From a bacterium (GTDB lineage Bacteria; Patescibacteriota; Minisyncoccia; Sungbacterales; HO2-52-23): a stretch of 57,734 nucleotides of DNA. Location of the stretch: NCBI GenBank assembly GCA_030697525.1, contig JAUYPW010000030.1, positions 1 through 57,734 of the forward strand, written 5' to 3'. A program made the translations under genes and the position numbers. Of the stretch, positions 1 to 57,734 are shown piece after piece (positions within the stretch are counted from its first letter, which is position 1; the number at the start of each line of letters is the position of its first letter). Below the pieces are notes generated by a model. That model was not told the origin of the DNA, ran no database searches, and saw only the letters and a program-made list of their open reading frames with translations.

Positions 1-1
1 C

Positions 2-700
2 CTACCCATCAAAAAGATTCTGTACTTCTTTCCAAATCAAATTATGTATTTCCGCCTCCAGCATGATTTTGCCATCTCTCATACAGTCAACCAAAACATG
101 CCGCCCACTGACAAAAGTCTCAATGATCCATTTGTAGCAAGAATGACTATTTACTATATGCTGATAATCCCGCTCGTGAGCATCTCTTTTTTCACCTTCA
201 TCAAGATGCTGACGGTCTTGTTTTAGATCTATAAGCCTGTTGGCAATCTCCGGAACAACGTCCAGCACCAGCACCAAATCCGGCCTCGGAATTTTCAGAC
301 GATCGTACTCAAGACTATAAAGCCATTGTACAAAATCTTTTCTTTTTTCAAGGTTTTTTATTTTACCGCCTTGGTGAGCCGCGTTAGAGTCAACATAACG
401 ATCCGCAACAACCACCAAGCCATCTCTCAACCATTTTTTAATCTTTCCCGCATGCGCAGCGCGATCAAAAGCAAAAGCAAGTGAATCCCTTTCTGGGTGC
501 ATTTTTGTCGCTTCTTTGGCAAACTCTTTGCTTTTTAAAATAGCTTCAACGGCCGATGCGGACGGATGACCGTACTGGGGAAACGATATGGAAACAGATT
601 TAATCCCTTCGTTATTTAACCTCTCCACTAAAATTCTAGCCTGTGTTCCTTTACCACTGCCGTCCGTACCTTCCAAGGCTATTAAAAAACCTTTTTGCAT
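2..700 (-). CDS. tmk: dTMP (thymidylate) kinase
   Basis: Complete ORF including its stop. N-terminal P-loop ALEGTDGSGKGTQ and Tmk-like length. GGAGG a few nt upstream of the ATG at 700. Confidence 0.9.
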   Translation of the reverse strand: MQKGFLIALEGTDGSGKGTQARILVERLNNEGIKSVSISFPQYGHPSASAVEAILKSKEFAKEATKMHPERDSLAFAFDRAAHAGKIKKWLRDGLVVVADRYVDSNAAHQGGKIKNLEKRKDFVQWLYSLEYDRLKIPRPDLVLVLDVVPEIANRLIDLKQDRQHLDEGEKRDAHERDYQHIVNSHSCYKWIIETFVSGRHVLVDCMRDGKIMLEAEIHNLIWKEVQNLFDG

Positions 701-833
701 AGAACCTCCGTGTGTTATAGATAACAGAGCTTCGTTGATTATAGCTTATAATTGATAACTTACAACCGATGGTTAGTTTTTGCTTTATATAAGCCACTTT
801 TGGGCTATTTTGGCTTAAACCCCTTGTTAGCAC

Positions 834-862
834 TTGACAGGAAGTCATTTTGGGTGTATAAT
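834..862 (+). promoter_or_regulatory. sigma70-type promoter with perfect consensus (TTGACA, 17-nt spacer, TATAAT) upstream of the GC-rich gene
   Basis: TTGACA at 834-839 and TATAAT at 857-862, read directly, lying in the AT-rich spacer about 100 nt upstream of the ATG at 964. Confidence 0.5.
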
Positions 863-963
863 TGGGGCAGAAGATAAGTTTTGACAATAAAAAAAGAGGT
901 TAAGTGAGCGAGCCTGGGAAGGCAAGCTCGGGCCCGAAACGATTCATAAAAGGAGATGCTACC

Positions 964-1746
964 ATGAAGACGACGCCAGAAGAAGACGCCGCCCGTGAAG
1001 CAGAAGCCGCCGCAGCTCTGAACCAGACAGGTTCTCAGCCAGCCGCCGCTCCCCCTCCCGCAGTTTCCCCCGACACGGCCTCCCCGGCCCCCGCTCCTGC
1101 AGCGGCAGAAGTTCCTCCGACGTCGGCCCCCAAGCCGCCCGAGGAGAAGAAGAACGACCCGCCGCGCGACACGCGTGGCAAGCCCGACTTCAACGCCCGT
1201 CCCGGCCGCGACGGAAACCCCGGTGCCAAGGGCGAAGCCGGAAAGCCGGGCGAGCCTGGCAAAGCTGGGATGAACGGCAAAGACGGCGAAAAAGGTGACC
1301 GCGGTCCCGCTGGTCCCTGCGGAGTCGATGCTCCCCGTGGTCTGCTGTACCTCGCTCTCGCACTCGGGTTCGTCGCAATCATCTGGTGCTTCGGCCTCAG
1401 CAACAGCAAGGTCTCGGTCGTGGACTTCAATGCCGCGCTCAAGACTATCGGCACCCGCTTCCAGACCATGGAAGATGCCGATCGGCTCATCATGGGCGAG
1501 GTCAGCGGCCTGAAGGATCGCATGCAGACGGCCGAAGCCTATCTGAAGAGTGTCTCCAAGACGGCCGAGCTTACGAAGATGGACGTTGCGGAGCACGGTA
1601 AGCGGATCAGCGGGCTCGCAAAGAAGGTGACCACAGTTACGGAAGCCCACAATGCGCTTAACACGCGTGTGATATTAGTGGAAAACGGAACCGGATTTGC
1701 GCCCGATGCAGCCGAGAAGATCCGGGCATTCCTGGCCAAGCAGTAA
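964..1746 (+). CDS. collagen-like (G-X-Y repeat) single-pass membrane protein with coiled-coil-like C-terminal half
   Basis: The ORF track starts at GTG 904, but the in-frame ATG at 964 follows AAAGGAG at 948-954. A Pro/Ala-rich N-terminus is followed by 13 consecutive G-X-Y triplets (GRDGNPGAKGEAGKPGEPGKAGMNGKDGEKGDRGPAGPCG). A hydrophobic helix LLYLALALGFVAIIWCFGL follows. All other frames also carry ORFs here, which is typical of GC-rich DNA. Confidence 0.7.
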   Translation: MKTTPEEDAAREAEAAAALNQTGSQPAAAPPPAVSPDTASPAPAPAAAEVPPTSAPKPPEEKKNDPPRDTRGKPDFNARPGRDGNPGAKGEAGKPGEPGKAGMNGKDGEKGDRGPAGPCGVDAPRGLLYLALALGFVAIIWCFGLSNSKVSVVDFNAALKTIGTRFQTMEDADRLIMGEVSGLKDRMQTAEAYLKSVSKTAELTKMDVAEHGKRISGLAKKVTTVTEAHNALNTRVILVENGTGFAPDAAEKIRAFLAKQ

Positions 1747-1862
1747 ACCTTCCTCCGCAAGTCATACGGCTTGCAGAAAAAGGAGCTAATAGAATGAAGT
1801 GAAAGACAGAAAGTTTACACGGCAGCCCCGGGAGAGGCTGGAAACAGAATATCTCCCAAACC

Positions 1863-1896
1863 AAAGTCCCGCTACGCACCTGCGTATCGGGACTTT
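1863..1896. terminator. extended GC-rich hairpin between convergent genes (candidate bidirectional terminator)
   Basis: AAAGTCCCG-C-TACGCA-CC-TGCGTA-T-CGGGACTTT, followed by an AT-rich stretch. It lies between the stop at 1746 (+) and the stop at 1914 (-). Confidence 0.45.
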
Positions 1897-1913
1897 ATAA
1901 TTCCTAAAATACT

Positions 1914-4523
1914 TTACTTGTAACCCAGGAAGGATTTCACCGACCCCAGATCCCAGTCTTTTTTATTCAGCCAGCCGTGGCCGATATATTGAGACTTCCC
2001 ATCCGGAAGTTGTTTTATAACCCGGTAGACATCTTTGCTCGGATGTTCTAGGTCAAATATCTGGCCCTTAGCATTTTCGGCCACAAAAAATATTTTGTCT
2101 GATACCGGCAATTCATCTTTGACCAAAACATCCTTTGTAAAACCTAGCTGGCGGTCAAAGTTTGTTAATGCTTCGCGAAGCTCATCGGGTGTATCTATGT
2201 ATGACATGGTTTTGCCAAACGTTCTGGAAAATGCCCAAGCTTTCTCATTGGACAAATTCAAGCCGGTGGTTTTACTTTCATTCAGAAGATAATTATACAC
2301 AAAGGCCTGTCTTTCTTTTTCACCACTAAGCGCTTCAAATGCTTTTTCCAAATCACTTCTTACGGGTTCCGGCGCAGATTCCGGCAAGGGAATTTCTGCG
2401 GGAGGAGTTTCGGGAGCAACAGGAACGGCGGCTACTTTCGCTTCCGGCAAACCCGCCTGTCCGGCAGGCAGGAATCCGGGCTCAATCCCTGATTCGGCTT
2501 TAAAATCCAAAACCCATTTGCCGCCTACTTTATAAATAAAAACTTTATCATATTTGCCGCCGCCAATATCCGGCCCCCCATGCACTAAGTCTTTTACTCT
2601 ACCCCCCTGCGCTTCGGCAAGGGTGTTTACCAAATTAGCCGTTTGTGTCTCCGCCCACTTATCTAAAGCCGTAACATCATTTAAATCTCCGGTGTAGCCC
2701 ATCTCGCGGGCGTGCGCCTCTACAATATGTTTGGTGGACTGCCAGATTGAGTCATGACCTATAATTCCCTTGTTATCAATCAAGTCCTCCCACGGCACGG
2801 TTGTTTTTGGTGTCTCTCCAGCGCCGAATAAAATCCCATTGAGCCATTCCTCAAATGTCATACCCAACCCAGTTACCTCCATTTTCCCATAACGATCTAT
2901 CATCTGCTGGGCGGTGGCACCATCCTTAGCCTCAATTCTTTCCAACATATATTTCAATATTTTTTTTGCCTCGTTCTCGTCCAATCCATCTTTCAAATCA
3001 ATGCCGAGCAATTCCTCCCAAGACGGACCATTTTCCCCAACTATATCCGGCAATTTATCCGCCGCCCCTCCCGCCATCCAGTCCCAGAATTTATCAAAAG
3101 CTGGTTTGAGCATAAGAAGAGCGGTTCCCGCTACCACTGTTTTTCCCGCATAGTCGCCGTACTTTCCAAGCATGGCCAGGGTATCTACTGCCCCCGCCTG
3201 CCCCAGCATGCGGTCAAAATCATTCAGACGCTTGCGATAATTATTAAACACCCTTTCCTTTTCGTAATCTTTTTTGGCCTTGTGCCAGTCTGTGCGGCTT
3301 TCTATTTTGCCAATTTTTTTATTTAAATTATTTACCGATTTTTCTATATGCCAGGTGAAAAAACCGTTTGAGATTTTGCTAATCAAACCGGCTTCCGGAT
3401 TATTTCGCAGACGATCTTTCAGGCTCACGGGTATGTCTTCCTGATAGGCTTTTTTGAGTGCCTCCACTCCAACTCCGTTTCCTCCTTTTTCCGAATCGTA
3501 TATCCCTCCAGCTTTTTCATATACCCTTTTGGCCTCTTCTATCGCCTCGTCCGCGTCCTGAATTCTGGTTTTTTCAATCGCTTTTTCACTTTTTAGACGA
3601 GCTTCTTTGAGCATGTCAGACGTTACTGCGGCCCCTGCCGCCAGAATAGACACATATCTCAAAGGTAGGGTCGCCGTCCAGCCGATGACATCGGCAACGG
3701 GCCTCGCAACATTGTAAACATTTTTACCCACATATCCGACATTGCCCAGAGTTCTCCGGCGGCCTTTTTCAATATCCTCCATTTTCTTGTCCGCCACTTC
3801 GGCATCCCGAACTGATTTCTCCCAAATAGCAGACAGAAATCTGTCCGTAAATCCTCGCTCTTTGGGATCAATTTTTCCTTCGGCCCACTTTACCATAGCC
3901 GCCAATCTTTCCCCTTTGCCTCTTTCCATCCAGTAGCCGATATTACTCAAACTGAAACCCACCCCCTGACGAACCTCTTCCGGAAGTTTAGCAATCTCGG
4001 CTTCAATCGCTTTTTGATTGTCCGCAACTTGTTCGGGCAGAGCCACCACCTCCGGGGCAACCCCAGCCGCTACCATAGCTTCCGGCGTTACTTCTGCCGG
4101 AGCCGGCTCTATTTTTACAGCCTCAACCGTTTCTTCCTTTTTTGGCTCCTCTCTGGGTTCTACTTTGGGGTCTTCTTTTTTCTCTTCTTTATTGGCCCCC
4201 TTCATTTGCGCGTATTCTTTCTCCGCCTCCTGCCAATCCCATTTCTCCATAAATTTTTGCGCCTCTGGAGTCCACGGGGTAATGCCATTATCCTCTAGTA
4301 TCTTATCAGTCTTGTCAGCCGGAATCTCTCCTCTCATTCTTTTCTCAAATATATCGTAAGCCTTTTTTCTTATCTCCTGTTCCTCTTCCGGCGTCCATTT
4401 TTTAGGCTCTTCTTTGGTTTTTACCGGAGTCTCCGCCCTGTCCGGTACACCTTCAAATGTATCTGAACCTACCGGAGACACTCCTTTTAAATCAGGTATG
4501 TCTTGGTTCTCAAAATTTTTCAT
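1914..4523 (-). CDS. large hypothetical protein (869 aa) with a charged N-terminal module that is paralogous to 7330..8220
   Basis: Long uninterrupted ORF. No catalytic motif recognised. Lys/Glu-rich N-terminus, Pro/Ala-rich linkers and two to three hydrophobic stretches mid-protein. Confidence 0.7.
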   Translation of the reverse strand: MKNFENQDIPDLKGVSPVGSDTFEGVPDRAETPVKTKEEPKKWTPEEEQEIRKKAYDIFEKRMRGEIPADKTDKILEDNGITPWTPEAQKFMEKWDWQEAEKEYAQMKGANKEEKKEDPKVEPREEPKKEETVEAVKIEPAPAEVTPEAMVAAGVAPEVVALPEQVADNQKAIEAEIAKLPEEVRQGVGFSLSNIGYWMERGKGERLAAMVKWAEGKIDPKERGFTDRFLSAIWEKSVRDAEVADKKMEDIEKGRRRTLGNVGYVGKNVYNVARPVADVIGWTATLPLRYVSILAAGAAVTSDMLKEARLKSEKAIEKTRIQDADEAIEEAKRVYEKAGGIYDSEKGGNGVGVEALKKAYQEDIPVSLKDRLRNNPEAGLISKISNGFFTWHIEKSVNNLNKKIGKIESRTDWHKAKKDYEKERVFNNYRKRLNDFDRMLGQAGAVDTLAMLGKYGDYAGKTVVAGTALLMLKPAFDKFWDWMAGGAADKLPDIVGENGPSWEELLGIDLKDGLDENEAKKILKYMLERIEAKDGATAQQMIDRYGKMEVTGLGMTFEEWLNGILFGAGETPKTTVPWEDLIDNKGIIGHDSIWQSTKHIVEAHAREMGYTGDLNDVTALDKWAETQTANLVNTLAEAQGGRVKDLVHGGPDIGGGKYDKVFIYKVGGKWVLDFKAESGIEPGFLPAGQAGLPEAKVAAVPVAPETPPAEIPLPESAPEPVRSDLEKAFEALSGEKERQAFVYNYLLNESKTTGLNLSNEKAWAFSRTFGKTMSYIDTPDELREALTNFDRQLGFTKDVLVKDELPVSDKIFFVAENAKGQIFDLEHPSKDVYRVIKQLPDGKSQYIGHGWLNKKDWDLGSVKSFLGYK

Positions 4524-4566
4524 AAAATTTATATTACAATATTTGGACTATTATATAGTTATTGTC

Positions 4567-5085
4567 CTACTTTTTATTTTTATCCGCAAGTCTGATATAC
4601 ACACCCCTCACTGCCCAGGCGGAAACCAGCCCCACTATTAGTCCTCCCAAAATATCGCTTGGATAATGCACGCCTGCCGCTACCCTTCCAAGCCCTATGA
4701 GCAAAGCGATTATTAAATAGCAAATTCCTTTCTTTTTGTTGTGAATATATACAAAGAAAGCCAGACCAAAGGCAAAGGCCGCGTGCCCCGATGGGAAAGA
4801 GCTTCCGGTAGTGTGGTCAACGAGCTGTCTCACATTTTCCAAAATCTCAAAAGGCCGGGAACGATCATAAAAAAAGCGGATAATTTCGGTCACCAAAAAA
4901 CGGCTGAAGACAGCCGTTACCAAAGCGAAGGCGGCAACCCAAAAATTTTTCCAAACCAAAGCCCATATCAACAAAAACAATATCAGAAAGTATAAAAGAT
5001 AATCAGCCGCAAAGACGATCAGTCGGTCACTCCAAATATTTATTCCGGCTACTTGGTTTAGTAATTTAAATAAAAAAATATCCAT
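4567..5085 (-). CDS. PAP2-family phosphatase (undecaprenyl-diphosphatase / BcrC-like)
   Basis: Polytopic membrane protein with PAP2 motifs: SFPSGHAAFAF and RVAAGVHYPSDILGG. Confidence 0.8.
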   Translation of the reverse strand: MDIFLFKLLNQVAGINIWSDRLIVFAADYLLYFLILFLLIWALVWKNFWVAAFALVTAVFSRFLVTEIIRFFYDRSRPFEILENVRQLVDHTTGSSFPSGHAAFAFGLAFFVYIHNKKKGICYLIIALLIGLGRVAAGVHYPSDILGGLIVGLVSAWAVRGVYIRLADKNKK

Positions 5086-5909
5086 TACTCTTTAGCTAAA
5101 GCAATTAAATTTTTAAAGAGAATGGCTACCGTCACCGGCCCCACTCCTCCGGGAACGGGAGTTATAAAGCCGGCTCTTTGGCTAGCCGATTCAAAATCAA
5201 CATCGCCAGAAAGCTTGCCGCCGGATTCCGAAGTTCCGGCATCAATAACCACCGCTCCCTTTTTTATCCAGTCGCCTTTTATAAATTTGGGCTTGCCTAT
5301 GCCGGTTATTAAAACATCGGCTTTTTTTATAATTTCTTCCGGACTTAACGTACCAGATTCAACCAAAGAAAAACCGACTTTTTCGTTGAGAAACCAAAGA
5401 CCTGTCGGTTTTCCGACAAGAGAACCCGCGCCGACAATAACTATGCTCTTTCCCTGAAAATCGATTTTGTACTCCTCCAGCAAAGCCTTTACCGCACCAG
5501 CGACGGGAGGCATAACTTCGCTTTTCCCTACGACAAAATTACCAACTGCTTTGGTTGAAAGAACATCCACGTCTTTTTCGGGCACTATGGCATTTAGAAT
5601 ATATTGGGTATTAAGATGTTTTGGCAGAGGAAGCTGAATTATGACTCCGGTATTTCTTTTTTCGTGCATTATTTCCGAAAGACGTTTACGCAGTTCATTG
5701 GTAGTAATTTCCTCCGCAAATGGGTAAATTTTAAAATCAATCCCCAGAAATTCCGCGGCTTTTCTTTTCTGATTTATGAATTTCTCCACCACCGGATTTT
5801 GGCCAACCACAACAACGGCCAACCGTAACTTTTTATTTAAACCAGTAATTTCTGTTTTTAGTTCTCCTAGGATTTTTTCGCCTAATTTTTTACCATCTAG
5901 TATGACCAT
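5085..5909 (-). CDS. folD: bifunctional 5,10-methylene-THF dehydrogenase / methenyl-THF cyclohydrolase
   Basis: FolD-like over its full length (MVILDGKKLGEKI..., GAGSLVGKP, PVPGGVGPVT). The start is moved to the ATG at 5909, because the track's 29-aa N-terminal extension runs through the structured element at 5919..6072. Confidence 0.9.
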   Translation of the reverse strand: MVILDGKKLGEKILGELKTEITGLNKKLRLAVVVVGQNPVVEKFINQKRKAAEFLGIDFKIYPFAEEITTNELRKRLSEIMHEKRNTGVIIQLPLPKHLNTQYILNAIVPEKDVDVLSTKAVGNFVVGKSEVMPPVAGAVKALLEEYKIDFQGKSIVIVGAGSLVGKPTGLWFLNEKVGFSLVESGTLSPEEIIKKADVLITGIGKPKFIKGDWIKKGAVVIDAGTSESGGKLSGDVDFESASQRAGFITPVPGGVGPVTVAILFKNLIALAKE

Positions 5910-5918
5910 CTTGTTTTT

Positions 5919-6072
5919 GGGGCGCGGTCGAGGTAATGCTCGTAGAAAACCATAGAAAGTTTGGCTTGCTTGGTTCCGCTTCCAGCGGAAAGCCAAACTT
6001 TCTCTGAGTGAGTCCTGCCGCTGGAGCAGGACGAACGTGTTTTCTTAGAGCGTTACCGAGGGAACCGCGCCC
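5919..6072 (-). ncRNA. 154-nt structured intergenic element, copy 1 (candidate cis-acting RNA or MITE-like repeat)
   Basis: It fills the glyA-folD gap almost exactly. Terminal inverted repeat GGGCGCGGTTCCCTCGGTAA / TTACCTCGACCGCGCCCC. Internal hairpins GTCCTGC-TCCAGCG-GCAGGAC and TTCCGC-TGGAA-GCGGAA. Co-linear with the copy at 21969..22122. Confidence 0.5.
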
Positions 6073-6076
6073 TGCC

Positions 6077-7333
6077 CTAAAAAATTTTAAATTTAGCGCA
6101 AAGCTTTCTTACTTCTTTTCTAATCATAATCTGCGGCTGTTTCTCCAGTAATGTATCATAAATCAGCTTTGCCACAATTTTCATCTCCTTTTCTTTCATC
6201 CCGCGAGTGGTTACAGACGGCGTGCCCAGACGAATTCCCGAAGGGTCAAACGGAGAACGGGTGTCGTGGGGAATGGTATTGCGGTTTACCACAACTCCGG
6301 CCTCTTCAAGCTTGTCCTGCGCGACTTTACCGGAAATTCCAAGGTTAGTGAGATCAATCAGCATCAAATGATTGTCTGTACCGCCGGACACCAGACTAAA
6401 ACCCAGTTTTTTTAATTCTTGGGCGAGCGCCTTCGCATTTTTTACTATCTCGTGGCCATATTTTTTGAAAGATGGTTTTAGAGCCTCGGCGAGAGCAACA
6501 GCGATGGCCGCGGTTTGGTTGTCGTGCGGTCCCCCCTGAAAAACAGGAAAAATTGATTTATCAATCGCTTTGGCCAGATCAATTTTATTTTCTTTGGCAA
6601 TTTTTGAATCGCAATTGGCAAAAATAATTGCTCCTCGCGGGCCCCGAAGAGTTTTGTGAGTAGTGGTGGTTACAACGTCCGCGTATGGAAAAGGAGAAGG
6701 ATGCGCCCCCGCGGCAATGAGTCCCGCGATATGAGCCATATCTACCATCAGATACGCCCCTACTTCATGAGCGATATCGGCAAATTTTTTAAAATCTATA
6801 GTACGCGGATACGCAGTAGCTCCTGCCACAATTATTTTCGGTTTTTCTTGATCAGCTAATTTTTTTATTTCCTCATAGTCCAGCAAACCGTCTTTATTTA
6901 AAGTATATTGCACCGGAGTATAAATTTGCCCCGTAATACTTGCTTTCCAACCGTGAGTCAAATGCCCGCCAAAAGGAAGCGACAGACCCATAAGTTTATC
7001 CCCGGGCTTTAACAGGGCGTAGTAGACCGCCAAGTTGGCCGGAGAGCCTGAATAGGCCGCAACATTTACATGCCAGTTTTTACCCAGTTTAAAAACATGC
7101 CTCGCCCGCTCTTGCGCCAGAATTTCAATTTGATCAATTATTTTATTGCCGCCATAGTACCGTTTCCCAGGATACCCTTCCGAATATTTGTTGGTAAGTT
7201 CCGAACCCAGAGCCTCCCGTACCGCGCGCGAGACAATATTTTCCGAAGGAATCAAACCAAGCGTCTCACCCTGGCGCTTGATTTCTGCTTTTATCAATTT
7301 GTCTACCAAGGGATCAGCTTTTTTTAAAATCAT
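6077..7333 (-). CDS. glyA: serine hydroxymethyltransferase
   Basis: SHMT-like throughout: LIPSENIVSRAVREALGS, YPGKRYYGG, and the PLP-lysine region TTTTHKTLRGPRG. Confidence 0.95.
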   Translation of the reverse strand: MILKKADPLVDKLIKAEIKRQGETLGLIPSENIVSRAVREALGSELTNKYSEGYPGKRYYGGNKIIDQIEILAQERARHVFKLGKNWHVNVAAYSGSPANLAVYYALLKPGDKLMGLSLPFGGHLTHGWKASITGQIYTPVQYTLNKDGLLDYEEIKKLADQEKPKIIVAGATAYPRTIDFKKFADIAHEVGAYLMVDMAHIAGLIAAGAHPSPFPYADVVTTTTHKTLRGPRGAIIFANCDSKIAKENKIDLAKAIDKSIFPVFQGGPHDNQTAAIAVALAEALKPSFKKYGHEIVKNAKALAQELKKLGFSLVSGGTDNHLMLIDLTNLGISGKVAQDKLEEAGVVVNRNTIPHDTRSPFDPSGIRLGTPSVTTRGMKEKEMKIVAKLIYDTLLEKQPQIMIRKEVRKLCAKFKIF

Positions 7334-8220
7334 TTCATCATTTTCCCTTTCTTCATAACGCTCTCGGCCATATAAAGAGAAATAATAAGCCCCATAAGCA
7401 GGGCGCCCAGAGCCAGGCCACCGATAAGCCCCAAAGCAGAGAAGATTTTATCCATTAGACCCTTGGCCTGTCCTTTTGTTTGCTCAAGTTCTTTTTGTTC
7501 CGCTTCTCCGCCCTCTCCGGATTCCGCAGTCTTCACGAATTTGTTGGCGGCATTGGTTAGAGTCTCAATATCTGATCTTATAGTCCCTTTTATTTCAAAT
7601 TTATCCAGAGTCTCGCTTAATTTTTTCTTTCTCTCGTCCTCGTTTTCAATCTTAACGGCCGAAGTGATGTCTTTTATAAAATCTTTCAGGGTCTCACCTT
7701 TTTCCCCTTCCTTAAAATCTTTCATCCAAGGAATTGTGTCCGGAGGAAGACGATCAAGCATTTTCTCCATGACCGAACCCATGTTATCTTTAGTTATTTT
7801 TTCTTCGCTGTTTATTTCATTTATAACTCCAACCGTGGCAACAAGAGCTTCTTTTGCTTTGGCTATATTTTCATGTCCCGCCATCAAAGCAAAGGTTTCC
7901 AATATTCTACTAAAAAGGTTGCCTCCTTCTTTCCTCTTCTCAAATTCCTTTTCCGCGTACTCCCAGTCTTTTTTATTCATGAATTTTTCCGCCTCGGGGG
8001 TAAGAGGTTTTAGTCCTTCTGCCAAAATCATTGCATCAATTTCTTTGTCCAGCCCTCTGTCCGCCATCCTTTCTCCATATTTTTTTGCCCGTATTTTTTG
8101 GATCTCCGCTTCTTCCGCTGGCGTCCATTTTTTAGCCTCCGGACTGGCTGCCGGTTTTTCTTTGGCCTCCTCTGGTTTCGGAGCTTCTTTATTTTCAGTT
8201 GTTGGGTTTTCGAAATCCAT
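7330..8220 (-). CDS. hypothetical protein (296 aa) with a C-terminal transmembrane anchor; its N-terminus is paralogous to 1914..4523
   Basis: Overlaps the glyA start by 4 nt. Lys/Glu-rich, with a C-terminal hydrophobic helix LGLIGGLALGALLMGLIISLYM. Confidence 0.65.
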   Translation of the reverse strand: MDFENPTTENKEAPKPEEAKEKPAASPEAKKWTPAEEAEIQKIRAKKYGERMADRGLDKEIDAMILAEGLKPLTPEAEKFMNKKDWEYAEKEFEKRKEGGNLFSRILETFALMAGHENIAKAKEALVATVGVINEINSEEKITKDNMGSVMEKMLDRLPPDTIPWMKDFKEGEKGETLKDFIKDITSAVKIENEDERKKKLSETLDKFEIKGTIRSDIETLTNAANKFVKTAESGEGGEAEQKELEQTKGQAKGLMDKIFSALGLIGGLALGALLMGLIISLYMAESVMKKGKMMK

Positions 8221-8230
8221 TGTCTGCTAA

Positions 8231-8869
8231 TTATATCATTGATTTCATCATCTGGTCAAAGTCGGATTTGTTCAAAATTCCGGTCCTAAGCACCACGGGT
8301 CTGTCTCTGGTGAAATCTATAACCAGAGAGGGCTCTCCTCTTAACTCGCCCCCGTCTACAACCAAATCCGGCTGATTTTTTTTATCAGAAAAATAATTTT
8401 TAATATCCTCCGTATTCTTTGCCGGAGGTTCGCCGGCCAAATTAGCCGATGTTTGCGCCAATGGTAAATCTAGCTTTTCTAAAATATTTGAGATTAATTT
8501 GTTATCAGGTATCCTCATGCCGATAGTATCTTTCCCTCCGGTAAGTTCTTTGGCCAGTTTACCTTTGTGATGAAAAATCATCGTAACTTTTCCAGGCCAA
8601 ACTTTTTCTAAAAATTCGGCTTTGGAGTCGGAGATATAAGCATACTTGCGGGCTGTGGGAATATCTTTAACAAAAACAGATAATGGTTTGTCCTCCGCTC
8701 TATCTTTAATAGCAAAAATTTTTTTGACAGCTTTGGAATCGTCCGCTTTGGTCAGCAGTCCGTAGACAGTGTCTGTGGGAGCCGCCACAACCCCACCGCC
8801 ACGCAAGACCGTTTCGGTTTCCAGAAAAACACCGAAATAATTTTCATCATTTAACTCTAAAATTTTCAT
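8231..8869 (-). CDS. tsaC: L-threonylcarbamoyladenylate synthase (YrdC/Sua5/TsaC family)
   Basis: YrdC-domain signature VVAAPTDTVYGLL...AIKDR...SANLAGEPP. Confidence 0.8.
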   Translation of the reverse strand: MKILELNDENYFGVFLETETVLRGGGVVAAPTDTVYGLLTKADDSKAVKKIFAIKDRAEDKPLSVFVKDIPTARKYAYISDSKAEFLEKVWPGKVTMIFHHKGKLAKELTGGKDTIGMRIPDNKLISNILEKLDLPLAQTSANLAGEPPAKNTEDIKNYFSDKKNQPDLVVDGGELRGEPSLVIDFTRDRPVVLRTGILNKSDFDQMMKSMI

Positions 8870-8871
8870 TA

Positions 8872-9828
8872 TTAGATGAGAGAAATAATGGTTTTGGCCA
8901 AACTATCAGGATCATGCCTCACAAAACCACTGGACCGCAGAAAATTTCCCATAATTAAAGTGGGCTTCTTCATAATCGCTTTGGTCTCAACAAATTCAGC
9001 TCCCTCTTTTTCATATTTTTTCAGTCTGGCTATTGAAGGCTTTTTAGTATTTAAAATGGCGTAATCCAGCTTACTTTTGCCCAAATACATCTCAATTGTG
9101 TTTATAAAATTGTCGGCCGCAAAGCCGTTGGTTTCTCCCCATTTAGTCATGATATTGATTATATATACTTTTGTGGCTTTTGATCGGCTGACTGCTTCCC
9201 GCATACCTTTTATTAGAAGGTTGGGAACCACGCTAGTGTAGAGATCCCCCGGGCCAAACACAATAAGATCCGCCTCCAAAACCGCCTTTTTAGCTCTCGG
9301 ATTTATTTTACCCTCCGGTTTCAGAAAAACTTTTTTTATTTTTTTACTACCGTCGTGCCGAGGCACATCTATATTAGACTCTCCGTTTACTACCGAGCCG
9401 TCCTCTAGTTCCGCCGCCAGGCGAACATTATCCAAAGTGACCGGAAGTATAGATCCTTTTACGCCCAGAACATGACCGGCCCTTTCTACGGCCATTTCAA
9501 AATTTCCAGTCATTCGCTCAAGCGCTGTGAGCATAATGTTTCCGAAATTATGATCTTTCAGTCCTCCTTGTCCGAATCGGTAATTGAAAAGTTCGGCCAT
9601 GAGTTGATTATCCGAATGAGACATGGCCACCAAAGCCCGCCGTATATCTCCCGGAGGCAATATACCGAATTCTTCCCGCAAAACCCCAGTAGATCCGCCG
9701 TCATCAGCCATGGAAATTACAGCCGTTAAGTCAACCGGATAATTTTTAAGTCCGGTTAAAACTCCGAAGGCGCCCGTACCCCCGCCAATGACTACAATCT
9801 TGGGTTGTCTTTTGTTTTCCTGAATCAT
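8872..9828 (-). CDS. YvcK/CofD-like (UPF0052) gluconeogenesis-factor family protein
   Basis: KIVVIGGGTG...MADDGGSTGVLREEFGILPPGDIRRAL is typical of the YvcK family. Confidence 0.8.
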   Translation of the reverse strand: MIQENKRQPKIVVIGGGTGAFGVLTGLKNYPVDLTAVISMADDGGSTGVLREEFGILPPGDIRRALVAMSHSDNQLMAELFNYRFGQGGLKDHNFGNIMLTALERMTGNFEMAVERAGHVLGVKGSILPVTLDNVRLAAELEDGSVVNGESNIDVPRHDGSKKIKKVFLKPEGKINPRAKKAVLEADLIVFGPGDLYTSVVPNLLIKGMREAVSRSKATKVYIINIMTKWGETNGFAADNFINTIEMYLGKSKLDYAILNTKKPSIARLKKYEKEGAEFVETKAIMKKPTLIMGNFLRSSGFVRHDPDSLAKTIISLI

Positions 9829-10472
9829 ATTTTTTCTAAAATATGCTTAGCCTGATTCATATTGCCAACCACATGATCAACTTTATCGGACTTAAGTTGA
9901 TGCGAATACCTTATAATTTGTATTACGGTTGATTTTGGAAAGTTTTTCTTCACGTCATCCACCAGATAAATATTATCATCAATAAAAACAAAATGATCAT
10001 CCGGTTTTTTCAGAATTTTCTTAAGATGGTCCGACTTGTTATCACTATCTACGACGTGGACTTTGTGGAAAAACTTTGTAAGTCCGCTACCCTGAACTTT
10101 TTTATTTTGAGCCGATCGATAACCGATAGACAGCAACTCAACTCTCCATTTGTTAATTATGAGATATTTCAGAAAGGTTTGAACATCTTTAAAGACATAG
10201 TTCTTGCTTTGCTTCCGGAAATTTATTAAAGCAGCCTTAAGTCGCTTAGTATCCACCTTGGGATACCGCTTCCCTAGATAAGCGGCGTGAAAATAGGGAT
10301 TATCTTTTCCAATTATTTTCTTCATTACCTCATACGCCTCTTTGGCGTCTTTTCCAGAAATACCAAACTTTTCAAATTCCTTAAAATAGGCATTTTTAAA
10401 AAGGCGGGTGTTGAGCAGGGTCACGTCGAAGTCTATAAAAATTTTTCTTTCTTGACTCTTTTTGTTTAACAT
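9825..10472 (-). CDS. HAD-superfamily hydrolase
   Basis: Motif I FIDFDVTLLNT and motif IV FIDDN. Overlaps the next gene by 4 nt. Confidence 0.6.
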   Translation of the reverse strand: MLNKKSQERKIFIDFDVTLLNTRLFKNAYFKEFEKFGISGKDAKEAYEVMKKIIGKDNPYFHAAYLGKRYPKVDTKRLKAALINFRKQSKNYVFKDVQTFLKYLIINKWRVELLSIGYRSAQNKKVQGSGLTKFFHKVHVVDSDNKSDHLKKILKKPDDHFVFIDDNIYLVDDVKKNFPKSTVIQIIRYSHQLKSDKVDHVVGNMNQAKHILEKI

Positions 10473-10528
10473 GATACTTTGTTTAGGGTTGTTTAAAACT
10501 TTTAAACCCTAAAAAGGGAGTTGTGGCC

Positions 10529-11011
10529 ATGATAGGAATCCACCAGTTGGTTGATATTTCCTTTTCTGGAGAAATTAATAATTTGCTAAAGGAGCTTTCG
10601 CCCAATGCCGAACCAATCACCGAACATGACTTAAAAAGATGTTTAGAAAACCACTTCTTTTTTCTTTTTATCGCCACGGATTCAGACAAGGAATATCCCA
10701 AAGATTTGGTAGGGATGGCAACGGTCTTTTTTACATGGAAGTGTTCCGGTTGGCTAGCTGAAGTACATGATATAGTTGTTACCCCAACATATCGCGGCAG
10801 ACATATTGGCGATATGTTAATGAAAAAACTTTTGGAAGTTGCAAAAGCTTTTGCCGAACAAGAAGCCAAGAAAATTACTGTTTCTTTAACCAGTAAGCCG
10901 CATAGAATAGCAGCCAATTTAATGTACCAACAACATGGTTTCGAACTAGTTGCCCAAGCCGTGGGAAAAAATGGAACGAATTTGTACAAACTAGTAATGG
11001 AACCGCGATAA
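10529..11011 (+). CDS. GNAT-family N-acetyltransferase
   Basis: Acetyl-CoA binding motif VVTPTYRGRHIGDMLMKKL. The ATG at 10529 lies 8 nt after AGGGAG; the track start GTG 10523 is too close to that site. Confidence 0.75.
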   Translation: MIGIHQLVDISFSGEINNLLKELSPNAEPITEHDLKRCLENHFFFLFIATDSDKEYPKDLVGMATVFFTWKCSGWLAEVHDIVVTPTYRGRHIGDMLMKKLLEVAKAFAEQEAKKITVSLTSKPHRIAANLMYQQHGFELVAQAVGKNGTNLYKLVMEPR

Positions 11012-11015
11012 ATAA

Positions 11016-12836
11016 CTATTCCACCGTAACACTCTTCGCCAGATTCCGTGGTCTGTCTACATTATAACCTCTCGCCACCCCGAAATGATACGCAAAAAGT
11101 TGCAGAGGCACAACCGACAAAATCGGGGTGAGCATCTCCAAAGTTTTCGGTATATATATTACATCATCCGCCAAGCGGGTGATTTTTTTATCTCCTTCGG
11201 TGGCAATAGCAATTATTGGCCCCTTTCTTGCTCTTACTTCCTCTATATTTGAAATTGTTTTTTCGTAAACCGAATCTTGGGGGACTATAAAAATAGAGGG
11301 TAAATTTTCATCAATCATAGCAATCGGCCCATGCTTCATTTCTCCCGCCCCGTACCCTTCAGCATGGACATAAGAAATTTCTTTAAGTTTTAGAGCGCCT
11401 TCATAAGCAATTGGTAAATTATATTTTCGGCCAAGATATAAAAAGTTATTGAAGTGGTTGTATTTTTTGGCTAATTTTTTTATAGCCGCATCTTGTTTCA
11501 AAACCGTCTGGATAAGATGCGGTATTTTTTTTATTTCTTTGACAATCCTCTGGCCTGTTATTACCGACATATCACGCGAACGACCAAAGAGTATGGTTAA
11601 AAGGGCCAGAATTGTAAGCTGGGAAGTAAAAGCTTTGGTGGAGGCCACTCCTATCTCCGGCCCTATATGCTGGTAAACTCCAAGGCCCGCTTCTCGCGCC
11701 AAGGTAGAACCGATAACATTTACCACCCCTAAAGTTAAAACATTTTTTTCTTTGGCTTCGCGAAGAGCGGCCAATGTGTCAGCGGTCTCTCCTGATTGAG
11801 AGATCACCAAAAAAGCGTCCCCTTTTTGAAAGACTGGTTTGCGGTAGCGAAATTCGGAGGCCAAATCAACCTCAACCGGAATACCCGCGTATTCTTCAAG
11901 CATATATTCACCAACCTTTCCGGAAAGATAAGCCGTGCCGCAAGCGGCTATCAAAATTCTTTTCACTTTTTTTAAGTCCTCCGAAGCTCCTAATTTCACT
12001 AATCCTTCTTCTGGTAAAAGCCGCCCTCGAATAGAATTTGCAATAGCTTCGGGCTGCTCAAATATTTCCTTGAGCATGAAATGAGGAAATCCGTTTTTTT
12101 GGGTTTTTTCCAGCGACCATTCCAAGTGATGAGTTTTCTTGTCGCGCAAATTTCTGCCAAGATCATAGACGGCATGCCCCTTCGGCGTAAGTACAGCCAA
12201 CTCCCCGTCGTCCAAATAAACCACCTTGGTAGTGTGTTTTAAAATGGCCGAAGCGTCGGAAGCCACAAAGCACTCTCCTTCGCCAACACCCAAAAGCAAC
12301 GGACTGAAATTTCTGGCTGCAATTATTTTTTCAGGCTCATCTTGGTTCAAAACGGCCACGCCGTAAGTTCCCCGCACTTCTTTTAAGGCCAGCCTTACTG
12401 CCTCCTGATAATTATTGGTTTTTAATTTTTCTTCTATCAAGTGGGCCAGAACCTCCGTATCTGTTTCTGATTGAAATTTATGACCCTTTTTAAGCAACTG
12501 GGCCTTCAACTCCTGATAGTTTTCAATTATGCCATTGTGAACCACCCATATTTTCCGTTTACAATCCATGTGGGGGTGAGAGTTTTTTTCCGTTACCCCG
12601 CCGTGAGTCGCCCAACGAACGTGCCCGATACCGGTCGATCCTTCAAAATTATTATCAGAAATTTTTTCCTCCAAATTTAAAAGCGGCCCCACTGCTTTAA
12701 TGGCCTTGATCTTCCCGGACGTTTCCTTTATGGCCACACCGCTTGAATCATACCCGCGGTATTCCATATTTTTAAGCCCATCTAAAATTATAGGCAGAGC
12801 TCTCTGTCTGCCGACATAGCCGATTATTCCACACAT
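11016..12836 (-). CDS. glmS: glutamine--fructose-6-phosphate aminotransferase (isomerising)
   Basis: N-terminal MCGIIGY nucleophile, two SIS domains and the C-terminal ...AKSVTVE. Confidence 0.95.
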   Translation of the reverse strand: MCGIIGYVGRQRALPIILDGLKNMEYRGYDSSGVAIKETSGKIKAIKAVGPLLNLEEKISDNNFEGSTGIGHVRWATHGGVTEKNSHPHMDCKRKIWVVHNGIIENYQELKAQLLKKGHKFQSETDTEVLAHLIEEKLKTNNYQEAVRLALKEVRGTYGVAVLNQDEPEKIIAARNFSPLLLGVGEGECFVASDASAILKHTTKVVYLDDGELAVLTPKGHAVYDLGRNLRDKKTHHLEWSLEKTQKNGFPHFMLKEIFEQPEAIANSIRGRLLPEEGLVKLGASEDLKKVKRILIAACGTAYLSGKVGEYMLEEYAGIPVEVDLASEFRYRKPVFQKGDAFLVISQSGETADTLAALREAKEKNVLTLGVVNVIGSTLAREAGLGVYQHIGPEIGVASTKAFTSQLTILALLTILFGRSRDMSVITGQRIVKEIKKIPHLIQTVLKQDAAIKKLAKKYNHFNNFLYLGRKYNLPIAYEGALKLKEISYVHAEGYGAGEMKHGPIAMIDENLPSIFIVPQDSVYEKTISNIEEVRARKGPIIAIATEGDKKITRLADDVIYIPKTLEMLTPILSVVPLQLFAYHFGVARGYNVDRPRNLAKSVTVE

Positions 12837-12910
12837 CTTGATAGGATTTAGGAATTAGGTGTTAGGTTGTAGACCAACTAAACTTAGAACTCCGCAAAGA
12901 GACTTAATTA

Positions 12911-15268
12911 CTACAATACAAAATTAATAAGCTTGTCTGGCACAAATATTACTTTCTTCGGCTTTCCAGTCAGATGGGTTTTCACTGATTCTAGTGAAGC
13001 AGCCTTAGCTTTTGCCTCCTCTTCACTAATGCCTTTGGCGGCGGACACACGCCCTCGGAATTTGCCATTTATCTGCACTATCAGCTCAAAAGTATCTTCT
13101 TCAAGCATGGCTGGATCAAACTCCGGCCATTTTTCTTTATGAATAGACTTTTTATTTTTTAAAACGCCACACCATATTTCTTCTGTTATGTGCGGCGCAA
13201 AAGGGGCCAGAAGTTTTAAGAAAACTTCCCAGTCTTCTTTGGCAACCGTCTCCTCCTCAAATTTATTCAACAGAATCATCAAAGCCGAAATAGCTGTGTT
13301 GTATTGGAGATTTTCAATATCGTTCGTAACTTTTTTTATGGTTTTATGAATGAGTTGTTCAACCTCTCCTCTGTCATTCTGAGCAGAGCGAAGAATCCCT
13401 GCCTTGCCGGCAGGCAGGTCATGAGATCCTTCGGGCTTCACCCTCAGGATGACACGTGGTGTCAGTTTCCAGACTCTTTCCAAGAATCTGGTGATTCCTT
13501 TAATTCCCGTATCACTAAAATCCCCCCCTTGTTCAAAGGGTCCTAAAAATAACAGGTACATTCGCAAGGCGTCCGCGCCGTATGCTCTTATATATTCATC
13601 CGGATTTACCACATTCCCACGAGATTTGGACATTTTTGCCCCGTCTTTTATAAGAAGTCCGTGCGCCCTGAACTTTTTAAAAGGCTCTTCAAAATGCACC
13701 AGCTCCCAATCTTTGAAAGCCATAGCCAAAAATCGTACATAAAGAAGGTGCAAAACAGCATGTTCAGCTCCACCAATATACATGTCCACGGGTAGCCATT
13801 TTTTTATTCTAATCTCGTCAAAGGGTTTGCTAAGACCTAAATATCCGAGATAGTACCATGCTGAATCAAGAAAGGTATCCGAGACATCCGTTTCGCGTCG
13901 CGCCCATTCGTTGCATTTCGGGCATCGGACTTTATAAAATTTCTCATCTGTGGCCAGTGGCGACTTGTCCGTGCCCGTAGGCTTGAAATCTTTTATATAT
14001 GGAAGCTTAACCGGTAAATCTTTTTCTGGGACAGGTTGCCATTGGCATTTTTCACAAAAAATCATTGGAATAGGAGGTCCCCAGTAGCGCTGACGGGAAA
14101 TGAGCCAGTCGCGAAGACGAAATTGAATTTTTTTTATGCCCCCGCTCTTTTTTATTCCTTCATCAATTGAGACCAGAGGCGCGTTACTCACCGGCAATTT
14201 AAATTTCTTTGCAAACTCAAAATCCCGCTCGTCATGCGCCGGCACAGCCATGATTGCTCCGGTTCCATAACCCGCCAAAACATAGTCCGAAATCCAAACC
14301 GGAATTTTTTCTTTATTGGCTGGGTTGACTGCCGAAAACCCCGAAAATATTCCACTTTTATTTTTTTCAGTTGATTCATTTTGCCTCTCTTCTAATTTTT
14401 GTTTGATATATTTCCTAACTTCATCTGGAGCTTGCCAGCCCGAGACCTGCCAAAACTTCGCTAATTCTGGCGACACTACGACAAAGGTCGTGCCGAAAAT
14501 AGTATCCGGTCGGGTAGTAAAAACTTCAACAAAATGTTTTTTGTCCTCTTGCCCAGGGACATCAATTAGTGAAAAACGAATCGAAGCTCCTTCTGATTTC
14601 CCAATCCAATTCTTTTGCGCGATTTTTATCCTCTCCGACCAGTCTATGTGGTCTAAATTTTTCAGCAGTTTTTCTGCGTAATCCGTAATTTTAAAAAACC
14701 ATTGCTCTAATTCTTTTTTTATCACCACCGAGTCGCATCGCTCGCATGTGCCGGCAACAACCTGTTCGTCCGCAAGCACGGTTTTGCATCCGGGACACCA
14801 ATTCACACTTGCTTTTTTCCGGTATGCCAGACCATTTTTAAACATCTGCACAAAAATCCATTGGGTCCATTTGTAATAATCCGGTTCGTGAGTAGACAGA
14901 ACCTCATCCCAAGCATAGCCAATACCCAGTTCTTTCAGCTGTTTTTCATATCTATCCGTGGTTTTTTTCATTAAATCCAGCGGATGAGTACCTGTTTTGA
15001 GAGCATAATTCTCGCTGTTTATACCAAAAGAGTCATAGCCTATCGGCTGAAAAACATCACAGCCCCGCATCCTTTGGTATCTGCCGTACAAATCCGCTCC
15101 ACTGAAAGTATAGGCGTGCCCAACATGCAGTCCCTCTCCCGAAGGATATGGAAACATCATTAAATTATAGAAGGGGTTTTTGGCCAATTTTAAATCTGGC
15201 TCATAAACTTTCTCCTTGAGCCATTGTTTTTGCCATTTGGGTTCTATTTCAGACGGATTGTAGCGCAT
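12911..15268 (-). CDS. leuS: leucine--tRNA ligase carrying a 27-codon in-frame repeat insertion
   Basis: The HIGH region (GEGLHVGHAY) and KMSKS are present, and the protein is LeuRS-like throughout. Confidence 0.95.
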   Translation of the reverse strand: MRYNPSEIEPKWQKQWLKEKVYEPDLKLAKNPFYNLMMFPYPSGEGLHVGHAYTFSGADLYGRYQRMRGCDVFQPIGYDSFGINSENYALKTGTHPLDLMKKTTDRYEKQLKELGIGYAWDEVLSTHEPDYYKWTQWIFVQMFKNGLAYRKKASVNWCPGCKTVLADEQVVAGTCERCDSVVIKKELEQWFFKITDYAEKLLKNLDHIDWSERIKIAQKNWIGKSEGASIRFSLIDVPGQEDKKHFVEVFTTRPDTIFGTTFVVVSPELAKFWQVSGWQAPDEVRKYIKQKLEERQNESTEKNKSGIFSGFSAVNPANKEKIPVWISDYVLAGYGTGAIMAVPAHDERDFEFAKKFKLPVSNAPLVSIDEGIKKSGGIKKIQFRLRDWLISRQRYWGPPIPMIFCEKCQWQPVPEKDLPVKLPYIKDFKPTGTDKSPLATDEKFYKVRCPKCNEWARRETDVSDTFLDSAWYYLGYLGLSKPFDEIRIKKWLPVDMYIGGAEHAVLHLLYVRFLAMAFKDWELVHFEEPFKKFRAHGLLIKDGAKMSKSRGNVVNPDEYIRAYGADALRMYLLFLGPFEQGGDFSDTGIKGITRFLERVWKLTPRVILRVKPEGSHDLPAGKAGILRSAQNDRGEVEQLIHKTIKKVTNDIENLQYNTAISALMILLNKFEEETVAKEDWEVFLKLLAPFAPHITEEIWCGVLKNKKSIHKEKWPEFDPAMLEEDTFELIVQINGKFRGRVSAAKGISEEEAKAKAASLESVKTHLTGKPKKVIFVPDKLINFVL
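13373..13453. repeat. 81-nt palindromic GTCAT-type element translated in frame inside leuS
   Basis: Arms are GTCATTCTGAGCAGAGCGAAGAATCCC and the reverse complement of GTCATCCTGAGGGTGAAGCCCGAAGGATCTC. They flank a CCTGCC..GGCAGG mini-hairpin. The element starts and ends exactly on codon boundaries and encodes VILRVKPEGSHDLPAGKAGILRSAQND. Confidence 0.75.
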
Positions 15269-15302
15269 GTATATAAAGTAGCTAAAATTGCTGTTTTGAG
15301 CA

Positions 15303-15332
15303 AGAAAAAACCGCCCACTATTTAAGGCGGTT
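15303..15332 (-). terminator. intrinsic terminator downstream of tatD
   Basis: On the minus strand: AACCGCC, a 10-nt loop, GGCGGTT, then TTTTTT. It lies 14 nt after the tatD stop. Confidence 0.6.
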
Positions 15333-15345
15333 GCATTTAAGAATA

Positions 15346-16179
15346 TTATATCCCCAGAATTTCTCTGGTGTTTTTTACCGTTTGCTCGCTTATTTCTTCT
15401 AAGCTTGCGTCCTTTAATCCCGCTAATTTTTTAGCTACTTCTACTACATACAAAGGCTCGTTTCTTTTGCCTCGGTAAGGAGCGGGGGTTACATAAGGCG
15501 CATCGGTTTCCAGTAAAATTCTTTCACGAGGTATTAGTTTTATGATCTCGTCGTAGTCCCGCGAAAAAGTTATAACCCCACCGAAAGTAAAAGAAAAACC
15601 CATATCCAACAGTGTGGCCGCCTCTTTAAGATTGCCGCTGAAAAAATGTATTATTCCGGGCTTTCCCGAATTACCCTGATTAAAATACATCCCCAACACC
15701 CTGATCAAATCTCCAAAGCCCTGCCGGCAGTGGATCATTAACGGTTTTTTTACATCAAGTGAAAGTTCTATTTGTTTTATAAAAGCCGCTTCCTGTTTTT
15801 TCTTAGAGTCTGTCTGGAGTCGGTAATAATCAAATCCGCACTCTCCAATCGCCACAACCTTCGAATGCTTGGCCAATTTCTTGTATAGCTCGTAATCAAA
15901 TTCTTCTCCTCGCGAGGTAAAACCATTGTCTCCGCCCAGCTCCTGCTCATCATGAAATGATTTGTCTGTATGAATCGGATGAAGACCTACTGTGGCATAT
16001 ACCCCCTCCGGATATTTCTCGGCCAGCTTAATCGCGCTTTCAGAAGTATCCTGTTGCGTTCCGACATTCGCCATCCAAACACCTGCGTCCAAAGCCCTTT
16101 TAATAACAAAGTCGGCATCTTCTTCAAATGCCGCAAATTGCACATGAGTATGGGCATCGATTAACTTTGGCTCCATCAT
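15346..16179 (-). CDS. tatD: TatD-family metal-dependent hydrolase (DNase)
   Basis: LIDAHTHVQF at the N-terminus plus conserved His/Glu/Asp positions (ECGFDY, HCR, ETDAPY). Confidence 0.85.
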   Translation of the reverse strand: MMEPKLIDAHTHVQFAAFEEDADFVIKRALDAGVWMANVGTQQDTSESAIKLAEKYPEGVYATVGLHPIHTDKSFHDEQELGGDNGFTSRGEEFDYELYKKLAKHSKVVAIGECGFDYYRLQTDSKKKQEAAFIKQIELSLDVKKPLMIHCRQGFGDLIRVLGMYFNQGNSGKPGIIHFFSGNLKEAATLLDMGFSFTFGGVITFSRDYDEIIKLIPRERILLETDAPYVTPAPYRGKRNEPLYVVEVAKKLAGLKDASLEEISEQTVKNTREILGI

Positions 16180-17675
16180 AATCTTGAAAATAAATGCTCC
16201 CCTTTCTTTAAGATGACCTTAGAATCCACGAAATTTATTTGGCGTTTTATCTTGCCGGAGGTTTCGGGCAGAAAAGGTTCAAGAAGGTTGGCAACAGCGC
16301 CAGCCAAGTAACTGGCGTTGATCAACACTTTTTTTAATTCTATTGAATCGGTCAGACTCCATGGTTTTTTATCATTTATATATTTGTCGGCAAAAGAAAC
16401 CAGTTCCCAAATTTTGCCCGATGCTTCATGCAGACGAATCTCCTGCATGTTCTTTTCATAATCTTCAAATATCCGACCAATCCCATTTTTGGTGGCCAAT
16501 TCTATATCGTTGGCAAAATTGAAATCGATCGGACCCAGCTTCTCACCCAAGGCCGTGATTCTAGCCACTAAATTACCCAGTCCATTAGCAAGATCTCCAT
16601 TGTGTCTTTCCTCAAATTTTTTATAGCTGAAATCTCCGTCCTCTCCACTGGGAATTTCGCGCAAAAGATAATGCCGAACCGAATCAGCTCCGTATTTATT
16701 AACAAGATCCACCGGGTCTATGACGTTCCCAATTGTTTTAGACATCTTCTGTCCTTCAACGGTTATAAAACCATGCACAAAGATAGATTTAGGGAGGAGC
16801 AGTCCGGCGGACAAAAGCATCCCCGGCCATATGGCGGCATGGAAACGCAAGATATCTTTGCCAATCACGTGCAGATCAGCAGGCCACCAGTGCTTATAAT
16901 TTATCATGGATAGTTGATCGTCCTGCCCATAGCCGATAGCGCTAAGGTAGTTAGTTAGGGCATCGCACCAGACATACATGGTATGCTCCGGATCATCCGG
17001 CACCGGTACTCCCCAAGACAAATCCTTAGCCGGCCGTGAAAAACTTATATCTTCCAACCCCTCCTTCAGCAAAGCTAAAATTTCATTTTGTCTTGTTTCC
17101 GGAATTATTCTTAATTCTTTGCTCTTAATTTTTGACTCTATTTCCTTGGTATATTTTGACAGCCGGAAAAACCAATTTTCCTCTTCAATCACTTCCGGCT
17201 CTTTTTGATGAATCTCGCACTTACCGTCCACCAGATCTTTTTCCGTAACAAAAGCTTCGTGTCCCACACAGTAAAGACCTCTATAATTTTTTTTGTATAA
17301 ATCTCCTGTTTCTTTCAGTTCCCGCCAAAGCTTCTGGGCGCTGGGCCAGTGCCGCACCTTATCCGAAGTCCTAATAAAATCATTCCAACTCAAGTTAAAA
17401 ATATTTTTTAAATTACGAAAATTTGCCGAAGACTCGTCGGCAAATTCGCTTGGTGTTTTTCCGGCCTGCTCAGCCGCCCGCACATTTTTAGCTCCGTGCT
17501 CATCGGTGCCGGTCAAAAACAAAACTTCATCGCCTTTCAGGCGATGATAACGAGCCAGGGCGTCCGCTTGCACTTTCTCCAAGACATGCCCAATGTGGGG
17601 CTTGCCGTTTATATAATCGATAGCGGTTGTAATATAGAATTTGTTGCTTTTTTCTGAATTTGCCATTATACTCAA
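16176..17675 (-). CDS. metG: methionine--tRNA ligase (short form)
   Basis: The HIGH region (GKPHIGHVLE) and KMSKTIGNV are present. Overlaps tatD by 4 nt. Confidence 0.95.
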   Translation of the reverse strand: MSIMANSEKSNKFYITTAIDYINGKPHIGHVLEKVQADALARYHRLKGDEVLFLTGTDEHGAKNVRAAEQAGKTPSEFADESSANFRNLKNIFNLSWNDFIRTSDKVRHWPSAQKLWRELKETGDLYKKNYRGLYCVGHEAFVTEKDLVDGKCEIHQKEPEVIEEENWFFRLSKYTKEIESKIKSKELRIIPETRQNEILALLKEGLEDISFSRPAKDLSWGVPVPDDPEHTMYVWCDALTNYLSAIGYGQDDQLSMINYKHWWPADLHVIGKDILRFHAAIWPGMLLSAGLLLPKSIFVHGFITVEGQKMSKTIGNVIDPVDLVNKYGADSVRHYLLREIPSGEDGDFSYKKFEERHNGDLANGLGNLVARITALGEKLGPIDFNFANDIELATKNGIGRIFEDYEKNMQEIRLHEASGKIWELVSFADKYINDKKPWSLTDSIELKKVLINASYLAGAVANLLEPFLPETSGKIKRQINFVDSKVILKKGEHLFSRL

Positions 17676-17716
17676 AAAATTATCTTAACCTTAGAAAGGG
17701 CGACACAGGGAGGAAA

Positions 17717-18214
17717 ATGATCTCAACTACCCACATAGCGATAGCAGCCGCAGCCTCGAAAACTCTGTCCCAAGGCAACCCCCTAGCCGCTTTTTTCATA
17801 AGCTGGGCATCGCATTACTTGGCCGATGCCATACCCCACTGGCAGTATAAACTTAAGGTATCCAAAAAGTGGAGTAATGACCCGGGCGATCTTGAAAAAA
17901 TAAGAAAAAGCTCTTTACCTCTTACAGATTATGTTGCCGTTGCTTTAGATTCGTTTATAGGCGCTTTGGTGATATTTTTAATCTCTCCACACGGCTCCTT
18001 AAAAGATTGGCTATACATATTGGCTGTTGTAGCCGGTGGACCATTTCCCGACTTTTTACTTTTCCTGCACAAGAGATTCTCTTGGAGAATTTTGGAAGTC
18101 TTGCGCAAATTTCATGACTCCTTCCATAGCGGTATAAATTTGAGTCCCTATCCTAAACTCGGCATACCGTTTCAAATAATTATTGTTCTTATCGCTCTTT
18201 GGATAGCAATTTAA
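17717..18214 (+). CDS. hypothetical polytopic membrane protein (possibly YdjM/DUF457-like)
   Basis: The ATG at 17717 follows GGGAGG. Four to five hydrophobic helices. The SHYLADAIPH motif only weakly resembles membrane-bound metal-hydrolase families. Confidence 0.45.
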   Translation: MISTTHIAIAAAASKTLSQGNPLAAFFISWASHYLADAIPHWQYKLKVSKKWSNDPGDLEKIRKSSLPLTDYVAVALDSFIGALVIFLISPHGSLKDWLYILAVVAGGPFPDFLLFLHKRFSWRILEVLRKFHDSFHSGINLSPYPKLGIPFQIIIVLIALWIAI

Positions 18215-18222
18215 TAACAAAT

Positions 18223-18246
18223 TTTCAACATATCGATATGTTGAAA
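18223..18246. terminator. perfect 24-nt palindrome between convergent genes
   Basis: TTTCAACATATCGATATGTTGAAA, between the stop at 18214 (+) and the stop at 18252 (-). The stem is AT-rich, so terminator function is uncertain. Confidence 0.35.
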
Positions 18247-18251
18247 TATCA

Positions 18252-19298
18252 TCAAGATCCCGGAATAAGGGATCTTTTCTTTTTATCCCAGTCCTCAAGT
18301 ATTTCCGCCAGTATAGCTGTTATGGGTACGGCCAAAATCATGCCGAAAATTCCGCCAACTTTCCCTCCCACTACCAAAGACAGGATAACTATCAGCGGAC
18401 TTAAACCAACCGCCTTTTTCATAACCACCGGCACGATAACATGAGACTCTGTCTGCTGGACTATGGCATATAAAGCAATAACAAAAAGTCCGGTTACGGG
18501 AGACAACAAGAGAGCGGTTATAACCGCGGGCACCGCAGCCAAGATTGGACCCACAACAGGAATTATTTCAAAAATCGCCGCAAGAAACGCAAAAAATAAA
18601 GCATGTTCAATACCCAAGAAAGTCAGACCGAAGAATATAAAAACTCCCACTATAGCCCCCAAGAGAGCCTGGCCTTGCAACCATTTACCAAGTTTTGCCT
18701 GCGCCCTACTCCATAGATGTATGATGTATGGCTCATAAGATAACGGGGTTACCATACGCAGGAAATTCTCAATACCCTTTTCTTGGGTAGCCAGATAAAA
18801 AGAAAAGACGATTATCAAAACCAAAGACAGAACCCCGCCAAATATACCAGAGGCAAAATTAACCACTCCGCCACTTAGATCCTCTAAATATCGAGACGGA
18901 ATTTCTAAAACACTTTTAACAATGTCATCCTTAAATTCATCCACAAAAGAAGGAACACCTATTTTGTCTATACCAATTATCAGTTTACGACTAAGTGTTG
19001 GGTAAGTAGTCGCTATGTTTTTAATTTCTTCAAAGAAGAGGGGAAAAACCAGATAAGTAAGTAGAATAAAAAAGGCGACCAAAGCGAGATAGATTAAAAT
19101 GACGGACAGGATCCTTGGTACCCTTCTTTTTTTGAGCCACTGTATGCCCGGCTCAATGGCAGATGCAATGATAACGGCAAAAAGCAAAGCAGCTATCACG
19201 TCTCTCATCAAATAGATCATGGCCAAGCCCAAAATCACCAGGAAAAATCTGATGATAGTGGAAGTGCTTATGTGCAGAATTTGATAGTCTTTGTGCAT
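18252..19298 (-). CDS. AI-2E family transporter (PerM/UPF0118)
   Basis: Eight-helix layout with the characteristic C-terminal GGIFGMILAVPITAILAEI. Confidence 0.8.
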   Translation of the reverse strand: MHKDYQILHISTSTIIRFFLVILGLAMIYLMRDVIAALLFAVIIASAIEPGIQWLKKRRVPRILSVILIYLALVAFFILLTYLVFPLFFEEIKNIATTYPTLSRKLIIGIDKIGVPSFVDEFKDDIVKSVLEIPSRYLEDLSGGVVNFASGIFGGVLSLVLIIVFSFYLATQEKGIENFLRMVTPLSYEPYIIHLWSRAQAKLGKWLQGQALLGAIVGVFIFFGLTFLGIEHALFFAFLAAIFEIIPVVGPILAAVPAVITALLLSPVTGLFVIALYAIVQQTESHVIVPVVMKKAVGLSPLIVILSLVVGGKVGGIFGMILAVPITAILAEILEDWDKKKRSLIPGS

Positions 19299-19334
19299 TT
19301 TAAACTAGGTTGTAGGAATTGGATTTGCTATCAC

Positions 19335-20606
19335 CTAAAAGCTTTCCAAGAGTTTACTGAGACGGCCATCTTCTTTGAAGGGACCGATCATGGCCAGGTT
19401 TAAGTTGTCTTTCTTTATAATAGTTCCCGCAACCCTTCTAATATCCTCAATAGTCACTTTATCTATTATACCAAAAACTTCATCAATTGTCACGGGCTTG
19501 CCGGTCAACATCTCTTCTCCCCCGACGAAACTGGCCATGGAGCTTGAGGACTCAAGACCTATTAAAGTAGTTCCTCGTATATAATCTTTTACTCTTTTGA
19601 GCTCTGCCTCGCCAACAGGTTCTTCAACAATTTTTTTATATTCCTCCAGTGCGGCCTGAATTGTCTTCTCCACATTTTTATGGTCCACTCCAGCGTAAGT
19701 TACCAAAAATCCGCGGTTAGAATAAGACTCGTGAGCGGTCATAACTGTATAAGCAAGGCCTAATTTCTCACGTATTTTATCCCACATGCGGGCACTCCAG
19801 GAACCTCCCAAAATAGCGGCCAAGATGTCAGCTATATAGCGATCCGGATGGTTGGCGTCCAGTCCTCGGAAACCAATAGCCAAATGGGTTTGATCTGTTT
19901 CTTTGTAGACAATTTTGATGGCCGGATTTTTTTGTTCTTCTTTTACGGCCGGTTTTTGCCTTTCCGGCGACCCGTCTCTCAAATCTGAAAAGGTACTGGT
20001 TATTTTTTCTATAGTTTCCTGTTCCGCGAAATTTCCTGCCACCACAACGGCTGTATTGGAGGCTACATACTGATGTTGGAAATAATCCGCGAAGTCTTGT
20101 CTTGGTAGGCCACGAATAACTTTTTCTTCACCAATTACATCCCAGCCAGCCGGTTGATCTCCGTAAAGCAAATTTTCCCAAACCCACCATATATATAGTG
20201 TAGGTGTATCCCAGTCACGGTGCATCTCTTCAATTACAACTTGCCTTTCGCGATCAATTTCCTCCGCCGGCAATAAAGAATTTTTATAAATATCCGCTAG
20301 CAAATCCAAAGACTGGTCTAAATAAGTTTTAGCGGCTTTGATGTGGTATCCCGTCACCTCGTGAGAAGTGAAAGCATTGGAAACCGATCCCATACTGTCC
20401 AATTCGTGTTTAATACTGTCCGGCGTTGGCCGGTTTTTAGTACCTTTGAAAAACATATGCTCCAGGAAATGCGAAATGCCGTTTATGTTTTTTGATTCAT
20501 AATCCGACCCCGTGCCGCACAAAACCAAAACCGTAATGGTGTTGGTCCCCTGCATGGGAACAGTTATTATCCGCAAACCGTTTTTGAGGATTGTCTTTTT
20601 GAACAT
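19335..20606 (-). CDS. M16-family (pitrilysin/insulinase-like) zinc peptidase
   Basis: Inverted zinc motif HFLEHMFFKGT and M16 length. Confidence 0.85.
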   Translation of the reverse strand: MFKKTILKNGLRIITVPMQGTNTITVLVLCGTGSDYESKNINGISHFLEHMFFKGTKNRPTPDSIKHELDSMGSVSNAFTSHEVTGYHIKAAKTYLDQSLDLLADIYKNSLLPAEEIDRERQVVIEEMHRDWDTPTLYIWWVWENLLYGDQPAGWDVIGEEKVIRGLPRQDFADYFQHQYVASNTAVVVAGNFAEQETIEKITSTFSDLRDGSPERQKPAVKEEQKNPAIKIVYKETDQTHLAIGFRGLDANHPDRYIADILAAILGGSWSARMWDKIREKLGLAYTVMTAHESYSNRGFLVTYAGVDHKNVEKTIQAALEEYKKIVEEPVGEAELKRVKDYIRGTTLIGLESSSSMASFVGGEEMLTGKPVTIDEVFGIIDKVTIEDIRRVAGTIIKKDNLNLAMIGPFKEDGRLSKLLESF

Positions 20607-20629
20607 TGTTTTTTATTTCGATTTTCAAT

Positions 20630-21925
20630 TTATAATAATCTATCTACAAAATATGTTTCTAAGTCTTTGGCCGAAACCCTTTCTTGTTCAGCAGTATCTC
20701 TATCTCTCACCGTAACAGTATCATCTTCCAAAGTTTGATAGTCCACAGTCACGCACCATGGCGTGCCGATTTCATCTTGAGCGTAGTAGCGCTTGCCAAT
20801 GTTGCCCCTATCATCAAAAACAGGGTTCAGGTTATGACCACCAGCTTTTAGAGATAAGAAAATTTCTCGGGCTTTTTCAACCAATTGCGGCTTATTGGCT
20901 ACCAGAGGAAAGACAGCTACCTTATAAGGAGCAAGTTTTGGTTTTAATTTCAAAACCGTTCTGTCGCCATCTTCATGATAAGCGCTTAAAAGAACCGCGA
21001 GCATGGTGCGCTCAAGTCCAAAAGAAGGCTCAATCACATGTGGAGTGATTTTTTCTTTCGTTTCCTCGTCGTGGTAAGTCAGCTCCTGCCCCGAAAATTT
21101 ACTGTGCTGCGATAGGTCAAAATCTTGGCGATAGGCAAGCCCCCAGAGTTCTTCCCGTCCGAAGGGGTAATCAAAATCAATATCTACGGTGCGACCAGAA
21201 TAATGAGCTCTTTCTTCTTCCGGAACTTCTCTGTCAGATACTCCAGAAATACCAAGATCTTCTGCCCAAGCACGCATCTCTTTGTGCCACATCTCAAAAT
21301 ATTTTTTCCAATCTTGCTCGCGAACAAAATATTCTACCTCCATCTGCTCAAACTCACGCGTGCGAAAGATAAAATTGCCCGGAGTAATTTCGTTGCGGAA
21401 AGCCCGTCCAACTTGAGCCAGCCCGAAAGGCAATTTGGGCCGCATGGTATCCAAAACATTTTTAAAATTTACGAACATTCCCTGCGCAGTTTCCGGACGT
21501 AGATAAACTTCTGTTGACGAATCCTCTACCGGACCTGCATGAGTTTTAAACATCATATTGAAAGATCGCGCTTCGGTAAAATCATGAGCCCCGCAATTTG
21601 AGCAGCCATTTTTTACATCAATTTTATCAGCCCGAAAACGGCTTTTGCATTTCTTGCAATCCACCATAGGATCCACAAAAAAATTGATGTGTCCCGATGC
21701 CTCCCAAATCTTGCTATTCATAAGTATAGAAGATTTAACCCCGTACATGTCTTCACGGCTACTAACAAACCTTCGCAACCATTCTCTTTTTATATTATCC
21801 ACAAGGCCAATACCCATAGGCCCCAAATCCCAAGTACCGGCAAGTCCCCCGTAAATTTCCGATCCGGGAAATACAAAACCCCGACGCTTGCAGAGAGATA
21901 CAATTTTTTCCATTAGGTTATTCAT
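20630..21925 (-). CDS. glyQS: glycine--tRNA ligase (class II, homodimeric type)
   Basis: N-terminus KRRGFVFPGSEIYGGLAGTWDLGPMG, the class II motifs and the anticodon-binding C-terminus. Confidence 0.95.
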   Translation of the reverse strand: MNNLMEKIVSLCKRRGFVFPGSEIYGGLAGTWDLGPMGIGLVDNIKREWLRRFVSSREDMYGVKSSILMNSKIWEASGHINFFVDPMVDCKKCKSRFRADKIDVKNGCSNCGAHDFTEARSFNMMFKTHAGPVEDSSTEVYLRPETAQGMFVNFKNVLDTMRPKLPFGLAQVGRAFRNEITPGNFIFRTREFEQMEVEYFVREQDWKKYFEMWHKEMRAWAEDLGISGVSDREVPEEERAHYSGRTVDIDFDYPFGREELWGLAYRQDFDLSQHSKFSGQELTYHDEETKEKITPHVIEPSFGLERTMLAVLLSAYHEDGDRTVLKLKPKLAPYKVAVFPLVANKPQLVEKAREIFLSLKAGGHNLNPVFDDRGNIGKRYYAQDEIGTPWCVTVDYQTLEDDTVTVRDRDTAEQERVSAKDLETYFVDRLL

Positions 21926-21968
21926 ATAATCTCTAATTTAATCGGCTTAATTATATCACTCCTGCTTT

Positions 21969-22122
21969 GTGATGCGGTCGAGGGTATTCTGATTGAAGAC
22001 AACGGGAGGAGCGATTTGCTTGGTTCGTCCGTTTCGGACGAAAATCACGACGACCATTAGCGAGGTCACCGCTGGAGTGACCGAGTCGTGTCTGAAATCA
22101 GGGATACCCGAGGAACCGCACA
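21969..22122 (-). ncRNA. 154-nt structured intergenic element, copy 2
   Basis: Begins 4 nt after the stop of 22126..24093 and ends 43 nt before the glyQS ATG. It has the same terminal repeat core (GCGGTTCCTCGGGTA / TACCCTCGACCGC) as copy 1. It has the same TCCAGCG hairpin loop at the same offset and the same GAACCAAGCAA block. Confidence 0.5.
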
Positions 22123-22125
22123 CGA

Positions 22126-24093
22126 CTACTCCACCACTCGCCAATCATTAAAACTTGTAGTCGAGTCCTCTTTCAGCTCTGTAGTAAGAGTACCACTTTC
22201 AGCTGTTATCTTTCCATTGGTAAAAGTATCTGTGGCGCTAAAAATGGACTGATTCAAAAGCTTTACTGTTTTACCAACATCCGCTTCCGAAGGAATTATA
22301 GAAATCTGAAACGCCCCCACCAGAGCCGTATCAAGAACCCCTTTGCCGGCCGGTAGAGAGCCGATTATCCAGAGAACTTCCCCCGATGATTTATCAAAAC
22401 TTAATTTCGTTCCCGACGGAGATATTATATTTTCCCACTTTACATTTGCAGGCATCGTAGCCCGAATTTCGGCCCCCTGCAAATCGTTGGTGAAATTCCT
22501 AACTTCCCAATGGATAGTATAAGTGGTTTTCTCGCCGACTTTCGGAGGCATAGGTCCCGAATTAGCTATCAAGAGAGACGATCTGAATAATGATTTGGCA
22601 TTGAAAATAATTTTGGATGACGATTTCAAATCAAGTCTGTCTTCATATACCAAAGACTTGGCATCACCAAATTCTTCCGGCACACTGGAGGTTTCTATTA
22701 TTGAGCGGAGTCGCAAGACAAGATTTTTGTCTTTATTGCTCTTCATGGGAAAACTATCTCTAGCCAGAACAGAAAAATTAAGTTCCCCTTCCTCCCCGGA
22801 TTTAATTTCTTTAAGAGCTGATAAATTGCCAGGAGACCACACCACGGCCTGAATTTGAGAATCAAATACGCCGCCGTTCTCCGCCGAAACAGAAGAAATA
22901 TCTAATATGTTCCTGCCGGAGCTCGGCAAAAAGTCTTTTGATTGATTAACACCCGAAACATAAGGACTGCTTTCCAGGAAAGCTTTTACACTTATGTTCC
23001 GTAGCGAACTTTCGGTGTTATTCTTATACCGAATAGAAAAATTAAGAGCCTCCCCGGGGGAGATAATTCGATCTCTCTTGCCATCAATCAGTCCCTCCAC
23101 CATCAGCGGACTCGGAGCTATCTTTATGTCATATATTGACTCTCCATATGAATTAAGCTCTTTGCTGCGCTCATCAAAGATTCCGAGACTGGCTCTGAAA
23201 CTTTTTACCTCATCCTCTTCGCCGCCAAGTTTCCCCCGAACAACCACCTCGCCTTCCTGCCCTATTTCTAATTTGTCTATTTTCCAGATACCCTCACCGA
23301 TGTCCGGCTTGGGTTCGGAAGACAGATACACAAATCCGGGAGGATAATTAATTTGCAGAGATAAATTTTCAAAAGACTGTTCTGCTTCCGATATATACCG
23401 CACTTTTATTTCCACCTCTTGGCCAGACAGAGCTTTCTCCGGAGCCTCCCACGATATTTCCAAGGGAACACGTTCAATTGTAAGAACTCTGGAAGCTTTA
23501 ATAGAAAATCGGGCCCGCAGACTGGAAGGACGATAAGAAAATATAGCCATAACTAATTTATCTTCCCCTTCTCTACCGAAGAGTCTTACATTTATTTCTG
23601 TTTTCTGTTCTTCTCCGACAGGCAGAGTTCCAAGTTTTTTTATGATTCGCGGAGGAGTCTGCTTTTCTGATCCGTCATCCTGAACCAATTTCGTTCCTGA
23701 AGGAAAAACAATAGATAATTCTGTATCTTCCAGGACAGATTTAGAAATATTTCTATAAGTAAAGGGGATGGTTACCGCCTTGCCTGATTCCAAGGGCTCT
23801 TCATAAGCAACATCTAGTTTTACTTCCTGGCCTCGGCCGCCAAAATAAAACCAAGCCGCAAGACCCAGAACCGCCAGCACAAATACAGCCGCCGCCCACC
23901 AGAAAAATTTGGAGAAATCTTTTGGGGATCGCCGCACTCTGGTACTTGTGGCTTTCTTGGCACCGCTCCCCATCCACGACTTGGGCAATTTGCCCGAGAA
24001 TTCTCCCATCTTCCATTTTTTACGCATACTCCTGTCGAGTTTTTCGGCATTGGCGCCATAAAGTTCTTTTTCTAAATCCTCTAAGTTAGACAT
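22126..24093 (-). CDS. hypothetical N-terminally anchored surface protein (655 aa), predicted beta-rich repeats
   Basis: Basic N-terminus followed by the helix FFWWAAAVFVLAVLGLAAWFYF. The long Ser/Thr/Glu-rich extracellular part has repeating roughly 100-aa sandwich-like segments. Overlaps recO by 8 nt. Confidence 0.65.
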   Translation of the reverse strand: MSNLEDLEKELYGANAEKLDRSMRKKWKMGEFSGKLPKSWMGSGAKKATSTRVRRSPKDFSKFFWWAAAVFVLAVLGLAAWFYFGGRGQEVKLDVAYEEPLESGKAVTIPFTYRNISKSVLEDTELSIVFPSGTKLVQDDGSEKQTPPRIIKKLGTLPVGEEQKTEINVRLFGREGEDKLVMAIFSYRPSSLRARFSIKASRVLTIERVPLEISWEAPEKALSGQEVEIKVRYISEAEQSFENLSLQINYPPGFVYLSSEPKPDIGEGIWKIDKLEIGQEGEVVVRGKLGGEEDEVKSFRASLGIFDERSKELNSYGESIYDIKIAPSPLMVEGLIDGKRDRIISPGEALNFSIRYKNNTESSLRNISVKAFLESSPYVSGVNQSKDFLPSSGRNILDISSVSAENGGVFDSQIQAVVWSPGNLSALKEIKSGEEGELNFSVLARDSFPMKSNKDKNLVLRLRSIIETSSVPEEFGDAKSLVYEDRLDLKSSSKIIFNAKSLFRSSLLIANSGPMPPKVGEKTTYTIHWEVRNFTNDLQGAEIRATMPANVKWENIISPSGTKLSFDKSSGEVLWIIGSLPAGKGVLDTALVGAFQISIIPSEADVGKTVKLLNQSIFSATDTFTNGKITAESGTLTTELKEDSTTSFNDWRVVE

Positions 24094-24577
24094 TGTTAAT
24101 ATATTCTATATTTTTTAAACTCTTTTCTCCATATCCCAGAATACTCGAGAACTCTTTTTCAAAAGCTCTGATTGTGCGAGTAAAATCTAGAACCGTGAAG
24201 TTGTTCATTGATTCAATATATTGGAAATTATTAATCAGCAGGCTCCACAGCTCCGTATCCTTTTCGCCAACCATACAACCCCTATCAATCCAATCGGTCA
24301 CACGATTGATGGCAGATACCTTATTCCAGTTTACTCTGATGGTGGGCCAGTGTTTCAGTAAAGATGCTTGAGTAAGCCGCTCACCATTTTTCCCCAAAAC
24401 AAAACCCAACTGCACTAAATTTAGCGTCTCTAGATGCCCTTTTAGTTTTGCTGTCTCTTTTTTTACTCCCTGCGCCATCGCGCGAATCTTGCCGTAATCT
24501 TTCGTATAAATCGTAAAAAGCGCGTCTGCCTCCCCGACAGCTGTTTTTTTTAAGACGATACCCTCTGTTGTGTACAT
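24086..24577 (-). CDS. recO: DNA repair protein RecO (short form)
   Basis: The N-terminal OB-fold signature EGIVLKKTAVGEADALFTIYTKDYGKIRAMAQGVKK matches the RecO family. Confidence 0.7.
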   Translation of the reverse strand: MYTTEGIVLKKTAVGEADALFTIYTKDYGKIRAMAQGVKKETAKLKGHLETLNLVQLGFVLGKNGERLTQASLLKHWPTIRVNWNKVSAINRVTDWIDRGCMVGEKDTELWSLLINNFQYIESMNNFTVLDFTRTIRAFEKEFSSILGYGEKSLKNIEYINNV

Positions 24578-24587
24578 TTTTAAACTT

Positions 24588-26426
24588 TTAAACTACCTCC
24601 TGTTGGTAACACTCTTCACAGTATACAATTTCCTGTCTTTCGGGTGCATAGCTTGTTTCAAACTCATTGGGGCAATGCTGGTCTTGGTGGAAGTGGTTGG
24701 TTTGGTTTTGGTAGATACCGTTGTCGCTTTTGGTTCCAGAACACTGGCACTTTCTTTGCCAGAGTTTGAGAGGGTTTCTTTGTTTGAGTCTTTGGTAATG
24801 TCGACAGTTGGGACAGAGACGGGGAAGGGCTATATTATTTTTTCGATAAAATTCCAGTTCTTGGGGGATGATGCGGAAGGCGGTGGTGCACTGCTCATTA
24901 CATGTAACGACTTGCGATGTCGTTACATGGGCGCATTGGATGATGTCGTTGAGAATGCCGTCTTTTACATCTTTGATGTGGTCTGGAAGTTGGTCTGGGG
25001 TTTTGGTAATTTGGTAATTCTTGGTTTCTGGTTCTTTCCATCTATAACCTTGCTGTTCTGCTTGTTCTTTGGTCAGAGGAAAGTATTCTTGGGCTATGGT
25101 TTCGTTGTAGGCGAAGGGGGAGCGTTCAGGAGGGAAGAATTCTCCGTATCTATATATTCTTCCTTTACTGTCGGTGTAAGGCATCTGGTTCATGTGGTCT
25201 ATGATCTGGGGGACTAGTTTTTCGTACTCTTCTTTGGAGTATTGTTTGTTGAGGATGCAATAAGATTTGTTGCGAAGACCAACGCAGGCAAACAAATCAT
25301 GACAATTGTGGCAATTATAAGAATATTGAATATTGTAACCGGTCCAGATTTTTTTGGAAAAAAATACGGAACTACCGGTTATGACGCTTGCGCTCTGATA
25401 GGCAAAAGAAAAACCATGCCCCACACCAAAAGACGAATGACTATCTTTTATAGCCTCGTCTTTTCCAAAAGGAACCGCCACGTAGCGACAGTCTTCAAAA
25501 GCTCCCATCGTAGAGTCAAAACAATAAAAAGCATTTTTGGCATTCTTAAGATTGTCTCCGGTGGAATTTACCGAATTTGTTATTCTGGCGTATTTGTGGG
25601 GGTACTTTAGCTTAAATTCTTGAAAATCTTTTTTAATTTTTGACAGTTCTGCAAAACTGCCAAGATTATATTCCTTTATCTTGCTGAAATATTCTTCTTT
25701 AGAATATGGTTTGTTGAAAATGTGATACTGCTTGTTCCTCAACCCCACACACCCAAAACAATAGGAACACCCCCTACAATCCCATAAAAACGCTGATTCG
25801 GAACATTCTTCCGAAAAACCGCTGAAAAAAAGTTTGTAAAAATCGTTGCATAAAACATTTTCATAACCCAGTTCTCCATGATGCGACCACAGTATGTCCA
25901 GACAGTCTCGAATTTCATCCAGCCAAGACGAATAATACGTATTTTCAATACGGCTCGCCGCAAAAACTAAATAGCAATTTTTGGCACCAAGAACCGAATT
26001 GCAATATTCGCTATTTATAGAGTTGGTCTGAATAACATTGGGCTGGGGAACGCTTGCCAATAGTTTCCCGAATTGTTGTAAAAACGGTTCAGAAAAATTG
26101 TATTCTCGTCCATATTGCAAAGAATCCCAATTATCCGACCACCAGAATTTATAGTCATAAACACTGTTTATTTCTGAATCCGGCGGAAAAATAGAAATAA
26201 TTTCTTCCTCATGACCTGGTGCATTGCATTTTCTTTTGTACAGAGACCTTTCGTTTCGCCACAAGAACAATAACTGCCATATACACTCCGGACACCAAGT
26301 CGAAGCCGGCACTTTTATTTTTTCGTAGAATAAAAAATCTTCGGGTTCAATCGTGAACTCATTTTTACAGTTTTGGCATTGTTTGGCTTCAGATTTCATT
26401 CTAAATTCTATTTGATTCCTATCCAA
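24588..26426 (-). CDS. Cys-rich hypothetical protein with terminal zinc-ribbon modules and an internally duplicated core
   Basis: N- and C-terminal CxxC...FY.K...P...CP.C...R modules. The central block C..CFGCVGLRNKQYHIFNKPYSKEEY is repeated as CHDLFACVGLRNKSYCILNKQYSKEEY. The alternative start at 26399 would avoid the overlap with ileS. Confidence 0.65.
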   Translation of the reverse strand: MDRNQIEFRMKSEAKQCQNCKNEFTIEPEDFLFYEKIKVPASTWCPECIWQLLFLWRNERSLYKRKCNAPGHEEEIISIFPPDSEINSVYDYKFWWSDNWDSLQYGREYNFSEPFLQQFGKLLASVPQPNVIQTNSINSEYCNSVLGAKNCYLVFAASRIENTYYSSWLDEIRDCLDILWSHHGELGYENVLCNDFYKLFFSGFSEECSESAFLWDCRGCSYCFGCVGLRNKQYHIFNKPYSKEEYFSKIKEYNLGSFAELSKIKKDFQEFKLKYPHKYARITNSVNSTGDNLKNAKNAFYCFDSTMGAFEDCRYVAVPFGKDEAIKDSHSSFGVGHGFSFAYQSASVITGSSVFFSKKIWTGYNIQYSYNCHNCHDLFACVGLRNKSYCILNKQYSKEEYEKLVPQIIDHMNQMPYTDSKGRIYRYGEFFPPERSPFAYNETIAQEYFPLTKEQAEQQGYRWKEPETKNYQITKTPDQLPDHIKDVKDGILNDIIQCAHVTTSQVVTCNEQCTTAFRIIPQELEFYRKNNIALPRLCPNCRHYQRLKQRNPLKLWQRKCQCSGTKSDNGIYQNQTNHFHQDQHCPNEFETSYAPERQEIVYCEECYQQEVV

Positions 26427-29400
26427 AGTTTTTTGCCGTCAAAATCGGCTTCTTTTTCGGCTTTAAATTCCTTTTTGCCCCCGATTTTTATTTCTTCTGC
26501 GTGTATGCCTTTTAAAATATCCTTACTGTGTCTGGAAATTATATTTTCTATCTCCTCATCGCCGGATATCTGGCAGACAATTACATCTTGCGGTTTTAAT
26601 CCCAAATCCTTTCTTAGGCCCTGTACATTACGAACAAACTCCCGCACCAGACCTTCGTCTTTCAATTCTGCGGTAAGTGTGGTATCTAATTTTATTTCCG
26701 ATCCAAAAATTATTTCTTTCACATTTACTTCATCTTTAATCAGCCCCAACAACTCTAGCTTTTCTTGTAACTTGTAACTTGCAACTTGTAACTTGCTCAA
26801 TGGTTGCCTAACCTTTATCCCCGCCTCTGCCCGCAGACGCAAAGCCTCCGACACTATGTTTCTGACCTCGGCCATATCTTCCTCAATTTTTTTGTCTATA
26901 AATTTTTTATTAACCTCCGGCCAATCTTCCAGATGTACGGATTCTTTGGCTCCGCTTATTTCCTTATAAACAATCTCTGCCAGAAACGGAGTAACCGGCG
27001 CAATCAATCGCGAGAATTCAAACAAAACGTAACGCAGAGTAAGCAGGGCATCTTCCCCGTCCGGTGTGTAGGTTTTAATCCTTTCTCGACTCCTTCTCAC
27101 ATACCAAAGAGACAAATCCTGCACAAAATCAAGCATGGGTCTTGTGGCTTTTACTATTTCATAATTATCCAGATTTTCAGTCACTTCTTTTATGGTGCTA
27201 TGAAGTCGGGAGAAAACCCATTTATCTAAGACATGGGAAAAGTTTTTAGGTTTTTGGTCGTGGTTTTTAGGAAGTTTGTATTCATATAGTTTATAAAATC
27301 CCAAAACATTATATAAAATAAGAGAAAATTTTTTATAAACCTCATCCACTTCTTTTTCAGAGAAGTTAATGTTCTCGGCAAGCATCACGGAAGAGGACAT
27401 TAAATAATAGCGCATGGCATCCACTCCGTATTTGTCAAAAAGCAGCCACGGATCGGGAAAATTTTTCTTAGACTTTGATAATTTTTCACCTTTTTCGGAA
27501 AGAATTGTTCCGCTCGTAACTTCATGTTTAAAAGCTGGCTTGTTAAAAAGAGCCGTGGACAGAACGTGAAGGGTATAAAACCAACCGCGGGTTTGCGCTA
27601 TGTATTCGGAAATAAAATCTGCCGGGAAATTTTCCTCAAAAACTTTTTTATTTTCAAACGGGTAGTGTTTTTCCGCAAAAGGCATTGATCCCGATTCAAA
27701 CCAGCAGTCAAAGACGTCCTTAATTCTCTCCATTTTTTCTCCGCAAGAACAGTCTAAAGATATTTTATCTGAATATGGCCGGTGGAAGTCTACTTCTCCC
27801 GAATCGTTTCTCGGTACAGTGTGATACTCTACCTCAACACATTCGGCGTTATTCAGAGACCAACCCCCAGCTCGAGCCGCTAAAGCTTCTTTATTAGACA
27901 ATCCCTGCATAGCGGAATGAAGCATCCATAAGGGATATTCATGGCTGACGATTAAAATATTTCTGTTTTGATATTTCTTTTCTACTTCTTCAACTACTGC
28001 AAACATGCGAGTACGTAACTCCGTCAAATTTTCTCCTCCAGAAGGTTTAGCAAATACGCGATCTTCGCGACGAGGTATTAGCTTATTGTATTCTTCGATG
28101 GGACCACCATCGAGATTTCCACATGAAATCTCGCTTAGTCTCGGATCAAATATCATTTCGGCTCCCGTGCTCTCTGCCACGATTTCCGCTGTTTGGCGAG
28201 TACGCAAAAACGGAGACGCAATTATTAAATCTACTTTTTTCTTTTTTAATCCAACTAAAGATTTTTCTATCTGTTTTCGTCCATTGAGAGTCAAAGGATG
28301 GATATTTTGATCTTTGCAAGAAAAGATATTTTTAATATTTGATTCTGCTTCCCCGTGTCGCATGAAAATATATCTGTTTTTGGCCTGAACAGCTTTTTTA
28401 TAAAGTTCCTCGCGACCCCCGATGACCTCTATTTTCTTGCAGCCGGAACACTCCCAAATCGGCACGGGCGTGCCCCAAAAACGCGAACGGTTTATGTTCC
28501 AATCTGGCGCATCTTCCAATCCTTTGCCAAAACGGCCGTGTTTTAAATGATCCGGATGCCAGTCAATCTTTTCGTTCAGAGCAAGCATTTGTTTTTTGAG
28601 GGCCGCAACTTTTACAAACCAAGCCGACTGGACTTTGTAAATAAGCGGTGTTGAGCAACGCCAACAAATCGGGTAACGATGAACAATCCTTTGTACTTTA
28701 AGAAGTTCGCCGGTATTTTTCAGATGTTCTATGACAATTCTGCTCGCCTCGCCTGTTTCTTTCCCAAACAAAAAAGAAATTTCGGGGTACTCACGGTTGA
28801 AACGTCCTGAATCGTCCAGTGTTTGCAAGGTGGGTAAATTCTCTTTTTTGCCAAGCAGAAAATCATCCTCCCCAAAAGCGGGGGCGATATGTACCAAACC
28901 AGTTCCCTCGCCTGCATCCACAAAATTGGCACCTACTATTTTGTAAACGCCATGGTTGTCTGTAATTTTAAACAGTGGTTGGTAGCGAGAACCGAGAAGC
29001 TTCTCACCAAGAGTTTTCTCAATCGGCTCGGGAGTATCACCCAATTCATGGGGAGGAGTATTGGCAGACCAGATAAATTCCCCCGAAGCCATTTTAAATT
29101 TTGTATAAGTTATTTCCGGATTTACCGCCACCGCCGCATTACCCGGCAAAGTCCAAGGAGTCGTAGTCCAAATGAGTATGTATTCGTTCTCCTTGTCTTC
29201 CAGTTTTAATTTAACAAAAACAGAGTCGTCTTCCTGATCGCGGTAAGAATTATCCATCGCGATTTCAAAATTAGAAAGAGGGGTTTCGCAACGAGTGCAA
29301 AAAAGAGAGGTACGGGCGTCTTTATAGATCAGGCCCTTTTTATATAATTCGGCAAAAGCCCACCAGACTGATTCCATATAAGTCGCGTCCATAGTCTTGT

Positions 29401-29839
29401 AGGAGTTTTCAAAATCCACGAACCGGCCGATTCGTTTTACTGTTTTACTCCATTCGTTTACATAAGTGAGGACTTTGGAACGCGCAGTCTCATTAAATTC
29501 TTTTATGCCAAATTGCTCAATCTGTTTCCGACCTGAAATTTTTAATTCTTCCTCCACAATGTTTTCAATCGGGAGCCCGTGGCAATCCCAACCCCAGCGG
29601 CGCTCCACCAAATACCCCTTCATCGTCCAGTATCTCCCGACCAAGTCCTTTACTGTGCTTCCCAAGATGTGGCCGTAATGAGGAAGCCCTGTCGCAAACG
29701 GCGGGCCATCATAAAAAACATAGCGCTTGGACTTTCTGCGTTGTTCTACGCTTTTCTCAAAAATTTTATTTCTCTCCCAGAATTCCAGAATTTTTTCTTC
29801 CTGTTCGGGTAAAGAAAGTTTTTTATTCTCCTCTGACAT
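26408..29839 (-). CDS. ileS: isoleucine--tRNA ligase with an inserted histidine-phosphatase domain
   Basis: HIGH region (PHYGHILG), KLSKSKKN (the KMSKS equivalent) and zinc-knuckle Cys pairs are present. The start is set at ATG 29839 (MSEENKK...). An extra roughly 190-aa RHG-phosphatase domain is encoded at about 27818..28381. Confidence 0.9.
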   Translation of the reverse strand: MSEENKKLSLPEQEEKILEFWERNKIFEKSVEQRRKSKRYVFYDGPPFATGLPHYGHILGSTVKDLVGRYWTMKGYLVERRWGWDCHGLPIENIVEEELKISGRKQIEQFGIKEFNETARSKVLTYVNEWSKTVKRIGRFVDFENSYKTMDATYMESVWWAFAELYKKGLIYKDARTSLFCTRCETPLSNFEIAMDNSYRDQEDDSVFVKLKLEDKENEYILIWTTTPWTLPGNAAVAVNPEITYTKFKMASGEFIWSANTPPHELGDTPEPIEKTLGEKLLGSRYQPLFKITDNHGVYKIVGANFVDAGEGTGLVHIAPAFGEDDFLLGKKENLPTLQTLDDSGRFNREYPEISFLFGKETGEASRIVIEHLKNTGELLKVQRIVHRYPICWRCSTPLIYKVQSAWFVKVAALKKQMLALNEKIDWHPDHLKHGRFGKGLEDAPDWNINRSRFWGTPVPIWECSGCKKIEVIGGREELYKKAVQAKNRYIFMRHGEAESNIKNIFSCKDQNIHPLTLNGRKQIEKSLVGLKKKKVDLIIASPFLRTRQTAEIVAESTGAEMIFDPRLSEISCGNLDGGPIEEYNKLIPRREDRVFAKPSGGENLTELRTRMFAVVEEVEKKYQNRNILIVSHEYPLWMLHSAMQGLSNKEALAARAGGWSLNNAECVEVEYHTVPRNDSGEVDFHRPYSDKISLDCSCGEKMERIKDVFDCWFESGSMPFAEKHYPFENKKVFEENFPADFISEYIAQTRGWFYTLHVLSTALFNKPAFKHEVTSGTILSEKGEKLSKSKKNFPDPWLLFDKYGVDAMRYYLMSSSVMLAENINFSEKEVDEVYKKFSLILYNVLGFYKLYEYKLPKNHDQKPKNFSHVLDKWVFSRLHSTIKEVTENLDNYEIVKATRPMLDFVQDLSLWYVRRSRERIKTYTPDGEDALLTLRYVLFEFSRLIAPVTPFLAEIVYKEISGAKESVHLEDWPEVNKKFIDKKIEEDMAEVRNIVSEALRLRAEAGIKVRQPLSKLQVASYKLQEKLELLGLIKDEVNVKEIIFGSEIKLDTTLTAELKDEGLVREFVRNVQGLRKDLGLKPQDVIVCQISGDEEIENIISRHSKDILKGIHAEEIKIGGKKEFKAEKEADFDGKKLWIGIK
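26764..26796. repeat. heptanucleotide tandem repeat CTTGTAA x4.7 inside ileS
   Basis: cttgtaa cttgtaa cttgcaa cttgtaa cttgc, translated on the minus strand as KLQVASYKLQ. Confidence 0.8.
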
Positions 29840-29846
29840 ATTATTT

Positions 29847-29875
29847 ATACTACTGATTTTTGAGCCTAAAATCAA
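29847..29875 (-). promoter_or_regulatory. candidate ileS promoter (TTGATT, 17-nt spacer, TAGTAT) implying a near-leaderless mRNA
   Basis: Read on the minus strand. The -10 element ends 7 nt before the ATG at 29839, and no Shine-Dalgarno sequence is present. Confidence 0.3.
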
Positions 29876-29878
29876 ATT

Positions 29879-29904
29879 AAAAAACCGTGTCTAGGACACG
29901 GTTT
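29879..29904 (-). terminator. intrinsic terminator after the Cys/His-rich mini-ORF
   Basis: On the minus strand: CCGTGTC-CTA-GACACGG followed by TTTTTT. Confidence 0.6.
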
Positions 29905-29918
29905 ATACGGTTTACGAA

Positions 29919-30167
29919 TTATCGTACTGGATCTTCCCCTATTTTCAAAGGTTTCTCTATAAAAAACCCTGCCTGATCTGGACCCCTGTCTGAAGCTCTC
30001 TGCTTTGCGGAGCAACGCTCCCAATGATCCTCGATTCTGACCTCTTTTCTTATTCTCCTGTGGCAAAAATGACACTCATGGCAACAACTCAAGATGTGCG
30101 TCTTAGCCAGTTCCGTATCGCCTCTATGGCATGAGCACCAACAATCGTCCGTACGGATCCAATCCAA
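29919..30167 (-). CDS. candidate small Cys/His-rich (metal-binding?) protein, 82 aa
   Basis: A TTG start lies 5 nt after GAAGGAGG. It encodes ...DDCWCSCH...SCCHECHFCH.... A terminator lies within 15 nt of the stop. No family recognised. Confidence 0.4.
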   Translation of the reverse strand: MDWIRTDDCWCSCHRGDTELAKTHILSCCHECHFCHRRIRKEVRIEDHWERCSAKQRASDRGPDQAGFFIEKPLKIGEDPVR

Positions 30168-30182
30168 AGCTACCTCCTTCTT

Positions 30183-30617
30183 TCAAAAAACAGTGTATTC
30201 ACACTTGTACCTATTAAAACCACTGACAAGCACAGCCCCACCTTCTTCCAAACCCCCTTGTCTCTCCATGATTTCTTCCAGTTGTGCCTCGTGAGTAACA
30301 CAGATTATGTAATCTTCCGGATGATTCTCACATAGGCCATTAAACAGAGTAGCAAGTTCCCAAAAACTTCCATGGTTCAGTACCATGTGTGTATGAATAT
30401 CATATCCGGCACCGAGGATTTTTTTAATGAACCGAGTTGTGCTAAGTACCCGTGTCGCTGGTGAAGAATAAATCAATACCCTTTTGTCACCCACTAGCGC
30501 CTTAATCTTTTCAGCCGTAGTTTGTACTGTTTTTATACCTCTCCTTGTTAATTCTCCCAAATGATCAACTTCTCCGTGTCGTACAAATATAAACCGCGGT
30601 GTAGAAGTGTTGGGCAT
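30183..30617 (-). CDS. small histidine-phosphatase superfamily protein (SixA/PGAM-like)
   Basis: RFIFVRHGE, SSPATRVLST and VTHE motifs. GGAGGG lies upstream of the ATG. Confidence 0.7.
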   Translation of the reverse strand: MPNTSTPRFIFVRHGEVDHLGELTRRGIKTVQTTAEKIKALVGDKRVLIYSSPATRVLSTTRFIKKILGAGYDIHTHMVLNHGSFWELATLFNGLCENHPEDYIICVTHEAQLEEIMERQGGLEEGGAVLVSGFNRYKCEYTVF

Positions 30618-30672
30618 AAACCCTCCTTATGGTAAATAAAAGAACTGGGGGTGTCTTAGCTAGACGAACATA

Positions 30673-32298
30673 TCACATCTTCTCTGGTGTGTCAATATTA
30701 AGCAGGTTTAGGGTGTTTTTTAAAACTAGTTTGGTAGCCAAAACCAAGTTTAATCTGGCTTGAGTCAGACTCTCGTCATCGGTAATCACCCGACACTTTT
30801 CATAGAAATTATGAAATATCTTGGCAAGTTCTGTGGCATATCGGGGTAAGCGCTGCACTTGAAAATCTCGAGCGGCATCCTCCACCACCTCCGGAAATTG
30901 AAGTAGTTTTTTTATTAGCCCTAACGCCACTGGTTCTTTTAATAAACTAAAGTTGGTAGCTTGTAGCTTATAGCTTGTAGCTTGTAGCTTATTTAGAATA
31001 CTACAACATCGCGCATACGCGTATTGCGCATAATAAACGGGGTTTTCTTCGGATTGTTTCTTAGCAAGTTCCAGATCAAAATCTATATGTGAATTGGCTG
31101 AATGAAGCAATATGGAAAAATTAAAACTATCCCTGCCAACTTCATCAAGAACCTCCCTCGCAGTCACGAAATTACCGGCTCGCTTGGACATATTTATCAC
31201 CTCCTTACCTCTTTTAATTCGTACATATTGATACAAAACCACCAGAAATTTTTCTGGATCAAATCCAAAAACTTTCGCCAGCGCTTTTAATCTCGGTACA
31301 TGCCCGTGGTGATTACTGCCTAAAATATCTATCACCAAATCACTGCCGGATTCAAATTTTTCACGATGATACGCCGCATCGGAGGCAAAATAAGTCGGCT
31401 GGCCGTTGCTTCGTACCAGAACCGCCTCCTTGTCTTCTAGAAATTCGTCTTGAGGGGCCAACCACAAGGCTCCATCATGTTCCTTGGCCACCCCAAGATT
31501 TTTTAATTTTTCTACTATTTTTTCTGTTTTGCCGGAGGAGAGTAGTTCACTCTCTTTAACCACTTCATTGAACTCTATTCCTAATTTTTGTATTGTACTC
31601 TGATTTTCTTCCCAGATTTTCTCTATACCGAATTTGGTTAGTTTTGGTAAATCTTTTTCCGATAATTTTTCACCAAATTTCTCCAGAACTTTTTTGGCGA
31701 TTTCTTTCGGGTATTCTCCCTGGTACCCGCCTTCCGGAAATTCTGTCTCCTCGCCCAGTTCTTTTTTATACCAATACCAGATCGTCTTTCCCATTTTCTC
31801 CACCTGGGAGCCTGCGTCATTGTGAAAATATTCCCGCAAGACTTCATATCCTGATTTTTCTAAAACCCTGGCAATCGTTTCTCCAAGTGGGCCCCCGCGG
31901 GCATTGCCCACATGAATTGGCCCCGTGGGATTGGCTGAAATATACTCAACCCGTGCTTTTTTATTTTTCCCAATATCTGAATTTCCATAAGAATTTTTCT
32001 TTTCTAAAACTCCGGAGAGCTCTTTATATAGAACTTCGGGAGGTGCAAAAAAATTAATAAAGCCAGGCTGAATAGCTTCTGGTTTGTAGCTTCTGGTTTC
32101 TAGTTTGCTGATAATTTCATTTGCAACCTCCATTGGTTTTTTACCCAAAATTTTAGCCAGAACCAAAGCCGCGTTGGTAGAATAATCTCCGTGCTCTTCA
32201 TTTTCCGGAACCTCAACTGAAAAATTTAATTCAGACTGTTGGCCGAATTTCTCATTTATAACCTCTGTCAGGATTCTTCTTATTTCAGATCTTATCAT
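30673..32298 (-). CDS. argS: arginine--tRNA ligase
   Basis: N-terminal add-1 domain (PGFINFF), HIGH-like ANPTGPIHVGNARG and the C-terminal DALR anticodon-binding domain. Confidence 0.95.
   Translation of the reverse strand: MIRSEIRRILTEVINEKFGQQSELNFSVEVPENEEHGDYSTNAALVLAKILGKKPMEVANEIISKLETRSYKPEAIQPGFINFFAPPEVLYKELSGVLEKKNSYGNSDIGKNKKARVEYISANPTGPIHVGNARGGPLGETIARVLEKSGYEVLREYFHNDAGSQVEKMGKTIWYWYKKELGEETEFPEGGYQGEYPKEIAKKVLEKFGEKLSEKDLPKLTKFGIEKIWEENQSTIQKLGIEFNEVVKESELLSSGKTEKIVEKLKNLGVAKEHDGALWLAPQDEFLEDKEAVLVRSNGQPTYFASDAAYHREKFESGSDLVIDILGSNHHGHVPRLKALAKVFGFDPEKFLVVLYQYVRIKRGKEVINMSKRAGNFVTAREVLDEVGRDSFNFSILLHSANSHIDFDLELAKKQSEENPVYYAQYAYARCCSILNKLQATSYKLQATNFSLLKEPVALGLIKKLLQFPEVVEDAARDFQVQRLPRYATELAKIFHNFYEKCRVITDDESLTQARLNLVLATKLVLKNTLNLLNIDTPEKM
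30953..30992. repeat. heptanucleotide tandem repeat TTGTAGC/TTATAGC x5 inside argS
   Basis: ttggtagc ttgtagc ttatagc ttgtagc ttgtagc ttat, translated as KLQATSYKLQATN. This is the same 7-mer core as the ileS repeat. Confidence 0.8.
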
Positions 32299-32365
32299 AT
32301 GGATTAAACTTAGCAGGTTTGGGGTTTTATTTCAAAAATTTAAATATACGCGCTATGCTGGTGGC

Positions 32366-32815
32366 ATGAGCAAAGACTTAGCCGAAAACCGCAGAGCAAG
32401 GTTTGACTACGAAATCATGGAGACATATGAGGCGGGAATTGAGTTGCTCGGATTTGAAGTCAAAGCCATCAAAACCGGCAGAGGCAATCTAACCGGCTCT
32501 TTTGCAATAGTAAAAAATAACGAAGTTTTTCTGTTAAACGCCAATGTCCCGCCATACCAGCCCAAAAACGCGCCAAAAGACTACGATCCCCAAAGAACCA
32601 GAAAACTTCTTTTGAAAAAATCCGAAGTCAAAGAATTGCTTGGTAAAACTTCCCAATCCGGACTCACGCTGATTCCATTGAAAATATATTTAAAGCGTGG
32701 TATGATAAAGATATTGCTGGGTCTGGCGCGCCACAAAAAGAAGGGTGACAAAAGAGAGACAATAAAAAAGAGAGAGACTCAAAGAGATATAGATCGAGTG
32801 ATGAAAAAATTTTAG
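32366..32815 (+). CDS. smpB: SsrA-binding protein
   Basis: NRRARFDYEI..., GIELLGFEVKAI and a basic C-terminal tail. It lies immediately upstream of the tmRNA. Confidence 0.95.
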   Translation: MSKDLAENRRARFDYEIMETYEAGIELLGFEVKAIKTGRGNLTGSFAIVKNNEVFLLNANVPPYQPKNAPKDYDPQRTRKLLLKKSEVKELLGKTSQSGLTLIPLKIYLKRGMIKILLGLARHKKKGDKRETIKKRETQRDIDRVMKKF

Positions 32816-33199
32816 GGGATGATCGGCTTCGATGGGTTTTTGAAAACAAAGAATCAAGCTGGAGACGCACGGTGTCTCCACAAATCCTCCGTGCAAACCA
32901 ATAAGTGCAAACTTATTCTCTAACTTCAACAGGCAGCCTGCTTTAGCAACTGCCTAATGAAGTTCCCCGGCTTTACGTCGGGGCATCGGCCAGCTTATGC
33001 TCGTTCGGCTGATTACCGGTGTTATACTCCGAGCTACGCCCCGTGCCACAACTTGTTGTGATTCGGGGTTGGCTTCTCTGACTGCTCGATACGAGAAGCG
33101 ACATTATCGGGTAAAATAGTTCCGATTAGTTGGAACAAAGCTTGTATAAATTCTTTGCTGGATTAAATCCAGACGGGGGTTCGATTCCCCCCATCTCCA
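32815..33199 (+). ncRNA. ssrA: tmRNA (SsrA)
   Basis: The 5' end GGGGAUG pairs with the 3' end CAUCUCC, including the G3-U pair, followed by the discriminator A. T-arm GGGGGTTCGATTCCCCC. The tag reading frame at 32907-32954, GCA AAC ... GCC, encodes ANLFSNFNRQPALATA, followed by a TAA stop at 32955-32957. CCA is not encoded. Confidence 0.9.
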
Positions 33200-33296
33200 T
33201 TACCAAGTTTTTTGAGACACGCAAAGGAGAGCAGGATTCGAACTTGCCTTTTTTGGGGCTTGATGCTATATTTTATACCTAAATAAATTTAAAGCC

Positions 33297-33812
33297 ATTC
33301 AAAAGCACTACAAGATAAATCATTATATTCGGGTGTCTCCTGTCAGGGTTATTGGAGAAAAAGGAGAGAATCTCGGTACCCTGGAAACCTCCGAAGCTTT
33401 GAAATTGGCCCAGGAACAGGGCTTGGATCTTATTGAAATAGCTCCGACTGCCAAACCTCCCGTATGCCGTATAATGGATTTCGGCAAGTTCCGTTACGAG
33501 AGAGAGAAAGGAGAAAGAGAGCGCAGCAAGAATCAAAAAGAATCCGAATTGAAAATAATAAAGATAGGATTCACCACGGGGAAACACGATCTAGAACTGC
33601 GAGCCGGACAAGCCAAAAAGTTTCTAGAGAAGGGGGACAAGGTTAAAATAAATATGAATCTAAGAGGACGAGAGAAAGCCCACGGACAGGTAGCCATGCA
33701 GAAATTTAACGAGTTTTTAAAAATGGTTCCGATGGAATATAATCTAGAATCTCCACCCAAAAGATTTCCTCAAGGCATAACAACCGTCATAACCAAGAGT
33801 ACGGTCAAATAA
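33297..33812 (+). CDS. infC: translation initiation factor IF-3, probably with a non-canonical AUU start
   Basis: The track ORF starts at GTG 33333, but the conserved IF-3 N-terminal motif (KINHYIRVSPVRVIG) extends upstream. No ATG, GTG or TTG lies between the upstream in-frame stop and 33333. An in-frame ATT lies at about 33297. Confidence 0.8.
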   Translation: MQKHYKINHYIRVSPVRVIGEKGENLGTLETSEALKLAQEQGLDLIEIAPTAKPPVCRIMDFGKFRYEREKGERERSKNQKESELKIIKIGFTTGKHDLELRAGQAKKFLEKGDKVKINMNLRGREKAHGQVAMQKFNEFLKMVPMEYNLESPPKRFPQGITTVITKSTVK

Positions 33813-33817
33813 AAAAT

Positions 33818-33997
33818 ATGCGAAAAGCGGTATTAAAAAGAATCAAAATCACCAAGACGGGCAAACTGCTCCACAAAAAGGCGGGGCAGAATCATTTTAA
33901 TGCCAAAATGTCGAGAAGGTCTCAACTTAGAAAAAAGAATTTGGTTGGTTTCAGCAAAACCATGGAGAAAAATTTTAGAAATTATTTAACAAATTAA
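33818..33997 (+). CDS. rpmI: 50S ribosomal protein L35
   Basis: 59-aa ORF, below the track's size cut-off: MRKAVLKRIKITKTGKLLHKKAGQNHFNAKMSRRSQLRKK.... It occupies the canonical position between infC and rplT. Confidence 0.85.
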   Translation: MRKAVLKRIKITKTGKLLHKKAGQNHFNAKMSRRSQLRKKNLVGFSKTMEKNFRNYLTN

Positions 33998-34012
33998 GGC
34001 TTTTTATACAAA

Positions 34013-34357
34013 ATGGTCAGGGTCAAGCGCGGAACAACATCGCTAAAAAGACGAAGATCGATCCTTAAACAAACCAAGGGGTTTCGTTGGGGTCGCAAAA
34101 ACAAAGAAAAACTGGCTCGAGAAGCCTTGCTTCATGCCGGCCTTCATTCCTTTTCGGGACGTAAGAGAAAAAAAAGAGATTTCCGCCGACTGTGGCAAAA
34201 TAAAATAAGTGCGGCTGTAACCACCGAAGGGCTATCCTATAGTAGATTCATAAATGCCCTATCCAAGAAAAACATAGAACTCGATCGTAAGGTTTTAGCG
34301 AAACTAGCCGAAGAACATCCAGAAATTTTCTCTAAAATATTGGAATCTGTTAAATAA
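34013..34357 (+). CDS. rplT: 50S ribosomal protein L20
   Basis: MVRVKRGTTSLKRRRSILKQTKGFRWGR... is typical of L20. Confidence 0.95.
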   Translation: MVRVKRGTTSLKRRRSILKQTKGFRWGRKNKEKLAREALLHAGLHSFSGRKRKKRDFRRLWQNKISAAVTTEGLSYSRFINALSKKNIELDRKVLAKLAEEHPEIFSKILESVK

Positions 34358-34368
34358 CGATACATAAC

Positions 34369-34395
34369 AAAAATCCCGCCGCGGCGGGATTTTTG
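34369..34395. terminator. bidirectional intrinsic terminator between rplT and the ABC permease
   Basis: AAAAATCCCGCCGCGGCGGGATTTTT, a GC stem flanked by an A-run and a T-run. Confidence 0.7.
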
Positions 34396-34400
34396 TTATC

Positions 34401-35165
34401 TTACCTCCTAGCAAAAATAAGAGATACCAGAAACAACCCTGCTCCGAAAAGGATAATTGTGGGTCCTGGAATAATATGAATACTTCTAGACAAAACAACC
34501 CCAACCACAGCCACAAAAGCCCCGATAATAGAAGCGTTAATAATATAACCCGACATACTGCGGGATACATTTTTAGCAATAGAGGCGGGGATGATAGTGA
34601 GTGCGCCCATAAGCAGGGTGCCTACCAGTTTTATACCCAGAGCCACCACCACGGAAAATATTAGAAAAAGAACGAGATCATATTTTCTACCCACTCCGCT
34701 TACTTTTGCCACTTCTGGCGAGACAGTTACAAAAAGAAGTTTGCGCGCCAATACAAAAGACAAAACAGCCATAAGACTCGCAGAGCCAAGCACCATAAAA
34801 AGAGTAGTAGCAGGTAATAGTGGAAACTCCCCAAAAAGAGATTCGATAATTTCGTGGTCGGGTATAGTCAAGACACCAACGGCGAGACTGGCCGTAAATA
34901 ATAAACCTACAATCGCTTCGGTAGAAAGACGACTTCTGCCCTCCAACCACCAGATTAAAAAAGCTGCCGCCAGTAAAAAAACCAGCACCCCCCAAAAGGG
35001 GTCTATTTGATAGGAAAGCGCGAGTGCGATACCAGGCAAAGCCACATGCGACAAAGCGTCTCCAACCAAAGCCATGCGGCGCAGAATAATAAAAGCCCCT
35101 ATGCTTCCTGAAGCAAGTCCGATAAACAGAGCTACTAGGAAAGATTGATTATTAAATAATTCCAT
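34401..35165 (-). CDS. metal (Zn/Mn-type) ABC transporter permease, ABC-3 family
   Basis: Eight-helix ZnuB/MntB-like protein (GDALSHVALPGIALA). Confidence 0.8.
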   Translation of the reverse strand: MELFNNQSFLVALFIGLASGSIGAFIILRRMALVGDALSHVALPGIALALSYQIDPFWGVLVFLLAAAFLIWWLEGRSRLSTEAIVGLLFTASLAVGVLTIPDHEIIESLFGEFPLLPATTLFMVLGSASLMAVLSFVLARKLLFVTVSPEVAKVSGVGRKYDLVLFLIFSVVVALGIKLVGTLLMGALTIIPASIAKNVSRSMSGYIINASIIGAFVAVVGVVLSRSIHIIPGPTIILFGAGLFLVSLIFARR

Positions 35166-35167
35166 GT

Positions 35168-35875
35168 TTAGTTCAGGTGTTTATAAAAACCTCCCTCACC
35201 ATAAAGACCTGCCAGTTCTTGCGGATTCAAAACTTCTGCCGGTGAGCCATGACAGATCATTTTCTTATTTAAACAAAGTACACTGTCCGCATATTTATAG
35301 ACTATATTCAATTCGTGAGAAATCAACAGAACTGTTGTGCCCCGCTCTTTCTGCAGTTTACGCAAAAGGTGATAGATAGTCTCCTCAAAACCAACATCAA
35401 TTCCGGCTGTTGGCTCATCAAAAAGCAGAATATCCGGATGATCCAGCATCGCCCAAGCTATTAAAACTCTTTGCATCTGCCCTCCCGAAATCTCTGCGAT
35501 CGGCTTGTTCAGAATACCCTTATCCAGGCCAACCAACTCAAGCTCATGGCTTAGATGTTCGGCGAAGTCCTTTGGCAGTAGCCAAAAATTTTTTGATTTC
35601 AGAGAAAAGAATTCTTTTACGGTGATCGGTATAGATTTATCCACCAAAAATTTTTGCGGAGCGTAGCCTATCTTCATTTTGTCTGCCCAATGTATTTCAC
35701 CCTTATGAGGCAGAAGGCCAGCCAGGGCGCGGAAAAGAACCGTCTTCCCGGCTCCATTGGGTCCTATGATGGCTAACGCCTCTCCTTTTTTTACTGCAAA
35801 AGAAATATCTTTCAGAATGACTTCTGAATCTAAAATTACCGATAAATTTTTTACTTCTAAGACGCAGTTTTCCAT
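35168..35875 (-). CDS. metal ABC transporter ATP-binding protein
   Basis: Walker A GPNGAGKT, signature ISGGQMQRV and Walker B ILLFDEP. Confidence 0.85.
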   Translation of the reverse strand: MENCVLEVKNLSVILDSEVILKDISFAVKKGEALAIIGPNGAGKTVLFRALAGLLPHKGEIHWADKMKIGYAPQKFLVDKSIPITVKEFFSLKSKNFWLLPKDFAEHLSHELELVGLDKGILNKPIAEISGGQMQRVLIAWAMLDHPDILLFDEPTAGIDVGFEETIYHLLRKLQKERGTTVLLISHELNIVYKYADSVLCLNKKMICHGSPAEVLNPQELAGLYGEGGFYKHLN

Positions 35876-36159
35876 CGATATTTTTTTAAATCAAGCTGAC
35901 CACTTATAATAATCACCCCTTCTTTTTTTAGCAAACCTGTCTTGTCACCAGATAGGTTATTATATTCGCCTATCCGGCCATCCGATTTTATAACTCTATG
36001 ACAGGGGATAGTCTTGTCAAAATTTTTGTTTAGGACATTGCCTACCGCGCGTGCCGCTTTAGGTCTGCCAATTAGTTTAGCTATTCCGGAATAGGTCATT
36101 ACCTTGCCTTGGGGAATTTGTTTGACGGCGTTATGAACTTTTTGTTTGAAGGTGGTCAT
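35857..36159 (-). CDS. MGMT-family protein (methylated-DNA--protein-cysteine methyltransferase C-terminal domain only)
   Basis: PCHRV active-site motif in ...KTIPCHRVIKSDGRIGEY. 100 aa, with no N-terminal domain. Confidence 0.8.
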   Translation of the reverse strand: MTTFKQKVHNAVKQIPQGKVMTYSGIAKLIGRPKAARAVGNVLNKNFDKTIPCHRVIKSDGRIGEYNNLSGDKTGLLKKEGVIIISGQLDLKKYRWKTAS

Positions 36160-36565
36160 TGGCTTTTTTCAGCGCTTCTTTCATCGGCTTTAGAGATATT
36201 CTCTTATAGGCCTTTTCATAGGACAACCATTCATATGCGTCATGCTCCCACGATAGTTTTACCTTAGCACCCTTGGCCTCGGCTAAAAACATAGCTACAA
36301 ATTTCATCCGCCCAGACCTCCTTGTAAAATATTTGACAGTTTCCTTAAAATCCGGCTGGAGTTCGTATTTTTTTATATCAACTTCTTCTACGGCTTCCCG
36401 TTCAGCCGCCTGAATTCCTGTCTCCCCTTTTTCCAATCTGCCTTTTGGAAAATCCCAAAACTCTCCCCGCTCGGGTATATGGTTGGAAGAACGTATGACC
36501 AAATAGACCCTGCCTCTGGGTGTATTTCTAAAAAATATTATTCCAGCTGAACGTTCTACGGGCAT
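36131..36565 (-). CDS. Nudix hydrolase
   Basis: Nudix box GRLEKGETGIQAAEREAVEEVDI. The start is moved to ATG 36565, because the track ORF extends 59 codons into polX. Confidence 0.8.
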   Translation of the reverse strand: MPVERSAGIIFFRNTPRGRVYLVIRSSNHIPERGEFWDFPKGRLEKGETGIQAAEREAVEEVDIKKYELQPDFKETVKYFTRRSGRMKFVAMFLAEAKGAKVKLSWEHDAYEWLSYEKAYKRISLKPMKEALKKANDHLQTKSS

Positions 36566-36576
36566 AAATCGAAAAT

Positions 36577-38295
36577 TTATTTCAACATTTTTAACATCTT
36601 CTCCGCTGGCCACGCATTTATAACATCCTTCTTCTCTGCCCATCCTCTCCGTGCTTGGGCGATCCCGAACTCTAAAACTTTGAAGTGCGAAACGGAATGC
36701 GCGTCCGAACTTATAGACATTTTTACTCCCGCCTCCACACATTTCCTAACATATTCATCTTTTATATCTAATCTGTCCGGAAACGCGTCTATTTCTAAAA
36801 TTGTGCCGGTTTTCTTGGCTGTTTTTATAATCTCATCTATATCCAATTCTATGGCTTCTCGGCGATTGATAATACGCCCGCTTAGGTGGAAAATAATATC
36901 CACATGCGGATTTTCTATGGCCCTGATTAGTCTTTTGGTCTGCTCCGCTCGTGGCAAATTAAAATGGCTGTGTACTGCCGCCCCGACGATATCAAGTTTC
37001 TTTAGGACTTCGTCGGCAATATCCAACGAACCGTCTTTTTTTATATTCACCTCCGCTCCTTTTAATATTTTGAAATGTCCAAACTTTCCGCCCTTGTTTA
37101 TTTCATCAATTTTCTTCATCTGCTCCAACAGTTTTTTTTCGTCCGCTCCGCCGGTCATTGCTAAACCGCGAGTATGATCAGTAATCAAGATGTATTCCAT
37201 GCCCAATTCTTTGGCCGCCTTGGCCATTTCTTCAATTGAATTCTCACCATCAGTCCAATTGGTTTGTACCTGCAAGTCTCCTTTTAAATCACCGTAGCCA
37301 ATAAGTTTAGGCAGTTTTCCTTCCCGTGAGGCTTCAATTTCCCCCGTCATCTCCCGCAATTCGGGCTCAATATATTTTAGTCCGAGAGCCTCATACAAAT
37401 CTTCTTCTGTCTTGCCGGCAATTTGTTTTTTGCCCTTAAATAGTCCGTACTCGTTCAGTTTAAGGCCTTTCTTTATAGCAATTTCCCGCAAAGCTATGTT
37501 GTGGTCTTTTGATCCTGTAAAATAATTTAGAGCCGCGCCAAAAGATTCAGCCGGCACTACCCGTAAATCGGCATCCAAACCGTTTTTCAATTTCACCGAA
37601 GTCTTCGTCTCACCCTTGGCCAAAACCGTGGCAACTTGCGGCAAAGCGACGAATCGGTCCATTACCCCATCTGGTTTACTGGAAATAGCCAGAAAATCAA
37701 TATCGCCGATAGTTTCTTTTTTCCGTCTTACCGATCCGGCCACCACCGCTTTTTCAACTTCCGGAAATCCTTGAATTATTTTTTCAAACTGTCTGATTTC
37801 CGGCAAAATAAAACCGAGGATTTGTCTTCCTCCGGATTTTTTCAAAAACTCAATCCCCTTTAAAATTTTTTGTTCCGATTTTTCTCCAAAATGTTCCAGC
37901 TTTCTGATTTTTCCGGCCTTAGCCACCTTTTCCAAATCAGAGAGATTTTTAATCTTTAATTTTTGCCAAAGAGTTTTTATCATTTTGGGGCCAACTCCTT
38001 GTACCGAAGTCAGTTCGGCGATATCAACAGGATATTTTTTCTTATACTTTTCGTATTCTGCAAATGTCTTTTTCTGTAGCAAACTTTCTATGTGTTCAGC
38101 TATCCCCTGACCAACGCTTGGAATCTCCATCAGACCCTTAATACCGTCTTTTTTGTAAATATCTTTTACTTCTTCTCCCAATGATTCTATTTCCAACGCG
38201 GCTTTTTCATAAGCCCTCGGCTTGAAAGGGACTTCTTCCATATCCAAAAGCACGGACATTTCCAGCAATGTTTTAGCTATCTCTTTATTAGTCAT
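36577..38295 (-). CDS. polX: family X DNA polymerase with C-terminal PHP domain
   Basis: The N-terminus MTNKEIAKTLLEMSVLLDMEEVPFKPRAYEKAA is PolX-typical. Helix-hairpin-helix motifs, the palm region (GSVRRKKETIGDIDFL) and PHP His/Asp motifs (ITDHT, SSDAHS) are present. The start is set at ATG 38295. Confidence 0.9.
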   Translation of the reverse strand: MTNKEIAKTLLEMSVLLDMEEVPFKPRAYEKAALEIESLGEEVKDIYKKDGIKGLMEIPSVGQGIAEHIESLLQKKTFAEYEKYKKKYPVDIAELTSVQGVGPKMIKTLWQKLKIKNLSDLEKVAKAGKIRKLEHFGEKSEQKILKGIEFLKKSGGRQILGFILPEIRQFEKIIQGFPEVEKAVVAGSVRRKKETIGDIDFLAISSKPDGVMDRFVALPQVATVLAKGETKTSVKLKNGLDADLRVVPAESFGAALNYFTGSKDHNIALREIAIKKGLKLNEYGLFKGKKQIAGKTEEDLYEALGLKYIEPELREMTGEIEASREGKLPKLIGYGDLKGDLQVQTNWTDGENSIEEMAKAAKELGMEYILITDHTRGLAMTGGADEKKLLEQMKKIDEINKGGKFGHFKILKGAEVNIKKDGSLDIADEVLKKLDIVGAAVHSHFNLPRAEQTKRLIRAIENPHVDIIFHLSGRIINRREAIELDIDEIIKTAKKTGTILEIDAFPDRLDIKDEYVRKCVEAGVKMSISSDAHSVSHFKVLEFGIAQARRGWAEKKDVINAWPAEKMLKMLK

Positions 38296-38332
38296 CTTGC
38301 TAAAATAATTATTGAAGTCTCGCTTCGATAAA

Positions 38333-38965
38333 TTAATACCTGTGCTGGGGCAACTCCGGCGTGACTTTGTCACCCTGTTTTCGGCCTCTCATTTCTCCCC
38401 GCAGGCTAAACAGCAGTCCGGACGCAAAGACAGCCAAGAGACTTGAACCTAAAAACAACACCGCAAAACCAAACCGATCAGCGATGTATCCACCCAAAGC
38501 CGTAGCTATTGAAGCCGCCAGTCCCACCGAAAATACGGAATCAAGGCTCCATTCAAAACTGATCCGCCACTTATCTACGTGCCTGGTAAAAATGGAATAC
38601 CAAGCAGGAACCGCCCAAGCCATAACCACTCCGTAAAAAGCTTGTATCAAGTAAAGATGCGCGGGCGTTTTCGCAAAGATGTAGGCGATAGGAACCAAAC
38701 CGCTTAAAAGGTAGCCCGCAAACATAGCCCAGAAATCGTCTCTTTCCCCGTCCGTCGTATCCAGAAATCTGGCTATGGGAAGTTGGAAAATTGATTTGAC
38801 AATCCAGTAGATGGCGGCTGCGAAACCGGCCACCTTGGCTGATCCACCCTGAATTTGAGTGGTTATGAAAATGGCAAAAACAGGCCCAAAAGAAGCGAAA
38901 GCGGCGTTATAAAAAAAGTCGGCGACAACTATGGTTTTTACGATTTTATTTATTTCTTTAAACAT
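38333..38965 (-). CDS. six-helix MFS-like membrane protein (half-size)
   Basis: 210 aa with six hydrophobic helices and an MFS-like loop (RFLDTTDGERDD). Confidence 0.5.
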   Translation of the reverse strand: MFKEINKIVKTIVVADFFYNAAFASFGPVFAIFITTQIQGGSAKVAGFAAAIYWIVKSIFQLPIARFLDTTDGERDDFWAMFAGYLLSGLVPIAYIFAKTPAHLYLIQAFYGVVMAWAVPAWYSIFTRHVDKWRISFEWSLDSVFSVGLAASIATALGGYIADRFGFAVLFLGSSLLAVFASGLLFSLRGEMRGRKQGDKVTPELPQHRY

Positions 38966-38975
38966 TTTTTATAAA

Positions 38976-40085
38976 TTAGAAATTAAGCACCTCATATACT
39001 ATACCCAAAATAACCATTAAATAAATAGCGGCTCGCCAAACGTAAGACCAAAAGCCAAGCCTCTCTCCTTCCTTTTTACGCAATTTATAATGCGCCGCCA
39101 AGACCAAAGCAGAATCCACCCCGACCGCCAAAACTCCGACCGCGCCAATGGTGCCGATAAAATTCCTGAAACCGAAGGTATATAAGATTAACGGCAGAGT
39201 AGAAACCAGAACCCACGCTTTTCTTTTGGAAAAGATAAAGTCCAGTCTCAACATTTCCTGAAAATTTTTACTGGTTGCCACCAAAGAGGTAAAGACCGCC
39301 AGAAGTCCTATTATATTACCCCAAAACACAACTCGGTCTCCCGCAAAGACAGCAAGTCCACGGATGGCATCAGAGCTAACAGCGACGCCGGAGATCCCGA
39401 CAACAGCCAAAGCGAACAGGAAATATAATACAGCCGGCAAGAGAGACCCCGCCACCACAGCGCGATGGGTTGTCTTTCTGTTTTTGTCTGACAGTATAAC
39501 TACTTCAGGTATCACAATACCCCCCGCCAACGAAAAAAGTAGGATTCCATAAGGCACAAAGATGCTGTCCGGATAAAAACCTGACAGATTGAATGTTTTT
39601 ATGTCCGGAAGAAGTGTTATGACAAGATATAATATGAAGCCGACTAAAAATACAGCCAGAATACTGTTTATAAAAGATTCTTTTTTAAGCGGGAAATAGG
39701 TTATGACCGCCCCAGCTAAAACTAAAAATACCGCCCATAAAAATTGATTGGCAGGTAAAAGATTATTTAAAAAAATTGCCCCTAAAATTATATACGCCAA
39801 AAGACTACCGCTTATGCCAAACACCGAAGATAACCAAGATAATCTGTAAGACTTTTTGCCTAGATGTTCACGCATGTAACCAGGCATACGGTGGATGCCC
39901 GAAGTACGCAAAACTATTTCGGCGTAAAATAAGTGAAAGATCAACATCAATCCGGACAATACGATAAGTTCCAGAGTACCCAGCCAAAACCCAGCGCGGG
40001 CAAAAGAAAAAGGGATGCCAAACATCCCCGCCCCGATGATCATGCCCGATAAAGTTAACGTAGCCTTGATAAACTTAAAACTCAT
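38976..40085 (-). CDS. amino-acid permease-like transporter (Trp/Tyr-permease / Aa_trans-like)
   Basis: About 11 helices. N-terminal GMIIGAGMFGIPFSFARAGF is typical of this family. Confidence 0.6.
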   Translation of the reverse strand: MSFKFIKATLTLSGMIIGAGMFGIPFSFARAGFWLGTLELIVLSGLMLIFHLFYAEIVLRTSGIHRMPGYMREHLGKKSYRLSWLSSVFGISGSLLAYIILGAIFLNNLLPANQFLWAVFLVLAGAVITYFPLKKESFINSILAVFLVGFILYLVITLLPDIKTFNLSGFYPDSIFVPYGILLFSLAGGIVIPEVVILSDKNRKTTHRAVVAGSLLPAVLYFLFALAVVGISGVAVSSDAIRGLAVFAGDRVVFWGNIIGLLAVFTSLVATSKNFQEMLRLDFIFSKRKAWVLVSTLPLILYTFGFRNFIGTIGAVGVLAVGVDSALVLAAHYKLRKKEGERLGFWSYVWRAAIYLMVILGIVYEVLNF

Positions 40086-40657
40086 ACAGTTATAACCTTT
40101 TCTTTTTTCACAAGCTCTAAAACTTTTTCAACTAACTTTTGCGGATCGGAATCAAAAACTGTTTTCCCCATACCGCGGTGAGCCTTGTTTAAAATATCTT
40201 TTATTTCATCAGCCATTCCCCCTGTGCCGGTCAAAACACCAACCGGCTTATCATCTTCAAAAGCAATAGTAAATTCGTTTAAGGTTCCCATGCGTCCGCA
40301 GGTAACTATCACCGCGTCCGAAGATCTGGTAAGCAGCAAATTTCTTCCTGGGTAACCAAAGCCCGTGTATATAATTATATCGTGATAATCAACCGGCAGT
40401 TTGTATTTGTCTATATGTTCAACCTCTGACAAAGCGGGTGAGACACCAATGACAAAACCGCCAACATCTTTGGCGCCAATCGCCGCCCAGTAAGGCGCGC
40501 CAGTGGTAGCGCCCGTCACTAAAACTGCGTTGTGTTTTATAATCTGGCGGCCGAGTTCTTTGGTTTTCTCCAAAGCATCGGGCGCGCAATGACCAGTTTC
40601 AGCCGCGCCAGAAACACAGATTTTATATTTTAGATGTGTGTGTGGAGTAGATTTCAT
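40082..40657 (-). CDS. TIGR00725/LOG-like Rossmann-fold nucleotide-binding protein
   Basis: ICVSGAA...LVTGATTG...PGRNLLLTRSSDAVIVTCGRMGTLNEF pattern. It has 4-nt overlaps on both sides. Confidence 0.65.
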   Translation of the reverse strand: MKSTPHTHLKYKICVSGAAETGHCAPDALEKTKELGRQIIKHNAVLVTGATTGAPYWAAIGAKDVGGFVIGVSPALSEVEHIDKYKLPVDYHDIIIYTGFGYPGRNLLLTRSSDAVIVTCGRMGTLNEFTIAFEDDKPVGVLTGTGGMADEIKDILNKAHRGMGKTVFDSDPQKLVEKVLELVKKEKVITV

Positions 40658-41985
40658 ATCTCAAATTTTTGGTAAAGTATCGGGGCTTTGGCCTCAAGTC
40701 CCATATAATCTTTGATTTTTTGCGCGAACCCCAGCGCTTCCGTCTCTTCTCCCTGTACCACAAAAACTTTTTTTAGCATATCTCGGCTCGCGTCCACAAA
40801 ATCATAAAGCTGTTCGGCGTCAGCATGAGCGGAAAAGCCCTGTATGCTTCGAACCTCCGCTTTCACCAGCACTTCTTCTCCAAATAATTTTACCATTCTT
40901 TCTCCTTCCAGTAAACGCCTGCCCACCGACCCTCGCCCCTGGTATCCTATAAGCAAAAGTATGCTCGCCGGGTCGGGCAAGTAACGCAGAGCGTGGTGTA
41001 AAATCCTTCCTCCGTTCATCATGCCTGATCCCGCAATAATTACTTTCGGCGGTGGAATTTCATTTATACTTTTGGATTCGTCCGTAGTCTGGGTAAACTT
41101 AAGCTTCTTAAATTTAAACAGGTTTGGGTGCCGCAGAAGAAGTTCTTGAATATCTTTATTAAAATATCCCGCATACTGCTCAAAGACTGCGGTTATTTTG
41201 ATTGCCAAAGGCGAATCTACAAAGACGGGCATCTCCGGTATCCTTTTGAAAAGGAGCATCCCGTTCAGCAAATGTAAAATATCTTGCGTCCTTTCAGCCG
41301 CAAAAGATGGAACAACCAAAACACCTTTGCGGGAAGCCGCGTCCTCTACAGCCCGCTCAAGCTGTAGATTCCTTTCTAAAGGATTTTCGTGTGTCCGCGT
41401 CCCGTAGACCGACTCTATCACTAAAAAATCAAGATTCTTGAATTTCTCCGGCGGGGGTAGAAGAACCGAGGGGGTATTACCCAAATCTCCGGTAAACAGC
41501 AGATGTTTGCCTTCGGCCCAGATTTCTATCAAGGCCGAACCCAAAATGTGGCCAGAATTGTGCAGTTTTATTTTAGCCTCTCCCAAAGCAGTCTCAAAAC
41601 CGTAATCTACGGTGCTCCAAAGGGTAAAAGTTCTCTCGAGATCTTCCATGGCAAAAAGTTGGTCGTTTTGCCGGATCGCCAGAGAAAGCGAATCCTCAAG
41701 AAGTAGTCGAGCTAAATCACGAGTAGGTTTTGTAGATAAAATTTTGCCCCGAAATCCTTCCCGTACCAACTTAGGAATCCTGCCGACATGGTCTATGTGC
41801 GCATGGGTAACCAGAAGATAATTTATGCCAGCAGGGTCAAATTGAAATTTTTCAAAATTAATATCCTCGCATTCCTTGCCTCCCTGAAAAAGCCCACAAT
41901 CTATAAGTAGTTTTAAACTGCCTGTCTCAAGAAGATAACAAGCTCCGGTAACATCTTGCGCGCCACCATGGAAAGAAATTTTCAT
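40654..41985 (-). CDS. MBL-fold beta-CASP RNA-metabolising hydrolase
   Basis: HAHIDHVG metallo-beta-lactamase motif plus beta-CASP motifs, including GFSAHAD near the C-terminus. Confidence 0.8.
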   Translation of the reverse strand: MKISFHGGAQDVTGACYLLETGSLKLLIDCGLFQGGKECEDINFEKFQFDPAGINYLLVTHAHIDHVGRIPKLVREGFRGKILSTKPTRDLARLLLEDSLSLAIRQNDQLFAMEDLERTFTLWSTVDYGFETALGEAKIKLHNSGHILGSALIEIWAEGKHLLFTGDLGNTPSVLLPPPEKFKNLDFLVIESVYGTRTHENPLERNLQLERAVEDAASRKGVLVVPSFAAERTQDILHLLNGMLLFKRIPEMPVFVDSPLAIKITAVFEQYAGYFNKDIQELLLRHPNLFKFKKLKFTQTTDESKSINEIPPPKVIIAGSGMMNGGRILHHALRYLPDPASILLLIGYQGRGSVGRRLLEGERMVKLFGEEVLVKAEVRSIQGFSAHADAEQLYDFVDASRDMLKKVFVVQGEETEALGFAQKIKDYMGLEAKAPILYQKFEI

Positions 41986-41990
41986 AAAAA

Positions 41991-43022
41991 TTAGTAGCTG
42001 TACTTATCCACCTCCCTTCCTTCTCTATCTCTTAAAATAATTACCTCGCGGTTATCCCGTAGAAATTCTTCCGGCCTACCCAGCCATATATACCAGTCGT
42101 TACCGAAAAAATCAGCGCGGTCGCGATTGTCCGCCACACAACCAACATAATTAAAATGTTTACTTAAGAAACTTCGGCAGTCTTCGTCGTTGATCGGAAA
42201 AATTTGAGAATAATCCGGCTGCCGGCAAGTTGGAGTAGAGTTTATCACATCTATACACCTGTCGGAAATATTTAAAGGAAGTTTTCTTGTTTCCACCCGC
42301 GGACAACGGTTATTTAAAGAAGGTTCAAATTTATAATTCTCACTGAAGTATCCGGTGCAAAGGTTGGTTTGAAAATTAGTATTGTTAGGATGCTTGCCTA
42401 TTACCACTATTACCTTCCCACCTCCGGGTTTTAAAACCACCGGATCTCGGGCAGAACTGCCGTATGGGCCGGGCAGGGCATCAGCAACAGGGATTTCTAG
42501 TTTTGTACCCCGAATACTTTCTAAAGTAAAACCGGTAACATTAATTTTCTCATCCGAATTCCAGTTTTCTATATATACCACCTCCTTCTCGGGTTTGTTG
42601 CCGTATCCATCAACATAAGTAATTTTAATTTTATTTTTGTACGGAGATTCGGTTGATCGCAGAACCGGAGTTTGGGTTTGCTTGGTTTTTTGTGGAGAGA
42701 TAACCGGCTCGGTTATGAAGTCTTTTGTCGCGGCAATCCGGTTCGCGGCAACCCTTGTCTTTGTTCCAAAATATCCGGAAGCGGGATAAACTCCGTGTGT
42801 CTGCTGGAATCTTTTTACGGATCCGACTGTGGTCCACAAATAGTTTCCATTGGAAGCTGGGTAAGTGAAAAATCCCAGTCTCCGTAAAAATTCCTGTAGT
42901 TTGGTGACATCCGGATTGCCAAGAAGGCCAAAATAAAGATTGCGGGTAAAAACTTCCTGAGCCGACATAGAGAACGGCAAAACAACCATCAACATTAAAA
43001 TAATTAAGGCTTTTTTGCTCAT
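41991..43022 (-). CDS. secreted protein with a peptidoglycan-binding domain and a lamin-tail-like domain
   Basis: Signal peptide MSKKALIILMLMVVLPFSMSA. PG_binding_1-like segment (VTKLQEFLRRLGFF...VKRFQQTHGV). The LTD-like segment VYIENWNSDEKINVTGFTLES follows. Confidence 0.65.
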   Translation of the reverse strand: MSKKALIILMLMVVLPFSMSAQEVFTRNLYFGLLGNPDVTKLQEFLRRLGFFTYPASNGNYLWTTVGSVKRFQQTHGVYPASGYFGTKTRVAANRIAATKDFITEPVISPQKTKQTQTPVLRSTESPYKNKIKITYVDGYGNKPEKEVVYIENWNSDEKINVTGFTLESIRGTKLEIPVADALPGPYGSSARDPVVLKPGGGKVIVVIGKHPNNTNFQTNLCTGYFSENYKFEPSLNNRCPRVETRKLPLNISDRCIDVINSTPTCRQPDYSQIFPINDEDCRSFLSKHFNYVGCVADNRDRADFFGNDWYIWLGRPEEFLRDNREVIILRDREGREVDKYSY

Positions 43023-43058
43023 GCTTCTATTTTAACTCACTTGCGTAAAAGAATAAAA

Positions 43059-43172
43059 TGCCCTCGGGCAGATTCGCCCCGTCATTCGACGGGGCGTCCG
43101 GTCGTATGGCCGGACGAACCTCTAGTCTTCGGCTTCGGAGGCCGACGCTCTATCCAATTGAGCTACGGGCGC
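43059..43172 (-). tRNA. tRNA-Arg(CCG)-like gene interrupted in the T-loop by a 40-nt double hairpin; the 3' part pairs poorly (possible pseudogene or chimera)
   Basis: The minus-strand sequence GCGCCCG-TA-GCTC-AATTGGATA-GAGC-G-TCGGC-CTCCGAA-GCCGA-AGACT-AGAGG-TTCG forms a perfect 5' two-thirds with anticodon CCG. Hairpins at 43075..43096 and 43095..43116 follow, and then AATC-TGCC-CGAGGGC-A. Confidence 0.5.
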
Positions 43173-43215
43173 ATATTTTTAGTATCGGGGTCCATTGAAC
43201 TACGAGGACTAAAAA

Positions 43216-43473
43216 TTACTGATAAACCGAGTGGCCGCCAATTGAATGGAACCAGACCACACCTTTCTCCGCAAATTCAAATATAACTCTATAATTATTG
43301 TTTATACCGAAAGACCAATAACTTTTTAGGTGGCCATGAAGTTTGTGAGTTTTTAATCTAGGGTCGGCAGGATTTTTTCTAAAAATTATTTCTTTTTCTT
43401 CCGCCAAGAGTTTGATGTTTCTGGGTAACTTTTTATATTCCCGCTCAAATTTGGAGGAATAGTAAATTTTCAT
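43216..43473 (-). CDS. type II toxin, RelE/ParE (mRNA interferase) family
   Basis: 85 aa, with ...HKLHGHLKSYWSFGINNNYRVIF... typical of the RelE/YafQ-type fold. It lies 8 nt downstream of the antitoxin. Confidence 0.8.
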   Translation of the reverse strand: MKIYYSSKFEREYKKLPRNIKLLAEEKEIIFRKNPADPRLKTHKLHGHLKSYWSFGINNNYRVIFEFAEKGVVWFHSIGGHSVYQ

Positions 43474-43481
43474 AGTTAAAA

Positions 43482-43697
43482 CTATCGCAAGTCCTTCAAA
43501 GACCGCAATAATTTACCTTTACCCTGTTTTAGTTCTAGCCTGCTTTCTTCTAATTCTTCTGCCAACTTACCTTCCGTCCATAAACGAATCAGCATTCTAA
43601 AAAACTCACTCTTGCTGGCAAAGCGCCCTTTTTTTATATTTTTTTCTACTTCTTCCACCATCTTGGGCGGAAGAGAAATGTTTATAATATTGCGCAT
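43482..43697 (-). CDS. ribbon-helix-helix (CopG-like) antitoxin
   Basis: 71 aa from ATG 43697: MRNIINISLPPKMVEEVEKNIKKGRFASKSEFFRMLIRLW (RHH pattern). Confidence 0.7.
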   Translation of the reverse strand: MRNIINISLPPKMVEEVEKNIKKGRFASKSEFFRMLIRLWTEGKLAEELEESRLELKQGKGKLLRSLKDLR

Positions 43698-43703
43698 GGC
43701 TAT

Positions 43704-43754
43704 ATTGTAATAATTTGTATTACAATTATATGCTTTTATATTAGAGGTTGTCAA
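43704..43754 (-). promoter_or_regulatory. toxin-antitoxin promoter (TTGACA, 18-nt spacer, TATAAT) with an overlapping palindromic operator
   Basis: On the minus strand, TTGACA is at 43749-54 and TATAAT at 43725-30. The perfect inverted repeat ATTGTAATA-n5-TATTACAAT (43704-43726) overlaps the -10 element and ends 6 nt before the ATG. Confidence 0.55.
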
Positions 43755-43756
43755 AC

Positions 43757-43797
43757 GAAAAAGCCGCGGGGTGTCACCACTCAGCGGCTTTTGTTTT
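43757..43797. terminator. hairpin terminator downstream of the small-membrane-protein operon
   Basis: AGCCGC, a 16-nt loop with an inner GGTG/CACC pair, then GCGGCT. It is flanked by an A-run and by TTTTGTTTT. Confidence 0.55.
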
Positions 43798-43809
43798 CCG
43801 AAAATCTCC

Positions 43810-43935
43810 TTATCTCTGCCAGGTCGGCACAATCTTTTTGGCCGTCTTGGCATCGTTATGGTCCTGTGAATCTATCCAGAGCAAAACTGCCACAACCACG
43901 AGAATTAGCAAAATCATTCTCCTGTTCTGAATCAT
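43810..43935 (-). CDS. candidate 41-aa single-helix membrane peptide
   Basis: The ATG at 43935 lies 7 nt after GAGGAGAG: MIQNRRMILLILVVVAVLLWIDSQ.... Short, with no homology signal. Confidence 0.3.
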   Translation of the reverse strand: MIQNRRMILLILVVVAVLLWIDSQDHNDAKTAKKIVPTWQR

Positions 43936-44238
43936 GCTATGCTCTCCTCTCTTTGGTTTTTGACTTGTTATTTTTTCAATGTTCCCCCAAGTAGGAGGGC
44001 CTTTCTTCCAGCAGTAATTTTTTGGCAGACCTTGCGGTCGGACAAAATGCCAAAGATTATTGCTTGAAGCAAGCAAGAAGCTGGATGCACTGTATAGTAT
44101 TTAATAAGTGTCCCCTCCTCACCCAAGACCCTCCTGCTTGGAGGTACTGGAAATATTTTTCCAATTCTCTATTTTCTACTTTCATAAAATTCAGAGAATT
44201 GTTGGCGAGGCGGAACCGAAGTCCCGACTCGCCAATTT

Positions 44239-44481
44239 TTAACTCGCACCGGTGTAGAAATGAGCGACAAACATCACCACCCCGGCCACCACCATCAGAA
44301 CTCCTGCGGCCCTCATAAATCCCGATAGCCACATAAGGCCGCAGATTTTTATGAAGCCAAAGGAGTCGAACTTCTCGTCTATCAGACAAAGAACTTCTCT
44401 CTCAAGCCATCCGATGTAGATCCCCGTGGGCATAAACACACAGGAAACTACTGCCATCATGCCCGAGCTGATTACAAACAT
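44239..44481 (-). CDS. small hypothetical membrane protein (about 80 aa)
   Basis: Two to three hydrophobic helices. The second ATG is preferred because it lies 9 nt after AAGGAG. Confidence 0.45.
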   Translation of the reverse strand: MFVISSGMMAVVSCVFMPTGIYIGWLEREVLCLIDEKFDSFGFIKICGLMWLSGFMRAAGVLMVVAGVVMFVAHFYTGAS

Positions 44482-44514
44482 ATCGCGCATCTCCTTGTAA
44501 ATACCGGTTTGGAC

Positions 44515-45039
44515 TTACGGAAAAATCTCGTGCACCAGGTTCATCGCAGACCGCGCAGTGAAAAAGTATGCCAGAACACTCCATGGCGTCATATACATGC
44601 AGACCATGATTGCCACACCCAGAACAATAATGACCAGATCTTCGAAAGAACCTTCAAGATTGTTCCTTTCCGGCTCCGTGTAGAGTGATCGATTAATCGC
44701 CCACATCCCCAGAAGACCTGCCAGGGCAGACATCACAGGAAGCATAATATACTTCCCAAAAAAAACATCCTGCGGACCAATCCAAGAATAGAACCAGAAC
44801 CCCACCCCCATGAGCCCCGCCCCAACAATGAAGGAGCAGATTGTCGTGAACGCACTTTCTCTCTTGAAAGACCAGACGACAAGCAGAGCACCGGGAATGA
44901 AGATAATGACCCCGGAAATCAGCGCCGCCCACTGTTCTGCCGGCACCTGCATGGTCGGACCAAAGGCGAAGGCCAGCAACAAGCCGGCTGCAATCAGAGT
45001 AAGTCCACCCGCGAATGCAAATACAGTCTTCTTCTTCAT
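44515..45039 (-). CDS. hypothetical polytopic membrane protein (174 aa)
   Basis: GGAGG lies 7 nt upstream of the ATG. Five to six helices. Local GC is visibly above the window background (counted lines 47-58 %). Confidence 0.6.
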   Translation of the reverse strand: MKKKTVFAFAGGLTLIAAGLLLAFAFGPTMQVPAEQWAALISGVIIFIPGALLVVWSFKRESAFTTICSFIVGAGLMGVGFWFYSWIGPQDVFFGKYIMLPVMSALAGLLGMWAINRSLYTEPERNNLEGSFEDLVIIVLGVAIMVCMYMTPWSVLAYFFTARSAMNLVHEIFP

Positions 45040-45109
45040 AACAGAACCTCCTTGAAAAGTATTGCGCCTCTATGTATTCTATTTTTCTATACCTCAAGTT
45101 ACTATCCCC

Positions 45110-45138
45110 ATTATACACCAAAATGACTAAAAAGTCAA
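45110..45138 (-). promoter_or_regulatory. near-consensus promoter (TTGACT, 17-nt spacer, TATAAT) for the membrane-protein operon
   Basis: Read on the minus strand, about 70 nt upstream of the ATG at 45039. Confidence 0.45.
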
Positions 45139-45139
45139 T

Positions 45140-45265
45140 CCCACCCGGAAAGGTGGGTTTGTGGCTTATTTAAGGTATTTTCTGCCATACTAACCCTCCT
45201 TGTCATGCTGATGAAAATCAGCATCCATGTCATAATACTGGATCCCGCATCAAGTGCGGGATGAC
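45140..45265. repeat. cluster of three GC-rich hairpin modules, two of them GTCAT-type
   Basis: CCCACC-n6-GGTGGG (45140-57), GTC-ATGCTGAT-GAAA-ATCAGCAT-CC (45202-26) and ATCCCGCA-TCAAG-TGCGGGAT-GAC (45242-65). They lie directly downstream of the stop of 45268..45759. Confidence 0.7.
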
Positions 45266-45267
45266 AA

Positions 45268-45759
45268 CTAAGTATGCCTATCCGCCACCACAGACGCCCC
45301 GAAAGCGAAGGGCTTTATAACCGGCACAAAGTTATAACCTTTTATCATCCCTGTCACCCCCTCAATAAGCTCGTTGGTTGGACCATTCTCACCGATGTCC
45401 ACGTGTATTTCATTGCCATCCCAAAAGAAATCCTCCCCAAGCAGGTCTTGTAAACTTGAGCGAATTTCCTGCGCTAGCATAATAGAATTCATGGCCTCCT
45501 GCCAAATGCGATCGCGCATGCTGGGAAAATTTTTTTCAGGAGATCTGGTCCAAAAATGAATCGCTCCGTTGCCCACCCGCCAGATAGTTAGCGCGGTCAC
45601 CAAAAAAGAAGGATCGGCGGCTTTGGAATCCGTCCCTATAATTATTTTATAAAAACGATCGGGTTGGCTTTCTATAAACTTTTTTATTTCTTTCAGAACC
45701 TCCTCTATACTTACCCAACCCAATCTTTCATTATGAAATTTTGTGGACTCAATAGTCAT
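45268..45759 (-). CDS. YkuK/DUF458-like RNase H-fold protein
   Basis: 163 aa. The pattern IIIGTDSKA...FLVTALTIWRVGNGAIHF...GPTNELI resembles the YkuK family. Confidence 0.55.
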   Translation of the reverse strand: MTIESTKFHNERLGWVSIEEVLKEIKKFIESQPDRFYKIIIGTDSKAADPSFLVTALTIWRVGNGAIHFWTRSPEKNFPSMRDRIWQEAMNSIMLAQEIRSSLQDLLGEDFFWDGNEIHVDIGENGPTNELIEGVTGMIKGYNFVPVIKPFAFGASVVADRHT

Positions 45760-45790
45760 TTTTATCGTCTCCTTTGTCTTAATCTTTACC

Positions 45791-46603
45791 TTAAAAAAGT
45801 GACTTTTGCAAATCTTGCGGCAGGATATAAGACTCGCCCGTAAGCTCTGCCCGCAAAATCCTACCCAGACGGAAAATTCTCACAGATTGTCGCAGATGGC
45901 AATATGCTTCTATCTCCTCTCCTTTTATTTTATGAATATCAATGAGCCTTTGTTTGTTAAAACCCAATCCATCATTATTTTCAGAAGAAACATATTCTAC
46001 AGAAAGCCTTTTTCTTTGATTGAAAGCATCTTCCACCAGCTTGGCCACCGGAACTTCAGGCGCTCTTCCCCAAACCACGGGTATAGAGTGAGTCTTGTGG
46101 TCAATGAAAGACTCAAATAAAATATGTCCGTGTTTTTTACCGTAGTCATACAAATCACGAGTAACTTTCACATCCTGCAAACAGTAATCTTTAATTTTCT
46201 GCATCTCCCCTTTTTTGTACCATTCCAAGGCCTCGAGCCCGTTGGCTGATTTGCTTTCGCCAAGTGTTGCTTGCGCTACCCCCGCCAAGCCAACCCTGTG
46301 TCCTAAAAATTTAACCGCGTCCTCAAAAATATCCGTAATAGCAATTTTGGCCAGAGATACTTTTTTCAGATAAGGTTCTAGCACTAGATTATCAAAACCC
46401 TTCAGATTAAAACCAATCAGGTGGTTTGTATTCAAAAGCATTTCCTCCAATTCAGCAAGCTGGTTTTCTTCAAAAGCAAAAAATTTATCTTGATCATAAG
46501 AATAAACTCCGGCAACCGAGATACCCAAATCACGGATGTTTTGTTTGCCTCCGACCTCTTCAAACGATTTCTTTGTTTCTAAGTCTATAACTAGAGAATC
46601 CAT
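45791..46603 (-). CDS. DEDD 3'-5' exonuclease (PolB-exo-like) fused to a C-terminal WYL-like domain
   Basis: ExoI VIDLET, ExoII GFNLKGFDNLVL and ExoIII KDYCLQDVKVTRDLY. The C-terminal RLSVEYVSS...RLIDIHKIKGEEIEAYCHLRQSVRIFRLGRILRAELT fits the WYL pattern and is encoded at about 45824..46042. Confidence 0.65.
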   Translation of the reverse strand: MDSLVIDLETKKSFEEVGGKQNIRDLGISVAGVYSYDQDKFFAFEENQLAELEEMLLNTNHLIGFNLKGFDNLVLEPYLKKVSLAKIAITDIFEDAVKFLGHRVGLAGVAQATLGESKSANGLEALEWYKKGEMQKIKDYCLQDVKVTRDLYDYGKKHGHILFESFIDHKTHSIPVVWGRAPEVPVAKLVEDAFNQRKRLSVEYVSSENNDGLGFNKQRLIDIHKIKGEEIEAYCHLRQSVRIFRLGRILRAELTGESYILPQDLQKSLF

Positions 46604-46634
46604 TCGGCAACCATAACTAAAAAATAGTCCTGTG

Positions 46635-47120
46635 TCAATACACTAATTCGGCCATGTCGCCCGCCTGTATTTTATTTTTATCTGCAAAGCCCGCGGCAGT
46701 TTCTAGAACCATGTCGGCTTCGGTTGAAGATACATATACCGGAAGAAGCGCATCAGGAGTTCCCACAACTGGGGGCGGTACATTTTTTTCAGCATACACA
46801 ATTTTATTTTTTCTGATCCAGAAAATATCTATAGAAAATTTCATATCCTTCATCCAGATGCCATATTTACCCGGTTCTTCAAAAATCATGAGGAGTCCCC
46901 GGTCTTTGGCAAGTCCGTCTCTCCCCGAAAGACCCTTGGCTCTCTTGGTCATATCTGAAACCAATTCAACCTTAATCTCTTTCGGTCCGACTTTCATATT
47001 TTTAAGACCCGTCTTGGGTCTGTAGAGAACAATCATGACTATTACAGATGAGAAGATTAAAAAAAATAACACCCACCTCACATACTTCACCAAATTTTTA
47101 ACCGAATCATTTTTGAACAT
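46635..47120 (-). CDS. DUF192 (COG1430) domain protein with an N-terminal anchor
   Basis: GLSGRDGLAKDRGLLMIF...MKDMKFSIDIFWI...VLETAAGF is typical of DUF192. Confidence 0.7.
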   Translation of the reverse strand: MFKNDSVKNLVKYVRWVLFFLIFSSVIVMIVLYRPKTGLKNMKVGPKEIKVELVSDMTKRAKGLSGRDGLAKDRGLLMIFEEPGKYGIWMKDMKFSIDIFWIRKNKIVYAEKNVPPPVVGTPDALLPVYVSSTEADMVLETAAGFADKNKIQAGDMAELVY

Positions 47121-48006
47121 TTTTTATAGCCTCTTCCAATTTTGCAACTATCCCTTCGGTCGGAAAACCATAAGTCGGATAATCCCCCACAAAACTTGCC
47201 GAGCAGAGACCCCGAGCGCTTTTCTTGTGGTCACCCGCCTCGTGGAAATCGGAACCCGCGGTTACTAAGAGTTTATTTACGCTGGCTAAATTATAAACCA
47301 GCTCAACACTGTCTTCGGTGTGCGCAGAAGTAAAAACCTCCACCCCTTTTAGTCCCCAACCCATCAGCTCTTTTAAAAATTTTTCCAGTTCGTCGTGTCT
47401 GCTTTCAAAATTAATTGCCGGATGCGACCAAACCGCCAAACCCCCGGCCTGTTTTATAGCTTCAATGGCTTTCGCGGCACTAATATGCGAACTTCTTACA
47501 TAATTGGGACTTTCATCCGAAAGAAATTTTTCAATAAATTCGTGAACGGTGGAAACACCGCCAAGTTTTTCTTTATTTTCCGGTCTTTTCAAAACTGCCC
47601 GAGCCAAATGCGGTCGCGCAACCACCGAACCGGTCACCTCGTTTAAAACATCCTGCCAGTCCACCGTAAAACCGGATTTCTGCAGATTTCCAATCATTTT
47701 CTGCGCCGCCCCCGCTCTTCTTTTTTTGAACTCCTCCGAATAATCCAGTAAAGCCTGATTATGAAAATCTATTCCATATCCCAATATGTGCGCGCCGTTT
47801 TCTTCCACCGATATCTCTATGCCCGGGATAACGCGAACGCCGAATTCTTGCCCTGCCGAAAAAGCTTCATCCAAACCGTCTACAGCGTCGTGATCGGTAA
47901 GAGCGATTGTCCAAACCCCTTTTTCTTTGGCCATCTTAACAACGTCAGTCGGCGAGTGCCGGCCGTCCGAAGCTGTAGAGTGAACTTGTAAGTCAAAAGT
48001 GTTCAT
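47107..48006 (-). CDS. PHP-domain phosphoesterase (TrpH/YciV-like)
   Basis: FDLQVHSTASDG...ALTDHDAVDG...SDFH motifs. Confidence 0.8.
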   Translation of the reverse strand: MNTFDLQVHSTASDGRHSPTDVVKMAKEKGVWTIALTDHDAVDGLDEAFSAGQEFGVRVIPGIEISVEENGAHILGYGIDFHNQALLDYSEEFKKRRAGAAQKMIGNLQKSGFTVDWQDVLNEVTGSVVARPHLARAVLKRPENKEKLGGVSTVHEFIEKFLSDESPNYVRSSHISAAKAIEAIKQAGGLAVWSHPAINFESRHDELEKFLKELMGWGLKGVEVFTSAHTEDSVELVYNLASVNKLLVTAGSDFHEAGDHKKSARGLCSASFVGDYPTYGFPTEGIVAKLEEAIKNVQK

Positions 48007-48009
48007 TGC

Positions 48010-48588
48010 TTATCTTTTTCCTAAATTTTTAAGCACTTCTTTAATTCTTTTCTCCGCGCTGGTGATTTCTTTTGGCAATCTGGACAGCGCATCCCTCGCC
48101 TCTCTTGGAGAATAGCCCAAAGCGGTAAGCGCATCCAGCGCGTCCATTTCTTCTTTCAGTTCCGGAGCGTCCACGGTTACACCCCGTCCGGCCATCTTAT
48201 CTTTCAATTCCACAATTATGCGCTCGGCGGTTTTCCTGCCTATGCCAGACACGCGGGTTAAATAAGAAGAATCTCCGGCGGCAATCGCTCTACGCAAATT
48301 GTCGGTTGAACCCATGCCCAAAATTGCCAATGCCGTCTTCGGCCCAACCCCAGAGACGCCAATCAGAGTTTCAAACAAATCCAGCTCGTTTAGATTTAAA
48401 AATCCATAAAGCTCCAGCGCGTCTTCCCGCACATTTTGGTAAGTCCATAGTTTGACTATGTGTCCTTTTTGTGGTATTTTTTGCGAAGTTTCCTGGCTAA
48501 CAAAAACTTTGTAGCCAATACCTCCGGCGCTCAAAACAACAAATTTTTCACCGGTTATTTCTACTTTTCCTTCTACGAAAGCAATCAT
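48010..48588 (-). CDS. ruvA: Holliday junction DNA helicase subunit RuvA
   Basis: MIAFVEGKVE...GGIGYKVFV, GVSGVGPKTAL and SGIGRKTAERI helix-hairpin-helix motifs. The start is set at ATG 48588. Confidence 0.9.
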   Translation of the reverse strand: MIAFVEGKVEITGEKFVVLSAGGIGYKVFVSQETSQKIPQKGHIVKLWTYQNVREDALELYGFLNLNELDLFETLIGVSGVGPKTALAILGMGSTDNLRRAIAAGDSSYLTRVSGIGRKTAERIIVELKDKMAGRGVTVDAPELKEEMDALDALTALGYSPREARDALSRLPKEITSAEKRIKEVLKNLGKR

Positions 48589-48598
48589 TAGATAGATT

Positions 48599-50566
48599 AT
48601 GTCATATTTCAATCTTGTTTCAAAATTTAAGCCGACGGGCGACCAGCCTCAAGCTATTGAAAAATTAGTAGCCGGTTTAAATTCGGGCGCGAAACACCAG
48701 ACACTTTTAGGGGTTACCGGCTCCGGAAAAACTTTTACCATTGCCAATGTTATTGAAAAAATCCAGAAGCCAACTCTGGTTATTTCTCACAACAAAACCC
48801 TGGCCGCCCAACTTTATCAGGAATTTAAAGAATTTTTTCCGGAAAATTCTGTTCATTATTTCGTCTCTTACTATGACTACTACCAGCCAGAGGCCTATAT
48901 GCCAACCACCGACACGTATATAGAAAAAGATGCCAAAATAAATGAAGTAATAGATGCCCTGCGCCACGCCTCCACCGCCTCTCTGCTTTCCAGAAAAGAC
49001 GTCATAATCATAGCCTCGGTCTCCTGCATCTACGGCTTGGGTAGTCCGGAAGAATACGAAAAAGTTTCAATAAATCTGAAGGTTGGCGAACGGATCTCCC
49101 AAAAAGATTTGCTGAAAAAACTGGTAATGCTTCAGTATACCCGAAACCCCCTAGACCCTCGCCAAGGACATTTCAGAACCCGCGAAAACACAGTTGAAAT
49201 TTATCTCCCCTCCGCTGAAGAAATTATCTCAATTGAGATTGAAAAAAATATTATTTCTTCCATCAAAAAAAGAAACGCTTCTCTTGATTCTAAATTCTTA
49301 ATTCTAGATTCCACTCATATTTTTCCCGCCAAACATTTCGTAACTCCCCAGGCCAAACTCGGCCTCGCCGTAGAAAATATCCGGCAGGAGCTAAAAGAGA
49401 GACTGGCCGAATTGAAAAGACAAGGAAAAATTTTAGAAGCCGCACGGCTAAAACAAAGAACAGAATTTGATCTGGAAACGCTTGTCTCCGCCGGTTATGT
49501 AAACGGTATAGAAAACTATTCCCGCCACTTGGATTTCAGAAAATCGGGGACAGCGCCCTTTACTCTTCTTGATTATTTTCATCATGCGTGCGGCGTCCCG
49601 GACTTTCTCACCATAATTGACGAATCTCACGCCACCCTTCCCCAATTCCGAGGCATGTACCAAGGAGACGCATCGCGAAAACAAACTCTAATTGATTACG
49701 GCTTCCGTCTTCCTTCCGCCCGTGACAATCGTCCGTTAAAATTTGAAGAGTTTAATAAAAAAATCGGCCAAACAATTTATATGTCGGCCACACCCGCCGA
49801 TTATGAATTAAAATTATCCGCTCACCACGTGGCCGAGCAGTTGGTTCGTCCTACCGGAATTTTAGATCCTGAAATAGAAATTCGGCCTACCAAAAATCAG
49901 ATGAAAGACGTTGTGCGCGAAGTAGAAAAAAGAGTCGCCAAGAAAGAGAGGTCTTTGGTGCTTACCCTCACCAAAAGACTGGCCGAAGATATTGCGGATT
50001 ATTTAACTGAAGAGAAAATAAAAGCCGAGTACCTGCACTCGGAGGTGAAAACTTTTGAACGCACCGAGATTTTAAAAAAGTTGAGAACCGGAGAACATGA
50101 CGTTCTGGTTGGTATAAACTTATTGAGAGAAGGGCTGGATCTGCCGGAAGTCTCTTTCATAGCCATCTTGGACGCGGATAAAGAGGGTTTTTTGCGAAAC
50201 AAAACCACCCTCCTCCAGATAATCGGCCGAGCCGCGCGCCACACCGACGGGAAAGTTGTTTTGTATGCCGACCATATAACAGGTTCTATTCGCGGAGCTT
50301 TTGAGGAAACGGACAGGCGTCGCAAGACTCAACGCGAATACAACAAAAGAAACAATATCACCCCGCAACATATTAAAAAAGAAATAAGAAAAAGCCTGCT
50401 TGAAGAATTGAAAAAAGATGAAAATGGATCATTTCTACCGCCGGGGCCAAAAGAAGAGGCCATAAAAGAACTGGAACGACAAATGAAAAAAGCAGCCAAA
50501 AATATGGACTTTGAATCGGCGGCAAAAATAAGAGACCGGATCAAGATTTTACAAAAAACGATATAG
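48599..50566 (+). CDS. uvrB: excinuclease ABC subunit B
   Basis: PTGDQPQAI, GVTGSGKT, the DESH box (IDESHATLPQ) and the C-terminal UVR domain (FESAAKIRDRI). Confidence 0.95.
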   Translation: MSYFNLVSKFKPTGDQPQAIEKLVAGLNSGAKHQTLLGVTGSGKTFTIANVIEKIQKPTLVISHNKTLAAQLYQEFKEFFPENSVHYFVSYYDYYQPEAYMPTTDTYIEKDAKINEVIDALRHASTASLLSRKDVIIIASVSCIYGLGSPEEYEKVSINLKVGERISQKDLLKKLVMLQYTRNPLDPRQGHFRTRENTVEIYLPSAEEIISIEIEKNIISSIKKRNASLDSKFLILDSTHIFPAKHFVTPQAKLGLAVENIRQELKERLAELKRQGKILEAARLKQRTEFDLETLVSAGYVNGIENYSRHLDFRKSGTAPFTLLDYFHHACGVPDFLTIIDESHATLPQFRGMYQGDASRKQTLIDYGFRLPSARDNRPLKFEEFNKKIGQTIYMSATPADYELKLSAHHVAEQLVRPTGILDPEIEIRPTKNQMKDVVREVEKRVAKKERSLVLTLTKRLAEDIADYLTEEKIKAEYLHSEVKTFERTEILKKLRTGEHDVLVGINLLREGLDLPEVSFIAILDADKEGFLRNKTTLLQIIGRAARHTDGKVVLYADHITGSIRGAFEETDRRRKTQREYNKRNNITPQHIKKEIRKSLLEELKKDENGSFLPPGPKEEAIKELERQMKKAAKNMDFESAAKIRDRIKILQKTI

Positions 50567-50586
50567 GTGATATGCTCTAAAAATTC

Positions 50587-50847
50587 ATGCCGATTACTAA
50601 ATCCGCCGAGAAGGCGCTAAGACAATCTATTCATCGGAGAAAAAGAAACCTCAAGCAAAAAGAGGCTTATAAAACCGTGGTCAGAGAAGTGAAAAATTTA
50701 GCCGCCGCCGGAAAAATTAAAGAGGCGCAAGAAAAACTGTCTGGAGCCTACCAGACATTAGATAAAGTTGCCAAAACCGGCTTTATAAAAAAGAATAAAG
50801 CGGCGAGACTTAAATCCAGACTAACCAAACTTGTTCAGAAAAAATAA
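50587..50847 (+). CDS. rpsT: 30S ribosomal protein S20
   Basis: MPITKSAEKALRQSIHRRKRNLKQK... is typical of S20. Confidence 0.9.
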   Translation: MPITKSAEKALRQSIHRRKRNLKQKEAYKTVVREVKNLAAAGKIKEAQEKLSGAYQTLDKVAKTGFIKKNKAARLKSRLTKLVQKK

Positions 50848-50848
50848 G

Positions 50849-51739
50849 TCAGCCATTGAGAAGAATTTTGGTAATAGATTCTACGGGCACAGTTTGCCCG
50901 GTTTTTATTTTAAAGTCTTCCTCAAAAAAGTTTTTGAATTTCGAGACCAACTGGTTGAAAGATAAATTCCTTGAGCTGGCCGTGGCCTTCTTCACCACAA
51001 AGGGATGTATCTTGTGACCGGCGGGTACCGGCTGTTTTCTTTCGGTATAATATTTCACAAGTAAAACTGTCCGACAATGATTGGCAAGATAGCTGAACAA
51101 ATTAAATTCATTTTCCCCCTGTTCCGATAGTTGCAGAAGATCGTTTAGGCCCTGTTTTCTAGAAGTAAAAAAACTGTCGCCCAAACCAAACGCGTTAGTT
51201 CCTTTGAATTCGTCGGGTTTTTCGTAAGATCCTCCTTCTACCAGCATTTTATCCATCTCGTTTGAAACCGCCCAAAGGTCACTACCGATATTTTCCAGTC
51301 TTTCCAGATGAGCGGGAAAGAGTCTTAATCCTCTTTGTTTAGCCTCCTCCGAAATCCAATTTTTTAACTGCGCGCCGGTCAGATTTTTAAACTCTTGGGT
51401 TTTTGCCGCTAGATTTTTAAATTTAGAGAGGGTGTCAGCGACAATCTCTCTGTCCCATAAAACAACCGTCGTGTCTTTTGAATCCTCAATAGATTTCAGT
51501 TTTAGCAACAAATTTTGCGGATCTAAAAGTTTGGAAAAATTCTCAATCACTACCATTTTTTTGTCGCTAAAAAGAGAGCTCGCCCCCAAGCATTGCGCGA
51601 TATCCGCTGTCGCGCAATTAGTATCTTCGGCATCAAGCCTATAGCAACTAACCGCCTTTTGAGAGAAAGGCTCTTTGGTTATCTCTTTCAACTTCTGTCT
51701 GCTCCTATAAGTGTCTTGTCCAAAGAGTAAATGGATCAT
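50849..51739 (-). CDS. holA: DNA polymerase III delta subunit
   Basis: Size and N-terminus (MIHLLFGQDTYRSRQKLKEI) fit HolA. The sequence is divergent. It is convergent with rpsT, with a 1-nt gap. Confidence 0.6.
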   Translation of the reverse strand: MIHLLFGQDTYRSRQKLKEITKEPFSQKAVSCYRLDAEDTNCATADIAQCLGASSLFSDKKMVVIENFSKLLDPQNLLLKLKSIEDSKDTTVVLWDREIVADTLSKFKNLAAKTQEFKNLTGAQLKNWISEEAKQRGLRLFPAHLERLENIGSDLWAVSNEMDKMLVEGGSYEKPDEFKGTNAFGLGDSFFTSRKQGLNDLLQLSEQGENEFNLFSYLANHCRTVLLVKYYTERKQPVPAGHKIHPFVVKKATASSRNLSFNQLVSKFKNFFEEDFKIKTGQTVPVESITKILLNG

Positions 51740-51767
51740 AATTATTTATCGTACCATTACTTATTCC

Positions 51768-51992
51768 TCAAAGAAGCTCTTTTAATTCATCCTTAGTAAT
51801 ACCAGCATCTCTGATTATGCTTATAACAATCTTTGGGTGCAGGATTTTGGCGCCATGAATTGGTATAGTCACCCTTTTGTTTTCCGAATTTTTATAAATC
51901 TCATGACTGCCGCTCTGGCGTGACAACACAAAACCAAGCCGTTTAACGACTTTTATAATTTGCTTAGAAGTTACGCGGGGATCACGCGACAT
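51768..51992 (-). CDS. hicA: HicA-family type II toxin
   Basis: 74 aa. KQIIKVVKRLGFVLSRQSGSHEIY... (YcfA/HicA dsRBD-like motif with the catalytic His). Confidence 0.8.
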   Translation of the reverse strand: MSRDPRVTSKQIIKVVKRLGFVLSRQSGSHEIYKNSENKRVTIPIHGAKILHPKIVISIIRDAGITKDELKELL

Positions 51993-51995
51993 TTA

Positions 51996-52220
51996 TTAAA
52001 CTGCCACTTCAACCGTAGAAATACTGACCGACCTGTCCTTTGGTAAACTTTCCCTACCTTTATGCCTATCCTCCACATGCAGTTTTATGGCGTCTTTTAT
52101 GTTCTCAATCGCATCCTCATAAGTCTCGCCTTGAGTATAGCAACCTTGTAATTCAGGACAGAAAGCAAAATAGCCGTGTTTATCATGCTCAATTATGATT
52201 GGAAAATTTCTATATTCCAT
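51996..52220 (-). CDS. hicB: HicB-family antitoxin (UPF0150 fold)
   Basis: 74 aa. FPIIIEHDKHGYFAFCPELQGCYTQGETYEDAIENIKDAI. Confidence 0.8.
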   Translation of the reverse strand: MEYRNFPIIIEHDKHGYFAFCPELQGCYTQGETYEDAIENIKDAIKLHVEDRHKGRESLPKDRSVSISTVEVAV

Positions 52221-52302
52221 ATAACTAAATAATACTAGAAAGGTCTAAGTTTCGCAAGCTTCTATCCTAAGGTGTTGTACTTGTCGCTGTTGTCGTACTC
52301 AT

Positions 52303-52366
52303 GTCATTCTGAGGGAGCGGAGCGACCGAAGAATCTGTGTTAATATTCCCCGAGCTTGTCGAGGGG
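52303..52366. repeat. GTCAT-type GC-rich repeat modules
   Basis: GTCATTCTGAGGGAGCGGAGCGACCGAAGAATC is homologous to the leuS insertion arms. It is followed by CCCCGAGCTTGTCGAGGGG. The spurious ORF 52267..52455 runs through this region. Confidence 0.65.
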
Positions 52367-52497
52367 CTACCACAAATCCCCGCTTTCAAACTCATTGCCC
52401 CTGTTTCTACATTTTCTATAACCAAACACCCGGCTTTTCCGAGTTTATCGTACACCGTAATTCCTGTCGGCGTTTGCGGTGAGCCTACTTCTAATTT

Positions 52498-53022
52498 TCA
52501 GTTCTGCGGCATAAATTTTTTCCATGACCGTTCCAGATTGAGCATTTTCCGGCGGATAAAAGTATATCTTTTGATCAAGTCTTCAAAAAATTCATGTTCA
52601 ATTTTAGTATCGCAAATATCGCGAAACTGCTCAATATAGACAATCGCCTTGTTGCAATTCAACATTGCTTTTTCTAAAGCCGCTATGCCGGCTGTGTGAT
52701 CGCCGAATCTCTGCGAATGAGCTTCGGCAATAAGATGAGGAATCCCTAAAACACAGGGTAACATATTTTTTAAAATAATTTCATCAATAAATAATCCTGT
52801 GCCGATAATTGAAACCGATGTTGCGTCAGTCCCTTGCCGAGATTGCAATTTCGGCTGGGACTTGCTAGAGAAATCTCGGTCAATCTCGGGAGCGAGACTT
52901 TTTACCTTCTTTGCAATCAAAACTGATATCTCAAGAGTTTTTTGATATACTTCCAAATCCTGAAAACTGCGCAATGGTTTCTTGGGATAAAAACTGGTTT
53001 TGGCTTGTTTACTAAAATACAT
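52498..53022 (-). CDS. four-helix-bundle protein (23S rRNA IVS protein / Avd-like family)
   Basis: The N-terminal SFQDLEVYQKTLEISV hallmark and later HLIAEAH (NIAEG-equivalent). A low-complexity insertion is present. Overlaps the upstream gene by 11 nt. Confidence 0.7.
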   Translation of the reverse strand: MYFSKQAKTSFYPKKPLRSFQDLEVYQKTLEISVLIAKKVKSLAPEIDRDFSSKSQPKLQSRQGTDATSVSIIGTGLFIDEIILKNMLPCVLGIPHLIAEAHSQRFGDHTAGIAALEKAMLNCNKAIVYIEQFRDICDTKIEHEFFEDLIKRYTFIRRKMLNLERSWKKFMPQN

Positions 53023-54187
53023 AGTTCGAGGGTTTGTTTGGCCTAATAGAATCTACGCGGTATCTTGTTTCGTTTATCCGGTATGTCCCTTCCTTTGTTC
53101 TTATGTTTTTTCTGCGGCTTTTTTTCTTATAGACTGCGTGCAGGGGGAAAAACTCAAAATAATTTTTTTCGTCAAACCAGGCGCATTTGAACTCATACAT
53201 CCTTAGGCCAGTCAGCCGTGACAGGGCCATGGCGTATAGAGTAAGCTGTTCAATGGGTTTTTCTTTGGCGGCATTCGGTTTGTAGTCCAAGATGTGAATT
53301 TGGCCGTTGCGTATTTGCAATAAATCAATGTGGCCCGTGATGAGAGATGGCAAGTCCTTTTCTTCCATTTTTTCCATCACGTTTCCGCGCAATTTTTTGT
53401 ATACTTCAAAACCGAGTTGGGTTTGCATATGCGCCAGGTCTTCCCGCTTGATGTAAATCGGCACTTCAGCCGCGACGGTAACTGTGTCGTTGGCCAGCAT
53501 GAAATTCTGCAGGACATTGTGCCGGTCTTTATTTTTTTTGACCGCCTGCAGAACAAAAGCCGTCAGCCGATTGGCATAATTAGTTTTAGAACGGACGATC
53601 ATCCCTTCTTTATTAAATTTCAAAGGGGCTTCGGAAGCGCGCAAGCCATCTTGAAAAAGCTGGTGAGGGCACTCGCTCGGCACCAAAGACAGATATTCAA
53701 CAAGTGGTCCGAAACGGGCGTGCTTTATATCCTCACGCACGATAAGGTTGGCTTTGGCGCGGTGGAAACGGAAGCGATATAACTGCCGATGGGCCAAAGT
53801 GGCCGTAACCACAGTATCTAAAGGCGAAAACATTTTTACAGCATACGGACGATAGCGATGATACCGGCATAAATCTTTGTACTCTTCCACCCAGTTGGCC
53901 AGAGAAGACGGCTGGATTTCAAAACCCAGTTTTTCTTTTACTATCCGACAGCTTTTATCCAACGAGAAACCTAGGTTATAATAATTCATTCCGGCGATAA
54001 TAGCTTCTGCGGAGTACTGCCTGCCCTTGATTATCCTCGGAGTAAAAGTCTTCAGGCACGAGCGGCACAAATACAGTTGTACTTGTTCCTGCTTATTGTA
54101 ACGCAGACCTCGTTTGACGGTGTTGGTTGAAGAACAATAAGAACAACTTTTGTTAGGGAAAATCATTAATTTATTTGATTTCTGCAA
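53012..54187 (-). CDS. zinc-ribbon (IS1/IS1595 InsA-like) plus PD-(D/E)xK (RecB/Cas4-like) nuclease-domain protein
   Basis: N-terminal CSYC-x17-CRSC followed by KTFT. C-terminal GHID(288)LLQIRNGQIHILD(301)YK(303) and QLTLY (the QxxxY motif). Overlaps hicA by 17 nt, or starts at M8 (54166). Confidence 0.6.
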   Translation of the reverse strand: MQKSNKLMIFPNKSCSYCSSTNTVKRGLRYNKQEQVQLYLCRSCLKTFTPRIIKGRQYSAEAIIAGMNYYNLGFSLDKSCRIVKEKLGFEIQPSSLANWVEEYKDLCRYHRYRPYAVKMFSPLDTVVTATLAHRQLYRFRFHRAKANLIVREDIKHARFGPLVEYLSLVPSECPHQLFQDGLRASEAPLKFNKEGMIVRSKTNYANRLTAFVLQAVKKNKDRHNVLQNFMLANDTVTVAAEVPIYIKREDLAHMQTQLGFEVYKKLRGNVMEKMEEKDLPSLITGHIDLLQIRNGQIHILDYKPNAAKEKPIEQLTLYAMALSRLTGLRMYEFKCAWFDEKNYFEFFPLHAVYKKKSRRKNIRTKEGTYRINETRYRVDSIRPNKPSNYVF

Positions 54188-54359
54188 CCCCTAAATCTCT
54201 GCAAATTTTCCTAGCAATAAAACCATTTATTTCTCTGTGCCTTGGCACGCTAGAAGTATTTTTCGTTGGAAAATTAAAAAAGATGCTGTGTTTAGCACCT
54301 TCCCTAAGCAGAACACAACCTTCTTTTATCAAATGATGTATTAGATCTTTCCTCTTCAT
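54171..54359 (-). CDS. hicA: HicA-family type II toxin (second copy, different subfamily)
   Basis: 62 aa. MKRKDLIHHLIKEGCVLLREGAKHSIFFN...VPRHREINGFIARKICRDLGV. Confidence 0.8.
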   Translation of the reverse strand: MKRKDLIHHLIKEGCVLLREGAKHSIFFNFPTKNTSSVPRHREINGFIARKICRDLGVAEIK

Positions 54360-54365
54360 TTAAAC

Positions 54366-54599
54366 TTAAACGCCAATGCTTATGGGTTCGCGTTTAACCG
54401 TTCCTTTTCTCACGGTTTCTGTGCGACTGACTATCCTGTTGGTCTCTAATACCAGAGATAGAGCGTCTTTTAGGTTTTCTTTCGTCTCTTTTAGGGTGCG
54501 GCCCTGGGTATTCACCCCAGGAATTTCCTCAACCCAGCCCAAATACCACTTGCCACTTTTTTTATAGACCGCGGTGAAATTTGAAATTAGATTAGTCAT
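54366..54599 (-). CDS. hicB: HicB-family antitoxin (second copy)
   Basis: 77 aa. KSGKWYLGWVEEIPGVNTQGRTLKETKENLKDAL. Confidence 0.75.
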   Translation of the reverse strand: MTNLISNFTAVYKKSGKWYLGWVEEIPGVNTQGRTLKETKENLKDALSLVLETNRIVSRTETVRKGTVKREPISIGV

Positions 54600-54611
54600 G
54601 GTTCATATATG

Positions 54612-54639
54612 ATTATACCAAAATAGAATTATAATGCAA
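54612..54639 (-). promoter_or_regulatory. candidate hicB promoter (TTGCAT, 16-nt spacer, TATAAT) with a very short leader
   Basis: Read on the minus strand. The -10 element ends 12 nt before the ATG at 54599, and no Shine-Dalgarno sequence is present. Confidence 0.35.
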
Positions 54640-54645
54640 ATTTTC

Positions 54646-54722
54646 TCATCTCACGACTTTTGCACCCCTCTATCTCACGAGTTTTGGAAATTTAGCGCTC
54701 TTGTCCAAAACTCGTGAGATGA
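54646..54722. repeat. nested inverted repeats with a 16-bp perfect core
   Basis: ATCTCACGAGTTTTGG (54672-87) and CCAAAACTCGTGAGAT (54705-20). An outer TCATCTCACGA lies at 54646-56, with its complement at 54712-22. Confidence 0.7.
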
Positions 54723-54753
54723 AATATCATGCAATTTCGGCGGTTTTCCAGCC

Positions 54754-57734
54754 CTACGGCATGGTGCTTGTGGCTGTAGTATCCGGCGTACTGCTGGCGG
54801 TTGTTGATTGGCTCGCGCATTCTCCTTTTGTCTTTACCCACTCCCCATTAGTAATACTCACACAATAAAGTTCTCCGGTGGCGCTATCCTTAATTTGCAA
54901 ATAATCAGTTGTGATTTTCTTGGCCGTCAAGGTTTCCACGACTAAATCTTTTAGAGTTACCAAACCATCTTGAATCCATACGCCCAACTTTTTTAATTCC
55001 TCAAGCACACCAGAAAAAGTGAGACCCCCTCCACTAGAATTTTGGCTTATTTTCTGTAAATCTTCCACCTTTAGGTTCAACTCCTGTATCGCTTTGATAT
55101 CTAGAGCAATGAGGTTGGAATAGTCAATACCGTCAATCAGTCCCTGATCGTCATGCATGACCACTTCTGGAATCACCTGATAAACATCTTCGGCAATCAG
55201 ACCGAGACGTTTGGCGGTTCGGGTGGTGCTGGAGCTGTTTATGTAGGTGAAAGACACGGGTTCCAACTGAAGAACATCTTTTAGTCCGTAAGTAAGAGGC
55301 GCGATGCTCTCCTTGAACCGACGGGAAGAAGTGCCGCAGGCGCCGTCTTTAATCTCTATTTCCCCAGAGGCGGCAATGGTGCAGAGAGTGCGGTCATCTG
55401 TTACCGCAACCGAGGTGGTAAGGCGCATGGTGCCAGATACATGCAAAGTTTGGAGGGGGTTCGTCGTCCCGATGCCGATGTTGCCGTTGGTATCTATGGT
55501 TAAAGCCGATCTTATGTCTGCCTGTCCCAAGTTTACATATGTAAAAACCCAGCCTTGATAAGCCGAAGAACCATCAGGCAAAGTTATACTCGTGGTCATA
55601 GGATGAAATGGCACTGAAGTTGGTGTCGGCAAGTCCACATCATGTGTCCCCATCTTGCCATTAGCCGGATCAAAGGCCTCAAAGGCGTGACCGATAATTT
55701 TTTCACCCGGTAGAGCTTTTCTACCTACACCGGGAATGGAGGAGGCAGTGATGGGATCGCCTGATTTTAAGACACCGCCTTCGGTGGAAACTTTTACGGG
55801 AGTGTAGCCGATGGTGGCCACTTTTTTAGCATTGTAAACTTGTTCGAGTTCGGCATCAGTTTTTTTACCAATATCGCTAACATCTTGCATAATGTCGTAA
55901 GAAACACCCACCAATCCCGGTTTTAAAGTAACCACGCCAATCAACAACCATTCCGAACCTTTAGTAGCTTTGGTGGCTTTTCTGTCGTTATCGGTTGAAA
56001 ACATAACTAATTCTCCGGGTTCATAATCGGATGGATTACCAACTACTCGTGTCCACTCGGCCACGTCGGCCGGAGTGGTGGCGGCGTTGTCGGAAAGCAT
56101 TGTGCCGTCGCCTCGGAATATAAATTCTGTGTCTCCACTATTACCAGAAAGATACTGGCCAAAATACCAACCCGTTCCTGCGGCTGTGGTGGTATCTAAT
56201 TGAATCATTTTGCTCGCAAAACTTGAAGAGGTGTTATCTGCATTAAGATATATATCGTCAGTACCTGAACCTTCTATTTTTAGTTTTCCATCCGGCGTGC
56301 TATCCCCAATACCCACATTCCCATTATTATCTATGTCTAATCTAGATAATTTATCTGAACCAGTCACAGCATTACCGCCCATAGCCGCAGATTGAATTAT
56401 AGAAAAAGTGCCAAAACCATTATCATTAGTTTTAATCGCCCAGTTTCTAGCTCCCGAATTAGCGCTTCCAGAAGTCAAAGCGATTGAGGGAACTTGAACT
56501 GTATTGTGAACTACTATACCTAAGTGATCTGTGGAAACACTAGTAGCTAATATCGCTGACGGACTCGTCGTCCCAATCCCGACGTTGCCGTCATTTTTAA
56601 TTGTCATTCGAGCCGACAAGGAAGAATCAGCGTTAGCCTTGTTATAGAACATAATATTACCCTCATTATTACCAGTAGAGACATTTTCTACACTAATAGA
56701 AGCTGAAACTGTTCCCTGATGAGCAAAACTGATAATACCATATCCTCCTGCCGACACTGTTCTTGAGCCGTTCAATTCCAAACGACCAATAACATTGCCT
56801 GTCTGTCCAGCACTAATAGTCAAAGCTAAACCATTCCCGCTGATATTAGGCGTCGTCGTCCCGATGCCGACGTTGCCGTCTCCGCGAAGAGATAAAACAT
56901 TTGTGTAAGCATCAGGAGTGGGACTATAACCATTATGTAATAGAAAATCCATTTTATTCGATGAGCCAACTGCTGGATCGCCACTGGTATGTGAGGTTTG
57001 TATTTTATGCCTATAGTCTGTGGGATAACCCGTATAAGAAAAAATAAGACTGTCTCCTAAGTTGCCGGCTGTGCCTCCTGCTTCTATTTCGGCAACACCT
57101 TTAACATGCAGTGTAGTGCTTGGCTCTGTCGTCCCGATGCCGACGTTGCCCGACCCCTTCACCACAAACAGAGGGGTGCTTGTTCCTTCATCTCCAATCA
57201 CAAACAAATTAGTGGCAGTAGTATTGGCTTCCACAGAAAGGAGTGCATACGGACTCGTCGTCCCGATGCCGACGTTGCCGTTAGGATCAATTCTCATCCT
57301 TTCACCATCGCCACTGTCGCCAGAGTTTGTTGTCCAAAAAGTAATAGCGGCTTGCTCATCAGTGGATGTTTGGACTGTCTGTAAAAAATATATGCCTGCT
57401 AAAGAATTAGAACTTGAAACATCCAGAGAAACTATGCCTGTAGCAATATCCGTGCCTGTGTTTGAATTTCTAAGAAATATTGAATCTCCATATAAATTTC
57501 CTACATCCGGAGCATTACTGTCGTCGGTAGTTATGGTTAAACCAGCAGTAGTACCTGTAATAGTCATTGGATTGGTCGTACCTTCAACATCCAAAAGGGC
57601 ATCGGGGGATGTATCCCCAATCCCGACGTTGCCCGACCCCTTCACCACAAACAAAGGGGTGCTTGTTCCTTCATCTCCAATCACAAACAAATTAGTGGCA
57701 GTAGTATTGGCTTCCACAGAAAGGAGTGCATACG
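54754..57734 (-). CDS. tail-fibre-like repeat protein with a C-terminal S74 intramolecular-chaperone domain (5' end outside the window)
   Basis: Seven GNVGIGTTxP-type repeats. The C-terminal GTSSRRFKESIAPL...GLIAEDV...IDYSNLIALDIKAIQEL (about 55054..55329) matches the endosialidase/tail-spike chaperone domain. The reading frame stays open to the window edge, and the track's M at 57717 is an internal GTG. Confidence 0.8.
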   Translation of the reverse strand, partial: YALLSVEANTTATNLFVIGDEGTSTPLFVVKGSGNVGIGDTSPDALLDVEGTTNPMTITGTTAGLTITTDDSNAPDVGNLYGDSIFLRNSNTGTDIATGIVSLDVSSSNSLAGIYFLQTVQTSTDEQAAITFWTTNSGDSGDGERMRIDPNGNVGIGTTSPYALLSVEANTTATNLFVIGDEGTSTPLFVVKGSGNVGIGTTEPSTTLHVKGVAEIEAGGTAGNLGDSLIFSYTGYPTDYRHKIQTSHTSGDPAVGSSNKMDFLLHNGYSPTPDAYTNVLSLRGDGNVGIGTTTPNISGNGLALTISAGQTGNVIGRLELNGSRTVSAGGYGIISFAHQGTVSASISVENVSTGNNEGNIMFYNKANADSSLSARMTIKNDGNVGIGTTSPSAILATSVSTDHLGIVVHNTVQVPSIALTSGSANSGARNWAIKTNDNGFGTFSIIQSAAMGGNAVTGSDKLSRLDIDNNGNVGIGDSTPDGKLKIEGSGTDDIYLNADNTSSSFASKMIQLDTTTAAGTGWYFGQYLSGNSGDTEFIFRGDGTMLSDNAATTPADVAEWTRVVGNPSDYEPGELVMFSTDNDRKATKATKGSEWLLIGVVTLKPGLVGVSYDIMQDVSDIGKKTDAELEQVYNAKKVATIGYTPVKVSTEGGVLKSGDPITASSIPGVGRKALPGEKIIGHAFEAFDPANGKMGTHDVDLPTPTSVPFHPMTTSITLPDGSSAYQGWVFTYVNLGQADIRSALTIDTNGNIGIGTTNPLQTLHVSGTMRLTTSVAVTDDRTLCTIAASGEIEIKDGACGTSSRRFKESIAPLTYGLKDVLQLEPVSFTYINSSSTTRTAKRLGLIAEDVYQVIPEVVMHDDQGLIDGIDYSNLIALDIKAIQELNLKVEDLQKISQNSSGGGLTFSGVLEELKKLGVWIQDGLVTLKDLVVETLTAKKITTDYLQIKDSATGELYCVSITNGEWVKTKGECASQSTTASSTPDTTATSTMP
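57142..57251. repeat. 110-nt intragenic direct repeat, copy 1 (copy 2 at 57625..57734)
   Basis: The two copies are 483 nt (161 codons) apart and identical except for one synonymous position (CTG vs TTG on the coding strand). Copy 2 is cut by the window end. Confidence 0.8.

What the first reader, a model, noticed from the sequence alone, without database searches (positions are those of the whole stretch)
5919..6072. Conserved 154-nt structured element with compensatory stem changes, copy upstream of folD
Seen in the sequence: the glyA-folD spacer and the spacer upstream of glyQS (21969..22122) are the same length and co-linear on the minus strand.

- Block 1: GCGGTTCC(C)TCGG(G)TA at the 5' end pairs with TACC(C)TCGACCGC at the 3' end.
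- Block 2: a hairpin at offset about 41-60 has an identical 7-nt loop TCCAGCG in both copies. The stems differ but remain complementary (GTCCTGC/GCAGGAC here, GGTCAC/GTGACC in copy 2).
- Block 3: a second hairpin at offset about 83-100 again has different complementary stems (TTCCGC/GCGGAA vs TTCGTCCG/CGGACGAA). It is followed in both copies by the identical GAACCAAGCAA.

Stems that differ while pairing is kept, together with identical loops, suggest selection on RNA structure rather than simple repeat copying. Both copies lie inside co-directional operons, immediately 5' of a gene.

Inference: this is a cis-acting RNA (processing, stability or regulatory), or a MITE-like element with a structured transcript. 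I do not recognise it as any known riboswitch.
Basis: partly seen in the sequence, partly recalled or inferred. Interest (0 to 1): 0.65.

Follow-up and report, generated by a model that had tools for sequence, protein, structure and literature searches.

The report
Mobile Y-shaped hairpin repeat family
The two look-alike spacers are copies of a roughly 150-base non-coding repeat that folds into a Y-shaped hairpin and has inserted itself between genes about 28 times in this tiny groundwater bacterium and in relatives across a whole class, so it is a new family of small mobile repeat, not a switch for folD or the glycine tRNA ligase gene.

Summary
Window 5920-6072(-) and 21969-22123(-) share one three-way-junction fold (z -9.2 and -5.3) with compensatory stem changes and match nothing in Rfam.

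They are not a gene-specific RNA.
- The 746-kb genome holds 34 hits, 28 of them full length.
- A covariance model finds 0-46 copies per genome in 30 of 41 relatives, and hits in 43 of 151 sampled genomes of the class.
- The loci are not syntenic.
- In at least 7 related genera the glyA stop overlaps the folD start (ATGA); only this genome has the element there.
- Two congeneric genome pairs show clean filled/empty sites.

Copies sit just after a stop codon, about 3.5:1 in the sense orientation, and nest with other foldback repeats.

The stems are almost purely Watson-Crick, with no excess of G.U over A.C. This suggests pairing is maintained on DNA rather than by classical RNA selection. The CCAGCG loop, ACCAWGC bulge and junction ACG are invariant across the class, so they are probably recognition sites for an unidentified mobilising factor. 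No transposase was found, and a RAYT-like gene is uncorrelated.

Verdict: a new structured MITE/REPIN-like repeat family that is co-transcribed. An RNA role is untested because no RNA data exist.

The parts
5920..6072 (-). Element copy 1, complete, between glyA and folD
   Evidence: RNA fold -79.4 kcal/mol, z -9.2. CM R1 147 bits. Helix coordinates.
6063..6072 (-). Copy 1, P1 5' arm (GGGCGCGGTT), pairs with 5920-5929 (GACCGCGCCC)
   Evidence: The outer P1 differs between otherwise closely related copies.
6039..6057 (-). Copy 1, P2/P2' 5' strand, pairs with 5932-5950
   Evidence: These helices show covariation.
6036..6040 (-). Copy 1, junction motif ACACG (the ACG is invariant across the class)
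6008..6036 (-). Copy 1, P3 hairpin; the loop contains the invariant CCAGCG at 6019-6024
   Evidence: CCWGCG is invariant in A2, and CCAGCG is conserved class-wide.
5951..6006 (-). Copy 1, P4 arm with inner hairpin 5975-5989 and conserved bulge ACCAAGC at 5968-5974
   Evidence: ACCAWGC is conserved class-wide.
6077..6079 (-). Stop codon (TAG) of glyA, 4 nt before P1 of copy 1
   Evidence: ORF 6077..7333. Pfam SHMT.
5907..5909 (-). ATG start of folD, 10 nt after P1 of copy 1
   Evidence: Pfam THF_DHG_CYH domains.
21969..22123 (-). Element copy 2, complete, between a DUF11 protein gene and the glycine-tRNA ligase gene
   Evidence: RNA fold -59.7 kcal/mol, z -5.3. CM R1 127.7 bits. Gene identities.
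22061..22088 (-). Copy 2, P3 hairpin; loop CCAGCG at 22070-22075; junction ACACG at 22087-22091
22001..22058 (-). Copy 2, P4 arm with inner hairpin 22025-22041 and bulge ACCAAGC at 22018-22024
22126..22128 (-). Stop codon (TAG) of the upstream 655-aa DUF11 gene, 2 nt before P1 of copy 2
   Evidence: ORF 22126..24093.

Best explanation
Both stretches are members of a class-wide family of non-autonomous mobile foldback repeats of Patescibacteria (CPR).

Anatomy (shown). Each unit is about 150-170 nt and forms a Y. A long basal stem (P1, P2, P2') is capped by a three-way junction with two arms (P3, P4).

What is shown:
- New copies land in the few bases between a stop codon and the next gene, or in the last codons of the upstream gene.
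- They land mostly in the sense orientation, so they should be co-transcribed as a highly structured intercistronic RNA without a terminator U-tract.

What is inferred:
- The fold matters on single-stranded DNA, or on both strands, during mobilisation.
- Stems are kept perfectly Watson-Crick by DNA-level processes such as template switching or hairpin-templated copying.
- The invariant unpaired motifs (junction ACG, CCAGCG loop, ACCAWGC bulge) are the sites read by a trans-acting factor that is still unidentified.

The element is not a regulator dedicated to folD or glyS.
For: Copy number and spread:
- 34 hits, 28 full length, in 746 kb.
- 0-46 copies per genome in 30 of 41 relatives.
- Hits in 43 of 151 sampled genomes of the class, in at least 35 families.

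Evidence of mobility:
- Flanking genes are unrelated and there is no synteny, even in single-copy genomes.
- The glyA stop overlaps the folD start (ATGA) in at least 7 genera; only G000 has the insert.
- Clean filled/empty pairs between congeners: G007 vs G024 and G022 vs G002.
- Decayed orthologous copies exist.
- Subfamilies are shared between genera, with short terminal branches.
- Copies nest with other foldback repeats.

Structure:
- 83.5% of cells pair, and 42 of 48 pairs carry double-sided changes.
- The strand is well defined: the reverse strand scores about 75 bits lower.
- G.U 93 vs A.C 114 among 3430 paired cells.
- ssDNA gives the same fold, z -9.2.

Position and orientation:
- The stop codon lies 8-29 nt before P2 in 32 of 41 copies.
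- About 70 sense to 20 antisense copies, p = 1e-7.
- No terminator-like site at copy 1.
Against: - No transposase or other mobilising gene was found. There is no multi-copy protein gene of that kind in G000. The RAYT-like Y1 gene is uncorrelated with the element and absent from G017, which has 46 copies.
- No consistent target-site duplication. One case has a 5-nt AATAA direct repeat. Other copies have GCTCGCT direct repeats that belong to the element itself.
- Strong sense bias and class-wide conservation of single-stranded motifs would also fit an RNA-level function.
- The G.U vs A.C test is weakened because young copies carry unpurged mutations and because of alignment errors.
- No transcript data exist.
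Confidence: 0.72

Rival explanations
1. A functional cis-acting RNA module. It would act as an intercistronic or 3'-end element that stabilises upstream mRNA or marks a processing site, spread by duplication and kept because the host uses it. This does not exclude a mobile origin.
For: - About 70:20 sense bias relative to the upstream gene.
- The position directly after stop codons.
- Single-stranded motifs conserved across a class.
- Unpaired regions are A/C-rich on the sense strand.
- No U-tract, so read-through is possible.
- REP, ERIC, BOX and Correia elements affect co-transcribed genes in such ways (PMC3049150).
Against: - Copy number ranges from 0 to 46 among genomes of one family, so no copy is indispensable.
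- The insertion replaces a translationally coupled ATGA overlap.
- About 20 copies are antisense.
- There is no G.U excess.
- The sense RNA is 6-10 kcal/mol less stable than the antisense RNA.
- In compact genomes, purifying selection alone puts surviving insertions next to stop codons.
Confidence: 0.2
2. Spread without a transposase. Replication template switching or gene conversion between hairpins would copy the apex of one hairpin onto another stem, so that the family propagates and recombines by copy choice.
For: - Chimeras exist: family B's base carries an A core (C21 8404-8657), and A's base carries B after ACACG (4 copies).
- The orthologous site in G007 and G024 has the same outer frame but a different interior.
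- C32_1805 is a recombinant subfamily.
- Stems are perfect without G.U pairs.
- No transposase was found.
- Template switching can create and repair hairpins (PMC8794818).
Against: - Two empty sites show no pre-existing hairpin or palindrome, and the insert brings its own P1.
- Template switching is not known to move 150-nt units to unrelated loci.
- Class-wide invariant loops suggest a sequence-specific partner.
Confidence: 0.1
3. A gene-specific regulatory leader (riboswitch or T-box-like) for folD and the glycine-tRNA ligase gene.
For: Both window copies lie upstream of one-carbon/glycine-related genes. T-box leaders are known before glyQS in Firmicutes (own knowledge).
Against: - No Rfam hit.
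- 26 further full-length copies lie next to unrelated genes.
- The element is absent from glyA-folD in all other genera examined.
- In G017 a copy lies before folD in antisense orientation.
Confidence: 0.01

Closest known systems
BOX, RUP and SPRITE repeats of Streptococcus pneumoniae; ERIC and Correia elements of Gram-negative bacteria (PMC3049150)
   Same: - 100-200-nt non-coding interspersed repeats.
- Extensive predicted secondary structure.
- Intergenic and co-transcribed.
- Orientation mirrors the coding strand.
- Modular and recombining.
- Copy number varies between relatives.
   Different: - A three-way-junction (Y) fold, not a simple rod.
- The terminal stem is not conserved in sequence, whereas internal loops are invariant across a whole class.
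- No related IS element.
- No consistent TA or other target duplication.
- Hosts are about 0.6-1.2-Mb CPR genomes.
REP/REPIN elements with their RAYT (Y1 HUH) transposase
   Same: - Hairpin-forming, non-autonomous repeats.
- Long-lived within a lineage.
- Expected to be mobilised in trans by a single-copy host-like gene.
- A RAYT-like gene exists in most of these genomes.
   Different: - The unit is not a doublet of short REP palindromes.
- The G000 RAYT-like gene is flanked by its own unrelated 22-nt REP.
- RAYT presence does not track the element: it is absent from G017 (46 copies) and present in element-free genomes.
Repetitive hairpin-forming elements and double-hairpin elements of compact mitochondrial genomes (PMC2800124, title and abstract only; double-hairpin elements from own knowledge)
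   Same: - Small mobile hairpin elements that invade the short spacers of very compact genomes.
- No encoded transposase.
- Helices are kept by paired changes.
   Different: - Organellar, unrelated in sequence, and smaller.
- No conserved three-way junction with invariant loops has been reported for them.
Integron attC sites and parvovirus-type T/Y-shaped terminal hairpins (own knowledge)
   Same: Structure rather than stem sequence is conserved. The folded single strand is what the enzyme reads. Conserved unpaired bases act as recognition marks.
   Different: - Not arranged in cassette arrays.
- No integron integrase context was tested or seen.
- Not at genome termini.
- This is an analogy of principle only.

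Membership tests
Any Rfam 15 family (riboswitches, T-box, ribozymes, 6S, SRP, Y RNA and others) | Match to the family covariance model at or near its gathering score | tested here: not met
   The gathering-threshold scan of the window finds only tmRNA and one tRNA. The E-value scan of 5890-6100 gives nothing better than E = 3 and at most 15 bits.
Classical MITE | Conserved terminal inverted repeats related to those of an autonomous IS | tested here: not met
   The terminal arms (P1) pair but differ in sequence between closely related copies. No transposase-like multi-copy gene was found in G000.
Classical MITE | Target-site duplication of fixed length | tested here: inconclusive
   One filled/empty pair shows a 5-nt AATAA direct repeat. 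The other shows GCTCGCT repeats that recur in other genomes and belong to the element. The G000 copies show no obvious duplication.
Small interspersed intergenic repeats (BOX/ERIC/Correia kind) | Non-coding unit of 100-200 nt, many dispersed intergenic copies, strong fold, presence/absence between relatives | tested here: met
REPIN-RAYT system | Copies flank the RAYT gene, and RAYT presence tracks the repeat | tested here: not met
   The G000 RAYT-like gene (C33:198-857) is flanked by a different 22-nt REP. Y1_Tnp is present in 23 of 30 genomes with the element and in 9 of 11 without it, and is absent from G017.
Intrinsic (Rho-independent) terminator | GC-rich stem followed by a U-tract | tested here: not met
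   No terminator-like site in 5700-6300. P1 is followed by A-rich sequence in both window copies. Canonical terminators elsewhere in the genome look different.
Structured RNA under RNA-level selection | Excess of G.U over A.C at paired positions; sense strand at least as stable as antisense | tested here: not met
   G.U 93 vs A.C 114 and 56 vs 56. The antisense strand folds 6-10 kcal/mol more stably in 83 of 91 copies. Caveat: young copies and alignment errors weaken this test.
Structured RNA under RNA-level selection | A transcript with defined ends | not testable with these tools
   No RNA runs hold the sequence.

The most novel reading that the evidence does not exclude
The invariant core (junction ACG, CCAGCG loop, ACCAWGC bulge on a Y-shaped hairpin) would be the docking site of a conserved, still unrecognised Patescibacteria factor.

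The system would then be a class-wide partnership of REPIN-RAYT type with a new kind of partner. That partner could be a structure-specific ssDNA nuclease or recombinase. It could also be an RNA-binding protein that uses the dozens of co-transcribed copies to punctuate or stabilise polycistronic mRNAs.

Together with the other foldback families that nest in it, this would be a general, undescribed hairpin-based mobility or processing system of ultra-small bacteria.
Probability: 0.2. Interest if true: 0.8.

Novelty: new variant of a known kind. Interest (0 to 1): 0.55.

Why it matters
CPR/Patescibacteria genomes are among the most streamlined known and are thought to carry few mobile elements.

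Here a structured repeat makes up about 0.6% of a 746-kb genome. It persists across a whole class with an invariant core, repeatedly splits translationally coupled genes, and has no visible transposase.

This bears on three things:
- Annotation: the copies look like novel ncRNAs or riboswitches and break assemblies.
- How covariation is read: compensatory stems here are not proof of an RNA function.
- The open question of what mobilises hairpin repeats in genomes without IS elements.

If a dedicated partner protein exists, it would be a new structure-reading nucleic-acid enzyme.

Tried and rejected
- Rfam at gathering and E-value thresholds: no family.
- RNA evidence: no RNA runs. The DNA runs are held only as contigs that break inside the repeat, so there is no polymorphism or joint information.
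- Exact-protein look-ups for strain variants: only the source sample was found.
- 70 GlyA-anchored loci from named MAGs: only 2 hits, useful mainly for naming the group (Patescibacteria/Parcubacteria-type).
- Replication versus transcription as the cause of the orientation bias: not separable. In G017 the counts are 27:12 and 29:11, and GC skew in G000 follows the coding strand.
- Hypothesis that P1 is a pre-existing terminator or palindrome into whose tip the element inserts. Locus-specific P1 arms and three terminator-like cases suggested it. Both empty sites lack any palindrome, so it is not general.
- Hypothesis of an inverted duplication of the target: seen convincingly only at C21_8793.
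- Recurrent neighbouring gene as a master copy or transposase: none.
- Copies after rpoC in three genomes are not orthologous.
- Automated outer-helix shape classification gave spurious long-range pairs and was discarded.
- The tRNA control for G.U vs A.C failed to parse.
- Pseudoknots between the conserved loops: none found by eye.

Full report
**1. The observation**

On the minus strand, window 5919-6072 and 21969-22122 are co-linear, with 78% mean column identity.

- The loop TCCAGCG and the string GAACCAAGCAA are identical in both copies.
- The stems of the two inner hairpins differ but stay complementary.
- Block 1 is only partly a helix. GCGG/CCGC and GGTA/TACC pair around an internal loop (TTCCCTC opposite TCGA).

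Each copy folds into the same shape: a long basal stem (P1, P2, P2'), a three-way junction, and two arms (P3, P4). Energies are -79.4 kcal/mol (z -9.2) and -59.7 kcal/mol (z -5.3).

- SHMT/glyA and FolD around copy 1;
- a DUF11 protein and glycine-tRNA ligase around copy 2.

**2. It is a dispersed family, not a pair**

- BLAST and iterated nhmmer on the whole 746-kb assembly (36 contigs) find 34 hits, 28 of them full length.
- The copies are strongly diverged, with 55% mean column identity, and fall into subfamilies.
- On the 28 copies RNAalifold predicts the same Y, and 25 of 28 pairs have compensatory changes.
- With my completed structure, 83.5% of cells pair, against 31.5-47% when partners are slid. 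42 of 48 pairs carry double-sided changes, and 0 of 500 shuffles reach the observed values.
- Rfam has no match.

**3. Distribution**

- A covariance model (R1) finds the element in 30 of 41 relatives, with 0 to 46 copies per genome. Five genomes of the same family have none.
- In an even sample of the class, 43 of 151 genomes in at least 35 families have full-length matches. Many have one copy; some have 10-16.
- Across the class the stems differ completely. The junction ACG, the CCAGCG hairpin loop and the ACCAWGC bulge are kept.
- GlyA relatives are named Patescibacteria, Parcubacteria group or Sungiibacteriota MAGs.

**4. It is inserted DNA, not a conserved regulator**

- In at least seven related genera the glyA stop overlaps the folD start (ATGA). 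Only this genome has 154 nt in between.
- In G017 a copy precedes folD in antisense orientation, next to a different gene.
- Flanking genes of copies are unrelated within and between genomes. There is no recurrent neighbour and no synteny among single-copy loci.
- Copies after rpoC in three genomes belong to different subfamilies, so they are independent insertions.

Two congeneric comparisons give clean filled/empty sites.
- G007:C8 against G024:C26. The empty site is CTGAATAA|AAAATGCC. The roughly 200-nt insert is bounded by an AATAA direct repeat that includes the stop codon.
- G022 against G002. The empty site is ACCTTTGGAAGATAATTTTATG. The filled site is TTC-GCTCGCT-GATGCGG...CCGCAT-T-GCTCGCT-TATAA, and the upstream ORF now ends at a TGA inside the insert.

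Neither empty site contains a palindrome, so the element brings its own basal stem. Other orthologous sites show decayed or truncated copies. One site has the same outer frame but a different interior in the two species.

**5. Position and orientation**

- In 32 of 41 copies with a long upstream ORF, the stop codon lies 8-29 nt before P2. That places it at or inside the 5' arm of P1.
- In some copies the ORF ends inside the element (C15_28323; G022).
- Counting G000, G017 and 20 class-wide loci, about 70 copies are co-oriented with the upstream gene and 20 are not (binomial p = 1e-7).
- I could not separate transcription from replication as the cause. In G017 the counts are 29:11 and 27:12 respectively.
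- Pneumococcal BOX, RUP and SPRITE repeats also mirror the coding bias (PMC3049150).
- There is no terminator-like U-tract at copy 1. The sequence after P1 is A-rich, so read-through into the next gene is expected. This is an inference.
- In such compact genomes, purifying selection alone would confine surviving insertions to the few bases between the stop codon and the next ribosome-binding site.

**6. RNA or DNA?**

- The strand is well defined. The reverse strand scores about 75 bits lower with R1.
- In the model-based alignment of 79 copies, paired cells are 2976 Watson-Crick, 93 G.U, 114 A.C and 247 other. In G000 alone the counts are 1049, 56, 56 and 163.
- RNAs shaped by RNA-level selection normally show many more G.U than A.C (established knowledge). 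I could not run the tRNA control.
- Without relying on any alignment, the antisense RNA folds 10 kcal/mol better than the sense RNA in 28 of 28 G000 copies, and 6 kcal/mol better in 55 of 63 copies from relatives.
- As single-stranded DNA the same Y is predicted, z -9.2.
- Template switching during replication can create and repair perfect stems in one step (PMC8794818).

I therefore read the covariation as maintenance of complementarity at the DNA level. It is not proof of an RNA function. Two caveats apply: young copies carry unpurged mutations, and alignment errors add noise.

**7. Modularity**

- Closely related outer cores (C15_28323, C23_3089, C32_1805) have unrelated but perfectly paired outer P1 arms (TTTTAGC, TTTTGGGT, GAAAACTT).
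- C32_1805 combines the ends of one subfamily with the interior of another.
It forms chimeras with this element. Four loci have the element's 5' part up to ACACG followed by B. At C21 8404-8657 a full element replaces the apex of B.
- In G017 long copies carry other repeated hairpins in the P4 arm.
- About nine copies in at least six genomes have GCTCGCT directly outside both P1 arms. Four are exact, and all four coincide with model hits in about 1.9 Mb of fetched loci.
- In the G007 empty-site case this motif lies inside the insert. It is therefore a terminal direct repeat of some subfamilies, not a target duplication.

**8. Who moves it?**

This is unknown.
- G000 has no transposase-like multi-copy gene.
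- A RAYT-like Y1 (HUH) gene is present in 32 of 41 relatives but does not track the element. It is absent from G017 (46 copies) and present in element-free genomes.
- In G000 that gene is flanked by its own 22-nt REP.
- The invariant loop and bulge both contain CCA(N)GC. I infer that they are read by a conserved trans-acting factor, but this was not tested.

**9. Comparison and verdict**

In kind the family belongs with small interspersed structured repeats (BOX, ERIC, Correia, REPIN). It also resembles the hairpin elements of compact organelle genomes.

It differs from these in four ways:
- the Y-shaped junction;
- class-wide invariant loops combined with free stem sequences;
- the lack of conserved terminal inverted repeats or a parent IS;
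- its hosts.

I found no paper describing it. Other unchecked notes of this scan report similar junction-capped hairpin repeats after stop codons in other Patescibacteria. I treat these as leads only.

The finding is real and is a new family. It is not a riboswitch or a folD/glyS-specific RNA.

Noticed in passing
window 32815-33202 (+) and 43105-43172 (-): tmRNA (119.5 bits) and one tRNA are the only Rfam gathering-threshold hits in the window.
   Followed up: no
own genome contig C33:190-960 (outside the window): A single-copy RAYT-like Y1 (HUH) transposase gene, 198-857(-), with HYH and YIHLNP motifs. It is bracketed by four copies of its own 22-nt REP, GTGTCAAACTAAGCTTGGCACA. This is a classic REP-RAYT arrangement in a CPR genome.
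   Followed up: partly
own genome C21:3395-3566(-), C27:10133-10298(-), C5:10330-10572, C21:8404-8657: A second foldback repeat family (B, about 170 nt, 22-nt inverted ends AGCTCATCATCATGCTTTCCGC) forms chimeras with the element. B follows ACACG of the element's 5' half at four loci. At one locus a full element replaces B's apex.
   Followed up: partly
L024:788-948, L035:1504-1667, L161:14916-15083, L179:11238-11396: In some subfamilies the hairpin is bounded on both sides by the 7-nt direct repeat GCTCGCT. All exact occurrences of GCTCGCT-N(135-165)-GCTCGCT in the fetched loci coincide with element copies. This may be a cleavage or recombination site.
   Followed up: partly
own genome C15:28323-28481(-) and L024:787-951: The upstream ORF reads into the element and uses a stop codon supplied by it (TAA in GGTAAC; TGA in GCTCGCTGA). 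Insertions can therefore rewrite the last codons of a gene.
   Followed up: partly
L024:about 1700-2200 (G022) against L238 (G002): Next to the second element copy, G022 carries a small two-gene insert that looks like a HicB/HicA toxin-antitoxin pair by eye. It is absent from the congener G002, which keeps only a 5' fragment of the element there.
   Followed up: no
L025 (G033) and L023 (G007): Nearly identical element copies occur in genomes assigned to different families of the order (tree). This means either horizontal transfer or a binning artefact.
   Followed up: no
own genome, 102 of 598 intergenic spacers: Canonical A-tract/GC-stem/T-tract hairpins with perfect stems of 8-19 bp are common, so this CPR genome appears to use ordinary bidirectional intrinsic terminators.
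   Followed up: no
own genome C21:16655-17998(+) and C1:17508-18083(-): A 447-aa protein with an acidic repeat region has a 97% identical partial second copy at a contig end. By eye it resembles the DUF444/YeaH type, not a transposase.
   Followed up: no
own genome C21:8793-8950(-): The 5' arm of this antisense copy covers the start codon and first codons of the neighbouring gene. The 3' arm is a 19-of-22 inverted near-copy of that sequence. This is unexplained: possibly hairpin extension by template switching, or a terminator into which the element inserted.
   Followed up: partly

Follow-up and report, generated by a model that had tools for sequence, protein, structure and literature searches.

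The window, i.e. the whole stretch of 57,734 nucleotides that was analysed, carries on its minus strand a gene for isoleucyl-tRNA synthetase (IleRS) whose reading frame encloses a histidine-phosphatase domain. The features of the locus are the following:

26408..29839, minus strand: ileS, a type-2 IleRS of 1143 aa counted from the ATG; the mechanical open reading frame (26408..29875) reaches a TTG at 29875
28391..29839, minus strand: N-terminal IleRS part with the first half of the Rossmann fold, the CP1 editing domain, the WNINRSR motif and the first half of the second zinc knuckle
27806..28390, minus strand: nested His_Phos_1 domain, ORF residues 496-690 (Pfam match 27851..28369; RHG at 28352..28360; H645 at 27941..27943)
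26408..27805, minus strand: C-terminal IleRS part with the second half of the zinc knuckle, DCWFESGS, KLSKS, and the anticodon-binding and type-2 C-terminal domains
30183..30617, minus strand: shortened histidine-phosphatase-like ORF of 144 aa in the argS-ileS intergenic slot (His_Phos_1 E 3.6e-7, 30.5 bits)
30673..32298, minus strand: argS, arginyl-tRNA synthetase (ArgRS), a conserved upstream neighbour of ileS

The ATG at 29839 is the start selected by the gene caller, giving the product P0121 of 1143 aa. In a profile search with the whole protein, 847 bits were obtained with TIGR00392 ileS (cutoff 621.4), and Pfam recognised tRNA-synt_1, Anticodon_1 and DUF5915. The HYGH motif is located at 29669..29680 (aa 66) within the first half of the Rossmann fold, KLSKS at 27470..27484 (aa 798), and the two halves of the second zinc knuckle at 28439..28450 (CSGC) and 27743..27751 (CSC). 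The CP1 domain displays the editing motifs WTTTPWT and GTGLVHIAP..G..D; across homologs WTTTPWT and GTG.VH.AP..G..D do not vary, and residues of the editing site and the zinc knuckle are conserved to at least 99% where they are not invariant. Aligned to 8C8V and to the yeast IleRS-tRNA(Ile) complex 8WND, the full-length AlphaFold model (pLDDT 90.8, pTM 0.84) reached target TM-scores of 0.80-0.81, and neither junction of the insert shows a low-confidence linker. Judged by its motifs, the host IleRS is an intact and fully equipped type-2 enzyme: the HYGH and KLSKS signatures are there, as are a CP1 editing site, the two zinc knuckles, the anticodon-binding domain and the C-terminal domain. From orthology and the conserved housekeeping argS-ileS locus, it would charge tRNA(Ile) specifically with isoleucine.

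The whole synthetase scaffold is shared with Priestia megaterium IleRS2 (8C8U/8C8V) and Thermus thermophilus IleRS (1ILE), 8C8U being the best PDB match (phmmer E 3e-217). It is the scaffold common to canonical type-2 IleRS, the eukaryote-like, mupirocin-resistant type: HxGH, KMSKS, CP1 editing, two zinc knuckles, anticodon-binding domain and type-2 C-terminal domain. Membership of the MupA/MupB resistance enzymes was ruled out (NF000257/NF000258, 692-699 bits vs 1900), and so was membership of the IleRS-with-GNAT family (NF040702 ileS_w_GNAT, 336 bits vs 1999). The latter family is a precedent for a non-synthetase accessory domain on IleRS, as are the GST-like and other appended domains of eukaryotic aminoacyl-tRNA synthetases (aaRS) for accessory domains in general; fold and chemistry differ from those of the phosphatase in both cases.

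The insert of about 195 residues is placed in the distal loop of the second zinc knuckle, a surface loop of IleRS, and is flanked by PIWECSGCKKIEVIGGREELYKKA and VDFHRPYSDKI (ORF residues ~496-690). The initial annotation had described a complete histidine-phosphatase domain inside IleRS, and profile searches clearly agree. Pfam PF00300 (His_Phos_1) matched in-frame within ileS with E 2.1e-33 and 116 bits (cutoff 21.7) over profile positions 2-177 of 194, and the coordinates 27818..28381 alone gave E 1.4e-34. The match is far above chance level, and the Pfam and NCBIfam searches together place the segment in branch 1 of the histidine phosphatases. The RHG histidine, the downstream arginine and the second histidine that had been read from the sequence are H507, R558 and H645; the active-site residues present are R506-H507-G508 with the nucleophilic H507, N513, R558, E582 as general acid, and H645. 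In the alignment to 8C8U, query residues 481 and 681 correspond to chain residues 476 and 484, and therefore about 200 residues stand in for about 7. The short linker ascribed earlier to canonical IleRS is thus the ~7-residue zinc-knuckle loop of the solved IleRS2, which the window IleRS replaces by its phosphatase domain of ~195 residues. GC content is 0.40 in the insert and 0.39-0.44 in the flanking gene parts, an unremarkable composition.

When modelled alone, the domain reached a pLDDT of 95.6 and a pTM of 0.92. Foldseek returned TM-scores of 0.78-0.80 to 4ij6, 6s2q, 4pz9 and 9mmh; the nearest solved folds are iPSP1 (4ij6), GpgP (4pz9) and PhoE (1h2e) with TM ~0.8, dPGMs ranking lower, and the nearest PDB sequence is iPSP1 4ij5 (E 1e-14). 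An autonomous lobe, a point raised in the initial annotation, is what the confident domain-only model predicts: the insert folds by itself and is joined to the synthetase by very short linkers.

Several known small phosphatases of branch 1 resemble the insert, namely iPSP1/PspA of H. thermophilus (4IJ5/4IJ6), M. tuberculosis GpgP Rv2419c (4PZ9), G. stearothermophilus PhoE (1H2E) and CobC. They match in size (~200 aa), in fold (TM ~0.8) and in the complete catalytic set, and like the insert they lack the dPGM-specific elements. However, the insert is only 22-26% identical to them, it displays its own SHE-PLW motif past the second histidine, and its association, by nesting or through an operon, is with an aaRS, whereas theirs is with metabolic pathways. 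The nearest relatives were rejected as family assignments, phosphoserine phosphatase PspA/iPSP1 (NF045917, 57-61 bits vs 350) and alpha-ribazole phosphatase CobC (TIGR03162, 74-79 bits vs 162.9). A dPGM was ruled out as well (NF038349 dPGM_arch, 100.7-104.9 bits vs 225; TIGR01258 pgm_1, 21.5 vs 81.7), and the mutase reading is further disfavoured by Foldseek, where dPGM structures rank under the small phosphatases. SixA (TIGR00249) was excluded with 30.7-35.7 bits vs 74.5 and an alignment limited to the N-terminal ~65 residues. On sequence and model together, the insert is a complete branch-1 histidine phosphatase domain, small-molecule-phosphatase-like rather than mutase-like. Among the NCBIfam phosphatase models, the best match is one for phosphoglycerate mutase, and the domain could therefore pass for such an enzyme in metabolic reconstructions of CPR bacteria. 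The second-best, with E 4.6e-23 when the whole protein is searched and 7e-24 with the insert, is NF005567, the actinobacterial bifunctional RNase H/acid phosphatase of the Rv2228c type, in which a nucleic-acid enzyme likewise has a CobC-like phosphatase attached by covalent linkage. There, the two are fused end to end and not nested, and the partner enzyme is a different one; the window protein reaches 82-85 bits vs a cutoff of 326.

The distribution of the nested form was then considered with 80 fetched loci and with residue conservation calculated from 120 homologs. Of the 120 homolog clusters with the best scores, 119 have the domain, and in all 80 loci it lies inside an IleRS ORF. Mapped taxonomically, the insertion is clade-wide in Paceibacteria/Parcubacteria, where at least 288 GTDB species carry it, a count that is a lower bound. 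Many of these essential enzymes are named merely 'class I tRNA ligase family protein' by NCBI. R506, H507, R558 and H645 are 98-99% conserved, E582 92% and N513 88%, and the mean pairwise identity of the insert (41%) lies between those of the C-terminal domain (36%) and CP1 (49%). Sequence conservation indicates that the nested domain is under purifying selection. A degenerate or purely structural domain was judged unlikely, as the catalytic residues are conserved in every copy. The same in-frame architecture is found in NCBI, JGI, ENA and Logan assemblies, on contigs of up to 0.8-1 Mb. The junctions are genuine, and an assembly artefact or chimera is excluded, because they recur across these clusters and species in independent assemblies. 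In one relative (P0149, locus L088), whose IleRS is 68% identical, the insert is absent and no phosphatase gene adjoins ileS; the module is thus dispensable or replaceable.

Phosphatase domains recur in other synthetases. In other CPR bacteria, IleRS variants were found with two to four phosphatase copies at four different sites (A-D), along with one ValRS holding two copies. Both catalytic histidines and both arginines are kept in 19 of 19 copies checked, and the full nine-residue signature in 13. In the ValRS of Gracilibacteria/Peregrinibacteria, a phosphatase domain occupies the topologically equivalent loop in 73 of 120 proteins among the matches listed, this set comprising 118 new matches together with P0336 and P0241. 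No stand-alone phosphatase was found beside insert-less valS in the two loci examined. Within the window, IleRS is the only product of five aaRS genes to have the domain, LeuRS, MetRS, ArgRS and one class II aaRS being without it. DUF559 endonuclease and Ser-hydrolase domains are also nested in class Ia synthetases of CPR bacteria.

These copy numbers bear on the idea that the domain dephosphorylates the synthetase itself or another translation factor, counteracting Ser/Thr/His kinases or HipA-like toxins, or that its main function lies in dimerisation or assembly. The histidine-phosphatase superfamily includes the protein phosphatases SixA, PGAM5 and Sts-1, and dimers are common among its members. 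Synthetases are known targets of kinase toxins, HipA acting on GltX and HipT on TrpS, and GST-like domains are assembly modules in eukaryotic aaRS complexes. Nevertheless, dephosphorylation in cis needs no multi-copy arrays, the SixA model stays far under its cutoff (31-36 bits vs 74.5), and the nearest folds are metabolite phosphatases. A purely structural role also conflicts with a catalytic set that is near-strictly conserved in every copy. Altogether this explanation appears improbable, the least likely of those considered.

The ValRS insertions are of interest for another proposal, in which the domain would remove a 3'- or 2'-phosphate or a pyrophosphate from the CCA end of tRNA(Ile), or of tRNA(Val) in the ValRS versions, while on the enzyme. 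Damaged or toxin-modified tRNA, e.g. after pyrophosphorylation of the toxSAS type, could then be charged. A phosphatase fused to a tRNA 3'-end enzyme is known from the HD domain of the E. coli CCA-adding enzyme, which serves as a precedent. The domain is tethered to an enzyme that must bind a free A76 2'/3'-OH, and IleRS and ValRS use the same loop. Pyrophosphorylation of the CCA end is moreover a known block, as it prevents aminoacylation selectively by tRNA species (PMC11559606; 10.1101/2021.04.30.441581). Against this healing of tRNA ends, the insertion sites differ (A-D), which leaves no single conserved geometry relative to A76, and only one synthetase per lineage has the domain, yet end damage would hit all tRNAs. 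No RNA-binding charge signature was found in the phosphatase domain: its pI is not consistently basic, with a median of ~7, and therefore gives no support for RNA binding. To our knowledge, RNA ends are not a target of any branch-1 histidine phosphatase. Healing of the 3' end is considered unlikely; if true, these would be the first aaRS to repair chemically blocked tRNA ends ahead of charging, and theirs the first RNA-end substrate in the histidine-phosphatase superfamily.

The gene neighbourhood offers a view on the origin of the nested domain. The initial annotation had reported a stand-alone paralog about 300 nt upstream of ileS. Its superfamily assignment stands, with a weaker match than that of the insert (E 3.6e-7), as does the distance, which is 307 nt from the TTG start and 343 nt from the ATG start. 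Only the N-terminal half of the ORF at 30183..30617 aligns well, and relative to the HMM of the insert family ~55 central residues are absent, among them the general-acid Glu and those of the GGE motif. Nor is the ORF conserved: in L086, whose IleRS is 72% identical, this slot is taken by an unrelated ORF of 120 aa. A role as conserved partner of the nested form was ruled out, since the ORF is absent from the argS-ileS gaps of L001-L080. The slot itself has syntenic counterparts in L081 and L089, and in relatives it holds a gene for a stand-alone phosphatase of full length (~190 aa). By sequence, the 144-aa ORF is a shortened, lineage-specific copy in the ancestral slot.

In about 45 of 80 related loci, an ArgRS ORF precedes ileS in the same orientation (BLAST; the match in L060 is a mapping artefact), and Pfam ArgRS domains were recorded on the argS orthologs of L081, L086 and L088. 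Statements on the synteny of stand-alone relatives are based on seven loci looked up. Four of these relatives (P0260, P0262, P0265 and P0325) are ~40% identical, catalytically complete and located directly after argS. An insert-less ileS adjoins the phosphatase in three of the four contexts, two of which show gaps of 1 nt or overlaps of 11 nt; the gene that follows in the remaining context is not identifiable. The gene order of L081, SmpB-IF3-ArgRS-HP-IleRS-RecO, is that of the window. Two of six informative stand-alone contexts adjoin neither IleRS nor ArgRS. A neighbour-joining tree of 152 domain copies was star-like, with stand-alone and nested copies interleaved, and was not used. Because stand-alone relatives sit between argS and an insert-less ileS in the gene order of the window, the nested domain looks like an internalised copy of an argS-ileS operon partner.

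The same history could be that of a mere passenger. An active phosphatase, broad or specific for metabolites (e.g. phosphoserine, sugar phosphates or nucleotides), may first have joined the argS-ileS operon of a streamlined genome and then been caught in a permissive loop of IleRS, with no mechanistic tie to aminoacylation; the benefit would be assured constitutive expression and spared regulatory sequence. The nearest relatives in sequence and fold are all metabolic phosphatases (iPSP1, GpgP, HFP, CobC and PhoE), the stand-alone form works unfused, one lineage (L088) is entirely without the module at its ileS locus, and the charge of the domain is neutral. The characterised structural neighbours all act on metabolites outside translation, and the link to IleRS could thus be one of co-expression only. 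Likewise, the unrelated domains nested in class Ia synthetases of CPR bacteria suggest that their loops may simply be permissive. What speaks against a passenger is that insertions occurred independently at four or more sites in two synthetases, IleRS and ValRS, with two to four catalytically intact copies; for such repeated insertion and amplification, neutral capture is hard to invoke. In addition, the short, conserved and high-confidence linkers suggest a fixed geometry and not a loosely tethered passenger, and only IleRS among the five aaRS genes of the window has the domain. A hitch-hiking housekeeping phosphatase is a serious but less probable explanation.

The reading favoured here, to which a probability of about 0.5 is assigned, is that of a bifunctional IleRS-phosphomonoesterase, in which the phosphatase partners branched-chain aaRS function. 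A phosphomonoesterase similar to PhoE, PspA and GpgP, encoded in the operon between argS and ileS, would have been internalised in IleRS by insertion into the distal loop of the second zinc knuckle. The nested domain is predicted to be active through a phospho-His507 intermediate, its catalytic activity being proposed from the sequence, and its role would be linked to the class Ia synthetases for branched-chain amino acids. Its most probable task would be to strip the terminal phosphate off a small nucleotide- or amino-acid-derived phosphoester that would hinder charging, and a less probable one to remove a phosphate from the tRNA 3' end that would have the same effect. Tethering to IleRS would provide fixed stoichiometry and proximity. 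The conserved argS-phosphatase-ileS operon and the parallel ValRS insertions indirectly suggest that the phosphatase may be coupled to Ile-tRNA charging.

The initial annotation was not aware of a described aaRS with such a domain, and full-text searches of the literature likewise found none for IleRS or ValRS with a histidine phosphatase. In the AARS Online survey paper (PMC11580382), the word 'phosphatase' is absent from the text, including the tables of aaRS families and domain superfamilies. The stand-alone relatives next to argS and insert-less ileS, the shortened ORF in the ancestral slot, the IleRS with two to four copies and the ValRS insertions appear to be new, no published description of the arrangement having been found.

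Few enzymes are as highly conserved across life as the synthetases, whose accessory catalytic domains in bacteria serve mostly for editing. Here, hundreds of species of Patescibacteria have an IleRS whose catalytic body encloses a second and unrelated catalytic centre, with predicted phosphoryl transfer activity. For protein evolution, the locus would offer a clean natural case of an operon neighbour turning into a nested domain. The occurrence of up to four copies and the independent occurrence in ValRS point to an unrecognised, selected link of phosphate-ester chemistry with branched-chain tRNA charging in these minimal genomes.

The insertion resides in ileS, one of five aminoacyl-tRNA synthetase (aaRS) genes found in 57 kb of the window, all on the minus strand:

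12911..15268, minus: LeuRS
16176..17675, minus: MetRS
20630..21925, minus: class II synthetase, GlyRS/HisRS-like
26408..29839, minus: IleRS, gene-caller product of 1143 aa (start ATG 29839)
26408..29875, minus: full ileS reading frame, 1155 aa
30673..32298, minus: ArgRS

The product was identified as isoleucyl-tRNA synthetase by TIGR00392 (847 bits, cutoff 621) and displays the Pfam domains tRNA-synt_1, Anticodon_1 and the type-2 C-terminal DUF5915. The initial annotation had placed a catalytically complete RHG phosphatase domain inside this enzyme, and the flanking peptides that it quoted match the translation exactly. A His_Phos_1 match (PF00300, ORF residues 503-675; E 2.1e-33, 116 bits, gathering score 21.7) splits the catalytic-domain match into two halves, and the interval 27818..28381 alone reached E 1.4e-34. 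Translation verified the RHG triplet (28352..28360), R558, E582 and H645. None of the LeuRS, MetRS, ArgRS and class II synthetase of the window contains a phosphatase domain, leaving IleRS alone among the five.

In an alignment to the closest solved relative, IleRS2 of Priestia megaterium (8C8U), query residues 481 and 681 correspond to chain residues 476 and 484. Thus, about 200 residues stand in for a linker of about 7 residues, which agrees with the short linker expected of canonical IleRS. The insert is located in the second zinc knuckle, between CxxC (aa 476-479) and CxC (aa 709-711), each of which is about 99% conserved among homologs; the editing-site motifs are invariant. The AlphaFold model of the full-length enzyme (66 homologs) gave a mean pLDDT of 90.8 and a pTM of 0.84. 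Neither junction shows a low-confidence linker, and the model fits type-2 IleRS structures, among them the complex of yeast IleRS with tRNA(Ile), at a target TM-score of about 0.8. Modelled alone, the insert reached a pLDDT of 95.6 and a pTM of 0.92, indicating that it folds autonomously.

Among 120 homologs, R506, H507, R558 and H645 of the insert are 98-99% conserved, the general acid E582 92% and N513 88%. At 41%, the mean pairwise identity of the insert falls below the 63-65% of the Rossmann core, is comparable to the 49% of the CP1 editing domain and exceeds the 36% of the C-terminal domain; the insert is thus under purifying selection. IleRS is intact, and so is the conserved phosphatase active site in its rigidly connected, independently folding domain.

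The best structural neighbours of the insert model (TM about 0.8) are small metabolite phosphatases, namely iPSP1 phosphoserine phosphatase, glucosyl-3-phosphoglycerate phosphatase, mycobacterial hydrolases, the riboflavin-pathway HFP, PhoE and CobC, while genuine phosphoglycerate mutases rank below them. iPSP1 is also the closest PDB entry by sequence (E 1e-14). The NCBIfam equivalogs for archaeal dPGM, CobC, PspA, SixA and GpmB were rejected, the insert scoring far under every cutoff; it therefore represents a distinct branch-1 phosphatase subfamily outside all characterised families. Small molecules are the substrates of every characterised relative, so the best estimate of its own substrate would be a small phosphoester derived from a nucleotide or an amino acid.

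The 120 best-scoring clusters from a search with full-length IleRS (44-78% identity) have Sungbacteria, Niyogibacteria, Nomurabacteria, Taylorbacteria, Jorgensenbacteria, Kaiserbacteria and Paceibacterota as named sources. PF00300 was detected in 119 of them, and insert-carrying clusters occur on contigs of up to 0.8 Mb. A GTDB scan (one genome per species) that used aligned insert sequences gave at least 288 positive species, and the match lay within an IleRS-length ORF in all 80 loci fetched. An assembly artefact is thereby excluded and the nested domain is clade-wide.

Some other IleRS proteins harbour two to four His_Phos_1 domains at no fewer than four distinct sites: ahead of WxISR, within the loop of the zinc knuckle, between DxWFxSG and KMSKS, and C-terminal to KMSKS. 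Multi-copy variants of IleRS or ValRS are P0241, P0251, P0276, P0294, P0320, P0330 and P0345, and the two-copy cluster P0330 occurs on contigs of up to 1.06 Mb. Both catalytic histidines and both arginines were kept in all 19 copies checked, and the full R-H-G-N-R-E-E-R-H signature in 13. One ValRS with two copies prompted a search for ValRS relatives (P0336, P0390-P0503; named sources Peregrinibacteria and Gracilibacteria). One to four nested copies were present in 73 of the 120 proteins listed (118 new hits plus P0336 and P0241), mostly in the loop between WxISRQ and DxWFSS, the topological equivalent of the insertion loop in the window's IleRS. Capture by IleRS and ValRS is recurrent. The domain could also be a housekeeping phosphatase purely co-expressed with IleRS; the repeated captures and the multi-copy arrays argue against such a mere passenger. 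Class Ia synthetases of CPR (Patescibacteria) host other inserted domains, so their loops are generally permissive to insertion. Examples of nested or appended domains (P0407, P0488, P0042, P0457) include a DUF559/Vsr-like endonuclease within ValRS, an alpha/beta serine hydrolase that immediately follows the phosphatase of an IleRS fragment, and the HU-like tail of one ValRS.

An exhaustive search with the insert only gave 1104 proteins at E < 1e-10. Among these are stand-alone proteins of about 190 aa, about 40% identical to the insert and with the full catalytic set, in the following contexts:

P0260 (locus L081): 4 nt after argS, 1 nt before an insert-less 931-aa ileS
P0325 (locus L089): argS-phosphatase-ileS, phosphatase and ileS overlapping by 11 nt
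P0262: directly after argS
P0265 (locus L084): after argS, ileS convergent
P0364, P0317: other contexts, adjoining neither IleRS nor ArgRS

The order at L081, SmpB-IF3-L20-ArgRS-phosphatase-IleRS-x-RecO-DUF11, is that of the window. By these contexts, some Paceibacteria encode the phosphatase as a partner of ileS in an operon and others have it nested within IleRS, a classic 'Rosetta-stone' relation, and its family is in conserved genetic partnership with ileS. Stand-alone protein and nested segment correspond end to end, which fits insertion of a whole domain with termini close together. At L084 (2682-5609, minus), IleRS is encoded by two consecutive ORFs, broken just past CP1 with a 24-nt gap; the synthetase may truly be split, or the break may be a sequencing error.

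The following ORF sits precisely in the argS-ileS slot of the window:

30183..30617, minus: shortened histidine-phosphatase-like ORF, 144 aa

The stand-alone paralog announced here by the initial annotation holds in part: RHGE, the SSPxxR arginine and the THE second-histidine motif are retained, but about 55 central residues, the general-acid Glu and the GGE motif among them, are gone. No counterpart was detectable in the argS-ileS gaps of 80 related loci, and in a relative with a 72% identical IleRS the slot is filled by an unrelated 120-aa ORF. In P0149, 68% identical to the window's IleRS (best local alignment, 41% of the query covered), argS abuts an insert-less 961-aa ileS and this locus contains no phosphatase gene. 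We read the 144-aa ORF as a probable lineage-specific remnant or SixA-like minimal derivative of an ancestral stand-alone gene.

Other features of the window are:

1914..4523, minus: 869-aa ORF with no Pfam match
24588..26426, minus: cysteine-rich ORF of 612 aa with numerous CxxC pairs and no Pfam or NCBIfam match, overlapping the ileS 3' end by 19 nt
32366..33202, plus: smpB and the tmRNA gene (Rfam 119 bits; tag peptide ANLFSNFNRQPALATA), the last base of smpB (32815) being the first of the tmRNA gene
33333..33812: IF3, after smpB/tmRNA
43105..43172, minus: Rfam tRNA call of 32.1 bits, just over the gathering score of 29, absent from ARAGORN
54754..57717, minus: 987-aa ORF at the window edge with a Peptidase_S74 (endosialidase/tail-fibre chaperone) domain

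In the related loci L086 and L081 the position after ileS is taken by RecO or a short ORF, so the 612-aa ORF looks like a lineage-specific insertion.

Type-2 IleRS and branch-1 histidine phosphatases are both known components. Accessory domains on aaRSs have precedents in the NCBIfam IleRS-with-GNAT model and in GST-like domains; fusion of a histidine phosphatase with a nucleic-acid enzyme has one in the RNase H/acid phosphatase NF005567, the second-best NCBIfam phosphatase match. As the initial annotation had supposed, our literature search found no mention of such a domain in IleRS or ValRS, and the word 'phosphatase' is absent from the AARS Online survey paper (PMC11580382). NCBI records name these essential IleRS and ValRS homologs mostly just 'class I tRNA ligase family protein', and a fragment in JGI is labelled 'broad specificity phosphatase PhoE'; automatic naming apparently suffers from the insertion. 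With no paper found and public sequences mostly named generically, the nested phosphatase is rated as real, widespread and undescribed, with a directly testable function.

A phosphate or pyrophosphate at the tRNA 3' end, which would block aminoacylation if unremoved, is a rival substrate, and toxSAS toxins were shown to prevent aminoacylation by modifying that end (PMC11559606). The neutral pI of the domain, the varying insertion sites and one lineage without the module speak against an action on tRNA that is obligatory and depends on geometry. A further rival to the small phosphoester favoured here is a role as protein phosphatase or scaffold. The domain would act as a phosphomonoesterase via phospho-His507, with Glu582 as acid, and its activity would benefit the charging of tRNAs with isoleucine and valine.

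Follow-up and report, generated by a model that had tools for sequence, protein, structure and literature searches.

A candidate homing-type nuclease cassette with toxin-antitoxin hitch-hikers at giant tail-fibre-like genes of Patescibacteria

Fractured genes are interrupted by free-standing endonuclease genes that lie between split-intein halves. Stand-alone inserts occur as well, and the endonuclease 5' UTR contains hairpins (PMC2677866). The published cases are genes of DNA-metabolism enzymes, mostly from phage, and the endonuclease is of the GIY-YIG, HNH or Vsr-like (EDxHD) type (PMC2677866). Introns encode the PD-(D/E)xK homing endonucleases I-Ssp6803I and I-Bth0305I, the latter of which is Vsr-like and has an EDxHD active site (PMC3239194). 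Here we analyzed a bacterial DNA of 57,734 nucleotides (GCA_030697525.1, JAUYPW010000030.1:1-57734), hereafter the window. In it lies the stand-alone version of a putatively mobile nuclease cassette, which is found widely among Patescibacteria. We consider it probable that this is a homing-type cassette of an undescribed family, accompanied by toxin-antitoxin hitch-hikers, and not a defence system.

The relevant features of the window are as follows:
50849-51739, holA (TIGR01128, E 1.6e-34)
51768-51992, minus strand, hicA2 (PF07927, E 5e-18)
51996-52220, minus strand, hicB2 (PF15919, E 2e-11)
52267-52497, minus strand, decaying copy of the tail-fibre-like gene 3' end (76 codons, no start codon; cterm profile, E 2e-14)
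52498-53022, minus strand, four-helix-bundle (4HB) partner protein, divergent 23S-IVS/Avd-like (AlphaFold/Foldseek fold match)
53012-54166, minus strand, zinc-ribbon/RecB-like PD-(D/E)xK nuclease (likely ATG 54166; frame open to TTG 54187)
54171-54359, minus strand, hicA1 toxin (PF07927, E 3e-8; phrog_353)
54366-54599, minus strand, hicB1 antitoxin (PF21748, E 1.8e-6)
about 54631-54171, minus strand, hicBA1 insertion between leader and nuclease, about 460 nt
54612-54640, minus strand, sigma-70-like candidate promoter TTTGCA-17-TATAAT (10 of 12 consensus positions, TG extension)
54635-54730, minus strand, cassette leader with three TCACGA boxes (model R1, 61.5 bits in the window)
54754-57717, minus strand, 3' part of a giant tail-fibre-like surface-protein gene, the cassette's host gene, which runs off the contig end

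The six minus-strand reading frames proposed in an earlier note on this DNA (hicB1, hicA1, nuclease, 4HB, hicB2 and hicA2) were all recovered in place. The giant gene next to them has matches to PHROG tail-fibre families, GNVGIGTT repeats and a Peptidase_S74 domain (PF13884, residues 797 to 853, E 3.7e-11). It ends in a normal C terminus that fits the cterm profile made in this analysis. In most of the related Patescibacteria loci, a giant tail-like frame lies directly upstream of the cassette, and the contig frequently ends within it. The window and 15 other loci have the cassette immediately behind the giant gene. Across the related loci it was always located in or after a giant surface-protein gene, and we found no defence-island context. 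No close relative of the holA flank was found in the metagenome collection, and no empty-site allele was recovered.

The nuclease starts with a zinc ribbon, continues with a helical region and ends in a RecB-like PD-(D/E)xK core; the ribbon and the nuclease core had been proposed in the earlier note for a 391-aa protein. Residues 15 to 49 of the 391-aa frame match an IS1/IS1595-type zinc-binding domain (NF050000, 28.5 bits; cut-off, 28), and an IS256-type zinc-binding domain was matched likewise. Residues 229 to 329 match the PD-(D/E)xK domain PF12705 (E 1.9e-6, 28.5 bits; cut-off, 22). The HID, DYK and QLTLY motifs are invariant or nearly invariant among 22 homologs. In the homolog alignment, H286, D288, K303, Q314 and Y318 do not vary, and D301 hardly does. 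The AlphaFold model (pLDDT 76.9) was most similar in Foldseek to the AddA and RecB nuclease domains and to Cas4 SSO0001 (probability 0.87 to 1.0). The nuclease therefore has both the D ... (D/E)xK ... QxxxY motifs and the fold of the RecB/AddA type, upheld by profile and by structure comparison.

The nuclease frame is real, but its supposed 17-nt overlap with hicA1 would need a TTG start. The gene is called at 384 aa in the public collection (P0001), and the ortholog in the closest relative, locus L005, begins at the equivalent ATG. Therefore, the likely start is ATG 54166, 4 nt past the hicA1 stop. We rejected two other identities for this protein. Cas4 has a four-cysteine Fe-S cluster, whereas the nuclease domain has a lone conserved cysteine (C335); the PADLOC Cas4 match is weak (E 0.003), and there were no cas genes among the loci whose neighbouring genes were examined. 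An IS1/IS1595 transposase would require more than the zinc-binding domain, but the full IS1 and IS6 models scored 16 bits against cut-offs of 100 to 125. We found no inverted repeats flanking the cassette in the window.

An 11-nt overlap joins the 4HB gene to the nuclease stop, and homologs share the 4HB start codon. The window protein has 174 aa, with a disordered 20-residue insert at residues 52 to 71. Its AlphaFold model (pLDDT 82) matched PDB entry 2RLD of the S23/23S-IVS family best (probability 1.0, TM 0.84); the matches that follow include Avd, a protein of diversity-generating retroelements (DGRs), in the RNP structures 8UB7 and 8UB8. The four-helix-bundle assignment thus stands on fold, while a profile match is missing in the window protein, which gave no Pfam or NCBIfam match above threshold. 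PF05635 was found in two homologs, P0230 and P0239.

Nuclease and 4HB genes belong together. Wherever the contig has room, in 75 of 75 Patescibacteria loci, the nuclease is followed directly by the 4HB gene, and the two mostly overlap or abut (median distance from nuclease frame end to 4HB start, 5 nt). Because the pair is intact in all of these loci, with its genes mostly overlapping or abutting, a conserved and co-expressed unit is supported by the gene order. We found about 1,990 nuclease homologs with 50 to 88% identity, and every lineage-bearing source name was Patescibacteria. Clustering at 50% gave 361 clusters with E<1e-30, and a scan of genomes yielded 350 relatives, with two to three copies in some MAGs. 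JGI labels several of the homologs "transposase-like". No homologs were found in IMG/VR viral contigs. Nuclease identity across Microgenomates and Parcubacteria is 55 to 70%, unusually high for a selfish gene, and the nuclease tree roughly tracks host lineage. Therefore, a vertically inherited host function also fits.

Model R1 finds a conserved leader upstream of the nuclease gene in 73 of the 82 related loci, as one copy each and on the same strand. In the window its boxes are at 54719-54712 (box 1, inverted), 54680-54673 (box 2) and 54656-54649 (box 3), spaced by 39 and 24 nt, and this spacing is fixed across related loci. The nested inverted repeats reported earlier are present: a 17-nt perfect pair (54672-54688/54704-54720), which lies inside the leader, a 31-nt pair with 77% complementarity, and a 15-nt direct repeat with copies 24 nt apart. 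We found no covariation backing an RNA fold of the leader. The candidate promoter of the earlier note was likewise located, as TTTGCA-17-TATAAT at 54640-54612, at the junction of the leader and the hicBA1 insertion.

The proposed four-gene unit of HicB, HicA, nuclease and 4HB did not hold up. In L005, hicBA1 is absent, the leader is 34 nt from the nuclease, and homology to the window picks up again on both sides of the insertion. Of the 71 loci with a placed leader and a placed zinc ribbon, two (the window and L054) have hicBA in the slot between leader and nuclease, and about 97% lack it there. The expected linkage of the nuclease to hicBA is thus lacking, whereas that to the 4HB gene holds (75/75); in L081, hicBA is upstream of the leader. 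Elsewhere the slot between leader and nuclease holds PemK/MazF (7 loci), NYN (2 loci), or Bro-N or GIY-YIG genes. It is empty in 31 loci, and the cargo families are mutually unrelated. Judged by these comparisons, hicBA1 is passenger cargo and not a conserved part of the cassette, so co-expression as one unit applies to nuclease and 4HB, and hicBA1 is no conserved member of it. In the window, hicBA1 probably serves as an addiction module and shares a transcript with the nuclease. Toxins and the cassette are linked facultatively but not at random, because the slot repeatedly holds RNase-type toxins (PemK/MazF 7, HicBA 2, NYN 2). The second, non-identical hicBA pair had been recognized correctly. 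It is weakly similar to hicBA1, lies between the 3'-end remnant and holA, and is an independent toxin-antitoxin pair outside the cassette. In both pairs a hicB-like gene is adjacent to a predicted hicA toxin gene, and both have profile matches.

In 27 loci, about a third, an N-intein and a C-intein lie on either side of the cassette and break the giant gene; three further loci have a single intein half beside it. TIGR01445 (N-terminal splicing region) exceeded its cut-off in the three intein loci tested. TIGR01443 (C-terminal splicing region) scored 37 to 41 bits in intein-type loci, against a cut-off of 15.6, and PF14890 also matched. The insertion site is a conserved host-gene repeat, GIGTT.P..KLHVEG / CVTGDT ... 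AHN / TY..GNVGIGTT. In the intein-type loci the nuclease is free-standing between two gene parts. In seven loci, six of them intein-type, it is in frame with the upstream frame, with no stop codon between. By analogy with fractured genes, the position between intein halves suggests a homing endonuclease of a new kind. No intein profile matched anywhere in the window, and its giant gene is not split into two intein-bearing parts. Instead, the nuclease and 4HB genes have the intact giant gene on one side and a displaced 3'-end copy of it on the other.

This remnant (52267-52497) starts at the 4HB stop codon and aligns with the intact C termini of L005, L055 and the window's own giant gene. The earlier note had seen GTCAT-type repeats here; a single REP-like unit, GTCATTCTGAG, is present at 52303-52313, and the stretch as a whole is the 3'-end remnant. 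The window, L005 and L055 share one arrangement, with the intact giant-gene 3' end on one side of the cassette and a second, diverged and partly truncated copy on the other. The spare ends are cut back to unequal lengths (115, 76 and 42 codons), with a nearly full 115-aa end in L055. Such flanking duplications were found in few stand-alone loci, and most loci have no spare copy. In the nuclease tree, stand-alone and intein-bracketed contexts are interspersed. Cassette paralogs of one MAG are each other's closest relatives, and their DNA homology is mainly limited to the cassette. We found neither target-site duplications nor terminal inverted repeats for the cassette. The region behaves as the non-canonical mobile element that had been suspected as one alternative, tied to the tail-fibre-like gene. 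A diversity-generating retroelement was considered and rejected. There was no reverse-transcriptase frame in the examined region, the window has no near-identical repeat shared by the tail-gene 3' end and downstream DNA, and the two 3'-end copies are too diverged to be a template/variable repeat pair.

We suggest the following mechanism for a cassette made of a three-box leader, an optional cargo slot, the nuclease and an obligatory 23S-IVS/Avd-type 4HB partner. The nuclease would cut cassette-free copies of the giant genes, and recombinational repair from a cassette-bearing copy would bring in the cassette together with flanking gene sequence. At the split-intein loci, protein trans-splicing would keep the giant gene functional. 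In the window, a complete replacement 3' end ahead of the cassette would do so, with the old end left decaying at 52267-52497. For the window, we infer homing from its relatives and from this displaced 3' end. The TCACGA boxes are most likely binding sites for the nuclease's own zinc-ribbon/helical domain, and binding there may allow the nuclease to regulate itself, analogous to InsA in IS1. The 4HB protein is most likely a modulator that binds the nuclease or its DNA substrate, much as Avd acts on the DGR reverse transcriptase. We know of no homing endonuclease that needs a second protein of this kind.

Other readings explain parts of these data. The pair might be a domesticated recombination system that starts gene conversion among the repeat-rich giant genes and spare 3' ends and so varies the cell surface instead of spreading selfishly. 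The constant company of giant surface-protein genes, the spare C-terminal copies after the cassette in the window, L005 and L055 (in L055 nearly full, 115 aa), the strong conservation, the rough congruence with host lineage and the likeness of the 4HB protein to Avd, an accessory protein of another diversification system, would all fit. However, the spare ends are unequally truncated (115, 76 and 42 codons), and the window copy has a REP-like insertion; therefore, they resemble decay products and not a maintained cassette library. Most loci have no spare copy, and a place between split-intein halves is the signature of selfish endonuclease genes rather than of host recombination systems. We regard diversification as unlikely. 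A toxin-immunity or addiction pair, in which the nuclease would damage DNA and the 4HB protein would be its cognate inhibitor, as a type II-like toxin-antitoxin module or the detached tip of a polymorphic toxin borne by the giant protein, seems to us a little less likely still. It is suggested by the close pairing of the two genes, whose stop and start codons overlap, by the seven loci with the nuclease in frame with the upstream frame, like Hint-plus-toxin architectures, and by the abundance of toxin-antitoxin genes nearby. But both proteins are highly conserved, whereas polymorphic toxin tips and immunity proteins are hypervariable, and the nuclease has its own leader and an N-terminal, DNA-binding zinc ribbon of transposase type instead of a secretion-linked fusion. 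The Hint-like segments are genuine intein halves whose C-half counterparts lie downstream; the giant protein would be spliced and no toxin released.

Far less credible is the four-gene system for defence against phage or plasmids, which is largely refuted because there is no conserved linkage. Its genes are close-packed on one strand and probably co-transcribed, RNase toxins recur in the slot (MazF 7 loci, HicBA 2, NYN 2), and PADLOC-DB 2.0 gave weak Cas4-like and Cas13-C-terminal matches in the window. However, there was no system-level match in the window and no PADLOC system model fits. The closest relative lacks hicBA1, as do about 97% of examinable slots, 31 slots are empty, the cargo families are unrelated, and the cassette sits at a giant surface-protein gene or split intein rather than in a defence island. 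We give equally little credence to an IS-like transposon that joins an IS1/IS1595-type DNA-binding domain to a PD-(D/E)xK catalytic domain, as in TnsA of Tn7. The IS1/IS1595 and IS256-type matches, the "transposase-like" names from JGI, the conserved candidate protein-binding boxes at one cassette end and the multiple copies per genome would be expected of such an element, but a DDE domain is absent, IS family models are far under cut-offs, and terminal inverted repeats and target-site duplications were not found. The boxes are at one end only, with a single leader per locus. Insertions are confined to a single gene family and, where they are of the intein type, to the interior of one intein, a pattern that is homing-like rather than transposition-like.

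The homing-type reading that we prefer places the cassette closest to fractured genes. As there, a nuclease gene lies between co-oriented frames that end in an N-intein and start with a C-intein (27 loci), it also stands alone without an intein, as in the window, and a conserved control element with a hairpin-forming repeat is upstream of it. The cassette departs from the published cases in its hosts, which are giant surface proteins of the tail-fibre-like type in Patescibacteria, and in its nuclease, which combines a zinc ribbon with a RecB-like PD-(D/E)xK core; moreover, the window copy has no intein. The published cases have one inserted gene, whereas the cassette always has a 4HB gene as well and a toxin-collecting slot. 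With I-Ssp6803I and I-Bth0305I (PMC3239194) it shares a restriction-endonuclease-fold core in a mobile site-specific endonuclease, which is predicted on the cassette side. In contrast to them, the cassette nuclease is RecB/AddA/Cas4-like (D...D-x-K...Q..Y) and has an IS1/IS1595-type zinc ribbon and a partner protein. That partner shares its predicted fold with 23S-IVS proteins (PF05635/TIGR02436) and Avd and, like them, is encoded inside an intervening or mobile element. It differs in its 20-residue disordered insert and in falling short of Pfam/NCBIfam thresholds, and it is paired with a nuclease where Avd is paired with a reverse transcriptase. Both hicBA pairs have the hicB-hicA order and family profile matches of HicAB type II modules, but here they are passengers, and the slot of hicBA1 is elsewhere empty or filled with other cargo.

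The cassette of the window consists of a leader, an optional cargo slot, a nuclease with a zinc ribbon and a RecB-like PD-(D/E)xK core, and a four-helix-bundle protein (4HB, gene fhb). It stands behind a giant, tail-fibre-like surface-protein gene. One HicBA pair (hicBA1) lies between the leader and the nuclease, and a second (hicBA2) lies next to holA. Profile searches confirmed both pairs and holA. The features are as follows.

50849-57717, minus strand: gene region as a whole, in the order tail-like gene, inverted repeats, hicB1, hicA1, 391-aa ORF, 174-aa ORF, 230-nt stretch, hicB2, hicA2, holA
Minus strand, incomplete at the contig end: tail-fibre-like protein of at least 987 aa, with Peptidase_S74 at residues 797-853 and PHROG tail-fibre family matches
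54635-54730, minus strand: leader (sequence model, 61.5 bits)
54649-54719, minus strand: three-box span of the leader (box motifs)
54640-54612, minus strand: site that is promoter-like by sequence
53012-54187, minus strand: 391-aa nuclease ORF, with an IS1/IS1595-type zinc-binding domain at residues 15-49 (NF050000) and a PD-(D/E)xK domain at residues 229-329 (PF12705)
52498-53022, minus strand: 174-aa 4HB ORF
32815-33202, plus strand: ordinary tmRNA (Rfam, 119.5 bits)
43105-43172, minus strand: tRNA (Rfam)

The nuclease and the 4HB form a conserved pair. We found about 1,990 nuclease homologs at 50 to 88% identity, and all source names that bear a lineage are Patescibacteria. These searches gave 361 nuclease clusters at E<1e-30 (50% clustering). 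A scan of one genome per species yielded 350 relatives, from which 80 loci were fetched; four more were added by exact look-up, for 82 unique loci (L numbers below). A 4HB homolog lies directly 3' of the nuclease, on the same strand, in all 75 loci with enough contig. Where the 4HB is in place, the median distance from the end of the nuclease ORF to the 4HB start is 5 nt. Among 22 diverse members, the catalytic residues H286, D288, K303, Q314, and Y318 are invariant, and D301 is nearly so.

The earlier note had called a nuclease core and a four-helix bundle, and both folds were borne out by AlphaFold models and structure matches. For the nuclease model (pLDDT 76.9), the closest structures are the AddA and RecB nuclease domains, Cas4 SSO0001, and MGME1; the protein is without the Cas4 cysteine cluster. 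The 4HB model (pLDDT 82) has four long helices and a disordered insert. The structure that it matches best is 2RLD, of the 23S-IVS ("S23") family (probability 1.0, TM 0.84), and DGR Avd is also among the matches. The 174-aa protein had no match in Pfam or NCBIfam, and two of its homologs carry PF05635; it is a divergent member. A sequence search for relatives of solved structure returned none beyond an Rpb9-like zinc ribbon (E 0.016). Four-helix-bundle proteins of the 23S-IVS type are very common in bacteria, and we know of no role for them outside DGRs.

The nuclease gene had been described as overlapping hicA1 by 17 nt, which holds only if a TTG start is used. The product in the public collection (P0001) has 384 aa, and the closest ortholog begins at the equivalent ATG. 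Therefore, the start is probably the ATG at 54166, 4 nt past the hicA1 stop.

The inverted repeats noticed upstream of hicB1 are real. They comprise a 17-nt perfect pair and a 31-nt imperfect pair, together with a 15-nt direct repeat 24 nt apart, and the region falls within the conserved leader. The leader has three boxes at fixed spacings of 39 and 24 nt: box 1 is T(A/C)TCACGA, and boxes 2 and 3, in the opposite orientation, are TCGTGA(G/T)AT. A sequence model made from 17 leaders detected the leader in the window and in 73 of the 82 loci, each time as a single copy that precedes the nuclease on the same strand. The leader has no Rfam match, the whole window yielding only the tmRNA and the tRNA, and RNAalifold detected no covariation in the 17 leaders (6 invariant core pairs). 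We therefore rejected an RNA element and interpret the boxes as DNA sites for protein binding. The leader was also rejected as an N terminus of the nuclease, because cargo genes or stop codons lie between the two in many loci, and because box 1 is an inverted copy of boxes 2 and 3 with spacing fixed at the DNA level.

Between the leader and the zinc-ribbon codons the distance is bimodal, being at most 136 nt in 31 loci and 173 to 1,692 nt in 40 loci. The cargo identified in the longer gaps is listed below.

Cargo of the leader-proximal slot
PemK/MazF-like toxin: 7 loci, including L006 to L008, sister loci of the window (L006:2317-2703, L007:756-1151, L008:2155-2505; also L057, L075, L079, and L080)
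HicBA: 2 loci (window and L054)
NYN: 2 loci (L014 and L066)
Bro-N: 3 loci
GIY-YIG: 1 locus
LPD3-like: 3 loci
Canonical 23S-IVS 4HB gene: 1 locus

The PemK/MazF-like genes stand alone between leader and nuclease, with no space for a separate antitoxin gene. In L005, the closest relative of the window (nuclease 87% identical), a gap of 34 nt separates leader from nuclease. Its homology to the window at the DNA level covers 54725-54638 and resumes at 54139-52502. Because the homology breaks there and the L005 gap is so short, hicBA1 is an insertion of about 460 nt at about 54631-54171. Only four loci (L054, L081, L017, and L065) have genes resembling hicBA close to the nuclease; the L081 pair is upstream of the leader, and its insertion was therefore independent. 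Small selfish genes crowd the intergenic spaces at cassettes (L081, L005, and L054). The cassette-side space of L081 (5032-5729) holds a Gp49/HigB-like gene with an XRE antitoxin, and the same spaces of L005 (2402-2837 and 4034-4498) hold RelE-like pairs, as judged by eye; L054 has a canonical 23S-IVS 4HB gene (1524-1910).

What precedes the nuclease is usually a very large tail-fibre-like ORF, and contig breaks inside it are frequent. In many loci this ORF terminates in C[VL]TGDT...TT.NHPYL, and in the same loci the ORF after the 4HB gene starts ...VYDIEVEGTHNFVGNGI[IF]AHN, followed by T. Cys1 opens the intein, and Thr is the +1 extein residue. With profiles made in this analysis, 27 loci have the cassette bracketed by N- and C-intein halves, and 3 others have one half only. 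TIGR01445 (intein N-terminal region) exceeds its cut-off in L001, L039, and L053. For TIGR01443 (intein C-terminal region) the scores are 37 to 41 bits (cut-off, 15.6), and there is a match to PF14890 as well. The host protein has a conserved repeat at the insertion point, GIGTT.P..KLHVEG / intein / TY..GNVGIGTT, and the intein-free host-gene junction joins ...GIGTTSPLAKLHVEGS to TYISGNVGIGTT.... This repeat is present in the tail gene of the window, too. The intein-bracketed loci are arranged like the "fractured genes" described by Dassa et al. (PMC2677866), who also found fractured-gene endonucleases inserted on their own, with no intein, and reported hairpins in the 5' UTRs of such endonucleases.

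In L047, the giant ORF that precedes the cassette starts with a C-intein of its own (4-132); therefore, repeated fracturing of a single giant gene is possible. A contiguous intein in a giant tail-like ORF of L027 (5372-6649) bears an NYN domain (PF01936, E 1e-20) at the usual position of the homing-endonuclease domain. In L041, L045, L072, and L083, free-standing NYN-like genes separate fhb from the C-intein ORF (PF01936 in L045, similarity only in the others), and one follows the C-extein ORF in L080 (similarity only). In L037 (1695-2755) and L047 (1324-2541), the leader match falls within a long upstream ORF, and the downstream sequence encodes a C terminus ending ...GFRCAK, which may resemble the C-type-lectin/FGE-like C termini of DGR targets.

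The window lacks an intein and falls in a group of 15 fetched loci whose cassette lies behind a complete giant-gene C terminus, ...GIT[LV]YD..G..YC......G.C.... Directly past the 4HB stop (52497-52267) is a second, diverged copy of such a C terminus, 76 codons long, with no start codon and with one REP-like GTCATTCTGAG unit. Second copies occupy the same position in L055 (115 codons) and L005 (42 codons). The divergence is too great for target-site duplications or for a DGR template/variable pair, and both were ruled out. We read these copies as old 3' ends in decay, apparently displaced when an incoming cassette brought along flanking gene sequence of its own. Such flanking duplication is not general: just a few stand-alone loci showed it when upstream and downstream flanks were compared by tblastx. 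The window locus yielded no empty-site allele, and the only metagenome-contig relative of the holA flank is 29% identical.

A REP-like palindromic unit (GTCATTCTGAG ... CTCAGGATGAC) also lies at 13373-13453, apparently in frame within a 785-aa ORF (12911-15268, minus strand). Comparable GTCAT units sit at 35811-35821 and 52303-52313, and in other loci many are found close to the cassette. Inside the tail-fibre-like gene is a 119-nt direct repeat of 97% identity (57133-57251 and 57616-57734), the second copy of which stops exactly at the contig end. This repeat probably explains the assembly break there, as in many related loci.

We suggest that leader, optional cargo, nuclease, and 4HB probably make up a homing-type mobile cassette that targets giant surface-protein genes of Patescibacteria. 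What the data show is that the pair and its leader are conserved, that split inteins bracket the cassette in related loci, that 3' ends have been displaced, that the slot varies, and that hicBA1 is an insertion. The nuclease would cut cassette-free alleles, and repair would then copy the cassette in. By analogy with InsA of IS1, the zinc-ribbon domain of the nuclease may bind the TCACGA boxes; the 4HB, by analogy with Avd, would modulate or bind DNA, and hicBA1 would act in addiction.

In a neighbour-joining tree of the nuclease, intein-bracketed and stand-alone contexts are intermixed. Paralogs in multi-copy MAGs are each other's nearest relatives, and their DNA homology lies mainly within the cassette, at 84 to 87% (L036, L043, and L049). 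The nuclease is also very well conserved, and its tree roughly tracks Microgenomates versus Parcubacteria, which counts against pure selfishness. A recombination system domesticated for surface variation would fit that conservation; we consider it unlikely. We regard a nuclease toxin with the 4HB as its antitoxin as quite improbable, and an IS-like transposon is very unlikely.

The earlier note had joined HicBA, nuclease, and 4HB into a four-gene unit, a candidate defence system or mobile-element cargo. That unit is not supported, since hicBA1 is absent from L005 and HicBA occupies the slot in 2 loci. PADLOC gave weak Cas4-like matches only and no system match, so the anti-phage reading was rejected and the four-gene explanation is highly improbable. 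The hicBA pair here should not be annotated as part of a defence system. A phage origin was rejected on finding no homolog among IMG/VR viral contigs. A DGR was rejected for lack of both a reverse transcriptase and a template/variable repeat; the repeats within 50800-57734 are the tail gene's own GNVGIGTT units.

Our confidence is evenly balanced on a broader proposal, that the nuclease and its IVS/Avd-type 4HB are an undescribed two-protein homing endonuclease family. This family would have colonised giant genes of Patescibacteria, splitting them with apparently hundreds of natural split inteins and replacing their 3' ends, and its leader-proximal slot would gather RNase toxins (HicA, MazF, and NYN). 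Among the papers searched, none joins inteins with Patescibacteria/CPR giant genes, and none describes this nuclease or its 4HB partner. If the homing reading is true, the family is abundant and conserved (361 clusters, 50% identity) and has an unusual obligatory partner. It would also give 23S-IVS-type proteins a first functional context outside DGRs and tie them to the mobility of intervening elements. The loci also reveal a rich supply of natural split inteins, housed in giant surface proteins that are not enzymes; these inteins could serve protein engineering, and the arrangement may help explain the frequent contig breaks of Patescibacteria MAGs at these loci.

The arrangement is a variety of fractured genes with free-standing homing endonucleases. 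It differs from the published cases in that the nuclease family is a different one, a second protein, the 4HB, is obligatory, the hosts are non-enzymatic giant proteins, and a cargo slot collects RNase toxins.
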